Below the pieces are notes generated by a model, which saw nothing but the letters and a program-made list of their open reading frames with translations, was not told the origin of the DNA and searched no databases. The position numbers were made by a program, and so were the translations under genes. From NCBI GenBank assembly GCA_965221775.1, contig CBDCSU010000006.1:736001-800000 (forward strand): a DNA stretch of 64,000 bases, written 5' to 3'. The stretch comes from Candidatus Latescibacterota bacterium (lineage in GTDB: Bacteria > Latescibacterota > UBA2968 > UBA8231). Shown here one piece after another: positions 1 through 64,000 of this stretch (position 1 is the stretch's first letter; the number at the start of each line of letters is the position of its first letter).

Positions 1-2
1 AC

Positions 3-275
3 AACTACGGCCGCAAGGGGCGCCTCTTCACCCTCCACATGCGCAACGTGCGCGGCTCCCTGGCCACGGCGGGCGCCTTCGAGGAGACCCTGCTCGACGA
101 CGGCGACATCAACATGTTCAAGGTCCTGCTGGAACTGCGGCGGGTCGGCTTCGACGGCTGCATCAACCCCGACCACATCCCCCAGGTGGAGGGCGACGGC
201 GAGGGCGTGCACCAGGGCCTGGCCTACTCCATCGGTTACCTGCGCGCCCTGCTGGCCGCGCTCGCCGCTTCCTGA
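3..275 (+). CDS. Mannonate dehydratase (UxuA)-family protein, C-terminal part (5' truncated by window)
   Basis: LHMRNVRG...FEETLLDDGDINM...PDHIP...AYSIGYLRAL matches the UxuA-family C-terminal motifs. Confidence 0.75.
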   Translation, partial: NYGRKGRLFTLHMRNVRGSLATAGAFEETLLDDGDINMFKVLLELRRVGFDGCINPDHIPQVEGDGEGVHQGLAYSIGYLRALLAALAAS

Positions 276-294
276 CAAGAGAGAGAGGACGCCC

Positions 295-1521
295 GTGAGC
301 GAAGTGAACGAGAGCCCCAGGATCGCCGCCGTGGTCACCGAGTACCGGCCGCGGTCCCACGCCGACGTCATCGTCGGCAAGTTCCTGCGCGGCTTCCCCA
401 CCGACGACGGGTTCGTCGACCCGCGCACGCGGATCGTCTCCCTCTACATGGACCAGGTGGCGGAGAACGACATCGGCATGGAGACGGCCGAGGCCTTCGG
501 CGTGCCCGTGAGCCGCAGCATCGTCCAGGCCCTGACCCTCGGCGGCGGGGAGCTGGCCGTGGACGGGGTCCTGCTCATCGGCGAGCACGGCGACTACGCC
601 TTCAACGAGAAGGAGCAGCACCTCTACCCCCGGCGTCACTTCATGGAGCAGATCACGGGCGTGTTCTCCACCAGCGGCGGGGCGGCGCCGGTCTTCAACG
701 ACAAGCACCTGTCGTGGCGCTGGCAGGACGCCCTGTGGATGCGCGACCGCGCCGCCGAGCTGGGGGCGCCCTTCATGGCCGGCTCCTCCCTGCCCGTCTG
801 CTGGCGCGACCCCTTCCTCGAGCACGAGCTCGACGCGCCGCTGCAGGAGGCGGTGGCCGTGGGGTTCTCCGGCCTCGACATCTACGGCTTCCACACCCTC
901 GAGGTGCTGCAGTGCATGGCGGAGCGCCGCGCCGGGGGCGAGACCGGGGTCGCCGCCGTCACCTGCCTGGAGGGCGAGGCGGCCTGGGCCCACGGCCGCG
1001 GCGAGGGCGCCTGGTGGCGGGAACTGGCCGGGGCGGCGTGCGCCACCGTGGACGGGAGCGGGCGCAAGGAGGAGGGCGAGATGGAGGACCACTGCGAGAA
1101 CCCGGCCCTCTTTCTATTGGAGTACCGCGACGGCTTCCGCGGCGCCGTGGTCATGCTCAACGGCTATCTCCACGAGCTGGCCTACGCCTCGCGGCGCACC
1201 CGCGGCGAGGTGGAGGCGACCTGGTTCAAGTGCCAGGGCCACGGCGGCGAGCAGGGCGCCTACGCCCACTTCAGCTACCTGGGGCTGAACGTGGAGGAGA
1301 TGTTCCTCGGCGGCCGGGCGCAGTACCCGGTGGAGCGCACCCTGCTCACCAGCGGCGTGCTGGAGGCGGCGCTGACCTCCCGCTACGAGGGGCACGTCCG
1401 CCTGGAGACGCCCTGGCTCGACGTGGCCTACCGCTCCTTCGAGGAGCTGCTCTGGCGGCCCACCGCTCCCTCGCCCGGCGGCGCTTGCCTCGACCCCTGG
1501 CCGCCGGAGGGCTCGCCGTGA
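295..1521 (+). CDS. Conserved hypothetical protein, Gfo/Idh/MocA-like oxidoreductase fold
   Basis: 408-aa ORF with strong GC3 bias, AGAGGA RBS, motifs VDGVLLIGEHGDY, PVFNDKHL, MAGSSLP and YGFHTLE. Confidence 0.65.
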   Translation: MSEVNESPRIAAVVTEYRPRSHADVIVGKFLRGFPTDDGFVDPRTRIVSLYMDQVAENDIGMETAEAFGVPVSRSIVQALTLGGGELAVDGVLLIGEHGDYAFNEKEQHLYPRRHFMEQITGVFSTSGGAAPVFNDKHLSWRWQDALWMRDRAAELGAPFMAGSSLPVCWRDPFLEHELDAPLQEAVAVGFSGLDIYGFHTLEVLQCMAERRAGGETGVAAVTCLEGEAAWAHGRGEGAWWRELAGAACATVDGSGRKEEGEMEDHCENPALFLLEYRDGFRGAVVMLNGYLHELAYASRRTRGEVEATWFKCQGHGGEQGAYAHFSYLGLNVEEMFLGGRAQYPVERTLLTSGVLEAALTSRYEGHVRLETPWLDVAYRSFEELLWRPTAPSPGGACLDPWPPEGSP

Positions 1522-2348
1522 GGGGCCCGGTCACCATCACGGGCTTCGCCGACGAGATCGCCGCCGACGGCGGCGAGCAGATCGACGGGCTGCTGGCCGC
1601 GGGGGTGCGCCACGTGGAGGTCCGGCGCGCCGGCGGGACCAACGTCCTGGACCTGTCCGACGACGAGACCGCGGCCTTCCGCCGGCAACTGGATGACGCG
1701 GGCATCACCGTCTCGAGCGTGGGTTCCCCCATCGGCAAGACGCCGCTCCGCTCCGACCTGGAGGCCCACTTCGCCCGCTTGCTGGTCGCCCTGCGCCGCG
1801 CCGACCAGCTCGGCTGCCGCTTCGTGCGCGTGTTCTCCTTCCGCCACGAGGGCGAGACGGCGGAGCAGGTGCGCGGCGAGGTGATCGAACAGATGCGGCG
1901 CATGACGGATGCCGCTGCCGAGGCCGGGATCACCCTGGTCCTGGAGAACGAGAGCCGCATCTACGGCGACGTGCCCGAGCGCTGCGCCGACCTGATCGAG
2001 TCGGTGGGAAGCCCTCATCTGCGCGGTCTCTTCGACCCGGCGAACTTCGTCACCTGCGGCTGCGATCCGCTGCAGGCCTGGGAGCGCCTCGCCGATCACG
2101 TGATCTGGTTTCACATCAAGGACAAGGTCGCCGCGACCGACCGCGTGGTCCCCGCCGGACACGGCGACGGCGAGGTGGAGGCGGTGCTCGCGGACGCTCT
2201 CGACCGCGGCTTCAGCGGCTTCCTGTCGATCGAGCCGCACCTGAGAGCGGACGACCCCGACTTCGGCGGCACCGGCGCCGAGCGTTTCGCCATCGCCACG
2301 GCGGCCCTGCGGCGGGTGCTCGACCGGCTCGGGGCGGAGGAGGCCTGA
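1518..2348 (+). CDS. Sugar phosphate isomerase/epimerase (xylose isomerase-like TIM barrel)
   Basis: GTGA overlap with upstream stop; GFADEI, SSVGSPIGK, LENE, FDPANF, FHIKD, SIEPHL. Confidence 0.85.
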   Translation: MRGPVTITGFADEIAADGGEQIDGLLAAGVRHVEVRRAGGTNVLDLSDDETAAFRRQLDDAGITVSSVGSPIGKTPLRSDLEAHFARLLVALRRADQLGCRFVRVFSFRHEGETAEQVRGEVIEQMRRMTDAAAEAGITLVLENESRIYGDVPERCADLIESVGSPHLRGLFDPANFVTCGCDPLQAWERLADHVIWFHIKDKVAATDRVVPAGHGDGEVEAVLADALDRGFSGFLSIEPHLRADDPDFGGTGAERFAIATAALRRVLDRLGAEEA

Positions 2349-2536
2349 TGGCGCGCCGCCCGGAGCAGCCGCTTGCGCGACCGGCGGGGACCGGTTCACC
2401 GGGGCGCCTGTCTCCGCATCGCCGGACGGCGGGTCCCTCGCCCGGCCTCCGATCCTTGTGCGGACCTCCGGGGCCGCCGCCTCTGCTCTCAACATCCGCC
2501 GGACGGCGGGACCGCCGACACCAAGGAGCCAACCTC

Positions 2537-3640
2537 ATGAAACGATCACTGCTCGCCGTGACATCCCTGCTCGCGATCCTGCTCGTCCACGCCGCTCCCG
2601 CCGCCTTCGCGGAGGGAGAGGGGGACAGGTTTGACGCGCGGACCAGTCTGGACCTCTACGCAGGAGACCCGGACATCGTGCTCGCGGAGGCCCGCCTGGA
2701 GGTCCTCTACGACGGCGCCTTCTTCAGCGAGGGTCCGGCGGTGGCCCCCGACAACCGCGTCTACTTCAGCGACATCACCTTCACCCATGTCGCCGGCGAC
2801 CCGCCCCAGGCCGGCCACATCATGCGCTACGACCCGGAGACCGGCCGCACCGAGGTCTTCCGCTCGCCGAGCGGCATGTCCAACGGCCTGAAGTTCGACG
2901 CCGGGGGGCGGCTGATCGCCTGCGAGGGCGCCGACCACGGCGGGCGGCGAGTGACGCGCACCGACATGGCGACCGGCAAGTCGGTGATCCTGGCCAGCCA
3001 CTACAACGGCTTCCGCCTCAACGCGCCCAACGACCTCTCCATCGACGAGAAGGGCCGCATCTACTTCTCCGATCCGAAGTACCTCGGCCACGAGCCGATG
3101 GAGCAGGAGGTCTTCGGCGTCTACCGCATCGACCCCGACGGCTCGATCACGCGCATCATCACCGACGCCGGCAAGCCCAACGGCGTCGCCGTGTCACCGG
3201 ACCAGAAGAGCCTCTACGTCGTCTCCAACGACAACGGCAGCCACGCCTTCGACCGCTTTCCGCCGGGCACCCCGCCACCGCCCAAGGGCCGCATGGCGCT
3301 GCTGGCCTACGACCTGGCCGAGGACGGCTCGGCCTCCTTCCGCGAGATCCTGGTCGACTACGCCCCCCAGGACGGCCCCGACGGCCTGGTCTGCGACGTC
3401 GAGGGCAACCTCTACGTGGCGGTGCGCGACATGACCCGCCCCGGCATCTACGTGTACTCGCCCGAGGGCGAGGAGCGCGCCTGGATCCCCACGCCGACCC
3501 TGCCCACCAACGTCGGCTTCGGCCGCGGCGAGCGGTCGCGGACGCTGTACGTGACCTACGGCGACCGCTCCCAAGGCCAGGCCTCGGTGCTGGCGAAGAT
3601 CGAGGTGATGAAGGAGGGGTACCAGTTGCCGGCGGAGTAG
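2537..3640 (+). CDS. SMP-30/gluconolactonase family protein with signal peptide
   Basis: AAGGAG RBS; MKRSLL...AAFA signal peptide; FSEGP, SNGL, NAPND, PNGV, PDGL propeller motifs. Confidence 0.9.
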   Translation: MKRSLLAVTSLLAILLVHAAPAAFAEGEGDRFDARTSLDLYAGDPDIVLAEARLEVLYDGAFFSEGPAVAPDNRVYFSDITFTHVAGDPPQAGHIMRYDPETGRTEVFRSPSGMSNGLKFDAGGRLIACEGADHGGRRVTRTDMATGKSVILASHYNGFRLNAPNDLSIDEKGRIYFSDPKYLGHEPMEQEVFGVYRIDPDGSITRIITDAGKPNGVAVSPDQKSLYVVSNDNGSHAFDRFPPGTPPPPKGRMALLAYDLAEDGSASFREILVDYAPQDGPDGLVCDVEGNLYVAVRDMTRPGIYVYSPEGEERAWIPTPTLPTNVGFGRGERSRTLYVTYGDRSQGQASVLAKIEVMKEGYQLPAE

Positions 3641-3686
3641 CGGCAGCCCAATCCCATTCTTTGCAGAACAGGATTTGGATTCCTAA

Positions 3687-3830
3687 TTGGTAAAGAAATC
3701 CTGCCAAGGGCGAACGGAGCTGCCGGTGGAGCAGGACTACTACCTCGTCTACGGAGGCGAGGAGAGCCAGGACCGCGCCCACGGCACCGTCCTGGGGTGG
3801 CGGGATACGGGGGAGCTGGCCAGGGGCTAA
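3687..3830 (+). pseudogene. Probable remnant C-terminus of an AAA_14/DUF4143 ATP-binding protein
   Basis: Frame reads ELPVEQDYYLVYGGEESQDRAHGTVLGWRD...TAA(3830), similar to DUF4143 C-termini; preceded by an AT-rich palindromic stretch. Confidence 0.45.
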
Positions 3831-5218
3831 CCCGGGATCTGCAGCGGCGCGCAGGGAAGCACCGCCACCCGCAGATTTCCCGCGGGCAGGTCCGCAACCA
3901 GCTCGTCCCAGGAGCCGTAGCGGCGGCTGTTGGGAAACTGGACCCGCCGCTTCCACTCCGGGAAGCCCTCCGAGCACATGATCAGCGGCGCCCGCCGGGC
4001 CATGACCCGCTTGGCCGCCGTGTTGCGGCGGATGGTGCCCCTCCCCTCCTCGTAGGCGCGGTAGCTGACGTCGGTGCGGTCCGCCTCGCGCCGCAGGCGG
4101 CGGTGGCCCAGCTCGCGCAGGGGGGCCAGCCCGAGGAGGGCCCCCGCGAGTCCCCGGCAGCAGCCGTTGGTGCGCGCCTGGCTGATGGCGCCGCAGAGCA
4201 TGTTGATCAGCGAGGCCTTCTGGAACTCGCTCCAGCCGTGGTAGGCGATGCCGTCGCAGGCGGGGTCGTGGAGGACCAGCCGCGCCTTGGGGAAGACCCG
4301 CCGCGGCCACTGCGACTTGGAGACCTGCACGGGATCGGCGTCGAGGGGGTAGGCGTTGGCGATCACGAGGTCCGCCTCCCGCCGCAGCTCCTCCGGGATC
4401 TCGGTGCGGTAGATGCGGCGGGCCTGCTCCACCGCCCCGGCGTGGGCGCCCCCCGGCTCGCCGGCGGTGACGGCGGCGATCTGCCGCCGGGAGTTGACCA
4501 CCACGTTCACGGAGAAGCCGAGGCCGGCGCGCCCGGCGAAGGCCTCGATCACCTCGCGGGCGTCCGGGCGGCGGGAGGCCGGCTCGGTGCCGCCGCGGGG
4601 GCGCTTGGCCTCGAAGCTGTGCAGCTCGGCGATGCTGAGGATCCCGGCGCAGCCGGGCAGCAGGATCTTGCAGCCGCCGCTGAAGCCGGTCATGGTGTGG
4701 GGCAGGACGCAGCTGACGCCGATGACGATTCCGGCGTCCATCACCCGGCCGTTGACGATCACCGGCATGCCGGAGGGCAGCCGCCCGAGGTCGCGCAGGT
4801 CCGGGCCGAAGGCGTCGTGGCAGTGGACGGGGTAGCGGCGGCAGATCTCGGCGCCCAGCTTGCGCTCCATCTCGTCTCGCGTGAGCGGCCGGTGCGAGCC
4901 GGTGGCCACGAGGAAGGAGATGCCGCCCTCGGGCACGCCGGCCTCGGCCAGGATCTTCAGCAGGTGGGGGACAATGCGGTGCGCCGGCGTCGGCCGGCCG
5001 AGGTCGTCGACGACGATGAGCGCCGTCCCCTTGCCGCGGGCGGTTTCTTGCAGGGGCGGGCCGGCGGTGGGCTCGCGCAGGGCGCGGAGGAGGTCCTCCT
5101 GGGAGAGCTCCGGCGCATCGGCCGGCGGCAGGACCTCGACGCTCCAGGCGTCGGGCACGGCCAGCTCGACATCGGTGTCGCCGTGCCAAGCGCGGGAACG
5201 CAGGGAGATCCGTACCAT
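3827..5218 (-). CDS. Lactate racemase (LarA/DUF2088) family protein
   Basis: DDLGRPTP, ATGSHR, PHTMTGFSGGCKILLPG and ELH carry the conserved LarA-family Asp/Arg/His/Lys residues. Confidence 0.85.
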   Translation of the reverse strand: MVRISLRSRAWHGDTDVELAVPDAWSVEVLPPADAPELSQEDLLRALREPTAGPPLQETARGKGTALIVVDDLGRPTPAHRIVPHLLKILAEAGVPEGGISFLVATGSHRPLTRDEMERKLGAEICRRYPVHCHDAFGPDLRDLGRLPSGMPVIVNGRVMDAGIVIGVSCVLPHTMTGFSGGCKILLPGCAGILSIAELHSFEAKRPRGGTEPASRRPDAREVIEAFAGRAGLGFSVNVVVNSRRQIAAVTAGEPGGAHAGAVEQARRIYRTEIPEELRREADLVIANAYPLDADPVQVSKSQWPRRVFPKARLVLHDPACDGIAYHGWSEFQKASLINMLCGAISQARTNGCCRGLAGALLGLAPLRELGHRRLRREADRTDVSYRAYEEGRGTIRRNTAAKRVMARRAPLIMCSEGFPEWKRRVQFPNSRRYGSWDELVADLPAGNLRVAVLPCAPLQIPG

Positions 5219-5457
5219 CAGCGAATGGATGCGGTCGAGGGCGCCTGAGTAAGGGATGCCCGGGGGAGCCCGGGGCGCGGCCGGCGGAGACTCTCCGGGG
5301 AGGCTCGGAGACCGCCGGGCGCTGCACGATCGTCACCGGAATGTAACGACGGGTCCGGCCTCCTGTCACGGCCGCCGGCGCCTCTGTCCGGGGCCGGCGG
5401 GGCTCCGTAGCTTCAGGGTTTCCACGCCGCTCCGGCCAACCAGAGGACCGCCTCCAC

Positions 5458-6765
5458 ATGTCCCGTTCCCAGTCGACTTCCGCCGCCTTTCACGACCGCG
5501 CCGCCCGCGTGATCCCCGGCGGCGTCAACAGCCCGGTGCGCGCCTTCCAGGCCGTGGGCGGCGAGCCCCTCTTCATCCGCGAAGGCAACGGCGCCGAGAT
5601 CGTCGACGCCGACGGCAACACCTACATCGACTATGTCGGCTCCTGGGGGCCGCTGATCCTCGGACACCGGCCGCCCGTGGTCGTCGAGGCCCTGGCCGAG
5701 GTCCTCGAGCGCGGCACCAGCTTCGGGGCGCCCACCGACATCGAGGTGGAGATGGCCGAGCTGATCTGCGAGATCGTGCCCTCGGTGGAGATGGTGCGCA
5801 TGGTGAACTCCGGCACCGAGGCGTGCATGACCGCCCTGCGCCTGGCCCGCGGGGTCACCGGCCGCGACCACGTGATCAAGTTCAACGGCTGCTACCACGG
5901 CCACTCCGACGGGCTGCTGGTGGAGGCCGGCTCCGGCGTGGCCACCTTCGGCATCTCCGGCTCCCCCGGCGTGCCCGCCGACGTGGCCCGCTGCACGGCG
6001 AGCATCGAGTTCAACGACCTCGACCTGCTGCGGCGCACCGTCGACGGCATCGGCCCCGGGCAGGTGGCGGCCGTCATCCTCGAGCCGGTGCCCGGCAACA
6101 TGGGCCTCGTGCCGCCGCAGGAGGGCTTTCTCCAGGGCGTGCGCAACCTGTGCACCGAGCACGGCATCCTGCTGATCTTCGACGAAGTCATGACCGGTTT
6201 CCGCGTCGCCCTCGGCGGCGCCCAGGAGCGCTTCGGCATCACCCCCGACCTGAGCACGTACTCGAAGGTCATCGGCGGCGGCCTGCCGGTGGGCGCCTTC
6301 GGCGGCCGGGCGGAGCTGATGTCGCAGCTGGCTCCCGCCGGTCCCGTGTACCAGGCCGGCACCCTGTCGGGGAACCCCCTGGCCATGACCGCGGGACTCG
6401 CCACACTCCGCCACCTCCGCGACACCGACCCCTACGACGGACTCGAGGCCCTCGGGCGGCGCTGGGTCGAGGGCATGCGCTCCGCCGCGTCCGCCGCCGG
6501 CGTGCCGGCCACCGTCGGTCACTGCGGTTCCATGGTGGGCCTGTTCTTCCACCCCGGTCCGGTGCGCAGCTACGCCGACGCGAGCCAGTCCGACACCGGT
6601 CTCTTCCAGCGCTACTTCCGGGGCATGCTCGAGGAGGGGATCTACCTCGCCCCCTCCGCCTTCGAGGCCGGCTTCCTGTCGACGCGGCACACCGAGGAGA
6701 TGGTGGACCGCACCGTCGAGGCCGCGGGCCGGGTCCTCGGCCGCATTGCGCAGGACCCATCGTGA
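5458..6765 (+). CDS. hemL: Glutamate-1-semialdehyde 2,1-aminomutase
   Basis: IPGGVNSPVRAF, DYVGSWGPLILGH, NSGTEA, GCYHGH, FDEVMTGFR, KVIGGGLPVGA, YQAGTLSGNP. Confidence 0.97.
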   Translation: MSRSQSTSAAFHDRAARVIPGGVNSPVRAFQAVGGEPLFIREGNGAEIVDADGNTYIDYVGSWGPLILGHRPPVVVEALAEVLERGTSFGAPTDIEVEMAELICEIVPSVEMVRMVNSGTEACMTALRLARGVTGRDHVIKFNGCYHGHSDGLLVEAGSGVATFGISGSPGVPADVARCTASIEFNDLDLLRRTVDGIGPGQVAAVILEPVPGNMGLVPPQEGFLQGVRNLCTEHGILLIFDEVMTGFRVALGGAQERFGITPDLSTYSKVIGGGLPVGAFGGRAELMSQLAPAGPVYQAGTLSGNPLAMTAGLATLRHLRDTDPYDGLEALGRRWVEGMRSAASAAGVPATVGHCGSMVGLFFHPGPVRSYADASQSDTGLFQRYFRGMLEEGIYLAPSAFEAGFLSTRHTEEMVDRTVEAAGRVLGRIAQDPS

Positions 6766-7610
6766 ACGCCGCCGAGGCCGAACGCCGCATCCGCCACGAC
6801 GGCTTCACCCTCCTGTCCGGCGTCATCCCCGAGGGTGAGATCGCCGCCATCCGAGACACCGTGGTCGAGGCCCAGCGCCGCCGCCGCGCCGAGTCGGAAG
6901 CCCTCCTCGCCTCCATCCGCGCCAAGGGCCACCGCGTCAGCGTCACCGGCGTCGACAGCCTGCGCGGGGTCATCAACGAGACCCCGCTCTTCGCCCCCTA
7001 CCTCGCCGACGAGCGCCTCCTCGACCTCTGCCGGGCCTTCTTCGGCGACCACGTCCGCATCACCACCACCGACTGCGTCATCAACCGCCCGGGCTGCGGC
7101 CGCGGCTTCTGGCACGCCGACTGGCCCTACAACCAGACCAACGCCAGCCACATCCCGGCGCCCTACCCCGACGCCCTGCTGCACCTGTCGACGATCTGGA
7201 TGCTCACCGACTTCACGGCCGAAAACGGAGGCACGCTGCTGGTGCCCGGCAGCCACCGCTTCGGGACCAACCCCTCCGGGGGAACGCTGGACGGCGTCGA
7301 CCCCGACGCCCCGTACCCCACCGAGACCCACGCCGTGGGGACCGCCGGCAGCGTCCTGGCCTACGACAGCCGACTGTGGCACGCCGTGCCGCCGAACCGC
7401 TCCGACGAGGCGCGCGTGGCCCTGGTCGTGCGCTACGGCCCGTGGTGGCTCAACCTCGAGCCGACGCGGGAAGGGTCGGCCGAGCACACCGCCATGGTGG
7501 TGGAGACGAACGGCAAGAACTACGCCTCGCCCGAGATCCGGCCCGAGGTCTGGGCGGATCTGCCCGAGACGGTGAAGCCCCTCTACCGGCACTGGGTGGC
7601 GGCGGACTGA
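6762..7610 (+). CDS. Phytanoyl-CoA dioxygenase (PhyH) family protein
   Basis: GTGA overlap; WHADW (HxD), LTDFTAENGGTLLVPGSH, LWH...R. Confidence 0.9.
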   Translation: MNAAEAERRIRHDGFTLLSGVIPEGEIAAIRDTVVEAQRRRRAESEALLASIRAKGHRVSVTGVDSLRGVINETPLFAPYLADERLLDLCRAFFGDHVRITTTDCVINRPGCGRGFWHADWPYNQTNASHIPAPYPDALLHLSTIWMLTDFTAENGGTLLVPGSHRFGTNPSGGTLDGVDPDAPYPTETHAVGTAGSVLAYDSRLWHAVPPNRSDEARVALVVRYGPWWLNLEPTREGSAEHTAMVVETNGKNYASPEIRPEVWADLPETVKPLYRHWVAAD

Positions 7611-7671
7611 CCTTGGCGCCTCCGTCGGCGCCGCCTATCCTGTTTTCCCGTTCCGCCCCTCCTTCGCAAGG

Positions 7672-9132
7672 ATGCCGCCTACCGTGAACGAGCGCCCCAA
7701 CATCCTCCTGGTGATGACCGACCAGCAGCGCGGCGACTGCGTGGCCGCCGACCCCGTGGCCCCGGCGCCGCTGCAGACGCCCAACCTCGACGCCCTCGCC
7801 CGCTCCGGCGCCCACTTCCTGCACGCCTACGCCGAGAGCCCGAGTTGCATCCCGGCGCGCCGCAGCCTCATGTCGGGCACGGCGCCGGCGGCCAACGGCG
7901 CCGTCGGCTTCCGCGGCGGCGTCGAGTGGAACCCGCCGGCCACCCTGGCCGGGGAGCTGTCCCGCGCCGGCTACCAGACCGAGATGATCGGCAAGCTGCA
8001 CCTGCACCCCGACCGCCGGCGCTACGGCTTCGACCACATGCAGCTGGCCAACTCCACGCGGGGCGGCGACAACGAGTACGTGCAGTGGCTGCGCCACATC
8101 CACGGCCGCCGCGAGGTCGACCCGGCCATGGCCCACGGCGTGTCGTCCAACGGCTGGGTGGGTCGCCCCCACCACCTGCCCGAGGAGCAGATGCACACCT
8201 TCTGGGTCATCGACCGGGCCATGGAGTTCCTGCAGCGCCGCGACCCGAGCTGCCCCTTCTTCCTCAACCTCTCCTTCATCGATCCCCATCCGCCCCTGAC
8301 GCCGCCGCGGTTCTACTACGACCGCTACATCGACCGCGACCTGCCGCCCCCCGACATGGGCAACTGGGCCGACGACCTCGGCGGACCCCAACGCGGGCTG
8401 AGCACCGACGCCTCGCGCATCCACCTCGACGACGACCAGATACGCTGCGCCCGCGCCGCCTACTACGGCATGATCAACTTCATCGACGACCAGCTCGGCC
8501 GACTCTTCCAGCACTCGGGCGGCGTGCTGCGCGACACCCTCGTGATCTTCACCTCCGACCACGGCGAGATGCTCGGCGACCACCACCTCTTCCGGAAGAC
8601 CTGGCCCTACGAGTCCTCGGCGCGCATCCCCTTCCTGCTGCGGGCGCCGGCCAGCTGGAAGCTGGAGGGCGGCTTGCAGCCCACGGCGCCGGTGGGCCTG
8701 CAGGACGTCATGCCCACGCTGCTCGACGCCGCGGGGGTGCAGGTGCCGGAGTCGTGCACCGGCCGCAGCCTGCTGCCCGTGCTGCGCGGGGAGACCGACG
8801 GCGTGCGCGAGGTCCTCCACGGCGAGCACTCCGGCTGCTACGCCTACGAGGAGGGCAACCACTTCCTGGTGGACGGGAACCACAAGTACATCTGGTATTC
8901 CCAGACCGGGCGCGAGCACCTCTTCGACCTCGACGCCGACCCCCGGGAACTGCACGACCTCGCTTTGGACGCAGACGCGGAGGCGAGACTGGCCCCGTGG
9001 CGGGAGCGGCTGGTGGAGGTGCTGCGGGGGCGGCCGGAGGGGTGTGTGGAAGGGGACCGGCTGGTGGCGGGTCAGCGGCATGATACGCTGCTGCCGGGGT
9101 ATGACCCGGACAAGAGCTGGCCGTTTCTGTGA
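7672..9132 (+). CDS. Sulfatase (formylglycine-dependent arylsulfatase family); start may be GTG 7684
   Basis: RPNILLVMTDQQR, CIPAR (CxPxR), GKLH, DPHPP, TSDHGEMLGDH. Confidence 0.93.
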   Translation: MPPTVNERPNILLVMTDQQRGDCVAADPVAPAPLQTPNLDALARSGAHFLHAYAESPSCIPARRSLMSGTAPAANGAVGFRGGVEWNPPATLAGELSRAGYQTEMIGKLHLHPDRRRYGFDHMQLANSTRGGDNEYVQWLRHIHGRREVDPAMAHGVSSNGWVGRPHHLPEEQMHTFWVIDRAMEFLQRRDPSCPFFLNLSFIDPHPPLTPPRFYYDRYIDRDLPPPDMGNWADDLGGPQRGLSTDASRIHLDDDQIRCARAAYYGMINFIDDQLGRLFQHSGGVLRDTLVIFTSDHGEMLGDHHLFRKTWPYESSARIPFLLRAPASWKLEGGLQPTAPVGLQDVMPTLLDAAGVQVPESCTGRSLLPVLRGETDGVREVLHGEHSGCYAYEEGNHFLVDGNHKYIWYSQTGREHLFDLDADPRELHDLALDADAEARLAPWRERLVEVLRGRPEGCVEGDRLVAGQRHDTLLPGYDPDKSWPFL

Positions 9133-9154
9133 TGCCGCCGAAGGGACAGGACCG

Positions 9155-10342
9155 ATGATCACCGAACTCAAGATCGAAGGCTTCAAGAGTTTTGGGTCCC
9201 CGGAAGAGACGATCGAGTTGGGGCCGCTCAACTTCGTGGTAGGCGCCAACGCATCCGGAAAGACAAACCTGCTCTCCGCCCTGCGATTCCTTCAGAACGC
9301 TGTAATCCATGACGTGTCCTATGCCGTGAGCGAGATGGGCGGCAATGCCGAAGTCAGGAACAAGCGCCTTCGCCAGCGCAGTGAACCGAAACCGGTCCGG
9401 CTGTCGCTGAAACTCGAGACGGAGTTCCAAGTCTCCCTGCCGGAAGACTCGAGCCAGAAGAAGGACCTGGATGTCGTGCGATCCTTCGAGTACCAGCTGG
9501 TGCTCGACCTGAGGAGTGATGCGACTCCCAGCATCGAAGCAGAATCCCTGAAAGCAGAACTCGTGCAGAACGGCAAGAGGCATGCCATTGGCCTGCAGAG
9601 GTCTGGCACCATGCTTGTCGTCATGGATCCGACAACGGGGTATGCCAGGGAGAGGACGCTTGCCGTCCCCGAGCAGGAACCAACTCGACTCGCTCTCGTT
9701 GGAGTCGGGTTCCTCCCAAGGCCGCGAACCATCCTCCGGGAGGAGATCGACGGCTGGAGATTCCACAACTTCATTCCAAGTGTTGCCAGGCAACCATATC
9801 GAGAGGAACCCGACGCTACCCTTGGTCCAGCAGGAGAGAGGCTTGCCGCGATCCTGCACGGGATGAGCGAGGAGGACCGAGCTTCGATCTCCCGGGAGCT
9901 TACGGCGATCGTCCCCGGACTCAAGATTGAAGACACCCTGGCCTTTCAGATCGTGGAGGACAAGGTCAGGGCCTCCATCATTCCTGCCTCCGTCTCAGAC
10001 GGTACCGTCCGGTTGCTCGCCCTGCTCGTCGTCACTACCTGGAGCGTTCAGGACTCCTCCCTCATCGCGATCGAGGAGCCGGAGAACGGCGTCCATCCTC
10101 ACCTGGCGGAATACCTCGTGGAGATCCTGAGGTCCGCCTCCGAGCAGAGTCAGGTCATCGTAACGACGCACTCCCCCGCCCTGCTCGATCACCTGGAACC
10201 TCAGGAGGTCATCCTCTGTGACAAGAAGGATGGATTCACGAAACTCCAGAGTGCATCGAGCGTCGCCGACATCGACCAGTTTCGAAAGCACTTCAGCCTT
10301 GGCGAGCTGTGGTCACAAGGTGCGGTCGGGGCCGTCCCGTGA
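9155..10342 (+). CDS. AAA_21/ABC-type ATPase (SMC/RecF-like, defence-associated)
   Basis: Walker A GANASGKT, signature SDGT, Walker B IAIEEPENGVHP, H-loop TTHSP; lower GC than flanks. Confidence 0.88.
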   Translation: MITELKIEGFKSFGSPEETIELGPLNFVVGANASGKTNLLSALRFLQNAVIHDVSYAVSEMGGNAEVRNKRLRQRSEPKPVRLSLKLETEFQVSLPEDSSQKKDLDVVRSFEYQLVLDLRSDATPSIEAESLKAELVQNGKRHAIGLQRSGTMLVVMDPTTGYARERTLAVPEQEPTRLALVGVGFLPRPRTILREEIDGWRFHNFIPSVARQPYREEPDATLGPAGERLAAILHGMSEEDRASISRELTAIVPGLKIEDTLAFQIVEDKVRASIIPASVSDGTVRLLALLVVTTWSVQDSSLIAIEEPENGVHPHLAEYLVEILRSASEQSQVIVTTHSPALLDHLEPQEVILCDKKDGFTKLQSASSVADIDQFRKHFSLGELWSQGAVGAVP

Positions 10343-10378
10343 AGATCGGCTGACAGCAAACTTGGCGAGCTGATCTCC

Positions 10379-11200
10379 ATGCCCTTCACCGACGCCCAGA
10401 TCGAGCACTACAAGACCCACGGCTACGTGGCCGGTCCGCGCGTGCTCTCCGACGAGCAGATCGAGGAGCTGAAGGAGCGCATCGAGGACATCCTCCACGG
10501 GCGCGTGCCCTTCCCCAAACACCTGATGGGCGAGACCGTGGAGCAGTCCCGGGCCAAGGGACAACTCCCCTCGGTGAAGGTGGTCAACATCTTCCGCCGC
10601 GACCCCCTTTTCGCCGCCCTCGTCGGCAACGCGGCCATCAGCGCCCTGGCGCATCAGCTAATGCCCGGACCGGTACGCATGTGGGAGGACCAGATGATCT
10701 ACAAGCCTCCCCACGACGAGGAGACGGCCCTCGCCTGGCACCAGGACTACACCTTCTGGGACCACGTGGGGCCGGCCGACCTGGGCACCTGCTGGATCGC
10801 CCTCGACGACGCCACCGTCGACAACGGCTGCATGCACGTCATCCCCGGCAGCCACCTGTGGCCCATGCGCTACGACCGCGAGGACGCCGTCGTCGACGAC
10901 CCCCACTGGCTGCTGCGCCAGGAGGGGATCCCCGCTGGCGCCGACCTCACCCCCGTGCCCTGCGAGGTCCCGGCCGGGCACTGCCACTTCCACCACTGCC
11001 AGACCTTCCACGGCTCCTACGGCAACAGCACCGCCAACCCCCGCCGCAGCTACATCATGCACCTCATGCCCGGCCACACCCGGCGCCTAGGTGACAACTG
11101 GAACGAGCGGATGGGGAACGTGGAGACGGTGGGGGTGGGGGAGGTGCTGCAGGGGGAGGAGTATCCGGAGTTGGTCTTTCGGCCAGACCCCAAGGGGTAG
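10379..11200 (+). CDS. Phytanoyl-CoA dioxygenase (PhyH) family protein
   Basis: AWHQDY, WIALDDATVDNGCMHVIPGSH, FHGS...RR. Confidence 0.92.
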   Translation: MPFTDAQIEHYKTHGYVAGPRVLSDEQIEELKERIEDILHGRVPFPKHLMGETVEQSRAKGQLPSVKVVNIFRRDPLFAALVGNAAISALAHQLMPGPVRMWEDQMIYKPPHDEETALAWHQDYTFWDHVGPADLGTCWIALDDATVDNGCMHVIPGSHLWPMRYDREDAVVDDPHWLLRQEGIPAGADLTPVPCEVPAGHCHFHHCQTFHGSYGNSTANPRRSYIMHLMPGHTRRLGDNWNERMGNVETVGVGEVLQGEEYPELVFRPDPKG

Positions 11201-11487
11201 AAGCCTTCGCCGGGTGAGTCCCCGTTCTCACCCACCTGGATCTCGGCAGTCTACCGAAGGAATCCGCACGTCGTCCGCACACAGGCGCCCTCGGGATGGA
11301 GTCGAACAGCCTCCGGGGCGTACGAACGCCCCGAGACCGACGGACTCGCAGGGTCCCTGGAGCACTCCAGGATTCCAGACGACGACTACGCCCATGGGCG
11401 CCCCGGCAGGGGTCGGTGCTTCCGTGTCCGTGAGAGAGGCGGCGCTCGGGATCTGAATTGTAGAGGTCGCTTTTCCAACTTCTGGCC

Positions 11488-11516
11488 TTGCTTTTTCATA
11501 TCGCATGTTCTAAATT
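11488..11516 (+). promoter_or_regulatory. Putative sigma-70 promoter of the CBASS operon
   Basis: TTGCTT (11488-11493), 17-nt spacer, TAAATT (11511-11516). Confidence 0.5.
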
Positions 11517-11678
11517 CGCTCACGCCCTCTCCCCGGACCAAGGCATCCTCGGCAGCCAGAAGCAAATAGGGGCCCCAGCCGTGGGCAACAAAGTCCTCAC
11601 AGTGAGACCGAACGCCGGATATCTGTCTCCCCCCATGACCTCACCCTCCCCCTTGACTGACTCTAGGGAGATCTGCCC

Positions 11679-12914
11679 ATGCCGGTGAGCAAGGAGGTAT
11701 TGGCGGGACGACTCCGGGCTGCCCGTGAGGCCTGCCAGATGAAGCAGGAGGATGCGGCGAACCATCTCGGGGTGTCCCGATCCACAATTGTACAAATGGA
11801 GCTCGGCAACCGCGCCGTCACAAGCCTCGAGCTCGATGGACTCGCCTTCCTCTATGGACGCGACATCCGCGAGTTCGTCGCCGACGAGTTCCGCTCGGAA
11901 GATGTCCTATTGGCTCTCTTTCGCCGACATCCAGAGGTGTCCGAACACAGCGAACTGCAGGCAGTGCTCCAACAGGCTATGGCGCTTGGCAGAGAGATCA
12001 CGTCTCTAGAACGCCTCCTCGGGGTCGAGCGAGACCCTTCTGCGCTGCCTGTCTACCAGCACCAGCCGCCTCAGACCAAGTGGGAGGCGGTACAGCAAGG
12101 AGAACGAATCGCCGGAGAAGAGCGCCGCCGCATTGGTCTAGGCAACTCACCACTCCAGAACGTGGCGGAGGTGCTCGATGGCCAAGGCGTCCGCACGGCA
12201 CAGCTTGGCCTTCCTGAAGACGTTTCGGGACTCACGCTCTTTGACCTGGAAGCCGGCGCATTTGTCGTCGTCAACAACGCCCTGCCTAGCCACAGCCGCG
12301 TACGCCGGCGTTTCTCCTGCGCGCATGAGTACTGCCATGTGCTCCTCGACCGTGACCAGAAGGGAACCATCAGCCGGGCGAGTGAGCGCCACAGCCTCAT
12401 GGAAGTGCGTGCCAACGCCTTTGCCGCAGGTTTCTTGATGCCCAGGACCGGGATTGAGGAGTTCCTTGCCCGCATGGGCAAGGGATGGGTAATCCGCCAG
12501 GCGGAGGTGTACGACGAAGGAGAGCCTCAGCGGGTTCAGGTCCGTCCCGGAAGTCAAGCGATCCAGATGCACGACTTGGTGCTCCTGGCACACTATCTCG
12601 GGGTGAGCCGGATCGCCGCACTCTACCGCCTGAAGAACCTCCGATTTCTGACCGAGCCCGAACTGGAGAGGCTTAAGGAGCAGGAAGACACTGGGATGGG
12701 TAAGGCCCTCCAGGATCTCCTTGATCTTCCTGAGTTCGACGACGAGGATGCTCGCAACGAGTCTAGCCGTCGGTTCGTAGCCCTTGCCCTCGACGCTCTA
12801 CGCCGTGAAGAAATCACACGCGCTAAGTTCGAGGAACTGGCACGGATGGTGAATATCGCTACTGAGAGGCTTGACAACCTTCTCGCCCAAGTGGCTCCTC
12901 GGCATCACGAATGA
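11679..12914 (+). CDS. XRE-family HTH fused to ImmA/IrrE (Peptidase_M78) metallopeptidase
   Basis: N-terminal RLRAARE...QEDAANHLGVSRSTIVQMELG HTH; RRRFSCAHEYCH (HExxH) and EVRANAFAAGFLMP. Confidence 0.92.
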   Translation: MPVSKEVLAGRLRAAREACQMKQEDAANHLGVSRSTIVQMELGNRAVTSLELDGLAFLYGRDIREFVADEFRSEDVLLALFRRHPEVSEHSELQAVLQQAMALGREITSLERLLGVERDPSALPVYQHQPPQTKWEAVQQGERIAGEERRRIGLGNSPLQNVAEVLDGQGVRTAQLGLPEDVSGLTLFDLEAGAFVVVNNALPSHSRVRRRFSCAHEYCHVLLDRDQKGTISRASERHSLMEVRANAFAAGFLMPRTGIEEFLARMGKGWVIRQAEVYDEGEPQRVQVRPGSQAIQMHDLVLLAHYLGVSRIAALYRLKNLRFLTEPELERLKEQEDTGMGKALQDLLDLPEFDDEDARNESSRRFVALALDALRREEITRAKFEELARMVNIATERLDNLLAQVAPRHHE

Positions 12915-13432
12915 CGAATGCCATGACCTCTACCCCGCCCAGTGAGGATCCTGGGATCCACAAGAGGACCACTGTGATTCTCGACCCCGCTCTAGCCCTC
13001 CATCTGGCCGATGCCGGACAACTCAGCCAACTCGGCTCGATAGCAGGTTGGGAATTTGCAGTGCCATCTCAGTTGGTCCAAGAGATGGGGAACAAAGTTG
13101 GCGCCAGCGCGATTGAGGCCGCGGTCCAAGCCGGCGACCTGCGTAGTGAGTTGAGCACCGAGGTCCGAGAACTCGGCTTCTATGCGGAATTCAGACAACG
13201 CATGGGGCAGGCTGAGGCCACTTGCCTAGCGATGGCCCAAGCTCGAGGGTGGAGTCTTGCTTCCGGCGACCATGGTCAGGCCTTTCGTCGAATTGTCCAG
13301 GATCAGCTTGGCTCTGACCGGCTTATTGATGGCAAGACCATCAGAGATCTCGCGTGTCGGTCAAGAATCGCCACTGGCACGGAGCTTCAAGTCCAACAGA
13401 ACGCTGAGAAGAGGGTGGGATCGCAACCGTGA
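12911..13432 (+). CDS. PIN-like (DUF3368-type) protein
   Basis: VILD...VPSQLVQE...GQAEATCLAMA...LASGD pattern of PIN-fold acidic residues; ATGA overlap with the peptidase gene. Confidence 0.6.
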   Translation: MTNAMTSTPPSEDPGIHKRTTVILDPALALHLADAGQLSQLGSIAGWEFAVPSQLVQEMGNKVGASAIEAAVQAGDLRSELSTEVRELGFYAEFRQRMGQAEATCLAMAQARGWSLASGDHGQAFRRIVQDQLGSDRLIDGKTIRDLACRSRIATGTELQVQQNAEKRVGSQP

Positions 13433-14610
13433 GTCCAAGAAGGGAGCTGAAGCAAGTCGGCGCACTCTTCAAACCATGGGGGCGAGAAGTCCCCACGAAG
13501 ACCCGTGTGTTCCTGTTTGTACGTGCTGCAGGGAGGTGCCAATTCGATGGCTGCAATCGCTACCTCCTCGAACACCATCTCACGCACGCCGATGGCATCT
13601 TCGCTCAGATGGCGCACATCTGCGCGTTCAGCAAGCGAGGTCCGCGCGGTCGGCAAGGTGGGCAGGCCGTACATGACGTCTCGAACCTCATACTCCTGTG
13701 CGCGGAATGTCATAAGTTGGTGGACGATCACCCGGAGGAATACACGACAGACGTGCTCAGGAAGCACAAACTAGCTCACGAGAACCGGGTCTTCATGCTC
13801 ACCGGCACCCAGCCTGATCGCCACACAGTTGCGCTCGTCCTGTTGGCCCGAATTGCTGGGAGAACGGTGTCTGTCTCCCTACCTGAGATGCAACAGGCTG
13901 TTGCTCCTCGCTACATCGGGGCCCAGGATGTGATTACGGTCGATCTCACCGCGATTCCGGACCATCCCTCGTCGGAATACTGGAAGTCGACAGCTAGCGC
14001 CATCCAAGCCAAAGTCCAGCTCCTGTACGAACAGACCTTCGAGCGCGGTCCCATCCGCCATCTGTCTGTCTTCGCCTTGGGTGCCATCCCGCTTCTCGTG
14101 CATCTCGGAGCCTGCCTCAGCGACAAAGTACCCCTTACTCTCTATCAGCGGCATCGAGATGCCGATGACTGGAAGTGGAAGGAAGTGGGCGAGACCGTGA
14201 GTTACGAATTCAGGACCCTTCAGCGGGGGTCCTGCTCCACCTCGGTGGCCCTCTTGCTCTCCCTTAGCGGCCGGATCCAGCCTGATGATTTGCCAGCAGT
14301 GATCGACGCCAGCTTCACTACCTACGAGATCACGCTTGCCAGCGTTGAGCCGACGCCCAACTTCCTAGACCTTGAGGCATCCCTTCAAGCATTTCAGGAG
14401 GTCTTCATGAGCAGCGTGCGCCACTTGGTGGCATGCCATCCAGAACTTCAAACAATCCACTTGTTTCCCGCCGTTCCTGCGCCAGTAGCAATCTCAGTCG
14501 GTCGTGATCTCATGCCCAAACGAGACCCTGGGGTGCTCGTCTACGACTACGATAGGCGTGTAGGCGGCTTCACACCAACCTTGGAGGTTAACTACCATGG
14601 AAGCGAATGA
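13429..14610 (+). CDS. CBASS effector, HNH endonuclease-SAVED (Cap5-like)
   Basis: GRCQFDGC, AHI...GPR, NLILLCAECHKLVD (HNH with Zn ligands); SAVED motifs VFALGAIPLLVHLG, YQRHR, WKW, IHLFPAVPAPVAISVGR. Confidence 0.92.
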   Translation: MSPRRELKQVGALFKPWGREVPTKTRVFLFVRAAGRCQFDGCNRYLLEHHLTHADGIFAQMAHICAFSKRGPRGRQGGQAVHDVSNLILLCAECHKLVDDHPEEYTTDVLRKHKLAHENRVFMLTGTQPDRHTVALVLLARIAGRTVSVSLPEMQQAVAPRYIGAQDVITVDLTAIPDHPSSEYWKSTASAIQAKVQLLYEQTFERGPIRHLSVFALGAIPLLVHLGACLSDKVPLTLYQRHRDADDWKWKEVGETVSYEFRTLQRGSCSTSVALLLSLSGRIQPDDLPAVIDASFTTYEITLASVEPTPNFLDLEASLQAFQEVFMSSVRHLVACHPELQTIHLFPAVPAPVAISVGRDLMPKRDPGVLVYDYDRRVGGFTPTLEVNYHGSE

Positions 14611-15511
14611 CTACCTCGAAGCGATCCTGGCCCTACAAACTCTGAAAGAGGGTGGTCCAGAACTCGCCGATCTCAGAAAATGCCGCAAGGATATCGAGGC
14701 TACTCTGCGAGGTCACTTCTCAAGGCCTACTCCCTCGATCCGCTGGGGAGGGTCCGTGGCCAAGCGCACGATAATAAGGGATGCCTATGACGGGGATATG
14801 ACCTGCTACTTCCCGCATGAGGTCGAGTCCGGTAGCACTCTGGAGGAGATATACGACGACGTCGACCAGGCCCTCCGCGAGGAATACGAAGTCGAACGGA
14901 AAGGTTCTGCCCTGCGGGTCAAGGACCCTTCTATGAAGGAGGCCACCGGCTTCGCTCAAGACCTTCATATCGATGTGGTGCCCGGACGATTCACGAGCGA
15001 GGAGGAGGACGATGTCTTCCTACACCGCACCACTGGAGACAAGCAGAGACTGAAGACCAACCTGCAAGTTCATATCGATCACATCAAGGATAGCGGCGTC
15101 ACATCCGCAATTCGCTTGATGAAGCTCTGGAACGTCCGCAATCAAGTCGCCGCCAAGACCTTTGTCCTAGAGCTTCTCGTGGTCAAGCTGCTGAAGCAGA
15201 AGAGGGTCGAAGACCTTGCGACCCAGCTTCGACATGTTTGGACGGAGTTCCGCGACAGAGCCGACGATCTCGCTGTGGAGGACCCCGCTAACCCGACCGG
15301 CAACGACTTGACGCCGGTCTTGGACGAAGTGCGCCAGCGGCTGTCGAGCGTAGCGGAAACGACGCTCTACCTTCTTGAGAGTGCTGGGTGGGAGTCAGTC
15401 TATGGGCCCATAGATGACGACGATGAAGACGCCGAAGGGCGCAAGTCGGCGCTCAAGGCTGCGGCCTTGAATGTCAGGAGTCCCACGAAGCCCTGGCTGC
15501 CTGATGCATGA
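14597..15511 (+). CDS. CBASS cyclic oligonucleotide synthase (CD-NTase/SMODS)
   Basis: GGSVAKRT...YDGD (GS + DxD), IDVVPG, IRLMKLW, FVLELL, EDPANPTGNDL; adjacent to SAVED effector. Confidence 0.9.
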   Translation: MEANDYLEAILALQTLKEGGPELADLRKCRKDIEATLRGHFSRPTPSIRWGGSVAKRTIIRDAYDGDMTCYFPHEVESGSTLEEIYDDVDQALREEYEVERKGSALRVKDPSMKEATGFAQDLHIDVVPGRFTSEEEDDVFLHRTTGDKQRLKTNLQVHIDHIKDSGVTSAIRLMKLWNVRNQVAAKTFVLELLVVKLLKQKRVEDLATQLRHVWTEFRDRADDLAVEDPANPTGNDLTPVLDEVRQRLSSVAETTLYLLESAGWESVYGPIDDDDEDAEGRKSALKAAALNVRSPTKPWLPDA

Positions 15512-16179
15512 CTGCATGGCATCAGCGAAACCCAGAGATGGTCGAGGAAATCCGGGCTGGCCTTCGTAGAGGCTACCCGAACCTTCACCTCTTTCTCGAG
15601 CCTGACCACAGCAGCGAGGTCCGAGGTACGTACCCCGTACTCTCACCTGTTGGCCGCGTACTAGATCGCTACCAAGTGTCAATCCAGTTACCAGTAGGCT
15701 TTCCGAGGAGCCTGCCCGTAGTCCGTGAGACCGGAGGCAGAATCCCATGGAAACCCGACTATCACGTCAACGCTAACGGCACAGCGTGTGTACTACTTCC
15801 AGATGACCGCTGGCGGTGCTTCCCAGAGACCGCACCATTCGTCCAATTTCTCGATGGACCCGTGCACGACTACTTCCTCGGGCAGAGTCTGGTCGCTGTG
15901 GGGGAGGACTGGCCCTTCGGCCAATGGAGTCATGGGCGAAAGGGCATAGCTGAGTACTACAGATGGTTGTTTGACGCAGACGATCCTTCCACAGTCGTGG
16001 GATTCCTAAAGATTCTTGCGAAGCTCAACTTGAAGCAGCACTTGCCTTGCCCTTGCGGAAGCGGCCAGAAGATCCGCAAGTGCTGCCGGGCACGCATTGG
16101 TGATCTCCGCAGTAAGATCCACCCCACCGTTGCACGTAAGGCGTTGCGGAACCTCCAGTCGAGTCCCTCTATCAACTGA
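15508..16179 (+). CDS. Prokaryotic E2-like (ubiquitin-conjugating fold) protein with C-terminal SEC-C motif; type II (short) CBASS accessory
   Basis: FPRSLPVVRETGGRIP...HVNANGTAC (E2 His/Cys site), WPFGQWSHG, CPCGSGQKIRKCC. Confidence 0.85.
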   Translation: MTAWHQRNPEMVEEIRAGLRRGYPNLHLFLEPDHSSEVRGTYPVLSPVGRVLDRYQVSIQLPVGFPRSLPVVRETGGRIPWKPDYHVNANGTACVLLPDDRWRCFPETAPFVQFLDGPVHDYFLGQSLVAVGEDWPFGQWSHGRKGIAEYYRWLFDADDPSTVVGFLKILAKLNLKQHLPCPCGSGQKIRKCCRARIGDLRSKIHPTVARKALRNLQSSPSIN

Positions 16180-16331
16180 ACTCAGGGCTGTGGAACTGTG
16201 TCATACTATCAGGCGAGAGTCGTGATACGCCAGACTCTCTCTAGTGGAGGACCAGAAACGTGTTGCTTGGGCAGGCCGGGTGGATCACTTGGAGGCCGCG
16301 AGATCACTGCCCCCTTGACTGGTCACTCCCC

Positions 16332-16982
16332 TCACACCCGCTCCCCCCGCGGCTCCGCCTTCCCATGAGTGTGATCCCACAGGTGTCCCCGCCGCCCCTC
16401 CCCTTCCATGGTGGTCTCGAAGTAGACGGCCCGCACCGGCTCATGCACCATCGGGAAGTCGTGGTGGTGCCCCATGCCGGTGGCCACGCAGTCGCCTGAG
16501 GCGACCTCGTAACTCTTCCCCTCCGAGACGGCGACTCCGCGGCCGGCGAAGAGAATCCAGTACTCGTCGCAGTCGTGGAAGTGGCAGTCGAAGGTGGTCC
16601 GCTTCTCGTAGGCGACCGGATCCCCCCGGTCGACGCGGTCGCTGTCGGCTGCCTCCGCCACCGAGAACAACCCCGAGCCGCCGACCTCGTCGCCCCAGTG
16701 GCCGGCCATGCGGATCAGGGTGGCGTCCTCGGCGACCTCGAGGATGCTGAACCCGCCCTCCTGCTCACCTGCCGGCAGGTCGATGTTGGCTCCCTCGCCG
16801 GCGGCCAGCTCCCGGCCGGCCGCGGAGACGGTGCAGGCTCCCTCTCCGACGATCAGTTTCTCCCTGGGGCCGGCGCGGCCGAAGTCGTAAGGGGCGGCTC
16901 CTGCTGTCAGGCGGACGATGTCGAACTGGCGCATTTCGCACCAGGGGGGCGCCTGGCCGGGTCCCGCGTGAAAGACCGGCAT
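16332..16982 (-). CDS. Cupin-domain protein
   Basis: CHFHDCDEYW and GHHHDF cupin metal-binding motifs; AGGAAGGA RBS. Confidence 0.8.
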   Translation of the reverse strand: MPVFHAGPGQAPPWCEMRQFDIVRLTAGAAPYDFGRAGPREKLIVGEGACTVSAAGRELAAGEGANIDLPAGEQEGGFSILEVAEDATLIRMAGHWGDEVGGSGLFSVAEAADSDRVDRGDPVAYEKRTTFDCHFHDCDEYWILFAGRGVAVSEGKSYEVASGDCVATGMGHHHDFPMVHEPVRAVYFETTMEGEGRRGHLWDHTHGKAEPRGERV

Positions 16983-17002
16983 GACTTTCCTTCCTCTCTT
17001 CG

Positions 17003-17030
17003 TGAACCTGGGTTCGATTCCCGGATCTAC
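17003..17030 (+). promoter_or_regulatory. Putative ECF-type autoregulatory promoter (leaderless transcript)
   Basis: TGAACC, 16-nt spacer, ATCTAC ending 5 nt before GTG 17036. Confidence 0.45.
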
Positions 17031-17035
17031 AGGGT

Positions 17036-18184
17036 GTGAGTGATGGGGTGATTTCAGACCAGGAACTCGTCGCCGGGTGCAGGCAGGGAAGCCAGGACGC
17101 CTTCCGCCGGCTCGTGGACAAGCACTGGGCGGGTGTGGTCAGGGCCGTGGCTCCTGTTCTCGGAGATACCGACGACGTCGAGGACGCCGCGCAGGAGGCG
17201 TTCATCCGGGCCTGCCGGCGCCTCGGCGAGCTGCAGGACCCGGACCGGCTCCCGGCCTGGCTCCACGCCATCGCCCGCAACGCCGCCCGGAAGATGCTGC
17301 GCCAGAGGCGGCTCGAGCAGCTGCGCCTGCCGGAATACGAACTGAGCCATGGTGCGCCCGACCCGGACCTCGGGACATCCCTCCAATACAGGGACCTGAA
17401 GGGCCTGGTGAACAGCCTGGCGCCGCCGGACCGGGCCGTGGTCACCCTGTTCTACCTGGCCGGGATGGAGCTCAACCGGATCGCGGAGCGGCTGCACATA
17501 CCCGCCGGCACCGCCAAGAGCCGGCTTCACAGATCGCGCCGACAGATGCGAGAAAGGATGCGGAACATGGCACCGAAGACCGAAGAGCGCACCGGCTCCC
17601 CCGAGAGCGCCCCCCGCGACGTCATCGGGGGGATGCGGGGCCTCATCAACTGGGAGGTGGTTCCCGTGGACGAGGGCCTCACCTCCTGGCAGCCCCCCGC
17701 GTGGTCCGACCGGGACGCCCTGGAGAAGACTTGGCGGATGGAGGGCCACGCCATCGTCGGCGAGAGCGGCGAGCCCGGCGAGGAGCCGCCGCCGCTGATC
17801 GCCGGCGAGCCGACCTGGACCGACTACGAGCTCTCCTTCCTGATGACGCCGATCTCAGGCGGGAACGCGCAGGTCGCCTTCCGCATCTCCGCGGACGAGC
17901 GCAGCTACTACCTGTTCGACTTCCTCCTCGGGTGGCAGGCCGTGGGCCTCTACCGGGTGATCGACGGCCGCCTCACCAAGCTCAGCGTGGTGAACCACGC
18001 CCTTCACCGGGGCCAGGAGTACGAGGTCCAGGTCGCCGCCCGGGGCGCCTCGCTCACTTCGTACGTCGACGGCAAGCTGGTCAACCAGCTCACCGACGAG
18101 ACCTTCCGCATGGGCGCCTTCGGCCTGATGGTGTGGGAGTGCAGCACCGCGTTCCGGGACGTGCGCTACCGGCTGCTGCACTGA
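17036..18184 (+). CDS. ECF sigma-70 factor with C-terminal DUF1080-like beta-sandwich domain
   Basis: Region 2 DAAQEAFIRA...AWLHAIARN, region 4 IAERLHIPAGTAKSRLHRSR; C-terminal WTDYELSF...YVDGKLV...G.FGL...FRDVRYR. Confidence 0.85.
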   Translation: MSDGVISDQELVAGCRQGSQDAFRRLVDKHWAGVVRAVAPVLGDTDDVEDAAQEAFIRACRRLGELQDPDRLPAWLHAIARNAARKMLRQRRLEQLRLPEYELSHGAPDPDLGTSLQYRDLKGLVNSLAPPDRAVVTLFYLAGMELNRIAERLHIPAGTAKSRLHRSRRQMRERMRNMAPKTEERTGSPESAPRDVIGGMRGLINWEVVPVDEGLTSWQPPAWSDRDALEKTWRMEGHAIVGESGEPGEEPPPLIAGEPTWTDYELSFLMTPISGGNAQVAFRISADERSYYLFDFLLGWQAVGLYRVIDGRLTKLSVVNHALHRGQEYEVQVAARGASLTSYVDGKLVNQLTDETFRMGAFGLMVWECSTAFRDVRYRLLH

Positions 18185-18197
18185 GCCGGGGAGCCGC

Positions 18198-19352
18198 TCA
18201 CGGCCACAGGTCCCCGCCGTGCAGCAGCTCGCTGAAGCGGACGAAGGGCACCACCTCGATGCCGTCGGCGGTCTGCAGGGACGGCCCCTCGGGGTAGACC
18301 ACGAGGCGCCGGCGCAGGCCCTTCAGGCGGCCGAGGGCGCGCAGGCCCCTGCACCAGCTCTCCGAGAAGCTCCTCCCGGCCTTCGCCTCCACGGCGACGA
18401 ACTCGCCCCCGCGCTGGAGCAGGAAGTCCACCTCCATCCCGGTCGACGCGGCACTGGCCCAGTAGAACCACCCGTCGCACACCCCGAGATAGTCCTTGGC
18501 GGCGCGAATGAGCTGGGCCACCAGCCCTTCGAAGAGGGGGCCGCGCTCTTCCGGGGCGGGGGGGCCGGCGGCGACTCCCTTCAGGGCGCGCACGATCCCG
18601 GGGTCGCACCAGTACCACTTGGGCAGGGAGCGCTCGCGCACGCGCACCTTCGCCTGGTAACCCGGCAGCCGGAAGCAGAGGAGGGTCTGCTCCAGGATCT
18701 CCAGGTAGCCGGTCACGGTGGTGCGGGCGACGCCGGCCTCGCGGGCGATGTTGGTGACATTGACCGTCTGGCCGTGGCAGAGGGCGGCGATGGGCAGGAA
18801 GCGGGCAAAGCCGGGCAGGTTGCGCACCAGGCCCTCGGCCTGGATCTCTTCGCGCAGGTACATCCGGGCGTACGCTTCGAGGGTTTCGTCCCTGGCCTCC
18901 GACGCCCAGACGATGGGCAGCAGGCCGTGGCGCATCGCCTCGTCGAGGTCGAAGGCAGCTCCCAGCTCGGGCGGGACGAAGGGGTGCATGGCCCGATACA
19001 GGGCGCGCCCGGCGAGCAGGTTGACCCCCGCCTGCCGGAGCTTCCGGGCGCTCGACCCGCACAGCACGAAGCGCTGCCCGCGCTCCTCGATGAAGCGGTG
19101 GACCTCGTTGAGGAGGCCGGGCAGGCGCTGCATCTCGTCGAGCACCACCCAGCGGTCCCCGTCGACGGCTCTCAGTTCGGCCTCGAAGAGGCCGGGGTCG
19201 GCCAGCAGCCGCTGGTAGGTCGCTTCGGAGAGGAGGTCGATCACGTGGGCGTCGGGGAAGGCCGTGCGCAGCCAGGTGCTCTTGCCGACGCCGCGGGGTC
19301 CCATCAGGAAGAAGCTCTGACGGGGTGCGCGGAGGATGCGGGGGAAGTCCAT
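18198..19352 (-). CDS. ATP-binding protein, AAA_14 + DUF4143
   Basis: GPRGVGKST, LDEMQR, LCGSSA, LLAGRA, KWYWCDPG, EVDF...VEAK. Confidence 0.92.
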   Translation of the reverse strand: MDFPRILRAPRQSFFLMGPRGVGKSTWLRTAFPDAHVIDLLSEATYQRLLADPGLFEAELRAVDGDRWVVLDEMQRLPGLLNEVHRFIEERGQRFVLCGSSARKLRQAGVNLLAGRALYRAMHPFVPPELGAAFDLDEAMRHGLLPIVWASEARDETLEAYARMYLREEIQAEGLVRNLPGFARFLPIAALCHGQTVNVTNIAREAGVARTTVTGYLEILEQTLLCFRLPGYQAKVRVRERSLPKWYWCDPGIVRALKGVAAGPPAPEERGPLFEGLVAQLIRAAKDYLGVCDGWFYWASAASTGMEVDFLLQRGGEFVAVEAKAGRSFSESWCRGLRALGRLKGLRRRLVVYPEGPSLQTADGIEVVPFVRFSELLHGGDLWP

Positions 19353-19355
19353 CGT

Positions 19356-19398
19356 CTATCTTGCCGTCATTTTTCGCGGCAAAATGACGGCAAGATAG
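19356..19398. repeat. Perfect 18-bp inverted repeat immediately upstream of the AAA_14/DUF4143 start
   Basis: CTATCTTGCCGTCATTTT-TCGCGGC-AAAATGACGGCAAGATAG. Confidence 0.9.
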
Positions 19399-19420
19399 TC
19401 CGATTTGTCAATCCGGCCAG

Positions 19421-19609
19421 CTACCCCCGGTCGGCGATCGTCACCCCGCCGACGGCCCAGTCCTCCTTGGCGTGGTCCTCGATGACCACCATCGTGCCTT
19501 CGCGCTTGGCGCCGCAGATCTCGACGATGGCGTCGGTGAGGGCCTTGGCCAGCTCGCGCTTCTGATCGGTGGTGCGGCCTTCGATCATCTTGACGTTGAT
19601 GAAGGGCAT
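19421..19609 (-). CDS. 4-oxalocrotonate tautomerase family protein (62 aa)
   Basis: MPFINVKMIEGRTTDQKRELAKALT...WAVGG with catalytic Pro1. Confidence 0.93.
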   Translation of the reverse strand: MPFINVKMIEGRTTDQKRELAKALTDAIVEICGAKREGTMVVIEDHAKEDWAVGGVTIADRG

Positions 19610-19655
19610 GGCTCCGTCCTTTCGTTGCGGGGTTCGTTTTGCCGAAAGGTATGCC

Positions 19656-21023
19656 ATGACCGCGCCCGTTGCCCTTGGCTCCCGCCGGGAGCTGTTCGTC
19701 GACCGCTTTCTCGTGGACCGCCTCGAGGGGGCGGCCCTCCACCTGCACCCGCCGGAGCGCCGGGAGGTGGTCTTCCAGATCTCCCAGCCCTGGGAGAGCG
19801 CCTGCACCGCCTGCTACAACCTCGTGCAGGAAGGGGACCGGACCCTGCTCTACTACCGGGGCTTCTATCCCGTGGGCGAGGACTACGCCGACGGCGCCGC
19901 CAGCCAGACCACCAACCTGGCGGTCAGCCGCGACGGCATCCGCTTCGAGCATCCGGAGCTGGGCCTGGTGGAGTTCGAGGGCACGCGCCGGAACAACGTC
20001 CTCATCCAGGGCCACGAGAGCCACAACTTCTGCGTCTTCCTCGACGCCAACCCGGACGCCGCCCCGGAGCAGCGCTTCAAGGCCGTGGGCGGCACGGGCC
20101 GGTCGAACCTGCACGGCTTCGCCTCCCCCGACGGCCTGCGCTGGACCCCGGTGAAGGAGGGCCCCCTGGAGGTCACCGGCGCCTTCGATTCGGTCAACGT
20201 CCCCCTGTGGGACTCCCATGTCGGGCGCTACCGCCTCTTCAGCCGCTACTCCGAGAGCGCCGGCGGCGCCCGGGTGCGTGCCATCCAGAGCTGCACCTCC
20301 GAGGACTTCGTCCACTGGACCGACCCGGAACCCCACCGGTACGGCGACGGCGTGCCCCTGGAGCACTTCTACACCAACGCCACCACGCCCTGCCCCGGCG
20401 CCGAGCACATCCTCCTCTCCTTCCCCATGCGCTTCCTGCCCGAGCGCGAGCTCGACACCGCGGGCATGCCCTACCCGGGCAACGGCCTCTCCGACGCCGT
20501 CTTCATGAGCAGCCGCGACGGCGTCCACTGGGACCGCACCTTCCTGGAGGCCTGGCTGCGGCCCGGCCGGGATCAGCGCAACTGGTCCCACCGCAGCTGC
20601 ACCCCCGCCCCCGGCCTGGTGCAGACCGCCGCCGACGAGTGGTCGATGTACATCTCGGAGAACTACGGATGGTCGACGAACCGCCTGCGCCGCGTGGTCG
20701 TGCGGCCCCACGGCTTCGCCTCGGTGCGGGCCGGGTACTCAGGGGGCGAGCTGGTGACGCGGCCGCTGCTGCTCGAGGGCGGCGCCCTGCGCCTGAACTA
20801 CGCCACCTCGGCGGCCGGATCGCTGCGGGTGGAGATCCAGGACGAGTCGGGGCAGCCTGTGCCGGGCTTCGGCCTGGAGGAGATGGACCCCGTCTTCGGC
20901 GACCAGCTCGACGCCCCCGTGGGCTGGAAGGCGGGGGGCGACGTCTCCGGCCTGCGGGGCCGCCCCGTGCGCCTGCGGGTGGCGCTGCAGGACGCCGATC
21001 TGTTTGCGGTGCGGAGCGTGTAG
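19656..21023 (+). CDS. Beta-propeller glycoside hydrolase-like hypothetical protein (GH32/GH43 clan-like)
   Basis: RELFVD start, repeated SxDGxxW/F Asp-box-like motifs, C-terminal GFAS...GELVT...LRLN domain. Confidence 0.65.
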   Translation: MTAPVALGSRRELFVDRFLVDRLEGAALHLHPPERREVVFQISQPWESACTACYNLVQEGDRTLLYYRGFYPVGEDYADGAASQTTNLAVSRDGIRFEHPELGLVEFEGTRRNNVLIQGHESHNFCVFLDANPDAAPEQRFKAVGGTGRSNLHGFASPDGLRWTPVKEGPLEVTGAFDSVNVPLWDSHVGRYRLFSRYSESAGGARVRAIQSCTSEDFVHWTDPEPHRYGDGVPLEHFYTNATTPCPGAEHILLSFPMRFLPERELDTAGMPYPGNGLSDAVFMSSRDGVHWDRTFLEAWLRPGRDQRNWSHRSCTPAPGLVQTAADEWSMYISENYGWSTNRLRRVVVRPHGFASVRAGYSGGELVTRPLLLEGGALRLNYATSAAGSLRVEIQDESGQPVPGFGLEEMDPVFGDQLDAPVGWKAGGDVSGLRGRPVRLRVALQDADLFAVRSV

Positions 21024-21078
21024 CGGCGGCGCGGGACCCCCGGGGCCCGGGGCGGGACCGCCCTGCGCCCGGCGCGCG

Positions 21079-21252
21079 CTACGCCTGCCGCGCCTCCATG
21101 CCGCCGGGGTAGTGCAGGCGCTCCAGGTAGACCCCCCGTCACCACATCAGCCCCACGCACAGCATGGAGCCGATCAGGCGGAGGACGAACCTCGACACCT
21201 GACGGAGGCCTTCGTACAGGCGGTCGGTGGTGGAGAGCTGCTTGCGAGACAT
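21079..21252 (-). CDS. Small hydrophobic protein: 37 aa to TGA (21139), or 57 aa if the TGA is read through
   Basis: AGGAGA RBS before ATG 21252; frame stays open with G/C-ending codons after the TGA until TAG 21079. Confidence 0.5.
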
Positions 21253-21329
21253 GAGTATCTCTCCTATGGGGGCATCGAGCGTACACGCACGGCAGCCACC
21301 TCGGGGCTCGGCACGGGCCACCTGCGCCC

Positions 21330-23450
21330 TCACGAACCGCCGCCGCCCTGCGGCAGCGGCAGGCTCACCTCCTGCACGTGGCCGTACCCGGCCGAAGCGC
21401 GGACCGGCTGCCGGCGGGTCTCCACGTCCACGCCCGTGCCCCCGCATGTAAAGCGGTAACCCCCCGCCTCGGGCAGCACGAACCACGCCGTGCCCTGGAG
21501 GTCCGCCCGCACGGCGCGGGGCGGGACCGCCTGTCCCTCCAGCGGAGCCGCGAGGACGCAGGCCCCGGGGACCGGCTCGCCGGCGCGGGTGACGCGCACG
21601 AGCACCTCCGGCACACGCTCGCCCGCCAGTGGTCCCACGTCGCTCCCGGTGAAGCGGCGGAAGAGCCGCCGCGACCAGGCGGCCGTGCCCGTGGGGCGCG
21701 ACACCGGCCGCGCGGGATCGCACCAGTTGAGGCTCAGGCGGCGCTTGCCGCGGGCCTGTGGCGTCCCCTCGGAAAAGGGGTCGATGCGGGCATCGGCGCC
21801 GGACTGGGAGGGCCAGGCCACCTCGAAGTCGAAGTCCGCGGCGAGCATGCCGGGCACCGAGTCGTTGAAACCGCGGTAGTCCATGTCGGCGAAGAAGAAG
21901 GTCTGCAGGCCGTGGATGTTGCGCTCCCCCATGGCGGGGAGGAACTCCTCCCAGCCCTCGTGCAGGGGCGGCTGTTCCTCCTCCGTCTCGTCCCAGTGGC
22001 TGGCGGTGAAGATCCCGGCCTCGCCGACGCGCACCGGCTTCACCGGCAGCTCCCGGCGGATCGTCTCGATGCTCTGCTCGATGCTCTGCAGGCTGCTGAA
22101 CAGCCGGTAGCAGTCGATCAGCTCGATCAGCTCGGCATCGGCGGTGGAGGGATCGAAGGTGACCTCGGCGATGCGGCTGCGGTCCAGCTCCTTCACCTTG
22201 CGCAGCAGGGGCACGCAGTACTCCGGGTCCCGGGCGTCGGTGATGTCCCAGAACAGGATCGACGGGTGGTTGCGGACCCGGCGGATCCAGTGGTCGGCCA
22301 CGGCGAGGTGATGTTCCATGACCAGTGCCTTCTCGCCGGCGTCCATGTCCGGGGGGAAGACCTGCCCCGTGCCGACGCAGAAGTTGGCGCCCACTACGAA
22401 GACGCCGAGCTCGTCGGCCACGTCGTAGAGCACGGAGGGCGGATCGTAGCGGTGGTGCTCGACGATGCTGACGTTGGCGTCGGCCAGGTCGACGAACTTC
22501 CGGGTCAGCCACTGGCGCTCGTACACGTAGGGCACGGTGTGGTCGCCCCATGGCATGAGGCGCGTGCCGTTGAGCAACAGCCGGTCGCCTTCAGTCCAGA
22601 TCTCGCGGAAGCCGAAGCGGGTGACCTCGGCGTGCACCGCCGGCCCCGGTGATCCGGCCTCGTGGAGCGAAGACTCCAGGAAGTAGAGGACGGGCTCCCC
22701 GTACGGCGCCCGGCCCCAGATCGCGGGGTCCTTCCATGGGGCCGAGGCGCTCACCCGGTGAGCCGCCCCGGGCGCCAGCTCCGCCTCGCAAGCCGGCAGC
22801 TCCAGCACGGTCCCGCCCTCGCGGCGCACGCGCAGTTCGACCCGGCCCGCGAAGGAAGTCTCCCGGCCGTTGCGCACCGTCAGGGCGACGCGGATCGAGC
22901 CCTCGCGCACCGAGGTGGTCACATGCACGTCCTCGATCCGCACGCGGGACTCCAGGCTCAGCAGGACATCGGACTCCAGGCCGACGGTGGCCGCGCTGGT
23001 TCGCCAGAACAGGGTGTCGAGGGCCTTCTCCGCGTCCTCGCTGACGGAGGCTTGCCGCGGATGGGCATAGGCGCCGGTGCAGTTGTGGGTGTAGAGCAGC
23101 AGGTCGTGGGCGGAGCCCGGGGCGGCGAGGCAGGTGAGGTCGAGGCGCCAGGGCCGGCGCATGCCGTGGTGCTCGCCCAGGGGCTGCCCGTCGAGGTAGA
23201 GACGGCCGAAGTGGCGCACCCGCCCGGGGTCGAGGACGAGTCGGCGGTCCCCGGCCTCCCAGTCGGGGGGGATCTCGAGGGTGGTGCGGTACCAGCCCGA
23301 GGCGGGCGGGTCGTCCTCGAACTCGCGGGAGCGGTGGGGCACGCGGACGCGCCCCCAGCCGGCCGAGGGCGGATCCCCGTCGGCGGCCTCGGCGAACTCC
23401 CACTCGCCGTTGAGGAGAAGGCGGAGATCCGCCGCCGGGAGGTCGGTCAC
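21330..23450 (-). CDS. Glycoside hydrolase family 2 (beta-galactosidase-like) protein
   Basis: LNGEWEF, GWYRT, FGFREI...LLLNG, YDVADELG, RVRNHPSILFW; GTG 23450 overlaps the TGA of the duplicated PhyH 3' end. Confidence 0.8.
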   Translation of the reverse strand: MTDLPAADLRLLLNGEWEFAEAADGDPPSAGWGRVRVPHRSREFEDDPPASGWYRTTLEIPPDWEAGDRRLVLDPGRVRHFGRLYLDGQPLGEHHGMRRPWRLDLTCLAAPGSAHDLLLYTHNCTGAYAHPRQASVSEDAEKALDTLFWRTSAATVGLESDVLLSLESRVRIEDVHVTTSVREGSIRVALTVRNGRETSFAGRVELRVRREGGTVLELPACEAELAPGAAHRVSASAPWKDPAIWGRAPYGEPVLYFLESSLHEAGSPGPAVHAEVTRFGFREIWTEGDRLLLNGTRLMPWGDHTVPYVYERQWLTRKFVDLADANVSIVEHHRYDPPSVLYDVADELGVFVVGANFCVGTGQVFPPDMDAGEKALVMEHHLAVADHWIRRVRNHPSILFWDITDARDPEYCVPLLRKVKELDRSRIAEVTFDPSTADAELIELIDCYRLFSSLQSIEQSIETIRRELPVKPVRVGEAGIFTASHWDETEEEQPPLHEGWEEFLPAMGERNIHGLQTFFFADMDYRGFNDSVPGMLAADFDFEVAWPSQSGADARIDPFSEGTPQARGKRRLSLNWCDPARPVSRPTGTAAWSRRLFRRFTGSDVGPLAGERVPEVLVRVTRAGEPVPGACVLAAPLEGQAVPPRAVRADLQGTAWFVLPEAGGYRFTCGGTGVDVETRRQPVRASAGYGHVQEVSLPLPQGGGGS

Positions 23451-23504
23451 CCCCAGCGGCTCGGCCCGACCCCCGCCGCGTCGCGGGCCATGCCGTCGGG
23501 GCGG
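23449..23504. repeat. 56-bp direct repeat, copy 1 (duplicate of PhyH 3' end)
   Basis: ACCCCCAGCGGCTCGGCCCGACCCCCGCCGCGTCGCGGGCCATGCCGTCGGGGCGG is identical to 24929-24984. Confidence 0.95.
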
Positions 23505-23678
23505 CGCCTTGGACGCCTCGCCTGTTTCCTGTGAAGCCATGCCAGGAACCTCGCCCGTTCCGGGTGCCATCTCCCGCTTCCCCAATCATAGGAGGTGCGG
23601 CTGCCCGGCGGGAAGTCATCGGGACCCGGCTCCGGCGGGGGCACCCGGCAGGCACTTGCGGACGGGGCCGGTCTGGTC

Positions 23679-23706
23679 TTGCTTAACGTAAGCAGCTTAC
23701 GATAAT
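23679..23706 (+). promoter_or_regulatory. Putative promoter with palindromic operator
   Basis: TTGCTT, 16-nt spacer, GATAAT; palindrome CGTAAGC-A-GCTTACG (23687-23701) lies between the hexamers. Confidence 0.65.
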
Positions 23707-23719
23707 CACCCCGAGGAAG

Positions 23720-23995
23720 ATGGACAGCCCTCCAGCAAACGTGAGCGCCTGGTTGGCGGAGATCGGGCGCAAGGGCGGCCGCAATAGCCGCCGCCACCTG
23801 TCCAGGGAGGACGCCCTCGACATGGTCCGGGTCCGCGAGGCCCGCCGCGCATTCCGCGAGTTCCATGCCCAGTGCTTCTGGTACATGCCCGCCGACATGA
23901 AGATCACCCTGGAGGACGTGCCCGAGGTGGCCCGAGGTCTGCGCCAGCACGGCGGCCGCCGGGGTTTCCTGCGCGCGGCCAGACTGTGCCCCTGA
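23720..23995 (+). CDS. Small basic protein, putative antitoxin/repressor of the downstream nucleotidyltransferase
   Basis: GAGGA RBS; AEIGRKGG (KGG-like) N-terminus, QCFWY core; overlaps next gene. Confidence 0.65.
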   Translation: MDSPPANVSAWLAEIGRKGGRNSRRHLSREDALDMVRVREARRAFREFHAQCFWYMPADMKITLEDVPEVARGLRQHGGRRGFLRAARLCP

Positions 23996-24771
23996 CCCCG
24001 ATCCAGGCACTGGCCCTCAGGACCATCGCGGCCAACCGCAGTCCGGAGAGCTACCTGGCCGGCGCCACGGTCCTCCATCGAGAGCCGGACACGCCCCGCT
24101 TCTCGCGGGATCTCGACTTGTTCCACGATCTCGCCGACAGCGTCGCCCTGAGCGCCGAGACGGACGCCGCCGCCCTGGGCGACGCCGGCTTCGAGCTGAC
24201 CTGGCTCCTGCGCACGCCCGCCTTCTTGCGGGCGGTTCTGTCGAGGGAAGGAGAGCAGCTTCGGATCGAGTGGGCGCAGGACAGCGCCTTCCGCTTCTTC
24301 CCGGTGGAGAAAGACGACGAGTGCGGGTACCGCCTTCACCACGCCGACGCCGCGGTGAACAAGGTCCTGGCCCTGGTGGGCCGGCAGGAGGTCCGCGACT
24401 ACGTCGACATCCTTCACCTCCACGACACCTACCTGCACCTCGGCGCCCTGGCCTGGGCGGCCTGTGGCAAGGATCCGGGGTTCACGCCCGGGTTTCTGCT
24501 GGAGCAGGCGGCGCGCCACACGGCTTACGCCCAGGCCGACATCGATCGTCTCAGCCTGCGGGAACCCCTGGACGTGAAGTCACTGAAGAGGAAGTGGCTC
24601 GGGGCCCTCGAAGAGGCCCGCGAGCTGGTCGATGCCCTGCCCCCCGAGGAGGTGGGCAGGCTCTATCTCGATGGACAGAGGCTGGTGACACCCGATCCGA
24701 AGTCGGAGCGCTTTGGGCACCTGCTTCGACACGAAGGCAGCGTCCGGGGCGCCTGGCCATCGGTCGGCTGA
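23986..24771 (+). CDS. AbiEii/AbiGii-like nucleotidyltransferase toxin
   Basis: YLAGATVL...RFSRDLDLF, NKVLAL.GR.EVRDYVD. Confidence 0.8.
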   Translation: MPLTPIQALALRTIAANRSPESYLAGATVLHREPDTPRFSRDLDLFHDLADSVALSAETDAAALGDAGFELTWLLRTPAFLRAVLSREGEQLRIEWAQDSAFRFFPVEKDDECGYRLHHADAAVNKVLALVGRQEVRDYVDILHLHDTYLHLGALAWAACGKDPGFTPGFLLEQAARHTAYAQADIDRLSLREPLDVKSLKRKWLGALEEARELVDALPPEEVGRLYLDGQRLVTPDPKSERFGHLLRHEGSVRGAWPSVG

Positions 24772-24926
24772 GGGCGCGCCGGCGGTCTGGCTGGACTGCA
24801 CGAGATTCCGTGTGGCCGATGTGGGCGCCGAGCTCGTCCGAGCTATCGGAGCCGGACCTGGCCGGGGCGGCGAGAGGCCTGGGGACTCCTACCCGTGAAA
24901 CCGGGGATTTCGTGCTGCCGGCGAAC

Positions 24927-25796
24927 CTACCCCCAGCGGCTCGGCCCGACCCCCGCCGCGTCGCGGGCCATGCCGTCGGGGCGGTTGGGCAGGTCGAACT
25001 CGATGTTGCGCGTGTTGAGGCTGCGGAAGAAGGGCTGGATGTGCTCCGGCAGGGTGGCCACCTGGTCCGGGTCGTAGTCCTCCACGTCGCCGATGGGACC
25101 GGCCCAGTCAGGGCGGTAGGCGATGGCGAACATGCGGCGCACCGAGTCGGAGTGATTGGGGTAGTTGCCGTGGAAGATCTTCTGGTTGATGACCACCGCC
25201 GAGCCCGCCTTGCAGCAGACCATCACCTCCTCGGGGTGGCTCAGGTAGCGCAGGTAGGGGTTGGCGTTGCGGTGCATGGACAGGTGGGAGCGCGGGATCG
25301 CCTTGAAGGGGGAGCGCTCCGGGGTCTGGTCGTCCAAGTAGTAGAGGACCCGCGCCAGCACCGGCGAGCTCGACTGGACGCCGAAGATCTGCGAGCCGTA
25401 GGGCTGGGCGTCGGTGTGCACGGCGATGCCGGGATGTCCGGGCTCCGAGACGCCGAAGCCGCAGGAGGTGCAGATCAGGTCGTCGCCGAAGAGGTCGCGC
25501 AGGAAATCCACCGTCGGCGGATGGGCGATCGTCTCGATGGCGGTGGGCGAGTCCGTCCACTGCACGTCGCGGGCGCCGCGCTGGTGGCGGCTGTAGTCGA
25601 CGCCCCGCGTCGGCAGCCGGGAGAACTCCTGGCGCAGGGTCTCCACCGTCTCCGGCGGCAGCAGGTCGGGCAGCACCACGTAGCCCTCCAGCTCGATGCA
25701 GCGGATCTGCTCGGCCCGCGTCAGGCTGGCGTAGTCGCGCTCGTCGCGGCGCGCCCCGGCCAGGCTCTCCTTTGGGTTGGTGAAGGAAGTGTCCAT
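24927..25796 (-). CDS. Phytanoyl-CoA dioxygenase (PhyH) family protein
   Basis: ELEGYVVLPD, VHTD, YYLDD, IPRSH, FHG...RR; AGGAG RBS. Confidence 0.88.
   Translation of the reverse strand: MDTSFTNPKESLAGARRDERDYASLTRAEQIRCIELEGYVVLPDLLPPETVETLRQEFSRLPTRGVDYSRHQRGARDVQWTDSPTAIETIAHPPTVDFLRDLFGDDLICTSCGFGVSEPGHPGIAVHTDAQPYGSQIFGVQSSSPVLARVLYYLDDQTPERSPFKAIPRSHLSMHRNANPYLRYLSHPEEVMVCCKAGSAVVINQKIFHGNYPNHSDSVRRMFAIAYRPDWAGPIGDVEDYDPDQVATLPEHIQPFFRSLNTRNIEFDLPNRPDGMARDAAGVGPSRWG
24929..24984. repeat. 56-bp direct repeat, copy 2
   Basis: Identical to 23449-23504. Confidence 0.95.
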
Positions 25797-25841
25797 CGCT
25801 CTCGCTCCTGATTTGTGACGTTCGGGTAGGTCCGCCCGCCT

Positions 25842-26972
25842 TCAGGCCGGCGGCTTGTCGCCCTCGAAGACCCGGCGCATCGGTTCCGTGATCCGGCCCT
25901 CGGCCTCCTGACGCTCCGCCCAGTGGGCCGGGACCCCCTCGTTCCAGCGGGCCGGCTCCGCCTGGTCCGGGTCCGGCGTGCGGTAGGCCATCAGCAGCCC
26001 CCAGCGCATGGGGGCGTCGTCGCCGCGGTGGCTCACGCGGTGCGGCATGTGGTGGACGAAGGAGACCATGCTGCCGGGGGCCAGGAAGAGGGGCTCGATG
26101 CGCAGGGGCTCGCCGGTGAAGGCGTGGACCCGGCCCCGCATCCAGCCGGCCTCGAACTGATCGTCGTACTCGCTGCGGCGGGTGTTCCACAGGTAGGGGC
26201 TGCGGTAGAGGTGGGCGCCGGGGACCACGGCCAGCTCGCCGCCCTCGGCGGCATCGCTCATGCCCTCGGGATAGCAGAGGGTGCGCACGCACTGGTGCGG
26301 GAAGTACTCCCGGCTCGGCGGGCGGCCGTTGTCGCGGCCGTGGACATCCCCGGTCTCGTGCTGGCCCTGGCGGTAGCCGTGGGCGTGCCAGCGCCGGCCC
26401 GTCGACCCCGGCGGGCGGTTGAGCGTCAGGATGTGGTCGAGCAGGACCCGCGGGCCGAGGAGCTTGCCGAAGAGCTCCATCATCTGCGGGTGGGTGGTGG
26501 TGACGTCGAGGAGGAAGTCGTCGTAGGCGGGGGCGAAGTACTCGGGCATGACCCCCTCCCAGCGGCAGCCGTCGACCCCGGGGACGGTGCCGGGCCCGAA
26601 GAGGCCGTGGTCCTTCATGTAGTCGCGCAGGCCGGGAGTCATCTGGATGACCCGCATCTGCTCCGAGCCGCCGCAGCAGGAGGCCAGGAACTCGGGGGCA
26701 TAGACCTCCGGGTCCGGCACCGGGAGGCCGCGGGCGGCGTAGTCGACGGCGCCCCAGTCGGTCCCGGTGAGGACGGCGTCGTTCATCGCCTGGAGCCGCC
26801 GCAGGGTGGCGGTCCAGCGGCGGCGGCCCTCGTCGGTGAGGACCCCGTCCCAGACCCAGTAGCCCTCGCGCTCGAAGCGGTCGCGGTCGAAGGCGGCCAG
26901 GACCTCGGGTCGCAGGAGATCGCGGCAGGGGGCGGCCCCGGGTGGGATGGTGTTCTCGGCTGGCGTCGTCAT
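25842..26972 (-). CDS. PhyH-like Fe(II)/2OG dioxygenase (HAH instead of HxD)
   Basis: FEREGYWV, RWHAH, GELAVVPGAH, PGSMV...HHMPHR. Confidence 0.72.
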   Translation of the reverse strand: MTTPAENTIPPGAAPCRDLLRPEVLAAFDRDRFEREGYWVWDGVLTDEGRRRWTATLRRLQAMNDAVLTGTDWGAVDYAARGLPVPDPEVYAPEFLASCCGGSEQMRVIQMTPGLRDYMKDHGLFGPGTVPGVDGCRWEGVMPEYFAPAYDDFLLDVTTTHPQMMELFGKLLGPRVLLDHILTLNRPPGSTGRRWHAHGYRQGQHETGDVHGRDNGRPPSREYFPHQCVRTLCYPEGMSDAAEGGELAVVPGAHLYRSPYLWNTRRSEYDDQFEAGWMRGRVHAFTGEPLRIEPLFLAPGSMVSFVHHMPHRVSHRGDDAPMRWGLLMAYRTPDPDQAEPARWNEGVPAHWAERQEAEGRITEPMRRVFEGDKPPA

Positions 26973-27071
26973 TCGGCCCTCGATCCGTGGGCCTGAAGAT
27001 AGCCGGCTCCCGGCCGGGGCGCACCACCGGGACGTTCGAGCCGGGGGAACCGCGTCCCTATCTTTGCTGCC

Positions 27072-28001
27072 ATGCAGAGCCTGACCATGGAGCCGATCCG
27101 CGGCCCGAGAGTGTGGACCGCGGCGAACATCGACGACGCCTCGGCCTGGACCACCGCCCTGAGCGGCGAGTCCCTCCGCGAGCTGGAAACCCTCGCCGCC
27201 GGCGAGGACATGGACTCCCCGAGCCTCTCGCGCCCGCACCTGCCGCGCTGCGCAGAGGAGTTGGCCCCTGTGCGCGAGGAACTGGCCCGGGGCCGCGGGT
27301 TCGCCATCGTCGAAGGCCTCGACGAGTCCCGCTTCGGGGGCGGCGGGTCGGTGGCCGCCTACTGGGCCCTGGGCCGGCTCCTCGGCCGCCCCTTCGCCCA
27401 GGACGTGGCCGGCACCCTGCTCTACGACGTGCGCGACACCGGCCGCTCGGTCACCGACGGCGCCCGGTTCTCGGTGACCCGCGCCGAGAGCACCTTCCAC
27501 ACCGACAACGCCTTCAACGACGAGCTGCCCGACCTCGTGGGCCTCCTCTGCCGGCGCGCCGCCCTCGAGGGGGGCCGCAGCCAGCTCGTCAACGCTCTCG
27601 CCCTCTACAACGAGCTGCTGCCGTCCGTCGACCCCGAGACCCTCCACGGCGCCTTCTGGTTCGACCGCCGCGGCCAGGAGGGCCCGGGGGAGCGTCCCAT
27701 CGCCCGCCGCCGGCTCTTCGCCCGCGACGGCGGCGAGCTCTCCATGCGCTACATGGCCTACTACATCGAGGTCGGCCAGGAGCGCGCCGGCGAGGCCCTG
27801 ACCCCCGCCCAGGGCCGCCTCCTCGAGGCCGTGGAGGAGGTGCTTGCGCACCCCGGGATGCGGGTCGAGTTCGACCTGCGGCCGGGGCAGATGCTGTTCA
27901 CCAACAACCACTGGATCCTCCACAACCGCACCGCCTTCACCGATCACCCGGAGGCGGCCGAGCGGCGCCACTACGTCCGCCTGTGGCTGCGCCGCAACTG
28001 A
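27072..28001 (+). CDS. TauD/TfdA (clavaminate synthase-like) dioxygenase
   Basis: GRGF, FHTD, VGLLC...GG.S, PGQMLFTNN...LHNRTAF, RHYVRLWL. Confidence 0.9.
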   Translation: MQSLTMEPIRGPRVWTAANIDDASAWTTALSGESLRELETLAAGEDMDSPSLSRPHLPRCAEELAPVREELARGRGFAIVEGLDESRFGGGGSVAAYWALGRLLGRPFAQDVAGTLLYDVRDTGRSVTDGARFSVTRAESTFHTDNAFNDELPDLVGLLCRRAALEGGRSQLVNALALYNELLPSVDPETLHGAFWFDRRGQEGPGERPIARRRLFARDGGELSMRYMAYYIEVGQERAGEALTPAQGRLLEAVEEVLAHPGMRVEFDLRPGQMLFTNNHWILHNRTAFTDHPEAAERRHYVRLWLRRN

Positions 28002-28003
28002 GC

Positions 28004-29650
28004 GTGACCTCCCCCCGCACCCCCTTCCACCCCGACCCGTCGCTGCTGGGCCGCCTCGGCGGCGCCGGGGGCGTGCACCGCCTCATCGACGCCTTCTACG
28101 ACGCCATCGCCGCCGACGGCGAGCTGAAGCCGCTCTTTCACGACTTCCACCTGCGCCAGGGACGGGAGCGGGTGAAGGAGTTCTTCGTCGAGTGGCTGGG
28201 CGGGCCACCGGGGTACTCCCGCACCGTTCGCACCGGCATGCGCCGCTTCCACGGCCACCTGTTCATCACCCCGGGCCTCTCCGGGCGCTGGCTGGCGCAC
28301 TTCGACGCGGCCCTGCAGCAGGTGGAGGCGCCGGCCGATGCCGCCGGCGAGGTGATGGCCGCCCTGCGCCGCCTGGCCGGACACTTGGTCAACGACCTGG
28401 AGGAGCGCCGGCCCCTGATGCCGCGGGACCTGCGCTGCGTGCGCTCGCGGCTCTTCCGCGAGCCCGTGGCCCGCATCGCCGCCGACGACCTGCCGGGCCT
28501 GAAGGCGGCCCTCGAGGGCGATCCGCTGCTGCCGCGGATCAGCGGCCCGGGGGGCCGCACCCTGCTCTGGGAGGCGGCCTGGCGCGGGCGGCTGGAGATC
28601 GCCCGCTTCCTCCTGGACCAGGGCGCCGACCCCCGCGAGCCGGGCCTCAGCTCGACCTCCTCGCGGCTGGACGCCGTGGGCGCCGACCTCATGCTGACCC
28701 CCCTCTGCGCCGCCTTGTGGCGGGGCCACCCGGAGACGGCGGACCTGCTCCGCGAGCGCGGCGCCCGGGTGGATGTCCACACCGCCGCCTTCCTCGGGGA
28801 CGCGGAGGCGCTGCGCCGGCTGCTGGACGCGGACCCCGCCCGCGTCCACGAGACCCAGCGCGCCGAGGACGTGTGGCCGGTGACGCCGCTGGCCCACGCC
28901 GTGGGCGCCGGCCGCGCCGGGGCGGTGGAGCTGCTGCTGGCCCGGGGCGCCGAGGTGCGCCCCCACAGCCGCGGCCTCCTCGACCGCGGCGCCCGCATCC
29001 GGCGCGCCGACCTGGTGGAGCTGCTGATCGACCACGGCGCCGACCCGGCGCAGGTGGTCCCCGGCCCCTGGGTCGCCGAACCCGCCATCGCCCGGCTGCT
29101 GGCCGCGAGCGCCGCCAACATCGGGGACTCGCGCTGGGTGCGGCTCTCGTGCTCGGCCGACATCCGCGGCCGCCGCGGCGGCGCCGCGCTGGCCCGGGCC
29201 TTCCTCGACTTCGGCGCCGACGTCAACGGCCGGCAGGCTGACGGGCGGTGTCCGCTGCACGCGGCGGCGAAAGCCGGGTTCCTCGAGACGATGGCGCTCT
29301 TCCTCGACCGCGGGGCCCGCGTCGACGTCCGCGACCGGCAGGGGGAGACGCCCCTGCACCACACCCTGAAGGGCGGCCGCGGCGCCGACGTGATCGCCGC
29401 CATGCAGCTGCTGCTGGAGGCCGGCGCCGACATCGACGCCGCCGGCGGCTCCGGCCTCGCGGTGCTGCACCGGGCGGCGGCCCGGCGCGACGGCGACGTG
29501 GTCGCCTTCCTGCTGCTGGAGGGGGCCGACCCCACCCGGCCGGACCGCCGCGGACGCACCCCCCTCGACGCGCTGCTCGCCGGTCGCGGCCGGCCGGAGC
29601 CGGCCCTGGTGCGGCTGCTGACCGGGTTCTCCTCCGCCCGGGCCGCCTGA
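28004..29650 (+). CDS. Group II truncated hemoglobin fused to ankyrin repeats
   Basis: LGG...AFY...EWLGGPPGY...RRFH...RWL...LVN globin; repeats GRTLLWEAA, TPLCAA, TPLAHAV, CPLHAAA, GETPLHH, GRTPLD. Confidence 0.85.
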   Translation: MTSPRTPFHPDPSLLGRLGGAGGVHRLIDAFYDAIAADGELKPLFHDFHLRQGRERVKEFFVEWLGGPPGYSRTVRTGMRRFHGHLFITPGLSGRWLAHFDAALQQVEAPADAAGEVMAALRRLAGHLVNDLEERRPLMPRDLRCVRSRLFREPVARIAADDLPGLKAALEGDPLLPRISGPGGRTLLWEAAWRGRLEIARFLLDQGADPREPGLSSTSSRLDAVGADLMLTPLCAALWRGHPETADLLRERGARVDVHTAAFLGDAEALRRLLDADPARVHETQRAEDVWPVTPLAHAVGAGRAGAVELLLARGAEVRPHSRGLLDRGARIRRADLVELLIDHGADPAQVVPGPWVAEPAIARLLAASAANIGDSRWVRLSCSADIRGRRGGAALARAFLDFGADVNGRQADGRCPLHAAAKAGFLETMALFLDRGARVDVRDRQGETPLHHTLKGGRGADVIAAMQLLLEAGADIDAAGGSGLAVLHRAAARRDGDVVAFLLLEGADPTRPDRRGRTPLDALLAGRGRPEPALVRLLTGFSSARAA

Positions 29651-29658
29651 GGCTCCCC

Positions 29659-29829
29659 GTGGTCGAAGACCTCTACCGCCAGCTGTCCCGCTGGATCCAG
29701 TCCGACTTCTTCGAGTACAGCCTCGCCGCCCTCTTCGTGCTCATCTGGTGGGCGGCCAGTTGGGTCGTCGGCCTCATCCGCGGCAAGCCCGTCGCCGAGG
29801 ACCGGCCCCGCCGGCGCCTGCCCCTGTAG
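29659..29829 (+). CDS. Small single-TM membrane protein (56 aa)
   Basis: Hydrophobic SLAALFVLIWWAASWVVGLI segment, host codon bias, fills the operon gap. Confidence 0.55.
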   Translation: MVEDLYRQLSRWIQSDFFEYSLAALFVLIWWAASWVVGLIRGKPVAEDRPRRRLPL

Positions 29830-29833
29830 CCGC

Positions 29834-31015
29834 ATGCAGGAACGCCAGGCCATCCGCGAGCACTGCGCCGGCCTCGACGACGCCGGCCTCGTGCGCGCCC
29901 TCACCGTCGACCGCGAGACCAACTCGGCGGCCCTCATCGACGAGGCCGGCCGCGAGCTGGACCGCCGCGGCCTCACCGTGGAGGCGGTGATGGACCGCGT
30001 CTCCGTGCGTCTCGGCCGCGACCGCGAGTCCAGCGTCTCCGCGGCCGAGGCCGCCGCCCTGGTCAACGACGAGGTCCCGCGGGGCGCCGTGGCCGCCTTC
30101 ACCCACGCCCTCGGCGAGATCCTGATCCTGCAGCGCGAGGCCTGGGGCTGGGTCGCCCACCACTACGAGGGCGAGAGCTACGGGCTCTCCTACCTGCTCG
30201 ACGAGACCGATGCGGCGCGCGCCCTGCTGGAGGCGTTCCTGGGGCTGCGGGACTGGCGGGCCCAGGCGGGCGAGGGCCATCACCTCGACGAGTGGGAGAT
30301 CGTGGTCCGCAGCGAGGAGGCCGACGATGTGCGGGCCCTGGCCGACCGCCTCGCCGAGGCCGGCATCCCCCACGTCCTGCGGGGCCCCCCCTTCACGCCG
30401 GAGGGCGATCCCACCACCTCCCTGCTGGTGCCTGCCGAGCGCCGCGAGGAGGCGATGGAAGCCACCGGCACCGGACGCCGCTCGGTGCGGCGCCTCCACC
30501 GGCTCGCCCGCGAGCGCGACGAGGCCGGCGACCGCAACGGCGAGCTAACCGTGTACGAGGAGCTGGCCGAGACCGACGCCGGCAATCCCGCCGTCCACTA
30601 CAACCGCGGCGCCGTGCTCCTGGAGCTGGGGCGGACCGAGGAGGCGGCCGCCGCCTTCCTGCGCTGCGCCGGCCGCGGGATCGAGCGCATGGAGGCCAGC
30701 CTCACCCCGGGCGGCGGCGGCGTGGGCGGAAGCGGCGGTCTGGGCGGCGCCGTGGCGCGCATGATGGGCCGCCTCGGAGACGTCGGGACCCGGCCGCACT
30801 TTCCCGACTACCTGGTGGACGCGGAGATGCAGCTGCTGGCGCTGGAGGAGCGGCTGCCGCAGCGCAAGGAGCTGCTCCACGGCCTGGCGAGCATCGCCCG
30901 GGTCAAGGGTGACGCCGAGACCGCCGGCCGCCGCTACCACCAGATCCTGGAGCTCGACCCCGAAGACGAGGTCGCCCGCTTTCAACTCGGGTACTTGCGG
31001 GCCTCCGCCGATTGA
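29834..31015 (+). CDS. TPR-repeat protein with DUF2007-like domain
   Basis: LADRLAEAGIP...LLVPAE (DUF2007-like); HYNRGAVLLELGRTEEA and YHQILELDPED TPRs. Confidence 0.75.
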   Translation: MQERQAIREHCAGLDDAGLVRALTVDRETNSAALIDEAGRELDRRGLTVEAVMDRVSVRLGRDRESSVSAAEAAALVNDEVPRGAVAAFTHALGEILILQREAWGWVAHHYEGESYGLSYLLDETDAARALLEAFLGLRDWRAQAGEGHHLDEWEIVVRSEEADDVRALADRLAEAGIPHVLRGPPFTPEGDPTTSLLVPAERREEAMEATGTGRRSVRRLHRLARERDEAGDRNGELTVYEELAETDAGNPAVHYNRGAVLLELGRTEEAAAAFLRCAGRGIERMEASLTPGGGGVGGSGGLGGAVARMMGRLGDVGTRPHFPDYLVDAEMQLLALEERLPQRKELLHGLASIARVKGDAETAGRRYHQILELDPEDEVARFQLGYLRASAD

Positions 31016-31074
31016 CGATCCTCTTTCCCCCGACGCCCACCCGACGCTCACCAGACTCCGAAGGGAGCCCGCCC

Positions 31075-31836
31075 GTGACCTCGATCCGTCAGTCCGTCTG
31101 CTTCGGCCCCCTCGCCCGCGGCTTCGACGACCCCGCGGAGGGGATCGCCGCCGCCGCCGGTATCGGCTTCGTCTCCGTCGAGATGCTCCCCGAGGAGCAC
31201 TGGCCGCTGGTGCGCGACAACGGCCTCGACATCGCCATCGTCGTGGGCCACGCCTCGCTGCCCGACGGCCTCAACAACCGCGGCAACCACGGCCGCATCG
31301 AGGCGGAGCTGAAGGAGAGCATCGACAAGGCCGCCGAGCACGGCATCCCGTCGCTCATCACGTTCTCCGGCAACCTCGAGGACCGCGGCGACGAGGAGGG
31401 CTTCGACAACTGCGTGGAGGGCCTGCTGCGGGTGAAGGGCTACGCCGAGGAGAAGGGCATCAACCTGTGCATGGAGCTGCTCAACAGCCGGGTCAACCAC
31501 CCCGACTACCAGTGCGACCGCACCGAGTGGGGGGCGCGCCTGTGCCGGGCCGTCGACTCGCCGCGGGTGAAGCTGCTCTACGACATCTACCACATGCAGA
31601 TCATGGAGGGCGACCTGATCCGCACGATCACCGACAACATCGAGTGGATCGCCCACTTCCACACCGCCGGCAACCCGGGGCGCAACGATCCCGACGACAC
31701 CCAGGAGATCTACTACCCCGCCGTCATGCGGGGCATCGCCGCCACCGGCTACGATGGCTTCGTGGGCCACGAGTACTCGCCCAAGGGCGACGCCGTGGAG
31801 TCGCTGAAGACGACCTTCGCCACCTGCGACATCTGA
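31075..31836 (+). CDS. Hydroxypyruvate isomerase family TIM-barrel protein
   Basis: MELLNS, KLLYDIYHMQIMEGD, HFHTAGNPGR, GHEY. Confidence 0.9.
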   Translation: MTSIRQSVCFGPLARGFDDPAEGIAAAAGIGFVSVEMLPEEHWPLVRDNGLDIAIVVGHASLPDGLNNRGNHGRIEAELKESIDKAAEHGIPSLITFSGNLEDRGDEEGFDNCVEGLLRVKGYAEEKGINLCMELLNSRVNHPDYQCDRTEWGARLCRAVDSPRVKLLYDIYHMQIMEGDLIRTITDNIEWIAHFHTAGNPGRNDPDDTQEIYYPAVMRGIAATGYDGFVGHEYSPKGDAVESLKTTFATCDI

Positions 31837-31846
31837 GGAGAAAGGC

Positions 31847-32668
31847 ATGACCCTCACCACCGGCGCGGAACTGCAGATCCTGCCCTCGGGCGGCGCTCTC
31901 GGCGCCGAGATCCGCGGGCTGGACCTGGGCCGGGAGTTGACCCCCGAAGAGGTGAAGCAGGTGCGCGCCGCCCTGTTGGCGCACTGCGTCCTCGTCTTCC
32001 GCGACCAGCGCATCAGCGACGAGGACCAGGTGCGGTTCACCTCGTACTTCGGCAGGCCCGTGGAGCACGTGCGCAAACAGCGCGAGCGCCGCGTCAAGGA
32101 GATCTTCATCATCTCCAACGTGAAGGAGGACGGCGAGCCCATCGGCGCCCTCGGCAGCGAGCTGATCGACTTCCACTCCGACCTCTCCTACCTGCCCAAG
32201 CCGGGGACGATCTCCCTGCTCTACGCCGTGGAGATCCCGCCCGCCGGCGGCGACACCCAATGGTGCGACGGCCGCGCCGCGTACGACGCCCTGCCGCCGG
32301 AGCGCCAGGCCCAGGTGCGCAAGCTGCGCGCCGTGCACCGCCACCACGTGGACGAGCAGAACCCCCCCGAGCCGACGATCCATCCCGTGGTGCGGCGCCA
32401 TCCCGAGACCGGGCGGCCGTCGCTCTACGTGAGCCCCCACCTGACCCACCACATCCACGGAGTCAGCGAGGAGGAGAGTCGCGCCATCCTGTCCGAGTTG
32501 TATGCACACATGGACCAGCCGCGGTTCGTCTGGACCCACCAGTGGCGGGTGGGCGATCTGGTGATGTGGGACAACCGCCCCACCAGCCACCGGCGCCTGG
32601 CCTTCCCGGACGATCAGCGCCGCATCATGAACCGCACCCAGATCTTCGGCGAGGAGGTGGTGGAGTGA
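31847..32668 (+). CDS. TauD/TfdA family dioxygenase
   Basis: LGAEIRGLDL, FHSD, GGDT, HPVVRRHPETGR, WDNR..H. Confidence 0.93.
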   Translation: MTLTTGAELQILPSGGALGAEIRGLDLGRELTPEEVKQVRAALLAHCVLVFRDQRISDEDQVRFTSYFGRPVEHVRKQRERRVKEIFIISNVKEDGEPIGALGSELIDFHSDLSYLPKPGTISLLYAVEIPPAGGDTQWCDGRAAYDALPPERQAQVRKLRAVHRHHVDEQNPPEPTIHPVVRRHPETGRPSLYVSPHLTHHIHGVSEEESRAILSELYAHMDQPRFVWTHQWRVGDLVMWDNRPTSHRRLAFPDDQRRIMNRTQIFGEEVVE

Positions 32669-33393
32669 AGCTCAAGGACCAGGTCATCATCGTCACCGGC
32701 GGCGGCTCCGGCGCCGGCGCCGCCATCGTCGAAGGCTGCGTCCGCGAGGGAGCGCGGGTCGTGACCATGGGCCGCGACGAGGCCCGGCTGAAGGCCGCCT
32801 GCGACAAGGCCGGCGAGGGAGCCCACCCCATGGCCGGCGACGTCCGCGACCGGGCCCGCGTGAAGGAGATCGTCGACTGGACCCTGACCGAGTTCGGGCG
32901 CGTGGACGTGCTCGTCAACAACGCCGGCGTCAACGTCGTCGACCGCTCCCTGGAGAAGCTCTCCCCGGAGGACTGGGACCTGCAGATGGACATCAACGCC
33001 ACCGGCGCCTTCAACACCCTCCACGAAGTCCTGCCCATCATGCGCCGCCAGGGCGCCGGCCTCGTGATCGCCATCTCCTCCGTGGCCGGCACCGCCCCCG
33101 GCGTCCTCGCCGGCGCCGCCTACTCCGCCGCCAAGCACGCCATGTCCGTCGTCACCCAGACGGTGAATCTGGAGGAGGCGAAGCACGGCATCCGCGCCAG
33201 CGTCATCTCCCCCGGCGAGATCAACACCCCCATCCTCGACCAGCGGCCGGTGAAGGTCTCCGACGAGCACAAGGCGCGGATCCTGCAGTCCGAGGACATC
33301 GCCGACGTGGTCGTCTACGTGGCGGCGCTGCCGCGGCACGTGGTGATCTCCGAGTTGGTGATCAAGCCGCTGGGGCAGGGGTCCGTGGAGTGA
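32665..33393 (+). CDS. SDR family oxidoreductase
   Basis: TGGGSGAG, NNAG, YSAAK, PGEINT. Confidence 0.92.
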   Translation: MKLKDQVIIVTGGGSGAGAAIVEGCVREGARVVTMGRDEARLKAACDKAGEGAHPMAGDVRDRARVKEIVDWTLTEFGRVDVLVNNAGVNVVDRSLEKLSPEDWDLQMDINATGAFNTLHEVLPIMRRQGAGLVIAISSVAGTAPGVLAGAAYSAAKHAMSVVTQTVNLEEAKHGIRASVISPGEINTPILDQRPVKVSDEHKARILQSEDIADVVVYVAALPRHVVISELVIKPLGQGSVE

Positions 33394-33582
33394 GGGAGGG
33401 GCTGGAGGCCGGGATTTCTCGCCAGGGCGCCGACGGCAGAGTCGGTATTCGAGAGCTGTCAGCCCCGCCCCGATGTTCTCCAGCGGGCCCAGCAGATGCG
33501 GATCGCACCCGACATCATCGGCGGCGGCCTGTCGTAGGGCACTTCAATCCGGATCTCTTTCACGCCGCCTTGTTCGGCCGCC

Positions 33583-33643
33583 TTGCAAGTTTCACTATAT
33601 TACCTATATTCACCGAGTGCTGAAATCTGATGTTACAGTGAAA
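33583..33643 (+). promoter_or_regulatory. Putative promoter and operator of the AbiE-like operon
   Basis: TTGCAA, 16-nt spacer, TATATT (33583-33610), 6 nt before GTG 33617; inverted TTTCACT (33590) / AGTGAAA (33637). Confidence 0.55.
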
Positions 33644-34726
33644 TCAGCGGCCCACCGCGCCGTCGACGCGGTTCGCGAGCTGCTCCGCAACGTGCCGAGC
33701 GTGCAGGTCGAGTCCGCCAAGTATGAAGGAGACATCGGCCGCGACTACGGCGTGGACGGACTAGTCGCATTTGCCCACCGCGGCGGCAACTTCGCGCTCG
33801 TCGTCGAGGCGAAGTCCAACGGAGCCCCCCGCTTCGTCCGCTCCGGGGTCTATCAACTCGAGAGCTGCGTGGCTCGATTGCGCCGATCCGGTGAGGTAAA
33901 TGGCGGCAGGCGCCTCATTCCAATGATCGTCAGCCCCTACCTGTCTCCAGAATCCCGAGCCATCTGCCTGGACCACGACACCGCGTATCTCGATCTGGTC
34001 GGGAACGCGAGGCTCGCGTTCGACACCGTCTACATAGAGCGTGCCGTCGCGGAGAGGCCCGTCGCGGAAACCCGTGCGCTACGCTCGATCTTCACTCCGA
34101 AGGCGGCAGCGATCCTGCGAGTTCTGTTGCGCGAACCGGGACGCGCGTGGCGCGTCGCAGATCTGGCGGTGCAGGCGCAGGCGAGCTACGGCCATGTGAG
34201 TAATGTCCGCAAGGCTCTGCTGGCCCGCGAATGGATCGAGGTCGGGGATGACGGCGCTGTCCTCGTTCAACCGGACGCCCTACTGAAGACATGGCGCGCG
34301 TGCTATCGGCGCCCTGCCGGCGAGTCCATCACCGGATATACTCATCTCCATGGAAGGCAGCTCGACGAGCGGCTCCGGGGCAGGCTCAACCCGCATCCCG
34401 AGCGTCCGCGTGCCATCTACGCGCTGCACTCAGCCGCGCAGTGGCTTGCGCCTTTCGGCCGGGTCGGCACCCACGCTTTCTACGCCGACGAACCGGGCGC
34501 CGAAGCTCTGAGAGAGGCGTTGAAGCTGACGCACGCGGCCAGGGGCACGAACGTCGTGCTGCACATCCCAACGGATGAGAGCCTGTTCTACGACGCGAGC
34601 GAACCCGGACCGAACGTGTTCTGCACCAGTACCATCGTGACTTATCTCGATCTCTGGAACGGCAGCGACCGTGACCGCGAGGCGGCCGAACATCTCGCGG
34701 GCGAGTTCCTCCCATGGCTGAAGTAG
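33617..34726 (+). CDS. AbiEi-like (type IV TA) antitoxin/transcriptional regulator
   Basis: VEAKSNGAPR, SPYLSP, YLDLVGN, central wHTH (DLA...SYGHVSNVRKAL), YLDL...RDREAAEHL. Confidence 0.75.
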   Translation: MLKSDVTVKSAAHRAVDAVRELLRNVPSVQVESAKYEGDIGRDYGVDGLVAFAHRGGNFALVVEAKSNGAPRFVRSGVYQLESCVARLRRSGEVNGGRRLIPMIVSPYLSPESRAICLDHDTAYLDLVGNARLAFDTVYIERAVAERPVAETRALRSIFTPKAAAILRVLLREPGRAWRVADLAVQAQASYGHVSNVRKALLAREWIEVGDDGAVLVQPDALLKTWRACYRRPAGESITGYTHLHGRQLDERLRGRLNPHPERPRAIYALHSAAQWLAPFGRVGTHAFYADEPGAEALREALKLTHAARGTNVVLHIPTDESLFYDASEPGPNVFCTSTIVTYLDLWNGSDRDREAAEHLAGEFLPWLK

Positions 34727-35571
34727 ACCCGCAATACGCCTCTGATTACAACGATCGCACCACGGTCGCCGTCAAGTCGGTGCTGGTCGAAATCGGGCAG
34801 ATCCTCGGCAGCTACCGGGGAAGATTCGCCGTGATCGGTGGGGCCGTCCCCTGGCTGCTGCTGAACGAGTCCGACATGCAGCACATTGGAACTCTGGACG
34901 TGGATCTCAGTCTGGATGCGGAAGCCTTGGGTGACGGCGAGTACGCCCAGCTTGTCGAGTCCCTCTTGAGTCAGGGTTACCACCAGTCCGAGAGGCGGCG
35001 CCGCTTTCAACTGGTGCGCACCGTGCCCGCCCGCGACGGCGGAGACGACATCGACATCATCGTCGACTTCCTGATGCCGCGCGACGCCACGATCGCGAAG
35101 AACACTCCTCCGCTCGTGGCCGACTTCGCGGTTCAGCGCGCCGACGGCGCGGATCTCGCCTTGAGGTTCTATCAGCTAGTCGCCATCGACGGCGACATGC
35201 CCGATGGCGGGGGCAACCGCGTCCAGATCGCCGTCGCGTCCATTCCCGCGCTGCTGGCCATGAAGGGCTACGCCATCGCGAGCCGCTTCAAACCGAAGGA
35301 CGCCTACGACATCTACTACAGCATCCGCAACTTCCCGGGCGGCATCGAGGCGCTCGTCGCGGCGACCGAGCCACTCCTCGAATACGAGACAGCGAGGACC
35401 GGCTATCTCCATGTCTCGGACAAATTCCGCCACTCGGACGATTTCGGTCCGACCAGGGTGCGGCACTTCGTCGACCGGCCCGAGATGCTCGAAGAGCGCA
35501 CCGCCGATCAATGGCAGCAGGACGCGTTCGGGCAGGTCGACGCTTGGCTCTCGGCGCTGGGCCTGAGGTGA
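34714..35571 (+). CDS. AbiEii-like nucleotidyltransferase
   Basis: VIGGAVP...GTLDVDL, IVDFL, LLAMKGYA...R..PKDAYDIYY. Confidence 0.78.
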   Translation: MAEVDPQYASDYNDRTTVAVKSVLVEIGQILGSYRGRFAVIGGAVPWLLLNESDMQHIGTLDVDLSLDAEALGDGEYAQLVESLLSQGYHQSERRRRFQLVRTVPARDGGDDIDIIVDFLMPRDATIAKNTPPLVADFAVQRADGADLALRFYQLVAIDGDMPDGGGNRVQIAVASIPALLAMKGYAIASRFKPKDAYDIYYSIRNFPGGIEALVAATEPLLEYETARTGYLHVSDKFRHSDDFGPTRVRHFVDRPEMLEERTADQWQQDAFGQVDAWLSALGLR

Positions 35572-35574
35572 TCC

Positions 35575-36474
35575 GTGGCCGCAGCGTCAAATGTCAGGAT
35601 CCGCTCGATGGACATCCCGACCATCGACAGGGTGTTCGGCATGGAAGACGGCTATGTGCTCAACTTCACCAACCAGACCTTCGCCGAGTTCTTTCACGAC
35701 GAGCTCGGCGTCAACATCTACGATGACCGTTGGGGGGCTCAAGGCAATAGCAAGGCGAACCGCCTTCGCTGCTACCTGCGAACAGCGGGCCGCCAGGCAG
35801 CACTCAAGGCCCTCAAGGCGCTATGGGAGTACCGCGAAGCGAGCAGCGTAACTGCCGACTATCCAGAACTCGAAGACAAGGTGCGCGCGGCCTACGTGCG
35901 AATCGTCCAGCGCCTCGGGGGCACGGAGGCGAAACCGGCGCCGACCGCCGCAGCTCAGAGAGAACAACGAGTCGATGTGGCCGTAACCTCTGCTCTCGCC
36001 GACCGCTTGGTCGAAGTCTCCACCTTGAACCCACAAGCTCGCGGCTATGCGTTCGAGGAGTTCCTGAAGGCCGTATTCGATGCCTACGGTATGGCCGCGC
36101 GCGCCTCCTTCCGTCTCAGGGGCGAGCAGATCGACGGCAGTTTCGTGCTCGCCGAACAGACCTACTTGCTCGAAGCCAGATGGAGGAACGCCAAGGTCGA
36201 TGTGGAAACCCTTCGTGCCTTCAATGGCAAGGTCGAGGAAAAGGCGAGCTGGTCGCGAGGCCTGATCATCAGCCAAAGCGGCTTCACGGAAGACGGACTG
36301 CATGCATTCGGCCGCGGCAAGCGGGTCATATGCATGGATGGACTCGACCTGCACGAAGTTCTCTCCGGCCGGCTCCACCTCGCTGATGTCATTACTCTGA
36401 AGGCTAGGCGCGCAGCAGAAACCGGCATGGCGCATGTCCCGGTGCGCGATCTCAATGTACCCGCCCTGAAATGA
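35575..36474 (+). CDS. Mrr-like restriction endonuclease with AbiJ-type N-terminal domain
   Basis: GYVLNFTNQTFAEFF...SKANRLR N-domain; RGYAFE...EQIDG...LLEARW...SQSGFT nuclease domain. Confidence 0.78.
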   Translation: MAAASNVRIRSMDIPTIDRVFGMEDGYVLNFTNQTFAEFFHDELGVNIYDDRWGAQGNSKANRLRCYLRTAGRQAALKALKALWEYREASSVTADYPELEDKVRAAYVRIVQRLGGTEAKPAPTAAAQREQRVDVAVTSALADRLVEVSTLNPQARGYAFEEFLKAVFDAYGMAARASFRLRGEQIDGSFVLAEQTYLLEARWRNAKVDVETLRAFNGKVEEKASWSRGLIISQSGFTEDGLHAFGRGKRVICMDGLDLHEVLSGRLHLADVITLKARRAAETGMAHVPVRDLNVPALK

Positions 36475-36537
36475 GTTTCGTGGTAGCGCTGATCGGGCTG
36501 ACGACGGGGGCAACTCTGACCGGGTTCCGACCGCGAC

Positions 36538-36660
36538 CGACGAGATCGAGCGGCATCTGGACCCGTGGAGGCAGCAACGGGTTCTCGCCGATCTCGCGAG
36601 GCCTTCCCGAATACCAGTTTCATCGCATCCACCCACAGCACCGCAGGTGCTGACGACCGC
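36538..36660 (+). pseudogene. Frameshifted fragment of an ABC-ATPase Walker B/H-loop region
   Basis: Reads DEIERHLDPWRQQRVLADLAR/FPNT/FIASTHS/QVLTT across frameshifts; similar to 36838-36963. Confidence 0.6.
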
Positions 36661-37285
36661 GGATACGGACGGTGAGACTGATGTCCACCAAACGGGGGCA
36701 ACTCCAGAGAAGCTCTCTCTTGACCAGTTGGGCGGCGGCCATCTCATTGCGCTGGCGCTGGCGGCCGATCTGGCTCGACGGGATGGCGCAGGGAACCCGC
36801 ACCTGGATGATCCCCGCCATTCCGAGGCGATCGTCCTGATCGACGAGGTGGAACTCCACCTGCATCCGCGGTGGCAGCAGCGAATCCTGGGCGATCTGGT
36901 CCGCACCTTTCCCAACACCCAGTTCATCGTATCAACTCACAGCCCGCAGGTGCTGACCACGGTCGAACCTCACCGGATCGTGGAACTGTCTCACGACGGC
37001 GACCGTATCGTCGCCGGGACTCCCGCCGGGCCGACATTTGGAGCCGAGGCCGGGGACGTTCTCTCCGTGGTGATGGGCGTAGACGAACGGCCGCCGGAGA
37101 ACGCCTTCACAAGAGCCCTGGATCAGTATCGTCGCCTGCTCAGGGAGGAGCGGTCGGAGTCCGAAGAAGCCCTGGCCCTGCGGGCGAGCCTGGAAGAGAT
37201 GTCCCCCTACGATCCAGCCCTCGATCGTGCCGACCTTGAAATCCGTCGACGCAAGCTGTTCAGGCAGCGCGCCGAGTCCCGGTGA
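36647..37285 (+). pseudogene. 5'-truncated AAA_21 ATPase (PtuA/retron-effector-like), C-terminal half
   Basis: LDQLGGG, IVLIDEVELHLHPRWQQRI, FPNTQFIVSTHSPQV; no Walker A present. Confidence 0.75.
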
Positions 37286-37425
37286 AGGAGACTCGCGAAG
37301 ATATCCTGGCAGAAGATCCCCAGGAGTGGATCTGAGGCACTCAGGACCTCCACCGCGTGGTGCCGCCCGGGTCTCATGCCGCCCGGCTTGCAGTCGGGCG
37401 GTCCCCCCCCTTGACAATCCCCGGC

Positions 37426-37479
37426 CTTGCCAACAGATTCGTTGCCAACGGTCTTGTTGCCAACGGATGCGTTGGAAAG
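37426..37479. repeat. Array of GTTGCCAAC-like palindromes with exact 15-bp period (putative operator)
   Basis: CTTGCCAAC 37426, GTTGCCAAC 37441, GTTGCCAAC 37456, GTTGGAAAG 37471; TTGACA at 37411. Confidence 0.8.
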
Positions 37480-37490
37480 GAGAGTTGGTG

Positions 37491-38750
37491 GTGCTCAAGA
37501 AAGCAGGGGCCAACTGGGTCGAGGGGGATCGATTCTTCGGCCGGGAGGTAGAACTCCAGGCCCTTTCCGAGCGGGTCGGGGACGGCACCCACACCCTGCT
37601 GACCGCGCAGCGACGGATGGGCAAGACGAGCCTGGTCCGGGAGCTGCTGCGCCGTCTGAAGCAGGAGGGCCGGTTCGAGACGGTCTTCGTCGACTTGGAG
37701 GACGCCGGCACCCCGGCGGACGCCGTCGCAGAGATCGGGGCCCGGTCGAGACCTGTGCAGGGCGTCTGGCGGCAACTCAAGTCCTGGTTGGTCAACAACT
37801 TATCCGAGGTAGGGATCGGCGCCCGGCTGGAGGAAATGCCCGCCCATGAGGTGTGGGTGAAGCTCCGGGCGGGGATCGACGCCGGGAACTGGCGCCAGAA
37901 GGGGGACGAGGTCTTCTCGGCCCTCGCCCAGAACGACCGCCCTGTCGTGCTCGCCATCGACGAGCTGCCGATCCTCGTCAACCGGCTGCTCAAGGGGACT
38001 GACCACCGCATTACTCCCGAGCGGCAGAGGGCGGTTGACGAGTTCATGGCCTGGCTCCGCAAGAACGGCCAGGCCCATCGGAACCGGGTCATCCTGATCC
38101 TCGCCGGCAGCGTCAGCCTGGAACCGATCCTGGCGCAGGCGGAGCTGAGCGCTCACGCCAACATCTACTCCCCTCTCGATCTGAAGCCCTGGGACGATGA
38201 GACGGCCGCCAACTGTCTGGCGGCGCTGGCGCAGACCTACGGCCTCGACCTGCCCCTCGATGTCTGCCGGGAGATGTGCCGCCGGCTGCGGTGCCAGATT
38301 CCCAACCACGTGCAGCAGTTCTTCGACAACCTCCGCGAGCACCTGCGCCGCGCCGGCCGGCGCGAGGCCACGATGGAAGACGTAGGGCGCGTGTACAACC
38401 AGATGCTCGGCGCCCGGGGGCAGATGGATCTGGAGCATTACGAGGGCCGGCTGAAGATGGTACTGGGGAGGACGGGCTATCGGACCGCGCTAGAGATTCT
38501 GACAGAGTCCGCCATCGGTGACGGCTTGCTGAGCGACGATACGATCAGCCGCTATCGCGAGTATCTCCAGGGTGAGTCCCGGGACGAGGCCGAGGCGGGT
38601 CCGGTCCCGTTGGAGGACGTGCTCCGTGTGCTCGAACACGACGGGTACCTGGCGCGGCATGGGGACGGCTACCGGTTCGTTTCCGGCCTGCTCGAAGACT
38701 GGTGGCGCGCCCGGCACAGCCGGCACTTCGTCCCCATCGAACAGCGATGA
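37491..38750 (+). CDS. STAND-like P-loop ATPase (ATPase_2/AAA_16 type) with C-terminal winged helix
   Basis: FFGREVE, Walker A AQRRMGKTS, Walker B LAIDELP, LAGS, LEHDGYL...LLEDWW; AGGAGA RBS. Confidence 0.82.
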   Translation: MLKKAGANWVEGDRFFGREVELQALSERVGDGTHTLLTAQRRMGKTSLVRELLRRLKQEGRFETVFVDLEDAGTPADAVAEIGARSRPVQGVWRQLKSWLVNNLSEVGIGARLEEMPAHEVWVKLRAGIDAGNWRQKGDEVFSALAQNDRPVVLAIDELPILVNRLLKGTDHRITPERQRAVDEFMAWLRKNGQAHRNRVILILAGSVSLEPILAQAELSAHANIYSPLDLKPWDDETAANCLAALAQTYGLDLPLDVCREMCRRLRCQIPNHVQQFFDNLREHLRRAGRREATMEDVGRVYNQMLGARGQMDLEHYEGRLKMVLGRTGYRTALEILTESAIGDGLLSDDTISRYREYLQGESRDEAEAGPVPLEDVLRVLEHDGYLARHGDGYRFVSGLLEDWWRARHSRHFVPIEQR

Positions 38751-41545
38751 CCATCCCTGTCAGGAAGTACAACCCGGGGTTCCTCACCGACGAGGAACTG
38801 ACGGCCTCGTTCTGCGTTCGGAAGGCCGAGTTCGACTCCATGACCGAGATCCTCCGCGAATGCATCGGCGCCTCGAATCCGCACCAGATCGTGATCGGCC
38901 CGCGCGGAAGCGGCAAGACCAGCCTGCTCCTGCGAGTCGCGGCCGAGGTTCGCCGGGACCCGGAGCTATCTGCCCGCTTCCAACCCGTCGTCTTTGCCGA
39001 GGAGAGCTACGAAGTCGCCAGCACCGGGGAGTTCTGGCTGGAAGCCCTCGCCCGTCTGGCGGACCAAGCGCCGGCCCGGGAGGACGCTCCGGATCTGCAC
39101 CGCACCCTGGAAGACCTGCGCACCATCCAGGACGACCAAACCCTCGGCGACCGCTGCCTCGCCGCGCTTCTCGACTTCTCCGACCGCGAGGACAAGCGGC
39201 TCGTGCTGATGGTCGAGAACCTGAACTCCATGTTCCGCGACATGTCGGACCGCGACGCCGGCTGGCGGCTGCGCAAGATCCTCCAGACCGAGCCGCGCAT
39301 CATCCTGCTCGCCAGCGCCACCAGCCGCTTTGACGAGATCGACCACCCGGACCACGCCCTCTACGACTTGCTCCGTGTCCGCACGCTGGAACCGCTCGAC
39401 ACCAAGGAGTGCCAGGTGCTGTGGGAGACAGTCTCCGGCGCTCCCCCACCGCGCCAGACGATTCGGCCTCTCGAAATCCTCACCGGCGGCAACCCGCGCC
39501 TCGTGGCCATCGTAGCCAGCTTCGGAGCAGAGCTTTCCTTCCGCGCGTTGATGGACGACCTCCTCGACCTCGTGGACGAGCATACGGAGTACTTCAAGCG
39601 CCACATTGAGGCTCTCCCCCCCCAAGAGCGGCGGGTCTACCTGGCGCTGGCGGACCTGTGGAAGCCGGCCACCACGAGGGAGATCACCGAGCGCTCGCGG
39701 ATCGATACAAGCAAGTGCAGCGCCCAGCTCACCCGCCTCATCGAGCGGGGCGTAGTCCAGGTGACCGGCGGCAGCCTGCGCCGCAAGCAGTACTACCTGA
39801 CCGAGCGGCTGTACAACATCTACTACCTGCTGCGCCGCAATGGCGGTCCCGACTCTCTGATCCAGGCCCTCATCCGGTTCATGGAGTCGTTCTACTCCCG
39901 GTCCGCCCTGAGAGACATCGGCGAGAGAATCGCCCAGGAGGGGCGAGGCCTAGACGGGGAGCGGCGATCGCTGCACCGGACGGCGCTTGAAGTGCTGGTT
40001 CAGCTACCGGGTCTGGCCGGGCATCGAGAGGAGTTGCTTGCGCTCCTTTCCGAGGACGAACACGAAGAGCTGGCGGCTGCGAAGCCGCTGTTGCACAGAG
40101 CGGTCGAGCTGCAGAAACAAGACCGGCTGGTGGAGTCGCTGGCCACCTGGGACGAGGTGGTGCGGCGGTTAGGGGACGGCCGGTCACCAGACGTCTGCCA
40201 ACTGGTCGCCATAGCCCACTACTGCAGAGGGGAGGCTCTCGGAGAGCTGGGCCGATGGGAGGAAGCACTTGCGGGACATGAGGAAGCGCTGGCCGCCTAT
40301 GGGGAGGTGGAACGGCGATGGGGCGGGGATACGGAGGTGGATGTCGAGATGGTCACCGACGCTCTTCTCAGTAAGGGGGTCGCTCTCGCCCAGCTCGACA
40401 GGACGGAGGAATCGCTTGCCGTCTTTGGGGAGGTGGTGCGGCGATTCGGCGGGTGTCCTTTGCCAGAGGTCCTCGAACAGGTCGCCGCAGCCCTCTTCTG
40501 CATGGGTGTTGCCCTCGCCATCCTGAACCGACCCGAGGAGGCACTGGCCGCGTATGAGCTGGTGGAGCGGCGACTCGGAGGGAGCGACACGGAGGAACAT
40601 CTGGCGTTGCTCGCCAGGACCATCCTCAACAAGGGTGCTGCCCTCTACGAACTGGGCCGGACCCACGAATCGCTGGCTGTCTACGAGGAGGTCGTGCGCC
40701 GATTCGAGGAGAGCGAATCACCGGATAGTCTCCAGATGGTTGCCAATGCCCTTGTCAACAAGGGCGCCGCGCTTGGCGAGCTGGAGCGGCCGGAGGAAGA
40801 ACTGGCCGCCTTTGAGGAGGTGATACAGCGATTCGGTGAGAGCGGGATACCCGCCCTTGCCGAACCGTTGGCAGTGGCCTTCACCTACAAGGGGATGACA
40901 CTGGGACAACAGAACAGGACAGAGGAAGCCCTGGCTGCTCTTGAGGAAGTTGAACGGCGTTTTGGGGCAGATGACTCCCCCCCACTGCGTGCACGGGTCG
41001 AGGAGGCGCTCCTGGAGAAAGCCGAACTCCAGCTGGAATGCCGCCGATATGAGGCAGCCGCATCTACTGCTGGCCGGGTACTCGACGAGAGCAGCACGAA
41101 ATCACTGGAGAACCGCTGGCGCGGTCACGTGATACGGGCCAAGGCGAGCCTTCGCAACGGTGATCCGACCTGCTGCCGGAGGGAGATCAAGGAAGTTCTC
41201 CGGGTCCTTCCGCAGTTCAAGACCCTGCCTGAAGAGTGCTCCTACGAACTGATGCACTTCAGCATCAGGCTCGGCCTGGAGCCCATGGTCGAACTAGTCC
41301 AGGGCTCTCCATCAGCGAACCTTCTGCTGCCGTTCACCACGGCGCTGGAACAGGAACTCGGCCGCACGCCCCGGGTGGCGCAGGAGATCGCTGAGGTTGC
41401 CTGGGACATCCGCCAGAAACTGGCGACGCTGAGAAATCTGCTAGCACAATTCGGGAGTGAGGCTACTTCTGGTATGCACGCAGATGGCATCGACAGGCAT
41501 TCCACAGATTTGGGGGTGAAGGAGAATCATGGAACACAGGACTGA
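38747..41545 (+). CDS. STAND-like ATPase + wHTH + TPR-repeat protein (NLR-like)
   Basis: GPRGSGKTS, LMVENL, LTGGNPRL (GxP), SAQLTRLIERG wHTH, then about 8 repeats of A(L)xxKGxAL..L.R.EE.LA.(Y/F)EEV.RRFG; ATGA overlap. Confidence 0.85.
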   Translation: MTIPVRKYNPGFLTDEELTASFCVRKAEFDSMTEILRECIGASNPHQIVIGPRGSGKTSLLLRVAAEVRRDPELSARFQPVVFAEESYEVASTGEFWLEALARLADQAPAREDAPDLHRTLEDLRTIQDDQTLGDRCLAALLDFSDREDKRLVLMVENLNSMFRDMSDRDAGWRLRKILQTEPRIILLASATSRFDEIDHPDHALYDLLRVRTLEPLDTKECQVLWETVSGAPPPRQTIRPLEILTGGNPRLVAIVASFGAELSFRALMDDLLDLVDEHTEYFKRHIEALPPQERRVYLALADLWKPATTREITERSRIDTSKCSAQLTRLIERGVVQVTGGSLRRKQYYLTERLYNIYYLLRRNGGPDSLIQALIRFMESFYSRSALRDIGERIAQEGRGLDGERRSLHRTALEVLVQLPGLAGHREELLALLSEDEHEELAAAKPLLHRAVELQKQDRLVESLATWDEVVRRLGDGRSPDVCQLVAIAHYCRGEALGELGRWEEALAGHEEALAAYGEVERRWGGDTEVDVEMVTDALLSKGVALAQLDRTEESLAVFGEVVRRFGGCPLPEVLEQVAAALFCMGVALAILNRPEEALAAYELVERRLGGSDTEEHLALLARTILNKGAALYELGRTHESLAVYEEVVRRFEESESPDSLQMVANALVNKGAALGELERPEEELAAFEEVIQRFGESGIPALAEPLAVAFTYKGMTLGQQNRTEEALAALEEVERRFGADDSPPLRARVEEALLEKAELQLECRRYEAAASTAGRVLDESSTKSLENRWRGHVIRAKASLRNGDPTCCRREIKEVLRVLPQFKTLPEECSYELMHFSIRLGLEPMVELVQGSPSANLLLPFTTALEQELGRTPRVAQEIAEVAWDIRQKLATLRNLLAQFGSEATSGMHADGIDRHSTDLGVKENHGTQD

Positions 41546-42611
41546 GGGGGAGACACTACTCGCCCATCTTGCCTGGAAGCTGTCCTCGCGTCACGAGGAC
41601 ATCGCGGTGGAAGCCCTTGGCTTCATCCTGAAGTCGGATTCCACACTCCGTGCGATAGAAGGGGTCTTGGAGGATGGAGGCGCGGATGTCGGGAAGATTG
41701 CCAGGATCCAGACCCAGGTCAGCGGCGATGGGGAGACGCGGCCGGACCTCGTCGGCTTTGATCAGCATGATGTGGAGTGCGTGTTGATCGAGGCGAAGTT
41801 CTGGGCCGGCCTCACGGCCAATCAGCCCAATGCGTATCTCGACAGATTGGCCCCTGGCAAAGCACTCCTGTTCGTCGCGCCTGAATCGAGGCTGGAGACG
41901 CTCTGGCCGGAGTTGCGCCGCCGGGCCGACTCTGACCGCCTGCTCTCCATCCTTGACAGGACTTCCCTCAAGAGCGCCGCGACCGATGACGGGAAGCACC
42001 TGATGATGATCAGTTGGGCGGATCTGCTCGACCGCCTCCAAGGTGCCGCCGACTCCTCCTCAAGGAACGAGATACGGCAGTTGCGGGGTCTTGTACATCG
42101 GGTGGATGACGAGAGTGGGTATCCGCCGCTCCGGCCGGAGGAGCTGGCCCCGGAGATCCCACGCCGGCTGCTCAGCCTGGAGCGCCTCATCGGCGACGCC
42201 ACGGCCCGGGCCGTGGAACAAGGATACGCGGATATCAAGGGTTTGAATGTCACCCCGTATCCGGGCGGTTACGGGCGCCCGCGCGGGTACGGACGGTATC
42301 TCTCGTTGAAGGGCGCCATCGCCTGGTTTGGCATCGGCCTCAACTGGTGGGTCCGGGGAGGATATTCGGATACCCCCCTCTGGCTTTCCTTCGGGCTATC
42401 GAAAGATGAAGGGTACAGAGCGCGCTGGCCGGACACGAGCAGGGCCCTCGAGCCGCTCAAGCGAAGGGACCCGCCCGAGTGTCTGGAAGAGAATCAGGCG
42501 CTCCTTGTCCCCATCGCCCTGCCGACTGGAGTCGAATACGACGCTGTGCTCGATGCCGTGGTTGAACGTCTCCGGGAGATCGCCGATCTCATCGACAAAC
42601 ACCGGACCTGA
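41529..42611 (+). CDS. PD-(D/E)XK nuclease superfamily protein
   Basis: HED...RPDL...LIEAKF...LTANQP.AY; overlaps the end of the TPR gene; AAGGAGA RBS. Confidence 0.75.
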   Translation: MEHRTEGETLLAHLAWKLSSRHEDIAVEALGFILKSDSTLRAIEGVLEDGGADVGKIARIQTQVSGDGETRPDLVGFDQHDVECVLIEAKFWAGLTANQPNAYLDRLAPGKALLFVAPESRLETLWPELRRRADSDRLLSILDRTSLKSAATDDGKHLMMISWADLLDRLQGAADSSSRNEIRQLRGLVHRVDDESGYPPLRPEELAPEIPRRLLSLERLIGDATARAVEQGYADIKGLNVTPYPGGYGRPRGYGRYLSLKGAIAWFGIGLNWWVRGGYSDTPLWLSFGLSKDEGYRARWPDTSRALEPLKRRDPPECLEENQALLVPIALPTGVEYDAVLDAVVERLREIADLIDKHRT

Positions 42612-42621
42612 CCAGTCACCC

Positions 42622-43764
42622 TCACTCCCACCCCGCCTCCGCCGCCAGCACCTTCACCGCCTCCACCAGCACCTCCAGCTCCGCCTCGCTGATGTAGAAC
42701 GCCACCGAGATCCGGACGCCGCTCGGATCGGTCAGGTAGGTGGCCCGCTGCACGATCTGCCAGCGGTCCTTCAGCGCCGCCGACACCTCCCCGCCGTCCA
42801 TGCCCTCGATGGCGAAGGTCACGGTGCCGGTCTGCGAGTCCCGCCGCCGTGAGCTGTGCACCAGGACGCCGGGCACGGTGTCGAGGCTCGCCTTCAGGGC
42901 CTCCGCCTTTCGCGCCGACTCGCGCTGGATCGCCTCGACGCCGCCGATGCTCTCGATGAGGTCGATCGTCGCCGCCACGCCGGCGTAGAGGGCGTAGGAG
43001 GGGGTGCTGGTGACGTACTGGGCGGCGCCTCCCTCGGGATCGTGGGGTCGGAGGAGGGGCTTCAGGCTCTGGCGCGCCTCGTCGCTGACGTAGAGGAAAC
43101 CCGTCCCGATGGGGCCGAGCATCCACTTGTAGCAGTTCGAGGCGTAGTAGTCGCAGCCCATCTCCCGCAGGTTCACGGGGATCTGGGCCACGGCGTGGCA
43201 GCCGTCCCACAGGGTGGGGACGCCCCGCTCCCGCGCCAGCCGGCAGATCTCCGGGGCCGGCACCACCAGGCCGGTGTCGGTGGTGACGTGGCTCATGCAG
43301 ATCAGGCGCGTGCGCGGGGTCAGGGCCCGCTCGGTGTGCTCGAGGGTGACCGCGGGGTCGTGGTCGATCTCGACGGCCTTCAGGACGACGCCGTAGCGCT
43401 CCTGCAGGCCGAGGACGGCCCGGTGCGGCACGGGGTGCTCCTCGCTGGTGATCAGCACCTCCTCCCCCGGCTCCCAGGACAGGCCGCCGATGACCGCCGC
43501 GATGCCGTCGGCGGTGCTCACGGTGAGGGTGAGGTCTCCCTCCTCCGCCCCGAGGAAGGCGGCCAGCCGGGTCCGTGCCGCGTCGGCTGCCTGGCTGGTC
43601 AGGGTGTACCACTCGATGGGCGGCACATGCTCCTCGTAGAGCTGGTCGAAGCCGGCCTGCACGGCGGCGTGCACCTCCCGGGACGGCAGCCCGACGCCGC
43701 CGGTGTTGAGCTGGATCCCCCGGCTCAGGCCGGGGTAGTGGGCGCGGATCTCCTCGAGGTTCAC
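42622..43764 (-). CDS. Aminotransferase class V PLP enzyme (cysteine desulfurase/isopenicillin epimerase-like)
   Basis: LNTGG, EEHP, SHV...G, DGCHA, CYKWMLGP.GTG, RIS..FY. Confidence 0.9.
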   Translation of the reverse strand: MNLEEIRAHYPGLSRGIQLNTGGVGLPSREVHAAVQAGFDQLYEEHVPPIEWYTLTSQAADAARTRLAAFLGAEEGDLTLTVSTADGIAAVIGGLSWEPGEEVLITSEEHPVPHRAVLGLQERYGVVLKAVEIDHDPAVTLEHTERALTPRTRLICMSHVTTDTGLVVPAPEICRLARERGVPTLWDGCHAVAQIPVNLREMGCDYYASNCYKWMLGPIGTGFLYVSDEARQSLKPLLRPHDPEGGAAQYVTSTPSYALYAGVAATIDLIESIGGVEAIQRESARKAEALKASLDTVPGVLVHSSRRRDSQTGTVTFAIEGMDGGEVSAALKDRWQIVQRATYLTDPSGVRISVAFYISEAELEVLVEAVKVLAAEAGWE

Positions 43765-43882
43765 GGCTCTTCCTCCCTGAGTGCGCCCGGCGACGGTCCG
43801 CCGGACGGGTTCTGCTGTCGTGGGGCCCGGGCGCCGGTGGGCCCGGCCGCGACCCTGCGGTGGCCCGCCGGACCGGTCACTG

Positions 43883-45341
43883 CTACCGGGCCGCCGGTGA
43901 GCCCGTGAGGCCCTCCACGGCTTCGGTCATCGCCTCCAGGACCGCCTCCAGGCAGCCCGGTGCCAGGCACGAGGGCTCCTCCTGGTAGAGGCCGAGGCCG
44001 TAGCGGTCCCGCGGCAGCAGGTAGGCCAGCTGCGGGGTCCCGGCCACGGGCGAGATCAGCACCGGCCGGCCGGGGAAGCGCCGCCGCAGCTCGGTCGCCA
44101 GCATCGCTGTAGGGCTCGGCGGCGCAGGTGATCCAGAGGGCGTCCCCCATCTCGTGGACGGTGAACCGATACGGACAGCGGTCGCCCGGGGGCAGCTCGG
44201 CGAGGCGCCGCAGCCACCGCCGGCAGCGCTCGGCGCGGGCGCCGGCGTCGCGCGCGGCCAGGGCGTCGCCGGCTTCGTCGGCTCGTGCCTGGTCGCGGGT
44301 GTGGCGGTCGAGGTCAGCCCTCAGCTGGTCCACGTCCGGCAAGTCCTTGAAGGGCAGGTCGACCTGAAAGCGGCCGACCGACCAGCGGCGCACCGCCTCG
44401 GCGCGGGGACCCGCCACGGGCGTCCACCCCCAGGTGCCGATGGTGGCGCCGGAGAGGACCGGCCCCTGGTAGGCGAAGTCGTGGCCGGGCGGACCGAGGC
44501 CGGCGAGGGCCGACAGGGCGGCGAAGCCCAGCTGCCGGCCGTTGCGGTCGGCCACCTCGGTGTCGCCGGTGAAGCCGTCGCGGGGCCCCAGTTCGCCGCA
44601 CAGGCCCTGGAAGTAGACGCAGGGGGTGCCGGTGTGGTCGCTGACCACCTGGCGGGCAGCGCCGACGAAGTCGGGGCTCAGGAGGCTGTTGTCCCAGGAT
44701 AGAGTCGTGGGGTGGCAGGCGTAGTGCACGAGGTGCAGGCGGGGGGTGCCGTCGAGGGCGGTGACCCGCGCCGCCACCACAAGGTCCTCGGCGGCCTCGC
44801 CGGGGTTGAAGCCGGTGACCCGGAGGTCCCGCTCCTCGTCATGGTAGTCGCGGTTGGCGGCCATGCCGCAGCGGCCCTCGGCGTAGGTGACCACGGCCTC
44901 GTCCAGGTCCTCCAGGGCGTCCCGGGCGAGGGAGCCGAGGGTCTCCCCGAGGCCGGCGAGGTAGGGCTCGATGAGGTCGCCCCCGGGCAGGGGGATGCGG
45001 TCGGGCGGGTAGAAGCCGGCGGCGTGGGTGTGGGAGAAGGTGACGACGACGCGGTCCCGGTCGACGCCGGCGGCGCGCACCAGGCCGGCCACCACCGCGT
45101 CGGTCTGGCCGTCGTCGAGCAGCACGTGGTCGAGCTGCACGCGCACCAGGCGCTCCCGCGGCCGGTCCACCGGCTCCAGGACGAGCACGTCCGCCATCAG
45201 CGGCCGGTGCACGCCGGTGGCGCGGTCGTGGCGGGCGGCGCCCCACATGCGGTGGTAGATGCCCACGGGCGGCGTGATGTCGCCGTGGGCGTGGCCCAGG
45301 CGCAGCACCGACGTGGGCGTGGGAACGAGCGTCGTCGACAT
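43883..45341 (-). pseudogene. Neutral/alkaline ceramidase-like hydrolase with a 1-nt frameshift near 44105 (pseudogene or sequencing error)
   Basis: DITPP, SHTHAA, YACHPT, QGLCGE; coding-biased frame switches at ...EPYS/MLATELRRRFP...GLYQE, ending at 43883. Confidence 0.7.
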
Positions 45342-45408
45342 GGAATCCCTCCGGCTCCGGGCGGCTCAAGCTGTGGCGGCGGTTCGATCGTGGCAATAGG
45401 ATCTGAGA

Positions 45409-46248
45409 ATGCCCGCGCCCGTGGAGCACCTGATCTTCCTCATCCACCCCTGCTGCTACGAGCCGGTCGAGGCCGAGCGCATAGAGCGGGAAGGGCTGCG
45501 GCTCTTTCTCGAGCGGGAGGAGGAGGTGAAGGCGCGCTGGCTGGCCGACCTCTCCGCCGGGGGCGAGGCCACCCTCTTCGCGCAGCTCGGGGGGCCGGAG
45601 TACCTGCGCGACGCGGCGGCCGAGTCCCTCGGGGAGACGGGAGCCCTGCTGCTGCGGAGCCCCTTCCCCGAGAGCGGGCATCTGGACGAGTACTACCGCC
45701 GACTGCGGGACGAGCTGCTGGAGCACCTGGACCGCCACGATCTCACCCTCGACCGGGAGACCGTGGCCTCCGAGTTGTGGGGCGAGTCCTTCGAGGGCTG
45801 CGTCCCCGGGTACGGCGGCGCCTTCGCCCATCACCTGGGACTGCAGCGGGCGCCGCGGATGCGCTTCGAGATGACCGTGTACGACTCCCGCTTTTTGCAC
45901 CGGGCGCGCCGCCGGGAGAGCCTGGCCCTGCCCGGAAGCGATGTCGAGGCCTGGCTCTTCGAGTGCCACGACGGCACCGGCGCCGCCACCTTCCAGCCGC
46001 GCCTCACGCCCCAGTGGCTGGACCGCCGGCGCCTGTGGCTGAGGCTGAACGACCGCCGCCACCAGCTCTGCGACAAGCAGGGCCACGCCGTGTGGCCGGT
46101 CTCCCCCTGGGAGAAGGGGAAGCCCGAGGGCGAGCACAATGTCACGGTGGCGATGAAGGAGTGGATCAACCGCTGGGTGCGGGGCGTGGGCACCGGCATC
46201 GACGAGTTCCGCGCCGTCGTCGAGGCGGCGCGCCTGACGGCCCCGTGA
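45409..46248 (+). CDS. Hypothetical protein
   Basis: 279-aa ORF with host codon bias, GTGA-coupled to the Lhr gene; LIHP and WGESFEGCV motifs. Confidence 0.65.
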   Translation: MPAPVEHLIFLIHPCCYEPVEAERIEREGLRLFLEREEEVKARWLADLSAGGEATLFAQLGGPEYLRDAAAESLGETGALLLRSPFPESGHLDEYYRRLRDELLEHLDRHDLTLDRETVASELWGESFEGCVPGYGGAFAHHLGLQRAPRMRFEMTVYDSRFLHRARRRESLALPGSDVEAWLFECHDGTGAATFQPRLTPQWLDRRRLWLRLNDRRHQLCDKQGHAVWPVSPWEKGKPEGEHNVTVAMKEWINRWVRGVGTGIDEFRAVVEAARLTAP

Positions 46249-49200
46249 GCACCGCCTCGCCGCCCGCGGCGCAGGACGCCCTCGAGCTGTTCCACCCCCT
46301 CGTGCGCCGGTGGTTCACCGAGCGCGTCGGCGAGCCCACCGACGTGCAGGCCGCCGCCTGGCCGCGCATCGCCGGCGGCGAGCACCTGCTGGTCACCGCG
46401 CCCACCGGCTCCGGCAAGACCCTCACCGCCTTCCTGTGGGCCCTCGACCGCCTGGTCCGCGGCGACTGGCCGGAGGGGGCCACCAGCGTCCTCTACGTCT
46501 CGCCCCTGAAGGCGCTCAACAACGACATCCAGCGCAACCTCCTCGGGCCGCTGGAGGAGCTGCGGCAGCGGTTCCAGGCCGCCGGCGAGCCCTTCCCCCC
46601 CATCCGCGCCCTCACGCGCTCCGGGGACACGCCCCAGGAGGACCGGCGCCGCATGCTGCGCCAGCCGCCGGAGATCCTCATCACCACCCCGGAGTCCCTC
46701 AACCTGCTGCTCTCCTCCCAGGGGGGGCGCGGCCTGCTCACCGGCCTGCGGTGCGTCATCCTCGACGAGATCCACGGCGTCGTCGGCAGCAAGCGCGGCG
46801 TCCACCTGATCACCGCCGTGGACCGCCTCGTGCGCCTCTCGGGGGAGTTCCAGCGGATCTCCCTGTCGGCGACGGTGCGGCCCCTCGACCGGGTGGCGGC
46901 CTTCGTCGGCGGCTTCCGGCGCCTGCCGGGGCGGGGCGGCGAGCGCTACGAGCCGCGTCCCGTGGCCGTCCTGCGCTCCTCGGCTTCCAAGCGCTACGAC
47001 GTCTCCGTGCGCTTCCCGGAGGCCGCCGACGCCGAGGGCGAGAATCAGGACGACTCGATCTGGCCGGCCATGGCCGAGGCCTTCGAGGAGATCATCGCCG
47101 GCAACCGCTCGACCCTGCTCTTCGTCAACGCCCGCCGCCTGTGCGAGAAGATCACCCGCTTCCTCAACGAGGGCCGCGAGCAGCCCCTGGCCTACGCCCA
47201 TCACGGCTCCCTGTCGCGCGAGATCCGCGAGGTCGTGGAGCGCCGCCTGAAGGAGGGGGAGCTGAAGGCGATCGTGGCCACCAACTCCCTGGAGATGGGC
47301 ATCGACATCGGCGCCCTCGACGAGGTCGTCCTCGTGCAGTCGCCGCCGTCGGTCTCCTCCGCCGTGCAGCGCGCCGGCCGCGCCGGCCACCAGGTCGGCG
47401 AGGTGAGCAAGGCCACCCTCTATCCCACCCACGGCCACGACTTCCTCGAGGCGGCGGTGCTGGCGGCGCAGATCGACGCCCACGACATCGAGGAGATCGA
47501 CCCCGTCACCGGCGCCCTCGACGTCCTCGCCCAGGTGCTGATCTCCATGGCCGGCACCGAGAGCTGGGACCTGGACGAGCTCTACGACGAGGTGCGCGCC
47601 AGCTTCCCCTACCGCCACCTCGCCCGCCGCCAGTTCGACCTCGTCGTCGACATGCTCGCCGGCCGCTACGCCGGCAGCCGGGTGCGCGACCTGCGGCCCC
47701 GGGTGACCGTGGACCGTCTCGACAACACGGTGGAGGCGCGCCGGGGGGCGATGAGCCAGCTCTACATGTCGGGCGGCACGATCCCCGACCGCGGCCTCTT
47801 CAACCTGCGCCTGGAGGGCTCGGGCGCGAAGCTGGGCGAGCTGGACGAGGAGTTCGTGTGGGAGTCGTCCGAGGGGCAGTCCTTCACCCTGGGCACCCAG
47901 AACTGGACGATCCGCAAGATCACCCACAACGACGTGCTGGTGAGCCCGGCGCCGGCCCGCACCGTGGACCTGCCCTTCTGGAAGGGGGAGGGCGCCAACC
48001 GCGACTTCCACTTCTCCAGCGCCATCGGCCGCTTCCTCGAGGACGCCGAGGCCGGCCTCGAGGGCCCCGCCTTCCGGCAACGGCTCACCGACCGCCACCA
48101 CATGGACGAGACCGCCGCCGGCAGCCTCCTCGACTTCCTCGGGCGCCAGCGCGAGGCCACCGGCGCCCCCCTGCCCCACCGCCATCACCTGCTGGTGGAG
48201 CACGTCGCCTCGGCCCCGGGGGGATACATGGGCAGCCAGGTGGTGCTGCACACGTTCTGGGGCGGGCGCGTCAACCAGCCCTTCGCGCTGGCCCTCGACG
48301 CCGCCTGGGAGGAGCGCTTCGGGGGCCGCATCGAGGTCTATCCCTCCAACGACTGCATCGTCCTCGTCCTGCCGGCGGAGACCGGCTCCGAGGAGATCCT
48401 CAGCCTCGTCACCTCCGGCCGCGTGGAGGAACTGCTGCGCCAGCGGCTGGAGGCCTCCGGCTACTTCGGGGCCCGCTTCCGCGAGTGCGCCCAGCGGGCC
48501 CTGCTGCTGACCCGGCGCAGCCTGACCGAGCGCATGCCCCTGTGGCTGAGCCGCCTGCGCTCGCAGCGCCTGCTCGACACGGTGATGCGCTACGAGGACT
48601 TCCCCATCCTCGTCGAGGCCTGGCGCTCCTGCCTGCAGGACGGCTTCGACCTGCCCGCCCTGCGCCTCGTCCTCTCCGAGCTGGAGTCCGGCGCCATCGA
48701 GTGGTCGGAGTGCCGCACCCGCCGCCCGAGCCCGTTCTCGCGCTCCGTCGCCTGGGGGCAGGTCAACGAGTACATGTACGCCGGCGACGCCGCCGCCGGC
48801 CGCCAGACCTCGGAGCTGCGCTCGGACCTGCTGCGCGAGGTCGTCTTCACCCCCGGCCTGCGGCCCACCCTCCCGGCCCACGTGGTGCGGCGCTTCGAGG
48901 AGAAGCGCCAGCGCCTGCACCCGGGGTACGCGCCGTCCGAGGCGCGGGAGCTGGTCGACTGGGTCGACGAGCGCCTGCTGGTCCCGTGGTCCGAGTGGGA
49001 GGCCCTGCTCGCCGCCGCGGCGCGGGACTCGGCCGAGGCCGGGGGGGAGGAGGGATGGGTGGAGGGGGAGGAGGAAGCCTGGAGGGGGCGAATCGTGCGG
49101 GTCGAGGCCGAGGTCCTGGCCGAGCCGGTGGTGGTTGCGCGTCAGGCCCTGGGGCGCCTCGCGGTATTCCCCTGGTGGGGGGAGGCGCGGGTGAGCGGGT

Positions 49201-51095
49201 TGGATGGCGCGCCGGTGGAGGTCGAGCTGGTGGAGGCGGGCCTGGAGAGCGAGGACGCCGGGGGCCCTGGGGACGCGGAGGAGGAACGCGGGGGCTCGGG
49301 ACTGGAGATCGAGGCCGCCCGGGCTGTTGCGGATACGGCAGAGGCGCCGGAGGACCCGAACCTGGGGAGCGGAGTCGGCAGCGGCGCCGGGAACGCGGAA
49401 GACCCGGAGGGCACGGGCCTTGGGATCGAGTCCACCGATGGCGTCGGGGGCCAGGAGGGGGCACGGGAGGACGCGGGCCTGGGGCTCGGAGACGGCGAGG
49501 CTGGCGGCGACGCGGAGGAGGGACCCCGAGGCTTGGGCCTCGAGCTCGGGGCCGTCAGTGGCGACGGGACGGACGAAGAAGACGCGCGGGAGGAACTCCG
49601 CCTCGAGGCCGCTGTCACCGCCTGGCTGTCCTACTACGGCCCGGTCGACCGAGGCCGCCTGGCGGGGACCCTGGGCCTCGGCGACCCGCTGCTGGCGTCC
49701 GTACTCGACGACCTGGCCGGGGAGCAGGCCGTCGTCGTCGGTACCCTGGTCGAGGGCGCGGAGCGGGACCAGGTCTGCGAGGCGGAGAACCTCGAGTCCC
49801 TGCTGCGCATGGCCCGGGCCGACGCGACGCCGGCCTTCCAGGCCCTGCCGGTGGACCAGCTGCCCCTGTTCCTCGCCGTCTTCCAGGGCCTCCACGAGCC
49901 CGGGGATACGCCCGAAGCCCTGCGCCGCCGGCTCGAGCCTCTCCTCGGCTGCGACGCCCCCGCCGGCCTGTGGGAGACCGAGATCCTGCCGGCGCGAATG
50001 CGCGGCTACCAGACGCCGCTCCTCGACGGGGTCCTGCAGGAGAGCGGCCTGCGCTGGGTCGGCTGCGGCCGCGAGCGCCTGACCTTCTGCTTCGAGCACG
50101 ACCTCGACCTGCTCGCCGGACCCACCGCCGACGACGGCGCGGCCTCCCTCTTCCCCGACCCCCACGGCCGCTACGACTTCTCCACCCTTCTGGAACTGGC
50201 CGGCCTCGACGCTCCCGCCCTGGCCGCGGCCCTGTGGGACGGCGCCTGGTCCGGCCGCGTCGGCAACGACTCCTTCGCCGCCGTCCGCCGCGGACTGGAC
50301 ACGGGGTTCCGGCCGCCCGAGGCGCCCGCCGCCGCGGAAGGCCTCCCGCCCGGCGGCGGACTCCGGGGCCCCCGTCCGCGCGGGGGCCGCCTGTCGCGAA
50401 GGGCCGCCGGCCGCTGGCGGGGAACCACCGTCTACCCCGGAAGCTGGCAGCTCCTGCCTCGACCAGAAGCCGCCGCGGACCCGCTGGAGGAGGAGGAGCG
50501 CAACAAGGACCGCGTGCGCCTTCTCCTCGACCGCTACGGCGTCCTTTTCCGCGAACTGCTGCAACGCGAGCGGCCCACCCTGCGGTGGAAGGGGCTGTTC
50601 CGCGCCCTGCGGCTGATGGAGCTCTCCGGCGAGATCCTCGCCGGCCACTTCTTCGAGGGCGTGCCGGGGCCCCAGTTCGCCAGCCACCGCGCCTTCCGCC
50701 TGCTCTCTCGGGATCTGCCGCGGGAGGCCGTGTTCTGGCTCTCCGCCGCCGATCCGGCCTCCGCCTGCGGCCTCGGGCTGGAGGGCCTGCGCGCCTCCCT
50801 GCCGCGGCGGGTGGCGGGCACCCACCTCGTCTACCACGGGCCGCGGCTGGTGCTGGAGTCGCACCGCAACGGCCGGCGCCTGGTCTTCCACGTCGCCCCC
50901 GACGACCCGCGCCTGCCCGAGTACCTGGCGCCCCTCGACCACCTCCTCACCCGCGCCCGCCAGCCGGTGCGGCAGCTGGAGATCGAGACGGTCGACGGCG
51001 CCCCGGCGGCGTCCAGTCCCTTCGCCGACGTCCTCGGCGCCCAGTTCGACCTGAGGCGCGACCACCACAGCCTGATCCTGCTGCGCAACGTCTGA
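46245..51095 (+). CDS. lhr: Lhr-family DEAD/DEAH-box helicase (long form)
   Basis: APTGSGKT, SPLKALNND, TTPESL, DEIH, SAT, HHGSLS, SLEMGIDIG, QRAGRAGH, GELDEEFV, LLDRYGV. Confidence 0.93.
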   Translation: MSTASPPAAQDALELFHPLVRRWFTERVGEPTDVQAAAWPRIAGGEHLLVTAPTGSGKTLTAFLWALDRLVRGDWPEGATSVLYVSPLKALNNDIQRNLLGPLEELRQRFQAAGEPFPPIRALTRSGDTPQEDRRRMLRQPPEILITTPESLNLLLSSQGGRGLLTGLRCVILDEIHGVVGSKRGVHLITAVDRLVRLSGEFQRISLSATVRPLDRVAAFVGGFRRLPGRGGERYEPRPVAVLRSSASKRYDVSVRFPEAADAEGENQDDSIWPAMAEAFEEIIAGNRSTLLFVNARRLCEKITRFLNEGREQPLAYAHHGSLSREIREVVERRLKEGELKAIVATNSLEMGIDIGALDEVVLVQSPPSVSSAVQRAGRAGHQVGEVSKATLYPTHGHDFLEAAVLAAQIDAHDIEEIDPVTGALDVLAQVLISMAGTESWDLDELYDEVRASFPYRHLARRQFDLVVDMLAGRYAGSRVRDLRPRVTVDRLDNTVEARRGAMSQLYMSGGTIPDRGLFNLRLEGSGAKLGELDEEFVWESSEGQSFTLGTQNWTIRKITHNDVLVSPAPARTVDLPFWKGEGANRDFHFSSAIGRFLEDAEAGLEGPAFRQRLTDRHHMDETAAGSLLDFLGRQREATGAPLPHRHHLLVEHVASAPGGYMGSQVVLHTFWGGRVNQPFALALDAAWEERFGGRIEVYPSNDCIVLVLPAETGSEEILSLVTSGRVEELLRQRLEASGYFGARFRECAQRALLLTRRSLTERMPLWLSRLRSQRLLDTVMRYEDFPILVEAWRSCLQDGFDLPALRLVLSELESGAIEWSECRTRRPSPFSRSVAWGQVNEYMYAGDAAAGRQTSELRSDLLREVVFTPGLRPTLPAHVVRRFEEKRQRLHPGYAPSEARELVDWVDERLLVPWSEWEALLAAAARDSAEAGGEEGWVEGEEEAWRGRIVRVEAEVLAEPVVVARQALGRLAVFPWWGEARVSGLDGAPVEVELVEAGLESEDAGGPGDAEEERGGSGLEIEAARAVADTAEAPEDPNLGSGVGSGAGNAEDPEGTGLGIESTDGVGGQEGAREDAGLGLGDGEAGGDAEEGPRGLGLELGAVSGDGTDEEDAREELRLEAAVTAWLSYYGPVDRGRLAGTLGLGDPLLASVLDDLAGEQAVVVGTLVEGAERDQVCEAENLESLLRMARADATPAFQALPVDQLPLFLAVFQGLHEPGDTPEALRRRLEPLLGCDAPAGLWETEILPARMRGYQTPLLDGVLQESGLRWVGCGRERLTFCFEHDLDLLAGPTADDGAASLFPDPHGRYDFSTLLELAGLDAPALAAALWDGAWSGRVGNDSFAAVRRGLDTGFRPPEAPAAAEGLPPGGGLRGPRPRGGRLSRRAAGRWRGTTVYPGSWQLLPRPEAAADPLEEEERNKDRVRLLLDRYGVLFRELLQRERPTLRWKGLFRALRLMELSGEILAGHFFEGVPGPQFASHRAFRLLSRDLPREAVFWLSAADPASACGLGLEGLRASLPRRVAGTHLVYHGPRLVLESHRNGRRLVFHVAPDDPRLPEYLAPLDHLLTRARQPVRQLEIETVDGAPAASSPFADVLGAQFDLRRDHHSLILLRNV
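49240..49610 (+). repeat. Degenerate ~60-bp (~20-aa) acidic Gly/Glu-rich repeats inside Lhr
   Basis: GLESED.../GLEIEA.../NLGSGV.../GLGIES.../GLGLGD.../GLGLEL... recurring about every 19-21 aa. Confidence 0.6.
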
Positions 51096-51243
51096 CGGAA
51101 CCGGTAGGAGCCGGCCCGTCCAGTTCGTATCTTGCGCGCCCCCCGGGGCCGGACAGGCCCTGGGGTGGTTTTCTCAGCGGTCCCCGGGTCCTTTCCGGAC
51201 CCGCCCTCGTCAGGCGCGCCCCGCGCCGGAAAGGGAGCCTGTC

Positions 51244-51714
51244 ATGGCCCAGGACGTGAAGACGGCCGAGCAGATCCTGCAGGAGAAGGGCGGCGAGCTG
51301 TACTCGGTGGGGGAGGACGCCACCATTCTGGAGGCGCTGCGCCTCATGGTGGAGAACAAGGTCGGGTCCACCCTGGTGGCGGAGGGAAGCCGCCCGGTGG
51401 GCATCTACACCGAGCGGGACCTGATGCGCAACACCATCGATCCCTCCTTCGACCCGGGGACGGCCCGCATCGGGGACTACATGACCCGCGGGCTGAAGTT
51501 CGCCCCCCACACCGACAACGCCTACGAGCTGATGGACAAGTTCCTCGGCCTGCGGCTGCGCCACCTGCTCATCGACCGGGCCGGCGAGTTCATCGGACTC
51601 CTCTCCATCGGCGACGTCATCCGCAGCGCCCTGCAGGAGCGCACCCGCGAGCTGGAGGCGCTGCAGCAGGTGGTGCAGTGGGAGTACCACGAGGAATGGA
51701 AGCCGCGCCGCTGA
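51244..51714 (+). CDS. CBS-domain protein
   Basis: ATILEALRLMVENKVGS, GIYTERD, DYMT, LRHL, GLLSIGDVI. Confidence 0.92.
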   Translation: MAQDVKTAEQILQEKGGELYSVGEDATILEALRLMVENKVGSTLVAEGSRPVGIYTERDLMRNTIDPSFDPGTARIGDYMTRGLKFAPHTDNAYELMDKFLGLRLRHLLIDRAGEFIGLLSIGDVIRSALQERTRELEALQQVVQWEYHEEWKPRR

Positions 51715-51733
51715 GCGCGGGCCCCCCCTGACC

Positions 51734-52324
51734 ATGGAACTCGCCCTCATCGGCGACTCGATCCGCATGGGCTACCAGGAGACGGTCCGCCGCGCGCTGG
51801 AGCCGGGGATCCGCGTGCGCTCGCCGGAGCCCAACGGCGGGCCCTCCCGCAACGTCCTGGAGCACCTCGACGAGTGGGTGCTGGACCGGCCGCCCAACGT
51901 GGCCCACCTCAACTGCGGCCTCCACGACCTGGCGAAGGACTTCGACTCCGGCCTCGCGCGGGTGCCGCTGGAGGAGTACGGGATCAACGTGGCCCGCATT
52001 CTCGAGCGCGTGCAGGCCGCCGGCATCCGCCCCGTGTGGGCCACGATCACCCCCGTGGACGAGGTCCTCCACCACCGCAACAAGAGCTTCGACCGCTTCG
52101 AGGCCGACGTGGACGCCTACAACGCGGCCGCGCTGGAGGCCGCCGGGGCCGCGGGGGTCGCCGTGAACGACTTGTTCCGCGTGATCGAGTCCGCCGGCCG
52201 GGGGCGGCTGCTGCGCGACGACGGGGTCCACTTCACCGACGAGGGCAGCCGCCTCCTCGGCGAGGCGGTGGCCGCCTTTGTCAGGGGGCTGCCCGGCCTC
52301 GGGGCCGGGGGCGCCGATGGGTAG
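51734..52324 (+). CDS. SGNH/GDSL hydrolase
   Basis: IGDSI, NCGLHD, DGVHF. Confidence 0.9.
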   Translation: MELALIGDSIRMGYQETVRRALEPGIRVRSPEPNGGPSRNVLEHLDEWVLDRPPNVAHLNCGLHDLAKDFDSGLARVPLEEYGINVARILERVQAAGIRPVWATITPVDEVLHHRNKSFDRFEADVDAYNAAALEAAGAAGVAVNDLFRVIESAGRGRLLRDDGVHFTDEGSRLLGEAVAAFVRGLPGLGAGGADG

Positions 52325-53066
52325 GCTGGAGGGCCGCGTCGCCGTGGTCACCGGCGGGGCCACCGGCATCGGGGGAGCCTCCGCCGAGCTTTTCGCCGCC
52401 GAGGGCGCCCTGAGCGTGATCCTCGACCACAACGAGGCCGAGGGCCGGGCCACCGTCGAGCGGATCACCGCCGCCGGGGGGCGGGCCGAGGTCCACCCCC
52501 TCGACGTGCGCTCCCACGAGGAGACAGCCGGCGTCTTCGGCGAGATCGGCGACCGCCACGGCCGCGTCGATGTGCTCCTGTGCAGCGCCGGGGTCCTCGA
52601 CGGCGCCTACCGGAAGATCGCCGACCTGCCCGAGGAGGAGTGGGACATCACCCTCGACACCAACCTCAAGGGCACCTACCTGACGGTGCGCTCCGCCGCT
52701 CCCCTGCTGCGGGCGGCGGGACGTTCGGTGCTGCTCCTGGTCTCCTCCGGCGCCGGCGTGCGCGGCGCCTCCTCCTCCTATGCCTACGCCGCCAGCAAGG
52801 CGGGCATGCACGGCATGCAGTACAACTTCGAGAGCGACCTGGGGCCGGGCGGCACCCGCGTGCACGTGATCTGCCCCGGCGGCATCGCCACGCCCCTGAA
52901 GCTGCGCAACATCGCCCAGGGCGCCGAGGCCCGGGGGCAGGACCCGGAGGCCGCCGTGGCCGCGGCGCGGCGCTCCCTCGGCGACCCGGCTGGCGTCGCC
53001 AGAGTCCTCGCCTTCCTCGCCTCCGACGACGGCGAGTACGTGCGCGGCACGGTCTTCACCCGCTAG
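52317..53066 (+). CDS. SDR family oxidoreductase
   Basis: TGGATGIG, CSAG, YAASK, CPGGI.T. Confidence 0.9.
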   Translation: MGRLEGRVAVVTGGATGIGGASAELFAAEGALSVILDHNEAEGRATVERITAAGGRAEVHPLDVRSHEETAGVFGEIGDRHGRVDVLLCSAGVLDGAYRKIADLPEEEWDITLDTNLKGTYLTVRSAAPLLRAAGRSVLLLVSSGAGVRGASSSYAYAASKAGMHGMQYNFESDLGPGGTRVHVICPGGIATPLKLRNIAQGAEARGQDPEAAVAAARRSLGDPAGVARVLAFLASDDGEYVRGTVFTR

Positions 53067-53072
53067 TCCGCC

Positions 53073-53960
53073 TCAGGGCACCAGCTCCTTCGACACCACC
53101 GCCCGCGTCGTCACCGGGAAGGCCCCCGGCTCGCAGCACTGGCAGATCTGCACGTCCACCGCTGCGCTGGCCAGCATGTAGGCGTCCTCGAAGCCCAGAC
53201 CGAGCCGCTGCTGCATGAGGTCGACCATCTCGCCGGCGGCGAGCCTCGCCGCGGCGGCCAGGCTGTCGCCCTCGCCGGTGGTGATCCAGTGCTCGGCGGT
53301 CTCGATCAGGGGCCGCTTCGTCTCCGCCCCCTTCACCAGCTCGACCCGCACCGTCACCTCGGCACAGATCTCCAGGCCGATGAAGGTGATCTCGCCGTCG
53401 CCCATGGCGGCGTGGACGTCGCCGAGGCCGAGAAGGGCTCCCGGCACGGCCACGGGCAGGTGCACGCGGGCGCCGGCGCCGACGTGCTTGTTGTCCATGT
53501 TGCCGCCGTGGGGTCCGGCGAAGCTCGTCGACACCGGCTCCCCCGCCGGCGCCGTGCCGACGACGCCGACCATGGGACGGACGGGAAAGCGCAGGTCTCC
53601 GAAGCGGGCCACGCCGTCGGAAACGGGGACGATGCGGGTGGCGTAGCGGCCGGCGCGCTCCGCCAGCAGCCCCTCCCCCTTCTTCACCGCCAGAAAGCCG
53701 GACTCGGCCAGCTCGACGGCTTCGATCTCCACGCACAGGCCGTCCCCCGGCTCGGCGCCGCGCACGCGCACGGGCCCGGTGGCCGGGTTCGCCCCCGCCG
53801 GGTGGGGGCGGTCGAGGAGGTCCTCGTCGGAGCGGATGGTGCCGGTGCGGGCGTCGAAGGTCTCGAAGGTGACGCGGTCGCCGGGGTCGATCTCGAGGAC
53901 CGGCTCCAGGCTCTTGTCGAAACGGTAGGCGATGCGGTCGTGGCCGAGGCGGTGGTCCAT
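53073..53960 (-). CDS. Acetamidase/formamidase family protein
   Basis: NPATGPV.V.GAEPGD, PMVGVVG, HGGNMD, GDVHAAMGDGE. Confidence 0.92.
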   Translation of the reverse strand: MDHRLGHDRIAYRFDKSLEPVLEIDPGDRVTFETFDARTGTIRSDEDLLDRPHPAGANPATGPVRVRGAEPGDGLCVEIEAVELAESGFLAVKKGEGLLAERAGRYATRIVPVSDGVARFGDLRFPVRPMVGVVGTAPAGEPVSTSFAGPHGGNMDNKHVGAGARVHLPVAVPGALLGLGDVHAAMGDGEITFIGLEICAEVTVRVELVKGAETKRPLIETAEHWITTGEGDSLAAAARLAAGEMVDLMQQRLGLGFEDAYMLASAAVDVQICQCCEPGAFPVTTRAVVSKELVP

Positions 53961-54029
53961 GGGGATCTCCCGGGTTGGGTTGCGGCGGTGCGGCCCCTAA
54001 ACTACGTCGCTCACACGGAGAGGAACCGA

Positions 54030-55007
54030 ATGACCGTCATCGACCAGCGCGACATCGACCGCCGGATCTGGGAAGGGGAGCTGGAGGACTACGTCCCGCG
54101 GCGGCTCTACGACATGCACGTGCACATGTGGTCCGAGGCCCACGCCGGCGACGCCGAGGCGAGCGGACTGCGGCTGGAGATCGACTACCAGGACCACCTG
54201 GCCTGGGCCGAGGCCCTGTATCCGGGGCGGGAGATCCACTACCTCGTGCTGGCCACGCCGATCGTCGGCATGGACGCCCACGGCCACAACGAGTGGTTGG
54301 CGGCGCAGATGGCCGCCGACCCGCGGTCGGGCGTCAACATGATGGTCACCCCCGCCATGAGCGCCGAGTACGTCGACGCCATGGTGGAACGCCACGGCTT
54401 CGTCGGCCTCAAGCCCTACCGGACCTTCGCCCCCGACCCGGCGGAGGCGCCGATCCGGGACTTCCTGCCCGAGCCGCTCATCGAGGTGGCCCACCAGCGG
54501 GGCCTGGCGGTGACCATGCACCTGTCGAAGCGGGCGGGGCCCGCCGACTTCGAGAACCTGGCCGACCTGGAGCGCTACACCCGCGTCTACCCCGGCGTCC
54601 GCTGGATCCTCGCCCACTGCGCCCGCGGCTTCAACGCCGTCTTCCTGGAGGAGGCCATCCACTTCCTCAAGGGGCTGCCGGGGATCTGGTACGACACCTC
54701 GGCGGTGAACGACGTGTACGCCCACTACCTGCTGATGAAGCACGAGGACCGCCGCCGGGTGATGTACGGCTCCGACAACGTCGTCGCCGGGTGCGGGCGC
54801 GGGAAGTACGTGACCTACGCCGGCGCCTGGCACTTCCACGGCGGGGACCCCGCCCTGCCCCACTGCGACCCGGAGCCGACCTGGGTCATCTACGAGCAGC
54901 TGCGGCAGGAGCGGCAGGTGGCGGAGATGCTGGGGCTGACGCGGTCCGAGATCGAGGACCACTTCTGGGGGAACGCCGTGCGCTTCTTCCGGGGGCTGGG
55001 GCGGTGA
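54030..55007 (+). CDS. Amidohydrolase_2 family protein
   Basis: DMHVH, GLKPY, ILAHCAR, YDTS, YGSD, GNA. Confidence 0.87.
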   Translation: MTVIDQRDIDRRIWEGELEDYVPRRLYDMHVHMWSEAHAGDAEASGLRLEIDYQDHLAWAEALYPGREIHYLVLATPIVGMDAHGHNEWLAAQMAADPRSGVNMMVTPAMSAEYVDAMVERHGFVGLKPYRTFAPDPAEAPIRDFLPEPLIEVAHQRGLAVTMHLSKRAGPADFENLADLERYTRVYPGVRWILAHCARGFNAVFLEEAIHFLKGLPGIWYDTSAVNDVYAHYLLMKHEDRRRVMYGSDNVVAGCGRGKYVTYAGAWHFHGGDPALPHCDPEPTWVIYEQLRQERQVAEMLGLTRSEIEDHFWGNAVRFFRGLGR

Positions 55008-55282
55008 CCGCCGGCAGCAGGAGCGGCCGCCATTGCTCGCGCCGGGGGGCACGCCGGCAACCGGGGACGACAGGGGTGGGTCGCGGCTGAGCCCGCCGCC
55101 TGAGGAGGGGGCCGCGGCTGGCTCCGGGAGCCAGGCCCTGGCCTGCTCCGCCGGGCGCTATGGCGATCCCGAGGGACTTGCGCGGCGGCGAGGGTTGGGC
55201 GGTCCCCGCCGCACTTGCACGCGAGCGGGGGGTATCCGAGGCTGAATCCGCGGGACCGGACCGGCCCGCGAGGCCGGCGCGG

Positions 55283-55660
55283 CTACTCGGCCCTGGAAGC
55301 AGACTCCTGCGCCTCCGGGCCTTCCTCCGGCGGCGGGGCTTCCTCGGCGTCCTGCTCTCCGCGGCGTACCCGCTCGTACGCGGCCTCGGCGTCGCGCAAC
55401 GCCGCCGCGGCCTCGCGGATGCGCTGGCGCAGCTCGCGGACCCCGTGCTCGCTGCTGAGCTCCGCTCCCCGGCCCTCTTCGAGAAGCCGGTAGACCTTCT
55501 GCCCCAGCTCGGTGTAGAGGCGCGACAGGCGCGTCCGGGCGGCGGCCACGTCGAGCCGGGCCCGCCCGATGCGGGTCAGCTTCCCGGCCTTGTTGGCGGC
55601 GGCGGCGGCGCCGCCCTGGAACCCGCGCTTGATGGAATCCCACGTCCTGTCCATGCTCAC
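55283..55660 (-). CDS. Hypothetical coiled-coil protein
   Basis: WDSIKRG...KLTRIGRARLD...LYTELGQKVY helical pattern; GTGA overlap with the BMC gene. Confidence 0.7.
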   Translation of the reverse strand: MSMDRTWDSIKRGFQGGAAAAANKAGKLTRIGRARLDVAAARTRLSRLYTELGQKVYRLLEEGRGAELSSEHGVRELRQRIREAAAALRDAEAAYERVRRGEQDAEEAPPPEEGPEAQESASRAE

Positions 55661-56139
55661 TCTCCCGCCGATCCGGCGGCGCCGAGGGCCTGGCGCAACG
55701 CCTCGATCAGCTGCTCCTTGTTGGCGCGCGATACCTGCCGGCCCTTCAGGCCGACACCGGCGGTCTGGCGGGCCAGCCGCCGCAGCCGGGTGACCGGCAC
55801 CGCGTCGAGATCCTGCGGAAGCTCCGATGGCTCCGGCGGCTCCCCTTCGGGCCGGGGGTCCGGGGCCCTCCTCGGAGCGAGGGCCTCCACGTCGATCCGC
55901 GGCGACGGGATGACGTGGGCGCTGACGACCTCACCGACACGGGCGGCCGCGGCGCGGGCGGCCTCGACGGCGGTGGTCACCGACGCCGTGTCGCCCCGGA
56001 AGCTGAGGGAAACGAACCCGCCGCCGATGCGCTCGAACCCGAGCAGGCGGACATCGGCCGTCTTGGCCGCGGTATCGGCGGCTTCGACGACGCCGACCAA
56101 GCCGCGGGTCTCGATCAGTCCGATGGCCGACCCGGGCAC
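55657..56139 (-). CDS. Bacterial microcompartment shell protein (BMC-H) with C-terminal extension
   Basis: AIGLIETRGLVGVVEAADTAAKTADV...GGG...GDTASV..AV...HVIPSP. Confidence 0.9.
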   Translation of the reverse strand: MPGSAIGLIETRGLVGVVEAADTAAKTADVRLLGFERIGGGFVSLSFRGDTASVTTAVEAARAAAARVGEVVSAHVIPSPRIDVEALAPRRAPDPRPEGEPPEPSELPQDLDAVPVTRLRRLARQTAGVGLKGRQVSRANKEQLIEALRQALGAAGSAGE

Positions 56140-56154
56140 GGGTGAAAAGAGGGG

Positions 56155-56376
56155 CTAACGCGTATCGTTGATGCTGTAGGGCAGCAGCCCGAGATAGCGG
56201 GCCCGCTTGATGGCGCGCACGATCCTGGTCTGCTGGGAGCGGGTGGCGCCGGTACGGCGGGCCGGCTCGATCTTGCCGAAGGGAGTGAGGAAGCGGGACA
56301 GCACGTCGAGCCGCTTGTAGTCGATCTCTTCGGGCTTCAGCTTGGCCGTGAACTCTTTGCGATTGACCCGGGCGAT
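56155..56376 (-). CDS. rpsR: 30S ribosomal protein S18 (Cys-free), apparent ATC start; absent from the ORF track
   Basis: IDYKRLDVLSRFLTPFGKIEPARRTGATRSQQTRIVRAIKRARYLGLLPY; AGGAG 9 nt before ATC; no in-frame ATG/GTG/TTG after the upstream TGA. Confidence 0.92.
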   Translation of the reverse strand: MARVNRKEFTAKLKPEEIDYKRLDVLSRFLTPFGKIEPARRTGATRSQQTRIVRAIKRARYLGLLPYSINDTR

Positions 56377-56440
56377 GGCGCTTGGCTCCTGTGCGGCGTG
56401 GAGGGGCCGCCGGCGGGAGGGCCGATGCGGCAGGTGAGCT

Positions 56441-57775
56441 TTGGAAGCTAGGGAACATGCCTCTCTCCGTCAACGATGGAGGCGGGCCTCCGGCCTCGCC
56501 CGCTGGGCCGCCTTCTGCCTGGGAATCGTCGCCCTCCTGCCCCCCGCGGCAGGCTCCCGCGGACCACTGGCCGCCGGGTTGACGGCGACGGCGGTGCTCC
56601 TCGCGGCGGGGCTGCTCCGCCGCTCCCCGGAACGGCCTCCGCGCCGCCTGCTGTGGCCCGCCGCCGCCTGGCTCGCCGGCCTGGGGATCAGCTTCGCCCT
56701 CGGCGGGTCCTCCGAGCCGGCCCCCCTGCTGCCGCCCCTGCTGGGGACGGCGGCCCTCTTCGTCGGCTGGCAGCTGCGGCGCGCGCCCGACGCCGCGGTC
56801 GCCATGGCCGGCATCGGCGCCGGTGCCGTGGCGGCCTCCCTGCACGCCGCCGCCCAGCACGCCGGTTGGGACCCGGTCCCCCGGGCCGACTTCTTTCCCG
56901 ACCGCGTGGTGGGACCCTTCGCCAACCCCAACCACCTCGCCGGCTTCCTGGCCGCGGCCCTGCCGCTGCTGCTGACCGCCGGCCTGGGCGCAGGCAGCTC
57001 CCCGGGGGGGGTCCGCTGGCGGCCGGCCCTGGGCCTGGGGCTGGCGGTCCTGCTGATCCTCGGGATCCTGCTGCTGGCGGGCAGCCGCGGGGCGCTGGCC
57101 GGCTGCCTGGCGGGGACCACCGTGGTCTTCGCCGGCTACGTCCGCGGCGCGCGGCTGGGCCGGCTCCGGGCGAGGCCCCCTGGATGGCTGCTGCTGCTGG
57201 TCGGCGCGGCGGGGGTGGCGCTGCTGCTCCGCCACGAGCCGGTCATGAGCAACCGCCAGGGGCAGACCTCGGTCGGCCAGCGGCTGAAGGCGATGCTCAA
57301 CGTGGCCGGGGATGAGGCCGACCGCGACGCTACCCTGGTGCACCGGCGGGTGCTCCGGAGCCTCGCCTGGCGCATGTTCACCGCCGACCCCTGGCTCGGC
57401 GCCGGACCCGGGCAGTTCCGGACGGCGGGCGCCCTGGCCGACGAGGCCGAGACGCGGCTGCTGGCCTCGGTGAGGGGGGGCCTGCCCCGCCACGCCCACA
57501 ACGAGCTGCTGCAGACGGCGGCCGAGTCGGGCCTGGCGGGCCTGCTGCCGCTGGTCGTCCTGCTCGCCGCGGGCGGCCTCGGCGCCCTCGGGCCCGCCTG
57601 GCGCACGGGGGATCCGGTGACCTGGGCGGCCCTCGGCGGATGCGCCGCGGTCATGGTCCACGGGCTGGTGAGCTACCCGCTGCACATGCCCGCCACGGCG
57701 GGGGCCTTCTGGGTGCTGCTCGGTGTCCTGTTCCGGCGCGGGGAGCCCCGGGGGGCGGGCGCTCGGAGCGCCTAG
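56441..57775 (+). CDS. O-antigen ligase (Wzy_C) family membrane protein; start uncertain
   Basis: Many TM segments, GPFANPNHLAG, GSRGA, PWLGAGPGQF, HAHNELLQ.AAESG. Confidence 0.85.
   Translation: MEAREHASLRQRWRRASGLARWAAFCLGIVALLPPAAGSRGPLAAGLTATAVLLAAGLLRRSPERPPRRLLWPAAAWLAGLGISFALGGSSEPAPLLPPLLGTAALFVGWQLRRAPDAAVAMAGIGAGAVAASLHAAAQHAGWDPVPRADFFPDRVVGPFANPNHLAGFLAAALPLLLTAGLGAGSSPGGVRWRPALGLGLAVLLILGILLLAGSRGALAGCLAGTTVVFAGYVRGARLGRLRARPPGWLLLLVGAAGVALLLRHEPVMSNRQGQTSVGQRLKAMLNVAGDEADRDATLVHRRVLRSLAWRMFTADPWLGAGPGQFRTAGALADEAETRLLASVRGGLPRHAHNELLQTAAESGLAGLLPLVVLLAAGGLGALGPAWRTGDPVTWAALGGCAAVMVHGLVSYPLHMPATAGAFWVLLGVLFRRGEPRGAGARSA
56445..56473 (-). promoter_or_regulatory. Putative sigma-70 promoter for rpsR-BMC-hypothetical
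   Basis: Minus strand TTGACG, 17-nt spacer, TAGCTT. Confidence 0.55.
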
Positions 57776-58584
57776 CGGCAGAAGCTGCCGAAGTCGCGGT
57801 AGTGGCGGACCGGCAGCTCGTGGTAGCGGCGGGCCAGCGCCTCCAGCCGCCGGCAGGCCAGCTCGTAGATCCGCCGGCCCTTCTCCGCCGAGGCGGCGAG
57901 GGCGTCGCCCATGATGCCGGTGCCCCCGGCGGTGTCGCGGCGGCGCTCGGCGAAGACGGCGAAGGGCAGCTCCTCGAAGGGGGCCGTCAGGGAGTCGTCG
58001 GCGGCGGCGCGGCTCATGTCGACCATGTGGGCCCGCAGATGCAGCTGCACCGCCGTCTCCCACTCGCCGCCGTGACCGACCATCTCGTCGGTGGCGCTCC
58101 ACTCCCGCATCTCCGCCTCGACGGCGTCCCACCAGCTGAAGCTGAGGGTGAAGACGTCCTCCTCGGCCAGCTGCCAGCTGACGGCGCGGCAGGGCGCGGC
58201 GTTGCCGCCGTGGCCGTTGAGGGTGACGATGCGCTCGAAGCCGTTGGCGTGGATGCTGCGGCAGACGTCGGCCACCAGGGCCTGGAAGGTCTCGAGGCCC
58301 AGGGAGATGGTGCCGGCGAAGCCCATGTTGTAGTGGGTGAACCCCGACCAGATCGGCGGCGCCACGATGACCGGGAAGTCCTCCACACGCCGCGCCACCT
58401 CGGCGGCCATGTGGAAGGGAGCGGAGATGTCGACGTCCATGGGGCAGTGGGGGCCGTGCTGCTCCACCGAGCCCACCGGCACGATCACCACCGGCGCCTG
58501 CTCCACCGCCTCCTCGAACTCGTGGCGGAGCATCTCCTGCCACATGACCTTGCGGTTGGAGCCGTCGTAGGAAACCGAGTACAT
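57772..58584 (-). CDS. Creatininase family protein
   Basis: PVGSVEQHGPHCP..VD, NGHGGN, HGGEWET, ASAEKG. Confidence 0.92.
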   Translation of the reverse strand: MYSVSYDGSNRKVMWQEMLRHEFEEAVEQAPVVIVPVGSVEQHGPHCPMDVDISAPFHMAAEVARRVEDFPVIVAPPIWSGFTHYNMGFAGTISLGLETFQALVADVCRSIHANGFERIVTLNGHGGNAAPCRAVSWQLAEEDVFTLSFSWWDAVEAEMREWSATDEMVGHGGEWETAVQLHLRAHMVDMSRAAADDSLTAPFEELPFAVFAERRRDTAGGTGIMGDALAASAEKGRRIYELACRRLEALARRYHELPVRHYRDFGSFCR

Positions 58585-58585
58585 G

Positions 58586-59761
58586 CTATTCCTCCATCTC
58601 CTCGTGCAGCCGCCTCATGGCCTCGCCGTGGGCCACTCCCTCGCGGCGCAGGGCCCTGTAGCGGTCCCGGTCGATGCCCTCCCAGCTCTTGTAGCCGCGG
58701 ATGTCGCGGCCACCCTCGGCCTCCACCGGCAACTCCCCCGCTTCGATCATGAGACCCAGGGGGTACTCCTTCTCCTGCAGCGGGAAGTGGATCACCCGCC
58801 GGCGCCGGGCCGACTCGTAGAGACCCATCATGATCTCCACCGTGATCCGCGCCTGCGCGCCGGAGCCGCGGTGCTCGTCGACCTCGCCCTCGAGCCACTG
58901 CACCAGCTCGCGCACCTGGGCGGCGTTGGTGTCGCCGCCGATCGCCTGGCCACCCTCCCCGAGGCCGAGATCGATCTCCTGCCAGCCGGCGGCGGCGGCG
59001 TTCATCAGGCGCACCCGGCCCTCGTTGACGTCCATCAGCCCCTCGGTGCCGCGGATCTGAAAGCCGCCGGCGGTGGCCCCCTCGCGCATCAGGTCGGACT
59101 GGATGAAGAGCTGCACGCCGCCGTCGAAGTGGACCAGCCCCAGGCAGGAGTCCTCGATCGCCGTGCCGCGCTCGTAGCGGTCGGTGAGGCGCTCGACGGC
59201 GCCCATCACCCACCGGGGGTGGGGATCGCCGAGGACGAAGCGCGAGCCGTCGATGGAATGGGTCCCCCAGTTCGACAGCCCGTCAGCGACCTTGTTGGTC
59301 ACCATCAGGGGCTCGCCCACGGCGCCCTGCCGCACCAGGTCGCGGGCCTTCTCCCAGCCCCTGGTGAAGCGCCGCTGGTGGCTGACCACGAGCTTCGTGC
59401 CGCTGGCCTCGCAGGCCTCCACCATGCGGTCGGCGGCACCGAGGCCGATGGCCATCGGCTTCTCGCAGATCACCGCCTTCACGCCGGCCTCGGCGGCGGC
59501 GATCGTCGGCCCCGGATGCAGCAGGTGCCAGGTGCAGACGCTGACGATGTCGGGCTTCGCCTCGGCGAGCATCTCCTCGACGCTCTCGAAGCCCCGCAGG
59601 TTCAGGTGGGGATAGACCTCCTCGATGTAGCGGGTCCGGGCCTCGGCCACGGGATCGGCCACCGCCACCACCTCGACTCCGTCGACGAGGGCATAGCCCT
59701 CCATGTGGGCCTGTCCGATGCCGCCGCAGCCGACGATGGCGGCTCTGTATTTCGCGGGCAT
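58586..59761 (-). CDS. Gfo/Idh/MocA family oxidoreductase
   Basis: IVGCGGIG..H, CEKPMA, HQRRF, WGTHSID, YESAR. Confidence 0.92.
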   Translation of the reverse strand: MPAKYRAAIVGCGGIGQAHMEGYALVDGVEVVAVADPVAEARTRYIEEVYPHLNLRGFESVEEMLAEAKPDIVSVCTWHLLHPGPTIAAAEAGVKAVICEKPMAIGLGAADRMVEACEASGTKLVVSHQRRFTRGWEKARDLVRQGAVGEPLMVTNKVADGLSNWGTHSIDGSRFVLGDPHPRWVMGAVERLTDRYERGTAIEDSCLGLVHFDGGVQLFIQSDLMREGATAGGFQIRGTEGLMDVNEGRVRLMNAAAAGWQEIDLGLGEGGQAIGGDTNAAQVRELVQWLEGEVDEHRGSGAQARITVEIMMGLYESARRRRVIHFPLQEKEYPLGLMIEAGELPVEAEGGRDIRGYKSWEGIDRDRYRALRREGVAHGEAMRRLHEEMEE

Positions 59762-59785
59762 GACGGGATAGTATAGACAGCGCCC

Positions 59786-60232
59786 ATGGACCCTCTCCAG
59801 AGCCGCGACGGAATCGACCTGCCCGGGGGCCTCCGCATTCCCCTCTCCGAGCTGCGGTTCTCCTTCAGCCGCAGCCCCGGACCCGGGGGGCAGCACGTGA
59901 ACAAGGTCAACACCCGCGTCGAGCTGCGCTTCGACCTGGCGGCCAGCCCCGGTCTCCCCGCCGAGTTGCGCCAGCGCGCCATGGCCCGGCTCGCAGACCG
60001 CCTCAACCGCGCCGGTCAGCTCGTGGTCGCCTCCTCCCGGCACCGGTCCCAGACCCGCAACCGCCACGACTGCATCGAGCGCTTCCAGGCGCTCATGGCC
60101 GAAGCCCTGCGTCCTCCCGGCCCCCGGCGGCGGCGCACGAGGCCGGGCCGTGCGGCGATCGCCCGCCGCCGCGAAGCCAAGATCCGCCAGTCCCGGAAGA
60201 AGAGCCTGCGCCGGCGCCCCGATTCCGAGTGA
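59786..60232 (+). CDS. arfB: Alternative ribosome-rescue peptidyl-tRNA hydrolase ArfB
   Basis: RSPGPGGQHVNK, RSQTRN, basic C-terminal tail. Confidence 0.93.
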   Translation: MDPLQSRDGIDLPGGLRIPLSELRFSFSRSPGPGGQHVNKVNTRVELRFDLAASPGLPAELRQRAMARLADRLNRAGQLVVASSRHRSQTRNRHDCIERFQALMAEALRPPGPRRRRTRPGRAAIARRREAKIRQSRKKSLRRRPDSE

Positions 60233-60349
60233 ACCGATTCGCTCCTTGAGGCGTCAGACCTGGGAGGGCTTGCCAATGTGCGGCTGCCCTCCCTATCGTT
60301 ACCTTAACGTTCACGTCAAGGTTGGTCCCGGACAAATTCGGAGGGCGGA

Positions 60350-61195
60350 ATGACCGCCAGCAGGTCCACGAGCACCATCGACGCCGCCGAGCTCTACTGG
60401 CGCGAGATCAAGGACAACGAGCCCCTCAGCCGCGAGCGCGAGGTCGAGCTGTTCACCCGTCTGCGCGCCGGGGACGAAAGCGCGCGGCAGCGGATCATCG
60501 AGGCCAATCTGCGCTTCGTGGTCAGCGTCGCCCGCGACTACAAGGACTACGGCCTCTCCCTGGGTGAGCTGATCTCCGAGGGCAACGTGGGCCTCCTGGA
60601 GGCGGTGAAGCGCTTCGACGAGACCCGCGGGTTCAAGTTCATCACCTACGCGGTGTGGTGGATCCGGCAGGCGATCCTCAAGGCCCTGGCCCTCCAGGGC
60701 CGCGTGGCGCGGCCCCCCATGAGCCAGATCAACGACCTGCAGAAGATCGAGCGCGAGGCCGGGCAGCTGGCCCAGAGCCTGGGCCGCTCGCCCACGAGCG
60801 CCGAGATCGCCGAGCGTGTCGACATCAGCCCCGAGCGCACCCGCAACGCCCTCGACGTGGGCCAGCACGACCTGTCCCTCGACGCGCCCGCCTACCCCGA
60901 CGAGGCGGCGCCCCTGCTGTCGGGCTACGCGGCCCCCGAGGCCGGCGCCGACGACCGCTTCGAGAAGACGGAGATGCGCGACCGCCTGTCCTCGTGCCTG
61001 AGTCAGCTCGACGAGCGCGAAGGCGAGATCGTGCGCGCCTACTTCGGCCTCGGCGACGCCGAGCCCATGACCCTCGAGCAGATCGGCGACTCCATGGGCG
61101 TCACCCGCGAGCGTGTGCGCCAACTGCGCAACCGCGCCCTGACGAAGCTGCGCGACAACTGCGGCGAGATGCTCGGCGAGTTCTCCCCCAACTGA
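60350..61195 (+). CDS. RNA polymerase sigma factor, RpoD/SigA family (short form)
   Basis: [42 protein letters not shown]...TRERVRQ. Confidence 0.92.
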
Positions 61196-61202
61196 GCGGC
61201 TC

Positions 61203-61228
61203 CGTGCCTCGCCCGGCGGCGAGGCACG
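61203..61228. terminator. GC-rich hairpin between convergent genes (no U-tract)
   Basis: CGTGCCTCGCC-CGGC-GGCGAGGCACG. Confidence 0.5.
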
Positions 61229-61238
61229 ACTCCGTGCC

Positions 61239-63053
61239 TCAGCTGCGGCCGCCCGGCCGCGGCGCCTGCCGCGACCACAGTTCCTCCAGCCGCTCGATCG
61301 GCTCCCGGAGGGTGTCGATCGCCTCCAGCCAGAACCGGGGCGACTCCAGGTCGGCGCCGATCGACTCGCGGGCCACGTTCTCGGCCGTGTCGGAGCCCGC
61401 GCGCCGCAGGAACTCCTCGTAGCGGGGCAGGAAGGCGGCGCCCTCCTGGCGGAAGCGGGCGAAGAGCCCGCGGCTGAGGAGGAAGCCGAAGGTGTAGGGG
61501 AAGTTGTAGAAGGTCAGGCTGGTGATGTAGAAGTGCAGCTTGGAGGCCCAGAACAGGGGGTCCTCGCCGCCCTCCTCCAGGGCGTCGCCGAAGAGGCGGC
61601 GCTGGGTCTGCGCCATGAGCCCGCACAGGCGGCTGACCTCGACCTCCTCCTCCAGGCGCTCCTCGTGGAAGGCCTTCTCGAACTCGAAGCGCACCGGGAT
61701 GTCCATGAGGTAGACGGCGCCGTGGGCAGCTTCCATGTCGAGGACGCGGAGCTTGTCCTCGTCGCTCACCGCGGGATCGGAGAGGACGCCCTCGGTGAGG
61801 ATCATCTCCCCGAAGGTGGAGGCCGATTCGGCCAGGGTCATGGGGTAGTGGTGGAGGAAGGGGCGGGTTTCGCGCAGGAGGTGGTGATGGAAGGCGTGGC
61901 CGGCCTCGTGGGCGAGGGTGCGCACATCGCCGAGGCGGCCGTTGAAGGTCATGTAGACCCGCGGCTCCATGGTCAGCAGCGAGCCGGTGCAGAACGCCCC
62001 CGGCCGCTTGCCGGGCCTGGGCTCCCACTCGATCCAGCGGCGCTCGCTCATCTGCGCCGTGAACTCGCCGAGGGCGGGGTAGGCGGCGGCGAAGGCCTCC
62101 TCCACCCACGAGCGCGCCTCCTCCCAGGAGAGGGCCTTCTCCTCGCCGGCGGCGGGCAGCGGCGCCTCCAGGTCGTACCAGGCGACGCCGGGAGCGCCCA
62201 TGGCCTCGGCCTTGAAGCGGAAGACGCGGCGCGCCAGCTCGGCGCGGTCGTAGATCGCCTCGAAGAGGGCGTCGAGGGAGCGCCGGGTGATGCGCGCCTG
62301 GAAGAGGGCGGTGTCGAGGAAGTGGTCGACGCCGCGGTGGCGGTTGAGGGTGAGACGGGTCCCGGAGATGGCGTTGATCGCCGCCGCGGCCACGTCCTGA
62401 ACCGCCTCCCATGCGGCGTTGCCGCCCTCGAAGGCGGCGCGGCGCACGGCGCGGTCCGGGTGCGACATGAGAGAGCGCCGCTGCGCCATGGGCAGGCGCT
62501 GGCGGCGGCCGTCGGGCCAGGGCATGTCGAACTCGAGCTTGCCGGAGAGCGTGTCGTAGAGGCGCCCCCAGGCGTGGATGCCGTCGACGCCGAGATCGGC
62601 GGAGAGGCGCTCCTCCGCCGGACTCATGGTCCGCCGGGCCTCCTCGCGCAGCCGCCGCAGGTGGTAGACGCAGCCGTCGAAGGCGGGGCGGCCGGCGAGG
62701 CCGTCGACGGCGGCGGCGGAAGCCTGCTTGAGGCCGCGCTGCAGCTCGACCTCGAGCTTCTCGGCCTCGGCCGCGGTGCGGGCGAAGGCGGCCTCCGCCT
62801 TCTTGTAGGACTCGTCGGCGGCGTCGCCGGCGGTCAGGCACCCGAGGTAGGAGCCCAGGTGGCTCAGACGGCGGGAGAGATCCTCCACGTCGAGGAGGAC
62901 CCGCTCCCAGTCACCGGCGTTGCCGGCGTCGAGCGTGGGCAGCTCCGCGGCGCGCTGCAGCAGCGCCTGCAGCTCGTCGGCCAGGGCGCGCTCGAAGGCG
63001 TCCCTCTCGGAGCTGTCGAAGCTCGGGAAGTAGCTGGTGAGGTCCCAGTTCAT
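61239..63053 (-). CDS. M3 family oligoendopeptidase F
   Basis: MNWDL, GKRPGAFC, TLAHEAGHAFH, LAESASTFGE, HFY...FYNFPYTFG. Confidence 0.93.
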   Translation of the reverse strand: MNWDLTSYFPSFDSSERDAFERALADELQALLQRAAELPTLDAGNAGDWERVLLDVEDLSRRLSHLGSYLGCLTAGDAADESYKKAEAAFARTAAEAEKLEVELQRGLKQASAAAVDGLAGRPAFDGCVYHLRRLREEARRTMSPAEERLSADLGVDGIHAWGRLYDTLSGKLEFDMPWPDGRRQRLPMAQRRSLMSHPDRAVRRAAFEGGNAAWEAVQDVAAAAINAISGTRLTLNRHRGVDHFLDTALFQARITRRSLDALFEAIYDRAELARRVFRFKAEAMGAPGVAWYDLEAPLPAAGEEKALSWEEARSWVEEAFAAAYPALGEFTAQMSERRWIEWEPRPGKRPGAFCTGSLLTMEPRVYMTFNGRLGDVRTLAHEAGHAFHHHLLRETRPFLHHYPMTLAESASTFGEMILTEGVLSDPAVSDEDKLRVLDMEAAHGAVYLMDIPVRFEFEKAFHEERLEEEVEVSRLCGLMAQTQRRLFGDALEEGGEDPLFWASKLHFYITSLTFYNFPYTFGFLLSRGLFARFRQEGAAFLPRYEEFLRRAGSDTAENVARESIGADLESPRFWLEAIDTLREPIERLEELWSRQAPRPGGRS

Positions 63054-64000
63054 GCCAGGCGCACCGACTTCAGTTCCTTGCGGGTCAGGCGGACGCCGCC
63101 GGTGCGCTGGCCGCGCACCGGGTAGTCGGCGACGGCGAAGCTCTCCTCCAGCACCCGCAGCCGCGGCTTCGGCTTGTAGACCAGCTCCACCGTGGCCTCC
63201 TCGTCGGTGGTGAGCTTGAGCAGCTTCGCCCCATCGGGCACCAGGGAATAGCTGCGGTTGAGGATGTACGAGTCGATGCGGCAGCGCTTGATGCAGGTGC
63301 CGCCCCTGGCGTCGCGGAAGACGGCGGTGAAGACCCGCTCCTTGTCGGGCAGACCGGCGTGGGCCATGCCCTTGCCGACGAAGAGCTTGTCCGGCGCGTC
63401 GACCACCGACCAGGTGCCGTCGCCGCGGATCACCAGGACGCGGTCGTAGGCAGAGACGTCGGCCACGTGGGCGCCCGTCACCTGGTGGCCCAGGTAGCCG
63501 GCGGACCGGTCGTAGCACAGCCGCAGGTCGCGCCTGGCCGCCTCGCGGGCTTCGACGCGCTCGAAGGAGGTGATCTCCGTGCGCCGCGGAAAGTCCTCCC
63601 GGCAGCGCTCGATCAGCTCCTCCACGTAGCGGATGGCGTACCCCACGATCTGCCTCAGGTCGCGGCGGATCTGCTTGAGGCGCGCCGCGAGCTCGCGCAT
63701 CTGGCGGCCGGTTCGCTCCATGTCGTAGAGGGAGATCCGCCGGATGGGGATGCGCAGCAGGGCCTCCAGGTCCTCGGGCGTGACCTCGCGGCCGATGCTC
63801 TCCCGGTGCGGCGCCAGCCCCTCGAGGACGGCCCGCTCCACCCCCTCCTGGGTGCGCTCCTCCTCGATCGCCTGGTAGATCCGGTGCTCGATGAAGATGC
63901 GTTCCAGGGTGCGGGCGTGGAGGCGGTCGGCCACCTCTCCCTCCTCGACGCGCAGCTGCGCCCGCAGGATGTCCACGAGGCGGTCGACGTTGTGCCGCAA
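63050..64000 (-). CDS. DNA topoisomerase IV/gyrase subunit A, C-terminal part (5' truncated by window)
   Basis: LERIFIEHRIY, LLRIPIRRISLYD, FPRRTEI, VRGQRTGGVRL, typical of ParC-like type IIA subunits. Confidence 0.8.
   Translation of the reverse strand: MRHNVDRLVDILRAQLRVEEGEVADRLHARTLERIFIEHRIYQAIEEERTQEGVERAVLEGLAPHRESIGREVTPEDLEALLRIPIRRISLYDMERTGRQMRELAARLKQIRRDLRQIVGYAIRYVEELIERCREDFPRRTEITSFERVEAREAARRDLRLCYDRSAGYLGHQVTGAHVADVSAYDRVLVIRGDGTWSVVDAPDKLFVGKGMAHAGLPDKERVFTAVFRDARGGTCIKRCRIDSYILNRSYSLVPDGAKLLKLTTDEEATVELVYKPKPRLRVLEESFAVADYPVRGQRTGGVRLTRKELKSVRLA

Follow-up and report, generated by a model that had tools for sequence, protein, structure and literature searches.

Three co-directional, overlapping open reading frames (P1, P2, and P3) span 5.1 kb of the + strand, at positions 37491-42611 of the window, i.e., the whole 64,000-nucleotide stretch of Candidatus Latescibacterota DNA that was analysed. 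This arrangement, which an earlier note on the same DNA had already described, was borne out by the open reading frames, their translations, and the junction sequences; the ATG of P2 overlaps the TGA of P1 as ATGA, and the start of P3 overlaps the stop of P2 (41545) by 17 nt. The genes, with their motifs and domains, are as follows.

37491-38750, + strand: P1, a 419-aa ATPase_2/AAA_16-like P-loop ATPase with a C-terminal winged-helix-like region; start GTG at 37491 (or GTG at 37488) behind AAAGGAG, stop at 38750
37605-37631, + strand: P1 Walker A, AQRRMGKTS (aa 39-47)
37944-37970, + strand: P1 Walker B, VVLAIDELP (aa 152-160)
38747-41545, + strand: P2, an ATPase/TPR protein, ATG at 38747
38747-39838, + strand: P2 N-terminal module of nucleotide-binding domain (NBD), helical domain (HD), and winged helix (WHD), delimited by Pfam AAA_16 (E 2.6e-9), the TrmB winged helix-turn-helix, the AF2 model, Foldseek, and invariant columns
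38897-38923, + strand: P2 Walker A, GPRGSGKTS (aa 51-59)
39200-39223, + strand: P2 Walker B with Val-Glu-Asn, LVLMVENL (aa 152-159)
39479-39502, + strand: P2 GGxP motif, LTGGNPRL, invariant in the aligned relatives
40118-41117, + strand: TPR-like array of P2 (7-8 repeats, period 43 aa), the region in which the family varies
41303-41545, + strand: P2 C-terminal helical tail, conserved (SP..L..P ... VA.EI.EVA.D), found in TPR-less relatives too
41529-42611, + strand: P3, a 360-aa stand-alone nuclease candidate, ATG at 41529 preceded by AAGGAG
P3 aa 6-177: N-domain, PD-(D/E)XK, with E28, D73, and E88-x-K90
P3 aa 206-359: C-domain, alpha/beta, for which a clear counterpart was not found

The GC content is 0.63-0.68 across this region, against about 0.72 in the flanks. 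A promoter and terminator scan of 36300-43000, uninformative in such a high-GC genome, returned no promoter-like site and a single terminator-like site (minus strand), counts below those of shuffled sequences.

P1 matches Pfam AAA_16 (E 8.5e-8) as well as AAA_22, and reaches 27.0 bits against ATPase_2 (PF01637), under the 33.2 cut-off of that family; despite this sub-threshold score, kinship with ATPase_2 is supported by the match of the P1 family profile to PDB 2qen (E 8.7e-9) and also to 2fna. The Walker A that had been called atypical is present, but it is just mildly so, since the first residue among the 16 aligned relatives is A in nine and G in seven. The Walker B had been read as normal (IDE), and rightly, with D157 and E158 invariant in the same 16 relatives together with R41, R42, G44, K45, T46, and S47. 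As judged from these alignments, the catalytic site of P1 is intact and canonical throughout the family, which is highly conserved (more than 100 clusters at 65-93% identity). When longer proteins containing a fused P1 were sought, with a near-blank outcome that is weak evidence by the tool's own statement, one was returned, P0245 (1061 aa), made of a quarter of P1 and a P2-like body; it was rejected as a true fusion, its locus being probably decayed or miscalled. Moreover, profile-profile comparison of P1 with P2 gave an alignment confined to the Walker A region, and the two proteins are thus not recent paralogues.

In P2, the normal Walker A and the degenerate VENL Walker B of the earlier description were both recovered. 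Measured against the canonical STAND P-loop (Walker B hhhhD[D/E]), the Walker A is canonical, whereas in the Walker B a Val replaces the Asp; V-E-N is invariant in 16/16 aligned rows, V and E are invariant in 22/22 full-length rows, and the Walker B strand of the AF2 model terminates at V156. Two complementary ATPases had been proposed, and this holds in part: the P2 Walker B is fixed in a non-canonical form, while the P1 site is canonical. The GxP motif and the winged helix had likewise been seen correctly, the latter matching Pfam TrmB over aa 293-350 (E 6.9e-7). The N-terminal module (pLDDT 80.7) has the layout NBD-HD-WHD, and Foldseek related it to Orc1/Cdc6, CED-4, Apaf-1, 2qen/2fna, NRC NLRs, and Avs3 (E 8e-10 to 2e-6), with Orc1/Cdc6 and 2qen/2fna equal to or better than CED-4, Apaf-1, NRC NLRs, and Avs3. 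A C-terminal repeat-type sensor region, as expected of STAND proteins, is present in the window protein. However, neither P1 nor P2 passes the curated STAND Pfam thresholds, P2 reaching 21.7 bits against nSTAND1 (cut-off 27.1) and 16.4 bits against PF01637 (cut-off 33.2). Of the label STAND ATPases given to the pair, the NBD-HD-WHD-TPR layout of P2 stands, and ORC/Cdc6 and ATPase_2 proteins match its fold as well as or better than the NLR-type proteins do. Ahead of its Walker A, P2 has only about 50 residues, and Pfam returned no effector family for the protein. A match to NCBIfam DS41_1_antiphage (E 0.029) covers the P-loop region only and was set aside as a plain P-loop match.

Several TPR Pfam families match P2, the top one being TPR_12 (E 3.4e-16). 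The repeat spacings (92, 43, 43, and 86) give a period of 43 aa and 7-8 units from aa 459 to roughly aa 790, close to the eight TPRs of roughly 45 aa counted before. Variability of this region had been suggested as a check, and the array does diverge faster than the N-terminal module: identity to orthologues is 73-85% for the module, and 48-66% for the TPR region in four of the five close loci, with 84% in the fifth (L006). The family ranges from 502 to 1211 aa (40 complete open reading frames), and TPR families were found in 29/35 C-terminal regions. The tail columns are nearly invariant in these 35 regions and in the 22 full-length rows, and the minimal TPR-less proteins of L171 and L202 retain the tail. 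Contigs from three of four sponge-metagenome runs match P2 up to about 39831-39838, at the end of the winged helix, and then continue into unlike sequence. The depth of sponge-metagenome contigs was low over 39834-40738 in the four runs; as a lack of cover, this was given no weight.

The pairing of the two ATPases proved tight. P2 lies immediately downstream of P1 in 20/20 loci of the phylum and in all 70 metagenome loci where 700 nt or more follow P1; the metagenome P1 loci with no P2 match (6/80) each have 278 nt or less remaining. In all 94 loci with both genes these are on the same strand, with an extrapolated gap of -156 to 62 nt (median 12). Furthermore, the distribution of P1 is patchy, in 35/168 genomes of the phylum and, within genera, in 2/9 genomes of g1 and 8/31 of g13. 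A word-based search retrieved 2160 proteins of the P1-P2-module family at E <= 0.001 among 8000 candidates scored, and the family of the pair spans phyla, i.e., Latescibacterota, an Acidobacteriota MAG, a Rariloculaceae MAG, and a decayed copy in Longimicrobiales. Neither P1 nor P2 was found in 2.9 million viral contigs, PLSDB plasmids (72,556), or GenBank phages (50,697 records); for P1, there was no match at E <= 1e-20 in PLSDB, none at E <= 1e-10 in the phages, and 0 confirmed in the viral contigs. Mobility of the pair therefore rests solely on its patchiness. P1-P2 is a widespread two-gene ATPase/TPR operon with no curated name.

A complex was predicted for the minimal homologous pair of L171, a 45%-identical homologue of the window pair, with alignments built for this analysis. 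The outcome for this homologue was 'weak support', 0.32 against 0.00 for the best of three controls, in a range (0.60 or under) that holds only 7 of the 80 solved complexes and both of the mismatched pairs that passed; the mark itself was passed by 58 of these 80 complexes and by 2/110 mismatched pairs. The runs share at least 79% of contacts, and partner pLDDT is at least 72.

The earlier note had also placed the genes in a defence island, and the segment directly upstream of P1, variable in the genus of the window, does hold AbiE-like, Mrr, and Septu remnants:

33473-34726, + strand: AbiEi-like gene (Pfam AbiEi_2 E 0.0023, below cut-off)
34714-35571, + strand: AbiEii-like nucleotidyltransferase (Pfam AbiEii E 1.8e-5)
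35575-36474, + strand: Mrr_cat restriction-type nuclease (Pfam Mrr_cat E 3.7e-10)
36647-37299, + strand: decayed Septu system, with PtuA and PtuB remnants
36707-37279, + strand: C-terminal half of PtuA (PADLOC PtuA E 1.1e-57, profile positions 254-452 of 455 only)
37153-37299, + strand: first 49 codons of PtuB (tblastn, 55% identity to PtuB residues 1-49)

The AbiEi-like, AbiEii-like, and Mrr_cat genes (33473-36474) form a strain-specific insert, missing from two syntenic sister genomes. The PtuA remnant is 82% identical (tblastn) to residues 241-430 of the intact PtuA of L117, and the intact homologues of the remnants are PtuA/PtuB by PADLOC; the whole PtuA ATPase and PtuB HNH genes of an intact Septu are missing upstream of P1. 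In genus g13, one chromosomal site with constant flanking genes was found in four states:

L116 and L118: the pair
L117 and L119: the pair and Septu
L214 and L215: Septu alone
L211-L213: neither

In this genus the two genes of the pair are inserted by themselves between chromosomal genes that are conserved. Because the pair and Septu occur at the g13 hot spot singly, together, or not at all, a defence role for P1-P2 appears plausible. P2 is followed by a TmtA-like gene in L115. In 56 metagenome loci, housekeeping genes (FlhB, RNase Y, ABC transporters, topoisomerase, LpxB) make up most of the 133 genes nearest to the pair, with a defence-type minority (Type IIG R-M, phospholipase effector, HmaC, AbiEi, DrmMI, mad2/mad3); no PADLOC family exceeds three members among them, as descriptive counts.

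P3 gave no match in Pfam, PADLOC, or NCBIfam. Its reading as a PD-(D/E)XK nuclease, made in the earlier note, gained ground as a prediction from an E...PD...ExK signature (E23, E28, R71-P72-D73, E88-A89-K90) invariant in 22/22 relatives and from a core that aligns with restriction enzymes. In the AF2 model (pLDDT 83.9) the signature residues lie on H22-33, E74-77, and E83-89, placing an acidic residue on helix 1 and PD and (D/E)xK on adjacent strands. A restriction-endonuclease-like alpha/beta core was recovered at moderate scores (VIA-align Z 5.0-7.8), the rows over residues 6-190 being mostly restriction enzymes or nucleases (N.BspD6I, R.BspD6I, EcoT38I, LlaBIII, FokI, BsaWI, MspJI, McrBC, and Can2). 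Foldseek of the model against the PDB gave nothing at E <= 0.001; its top rows were MspJI, YaeQ, and EcoT38I (E 2e-3 to 2e-2).

Across its own 79 genome loci, the P3 family stands alone in 76, with P1 or P2 within 8 kb in only three; two of these are the sister genomes of the window, syntenic across both flanks, and in the third a P1 remnant has an internal deletion and P3 lies 4.8 kb past P2. No neighbour of P3 is conserved in more than 12/79 loci, tandem paralogues are common, and 0 relatives were confirmed in viral contigs. Matches of mad2 type number 8/141 among P3 neighbours, as a descriptive count, and a methyltransferase is not a regular neighbour. A cysteine desulfurase (SspA/DndA-like) gene lies downstream of P3; a phosphorothioation link was considered and dropped, because the genes beyond the desulfurase (ceramidase-like, Lhr helicase) are core genome.

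From the side of the pair, the order P1-P2-P3 was found only in the genus of the window, in three syntenic genomes that represent one event. P3 does not follow P2 in 18/20 loci of the phylum, nor in any of the 25 metagenome P1-P2 loci where 4.5 kb or more of sequence follows. In a family-level survey of 76 genomes, P3 was present in nine and P1 in 15 (G000 counted), and the two were adjacent only in genus g1; G102, G123, G129, and G142 carry both, far apart or on different contigs. The spacing also differs in the sister genomes, with a P2-P3 gap of 43-100 nt and no overlap. Contigs from four sponge-metagenome runs span the P2-P3 junction, and these are of the same lineage as the window. The strict linkage of P1 with P2 and the independence of P3 thus point to two units and not to one three-gene system, so that the nuclease proposed in the earlier note as a third component, an effector supplied in trans, co-occurs with the pair in one lineage only, an outcome that the note itself had named as a refutation. 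The 17-nt overlap, the Shine-Dalgarno sequence before P3, and the fact that none of the three genomes of the lineage has lost P3 would be compatible with a functional link particular to this lineage.

In this context, the explanation that we favour, at somewhat better than even confidence, is that two separable accessory units lie side by side in a hot spot, namely the P1-P2 operon, which we infer to be a sensing and defence pair, and the self-contained P3. P2 would be the sensor and scaffold, with nucleotide bound and poorly hydrolysed, and its TPR array would bind a ligand, for which a phage protein is the likeliest candidate; P1 would be the hydrolysing partner and assemble with P2. The output may come from the P1-P2 assembly itself, e.g., from two winged helices acting on DNA, or from an unlinked factor; as the conserved pair carries no effector domain, this output step is a guess. 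P3 would be a predicted nuclease from a separate, normally lone family with its own C-terminal domain, and is probably co-transcribed with the pair in the window merely through its landing site. A bolder extension, which we put forward tentatively, is that P1-P2 represents a novel and broadly distributed anti-phage system of two components, a hydrolysis-impaired, effector-less TPR sensor and a competent ATPase_2 partner, whose hetero-oligomer would be the effector (e.g., by ORC-like winged-helix engagement of invading DNA) or would license unlinked nucleases such as P3, and that the P3 family would then add another new defence nuclease, one that stands alone and has expanded in bacteria associated with sponges.

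Among the other readings, a non-immune regulatory or remodelling AAA+ pair, e.g., a ligand-sensing transcription or assembly factor like the MalT/LAL-type AAA_16-TPR regulators, with P3 unrelated, is one that we consider unlikely. It would account for the winged-helix domains of P1 and P2, the missing effector domain, the mostly housekeeping metagenome neighbours, the strong conservation of P1, which is unusual for an immune gene, and the absence of the family from phage and plasmid collections; yet the neighbour scans found no conserved neighbouring target genes, and this reading sits poorly with the patchiness within g1 and g13, with the insertion/deletion polymorphism at a g13 site that alternatively holds Septu, and with variation in TPR number and sequence of the kind that sensors typically show when selection shifts. 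A role in maintaining or transposing a mobile element, similar to that of ORC/Cdc6-like or TniB-like ATPases, seems highly improbable. Weak P2 profile matches (ORC-CDC6-like, E 2.9e-6; TniB, E 0.031), the rank of Orc1/Cdc6 as its top structural matches, and the patchy distribution are in its favour, but recurrent integrase, transposase, or replication genes do not accompany the pair, the plasmid, phage, and viral collections hold no match, and the g13 insert consists of the two genes alone.

The single NLR-like system of the earlier note, in which a P1-P2 hetero-oligomer senses phage proteins via the TPRs and activates P3 in trans, perhaps in this genus alone by a recruited stand-alone nuclease, is in our view quite improbable. 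The co-directional genes, the 17-nt overlap, and the AAGGAG before the P3 ATG speak for it, as do the gene order kept in three genomes of the genus, the four sponge-metagenome runs that bridge the P2-P3 junction (though of the same lineage), and a conserved pair with no effector of its own; a precedent exists in MADS, which contains split ATPase-nuclease modules (PMC13662399). What weighs against it is that the three syntenic genomes are a single independent occurrence, that P3 is missing after P2 nearly everywhere else and its own loci usually hold no pair, the two being usually far apart when in one genome, and that the sister genomes have a gap in place of the overlap.

Should P1-P2 confer protection against phages, a STAND/ORC-like sensor would be divided between two proteins, a sensing subunit that probably does not hydrolyse and a separate hydrolysing one; with no recognisable effector, how would such an assembly stop infection? 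The negative outcome for the three-gene system matters as well: overlapping genes and a credible account of the domains were insufficient here, because cross-lineage synteny divided the proposed system.

When compared against the closest known systems, the module matched none of these. The earlier note had recognised no named system and had suggested PADLOC as a check, which returned only weak mad8 matches for P1 (E 2.9e-6) and P2 (E 1.9e-4). No such architecture appears in the literature searched, including PMC13581612, PMC13092281, PMC13662399, and bioRxiv 10.1101/2023.03.30.534895, though it may be listed in the supplements to DefensePredictor and the STAND survey. MADS resembles the pair through MAD7-MAD8, mad8 being the only PADLOC match of P1 and P2. 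Its detection needs MAD6, MAD7, and MAD8 (bioRxiv 10.1101/2023.03.30.534895), whereas nothing corresponding to MAD6 or MAD7, and no methyltransferase or kinase, is part of the P1-P2 module, and neither MAD6 nor MAD7 was found among the scanned window neighbours.

With Type II/IIS enzymes, P3 shares its N-domain, which aligned with N.BspD6I (2ewf, Z 7.8), the R.BspD6I small subunit (2p14, Z 7.8), EcoT38I (7e8r, Z 6.8), and FokI (2fok, Z 5.8) over 122-134 residues at rmsd 3.8-4.3, Z below 8 being the tool's common range; it differs from them in having no sequence-family match, regular methyltransferase neighbour, or clear counterpart of the C-domain. The archaeal ATPase_2 proteins PAB2304 (2qen) and SSO1545 (2fna) have the ATPase and winged helix common to P1 and P2, and they gave the best TM-scores of the P2 N-terminal module (2qen, TMt 0.59, rmsd 7.0; 2fna, 0.58, 6.0); unlike P1 and P2, which score below the PF01637 cut-off, these are single proteins with no TPR partner.

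Septu is close in location, PtuA/PtuB occupying the hot spot of the pair in g13 and a decayed copy lying just upstream of P1 in the window; its AAA_15/AAA_21, ABC-like ATPase with an HNH partner is different, and Septu is gained and lost independently of P1-P2. With Avs (Avs3, PDB 8dgc, Foldseek rank 49), P2 shares a variable TPR-type array placed after an NBD-HD-WHD module, and the genes sit in defence-gene hot spots. P2 differs from Avs in carrying no fused effector, with Walker A starting at residue 51, in matching no PADLOC Avs model, in the family-wide change of the Walker B Asp to Val, in fitting ORC/Cdc6 and archaeal ATPase_2 structures as well or better, and in probably requiring P1, a second, separately encoded ATPase.

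Three genes on the + strand occupy the stretch which the earlier note had read as one NLR-like defence system, with the nuclease as effector in trans:

37491-38750, + strand: P1, ATPase, 419 aa (GTG at 37488 is an equally possible start), AAAGGAG site upstream
38747-41545, + strand: P2, ATPase/TPR protein, 932 aa, its ATG overlapping the P1 stop as ATGA
41529-42611, + strand: P3, PD-(D/E)XK nuclease candidate, 360 aa, AAGGAG before its ATG, 17-nt overlap with the end of P2

The window is a high-GC chromosome segment (~72%), of which the closest named relatives are Latescibacterota MAGs, and GC drops to 0.63-0.68 at 33.4-42.6 kb. A further low-GC stretch at 8000-17000 suggests another acquired island, because its GC is 0.58-0.65 against ~0.72. 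Runs of several studies that are labelled sponge metagenome (share of words 0.22-0.53), as well as one run labelled marine metagenome, contain near-identical or related contigs of 37300-42700.

P1 and P2 are an obligate operonic pair, in agreement with the coupling of two ATPase genes first proposed. P1 was present in 35 of the 168 genomes of the phylum, and P2 lay directly downstream in all 20 phylum regions fetched, as well as in 70/70 metagenome loci with at least 700 nt past P1 (survey of 80 loci, the best of 218). Moreover, both genes were on the same strand in 94/94 loci holding both, and the extrapolated gap between them had a median of 12 nt. A search for longer forms gave one protein that joins a P1 fragment to a P2-like body (P0245, 1061 aa; 25% of P1, 83% identity), probably a decayed or miscalled junction and not a true fusion.

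The nuclease could not be upheld as a conserved third component. Among the 79 genome loci fetched in a P3-based survey (best 80 of 199 confirmed stretches), P1 or P2 lay within 8 kb of P3 in only three. Two of these are the window's sister genomes (L001 and L006); since the collinearity with the window extends to either side of the module, the trio in the window and in these two is one ancestral event. In the third, L073, the P1 copy is internally deleted and 4.8 kb separate P2 from P3. From the P1 side, P3 was found only in the two sister genomes among the 20 fetched regions, and in 0/25 metagenome loci with at least 4.5 kb past P1 (again among the best 80 of 218). Across 76 genomes of the taxonomic family, P3 occurs in 9 and P1 in 15 (counting G000), and they adjoin only in the window's genus (g1); both are present, far apart, in G102, G123, G129 and G142, and also in G169 and G172 of other phyla. 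The earlier note had named a nuclease that does not accompany the ATPase pair elsewhere as evidence against its reading, and this is what we found: in our judgement, the three-gene system does not exist beyond a single lineage.

P3 is most likely a nuclease that works independently. It has no match in Pfam, PADLOC or NCBIfam, and 943 relatives were found among 8000 candidates scored. Its assignment as a PD-(D/E)XK protein holds, given the E...PD...ExK residues invariant in 22 diverse relatives (E23, E28, R71-P72-D73, E88-A89-K90) and the alignment of residues 6-177 with restriction-enzyme PD-(D/E)XK cores. Of the two domains in the AF2 model (pLDDT 83.9), the N-terminal one matched N.BspD6I and the R.BspD6I small subunit (Z 7.8), EcoT38I (6.8), LlaBIII (6.1) and FokI (5.8); weak Foldseek rows agree with such a core, and PDDEXK_4, in 12% of members of a neighbouring Atlas cluster, is a lead only. 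The second domain (residues 206-359) is of alpha/beta type, has generic matches only and may serve in substrate recognition. Tandem arrays of two or three P3 paralogues are frequent (L020, L025, L035, L076 and ~15 other P3 loci); an N-terminal extension of ~120 aa is present in some relatives (P0072, P0090), and a duplicated C-terminal domain in others (P0120, P0121). No neighbour is common to more than 12 of the 79 loci. Among 141 nearest neighbours at 75 loci (L001 and L006 excluded, two sequences dropped for size), raw counts without a control were 9 for PDC-S03 and 8 for mad2-like methyltransferases, with single matches to DrmC, IetA, LeoA/BC, Cas3, SoFic and PDC.

Regarding the pair itself, Pfam matched P1 to AAA_16 (E 8.5e-8) and AAA_22, with ATPase_2 and nSTAND1 below threshold, and a profile of 16 relatives matched the archaeal Walker-type ATPases 2qen (E 8.7e-9) and 2fna. 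Its Walker A, described beforehand as atypical, is only mildly so: the family form is [A/G]QRR[M/I/V]GKTS, in which the first residue is A in 9/16 rows and G in 7/16 and the RR-GKTS core is invariant. P1 looks like a competent ATPase, a prediction made because this core and Walker B D157-E158 are invariant in 16 rows.

For P2, Pfam matched AAA_16, a winged helix of TrmB type at aa 293-350 and a large number of TPR families; its Walker A is canonical. The degenerate Walker B was borne out, since the Val-Glu-Asn of LVLMVEN is fixed in 16/16 rows (V and E in 22/22); an AF2 model covering residues 1-468 (pLDDT 80.7) has the strand stop at V156, the site of the usual aspartate. Hence, as far as sequence tells, an intact catalytic site in P1 stands against a fixed non-canonical one in P2, and profiles of the two align only around Walker A. 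The modelled region is an NBD-HD-WHD unit, and because its Foldseek matches (E 8e-10 to 2e-6) span Orc1/Cdc6, CED-4, Apaf-1, 2qen/2fna, plant NRC NLRs and Avs3, the model places P2 within the ORC-to-STAND continuum, without assignment to a STAND clade.

Between its conserved N-terminal module and its conserved tail, P2 carries a TPR array that varies across the family. We measured 7-8 units with a 43-aa period, close to the ~8 repeats of ~45 aa first counted, followed by a tail (SP..L..P...VA.EI.EVA.D) nearly invariant family-wide. Length ranges from 502 to 1211 aa (40 complete ORFs, out of 74 loci with a P2 match), and TPR families occur in 29/35 non-duplicate C-terminal regions. Two minimal natural forms lack the array and keep both the NBD-HD-WHD module (NTPase, winged helix) and the tail:

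L171, 5789-7294: P2 of 502 aa
L202, 10231-11892: P2 of 554 aa

In five close orthologous loci that module is 73-85% identical, with 48-66% identity in the TPR part of four and 84% in the fifth, L006. Furthermore, sponge-metagenome contigs from 3/4 runs match the window to ~39831-39838, the WHD end, and then continue as unlike sequence.

The proposed defence-island setting was supported by the variable segment upstream of the module; the two flanks contain:

33394-37195 (L001 2615-3537; L006 1711-3804): SDR gene-to-P1 segment, differing in three otherwise collinear g1 genomes
36647-37299: decayed Septu directly upstream of P1, C-terminal half of PtuA and first 49 PtuB codons
42622-43764, - strand: class-V aminotransferase/cysteine desulfurase with SspA/DndA PADLOC matches, shared core flank; no other Dnd or Ssp genes seen with it
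44712-51095, + strand: long ORF for a large helicase of Lhr type (domains from residue 543), shared core flank beyond P3

The sister genomes have 0.9 and 2.1 kb in place of the window's segment directly before P1, which is strain-specific, and only the window has an AbiEi-like/AbiEii-like pair and a Mrr_cat nuclease there. L117 contains an intact homologue with 82% identity to the PtuA remnant. The pair shows presence/absence polymorphism in a hot spot common with Septu: at one site in a sister genus (g13), flanked by a conserved gene of 394 aa on one side and an alpha/beta hydrolase on the other (L116-L119, L211-L215), two genomes hold the pair, two the pair with intact Septu, two Septu alone and three neither. 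L211 has a 2.7-kb insert at this site instead. In a genome of the same family, the gene that directly follows P2 encodes a TmtA-like (Tiamat) protein of 1008 aa (L115 1316-4342, - strand; PADLOC E 4e-70). Against a defence context, 133 nearest neighbours at 56 metagenome loci (two nearest ORFs per side, 120-1100 aa; four duplicate loci dropped; without control) are mainly housekeeping, with scattered defence genes. P1 and P3 families were not found in viral contigs, nor P1 in plasmid and phage collections.

In this context, P2 would sense a ligand through its TPRs and may bind nucleotide without efficient hydrolysis, which P1 would provide inside a hetero-assembly. No effector domain is conserved in the pair. 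A complex prediction on custom alignments for the minimal pair of L171 scored 0.32, whereas none of three controls exceeded 0.00 (contact agreement at least 79%, partner pLDDT at least 72); the mark is reached by 58/80 solved complexes and 2/110 mismatches, and at scores up to 0.60 by only 7/80 solved complexes and both passing mismatches. This model weakly supports a P1-P2 complex.

Both proteins are unnamed by PADLOC 2.0.0 and NCBIfam, and no description of them was found in the literature searched. By its sequences, the pair is a putative variant related to STAND-TPR/ATPase_2 kinds rather than a named system. The nearest kind to P1 is the ATPase_2 proteins of unknown function, and to P2 the Avs/STAND-TPR sensors, from which P2 differs in having neither a fused effector nor a canonical Walker B, and in needing a second ATPase gene.
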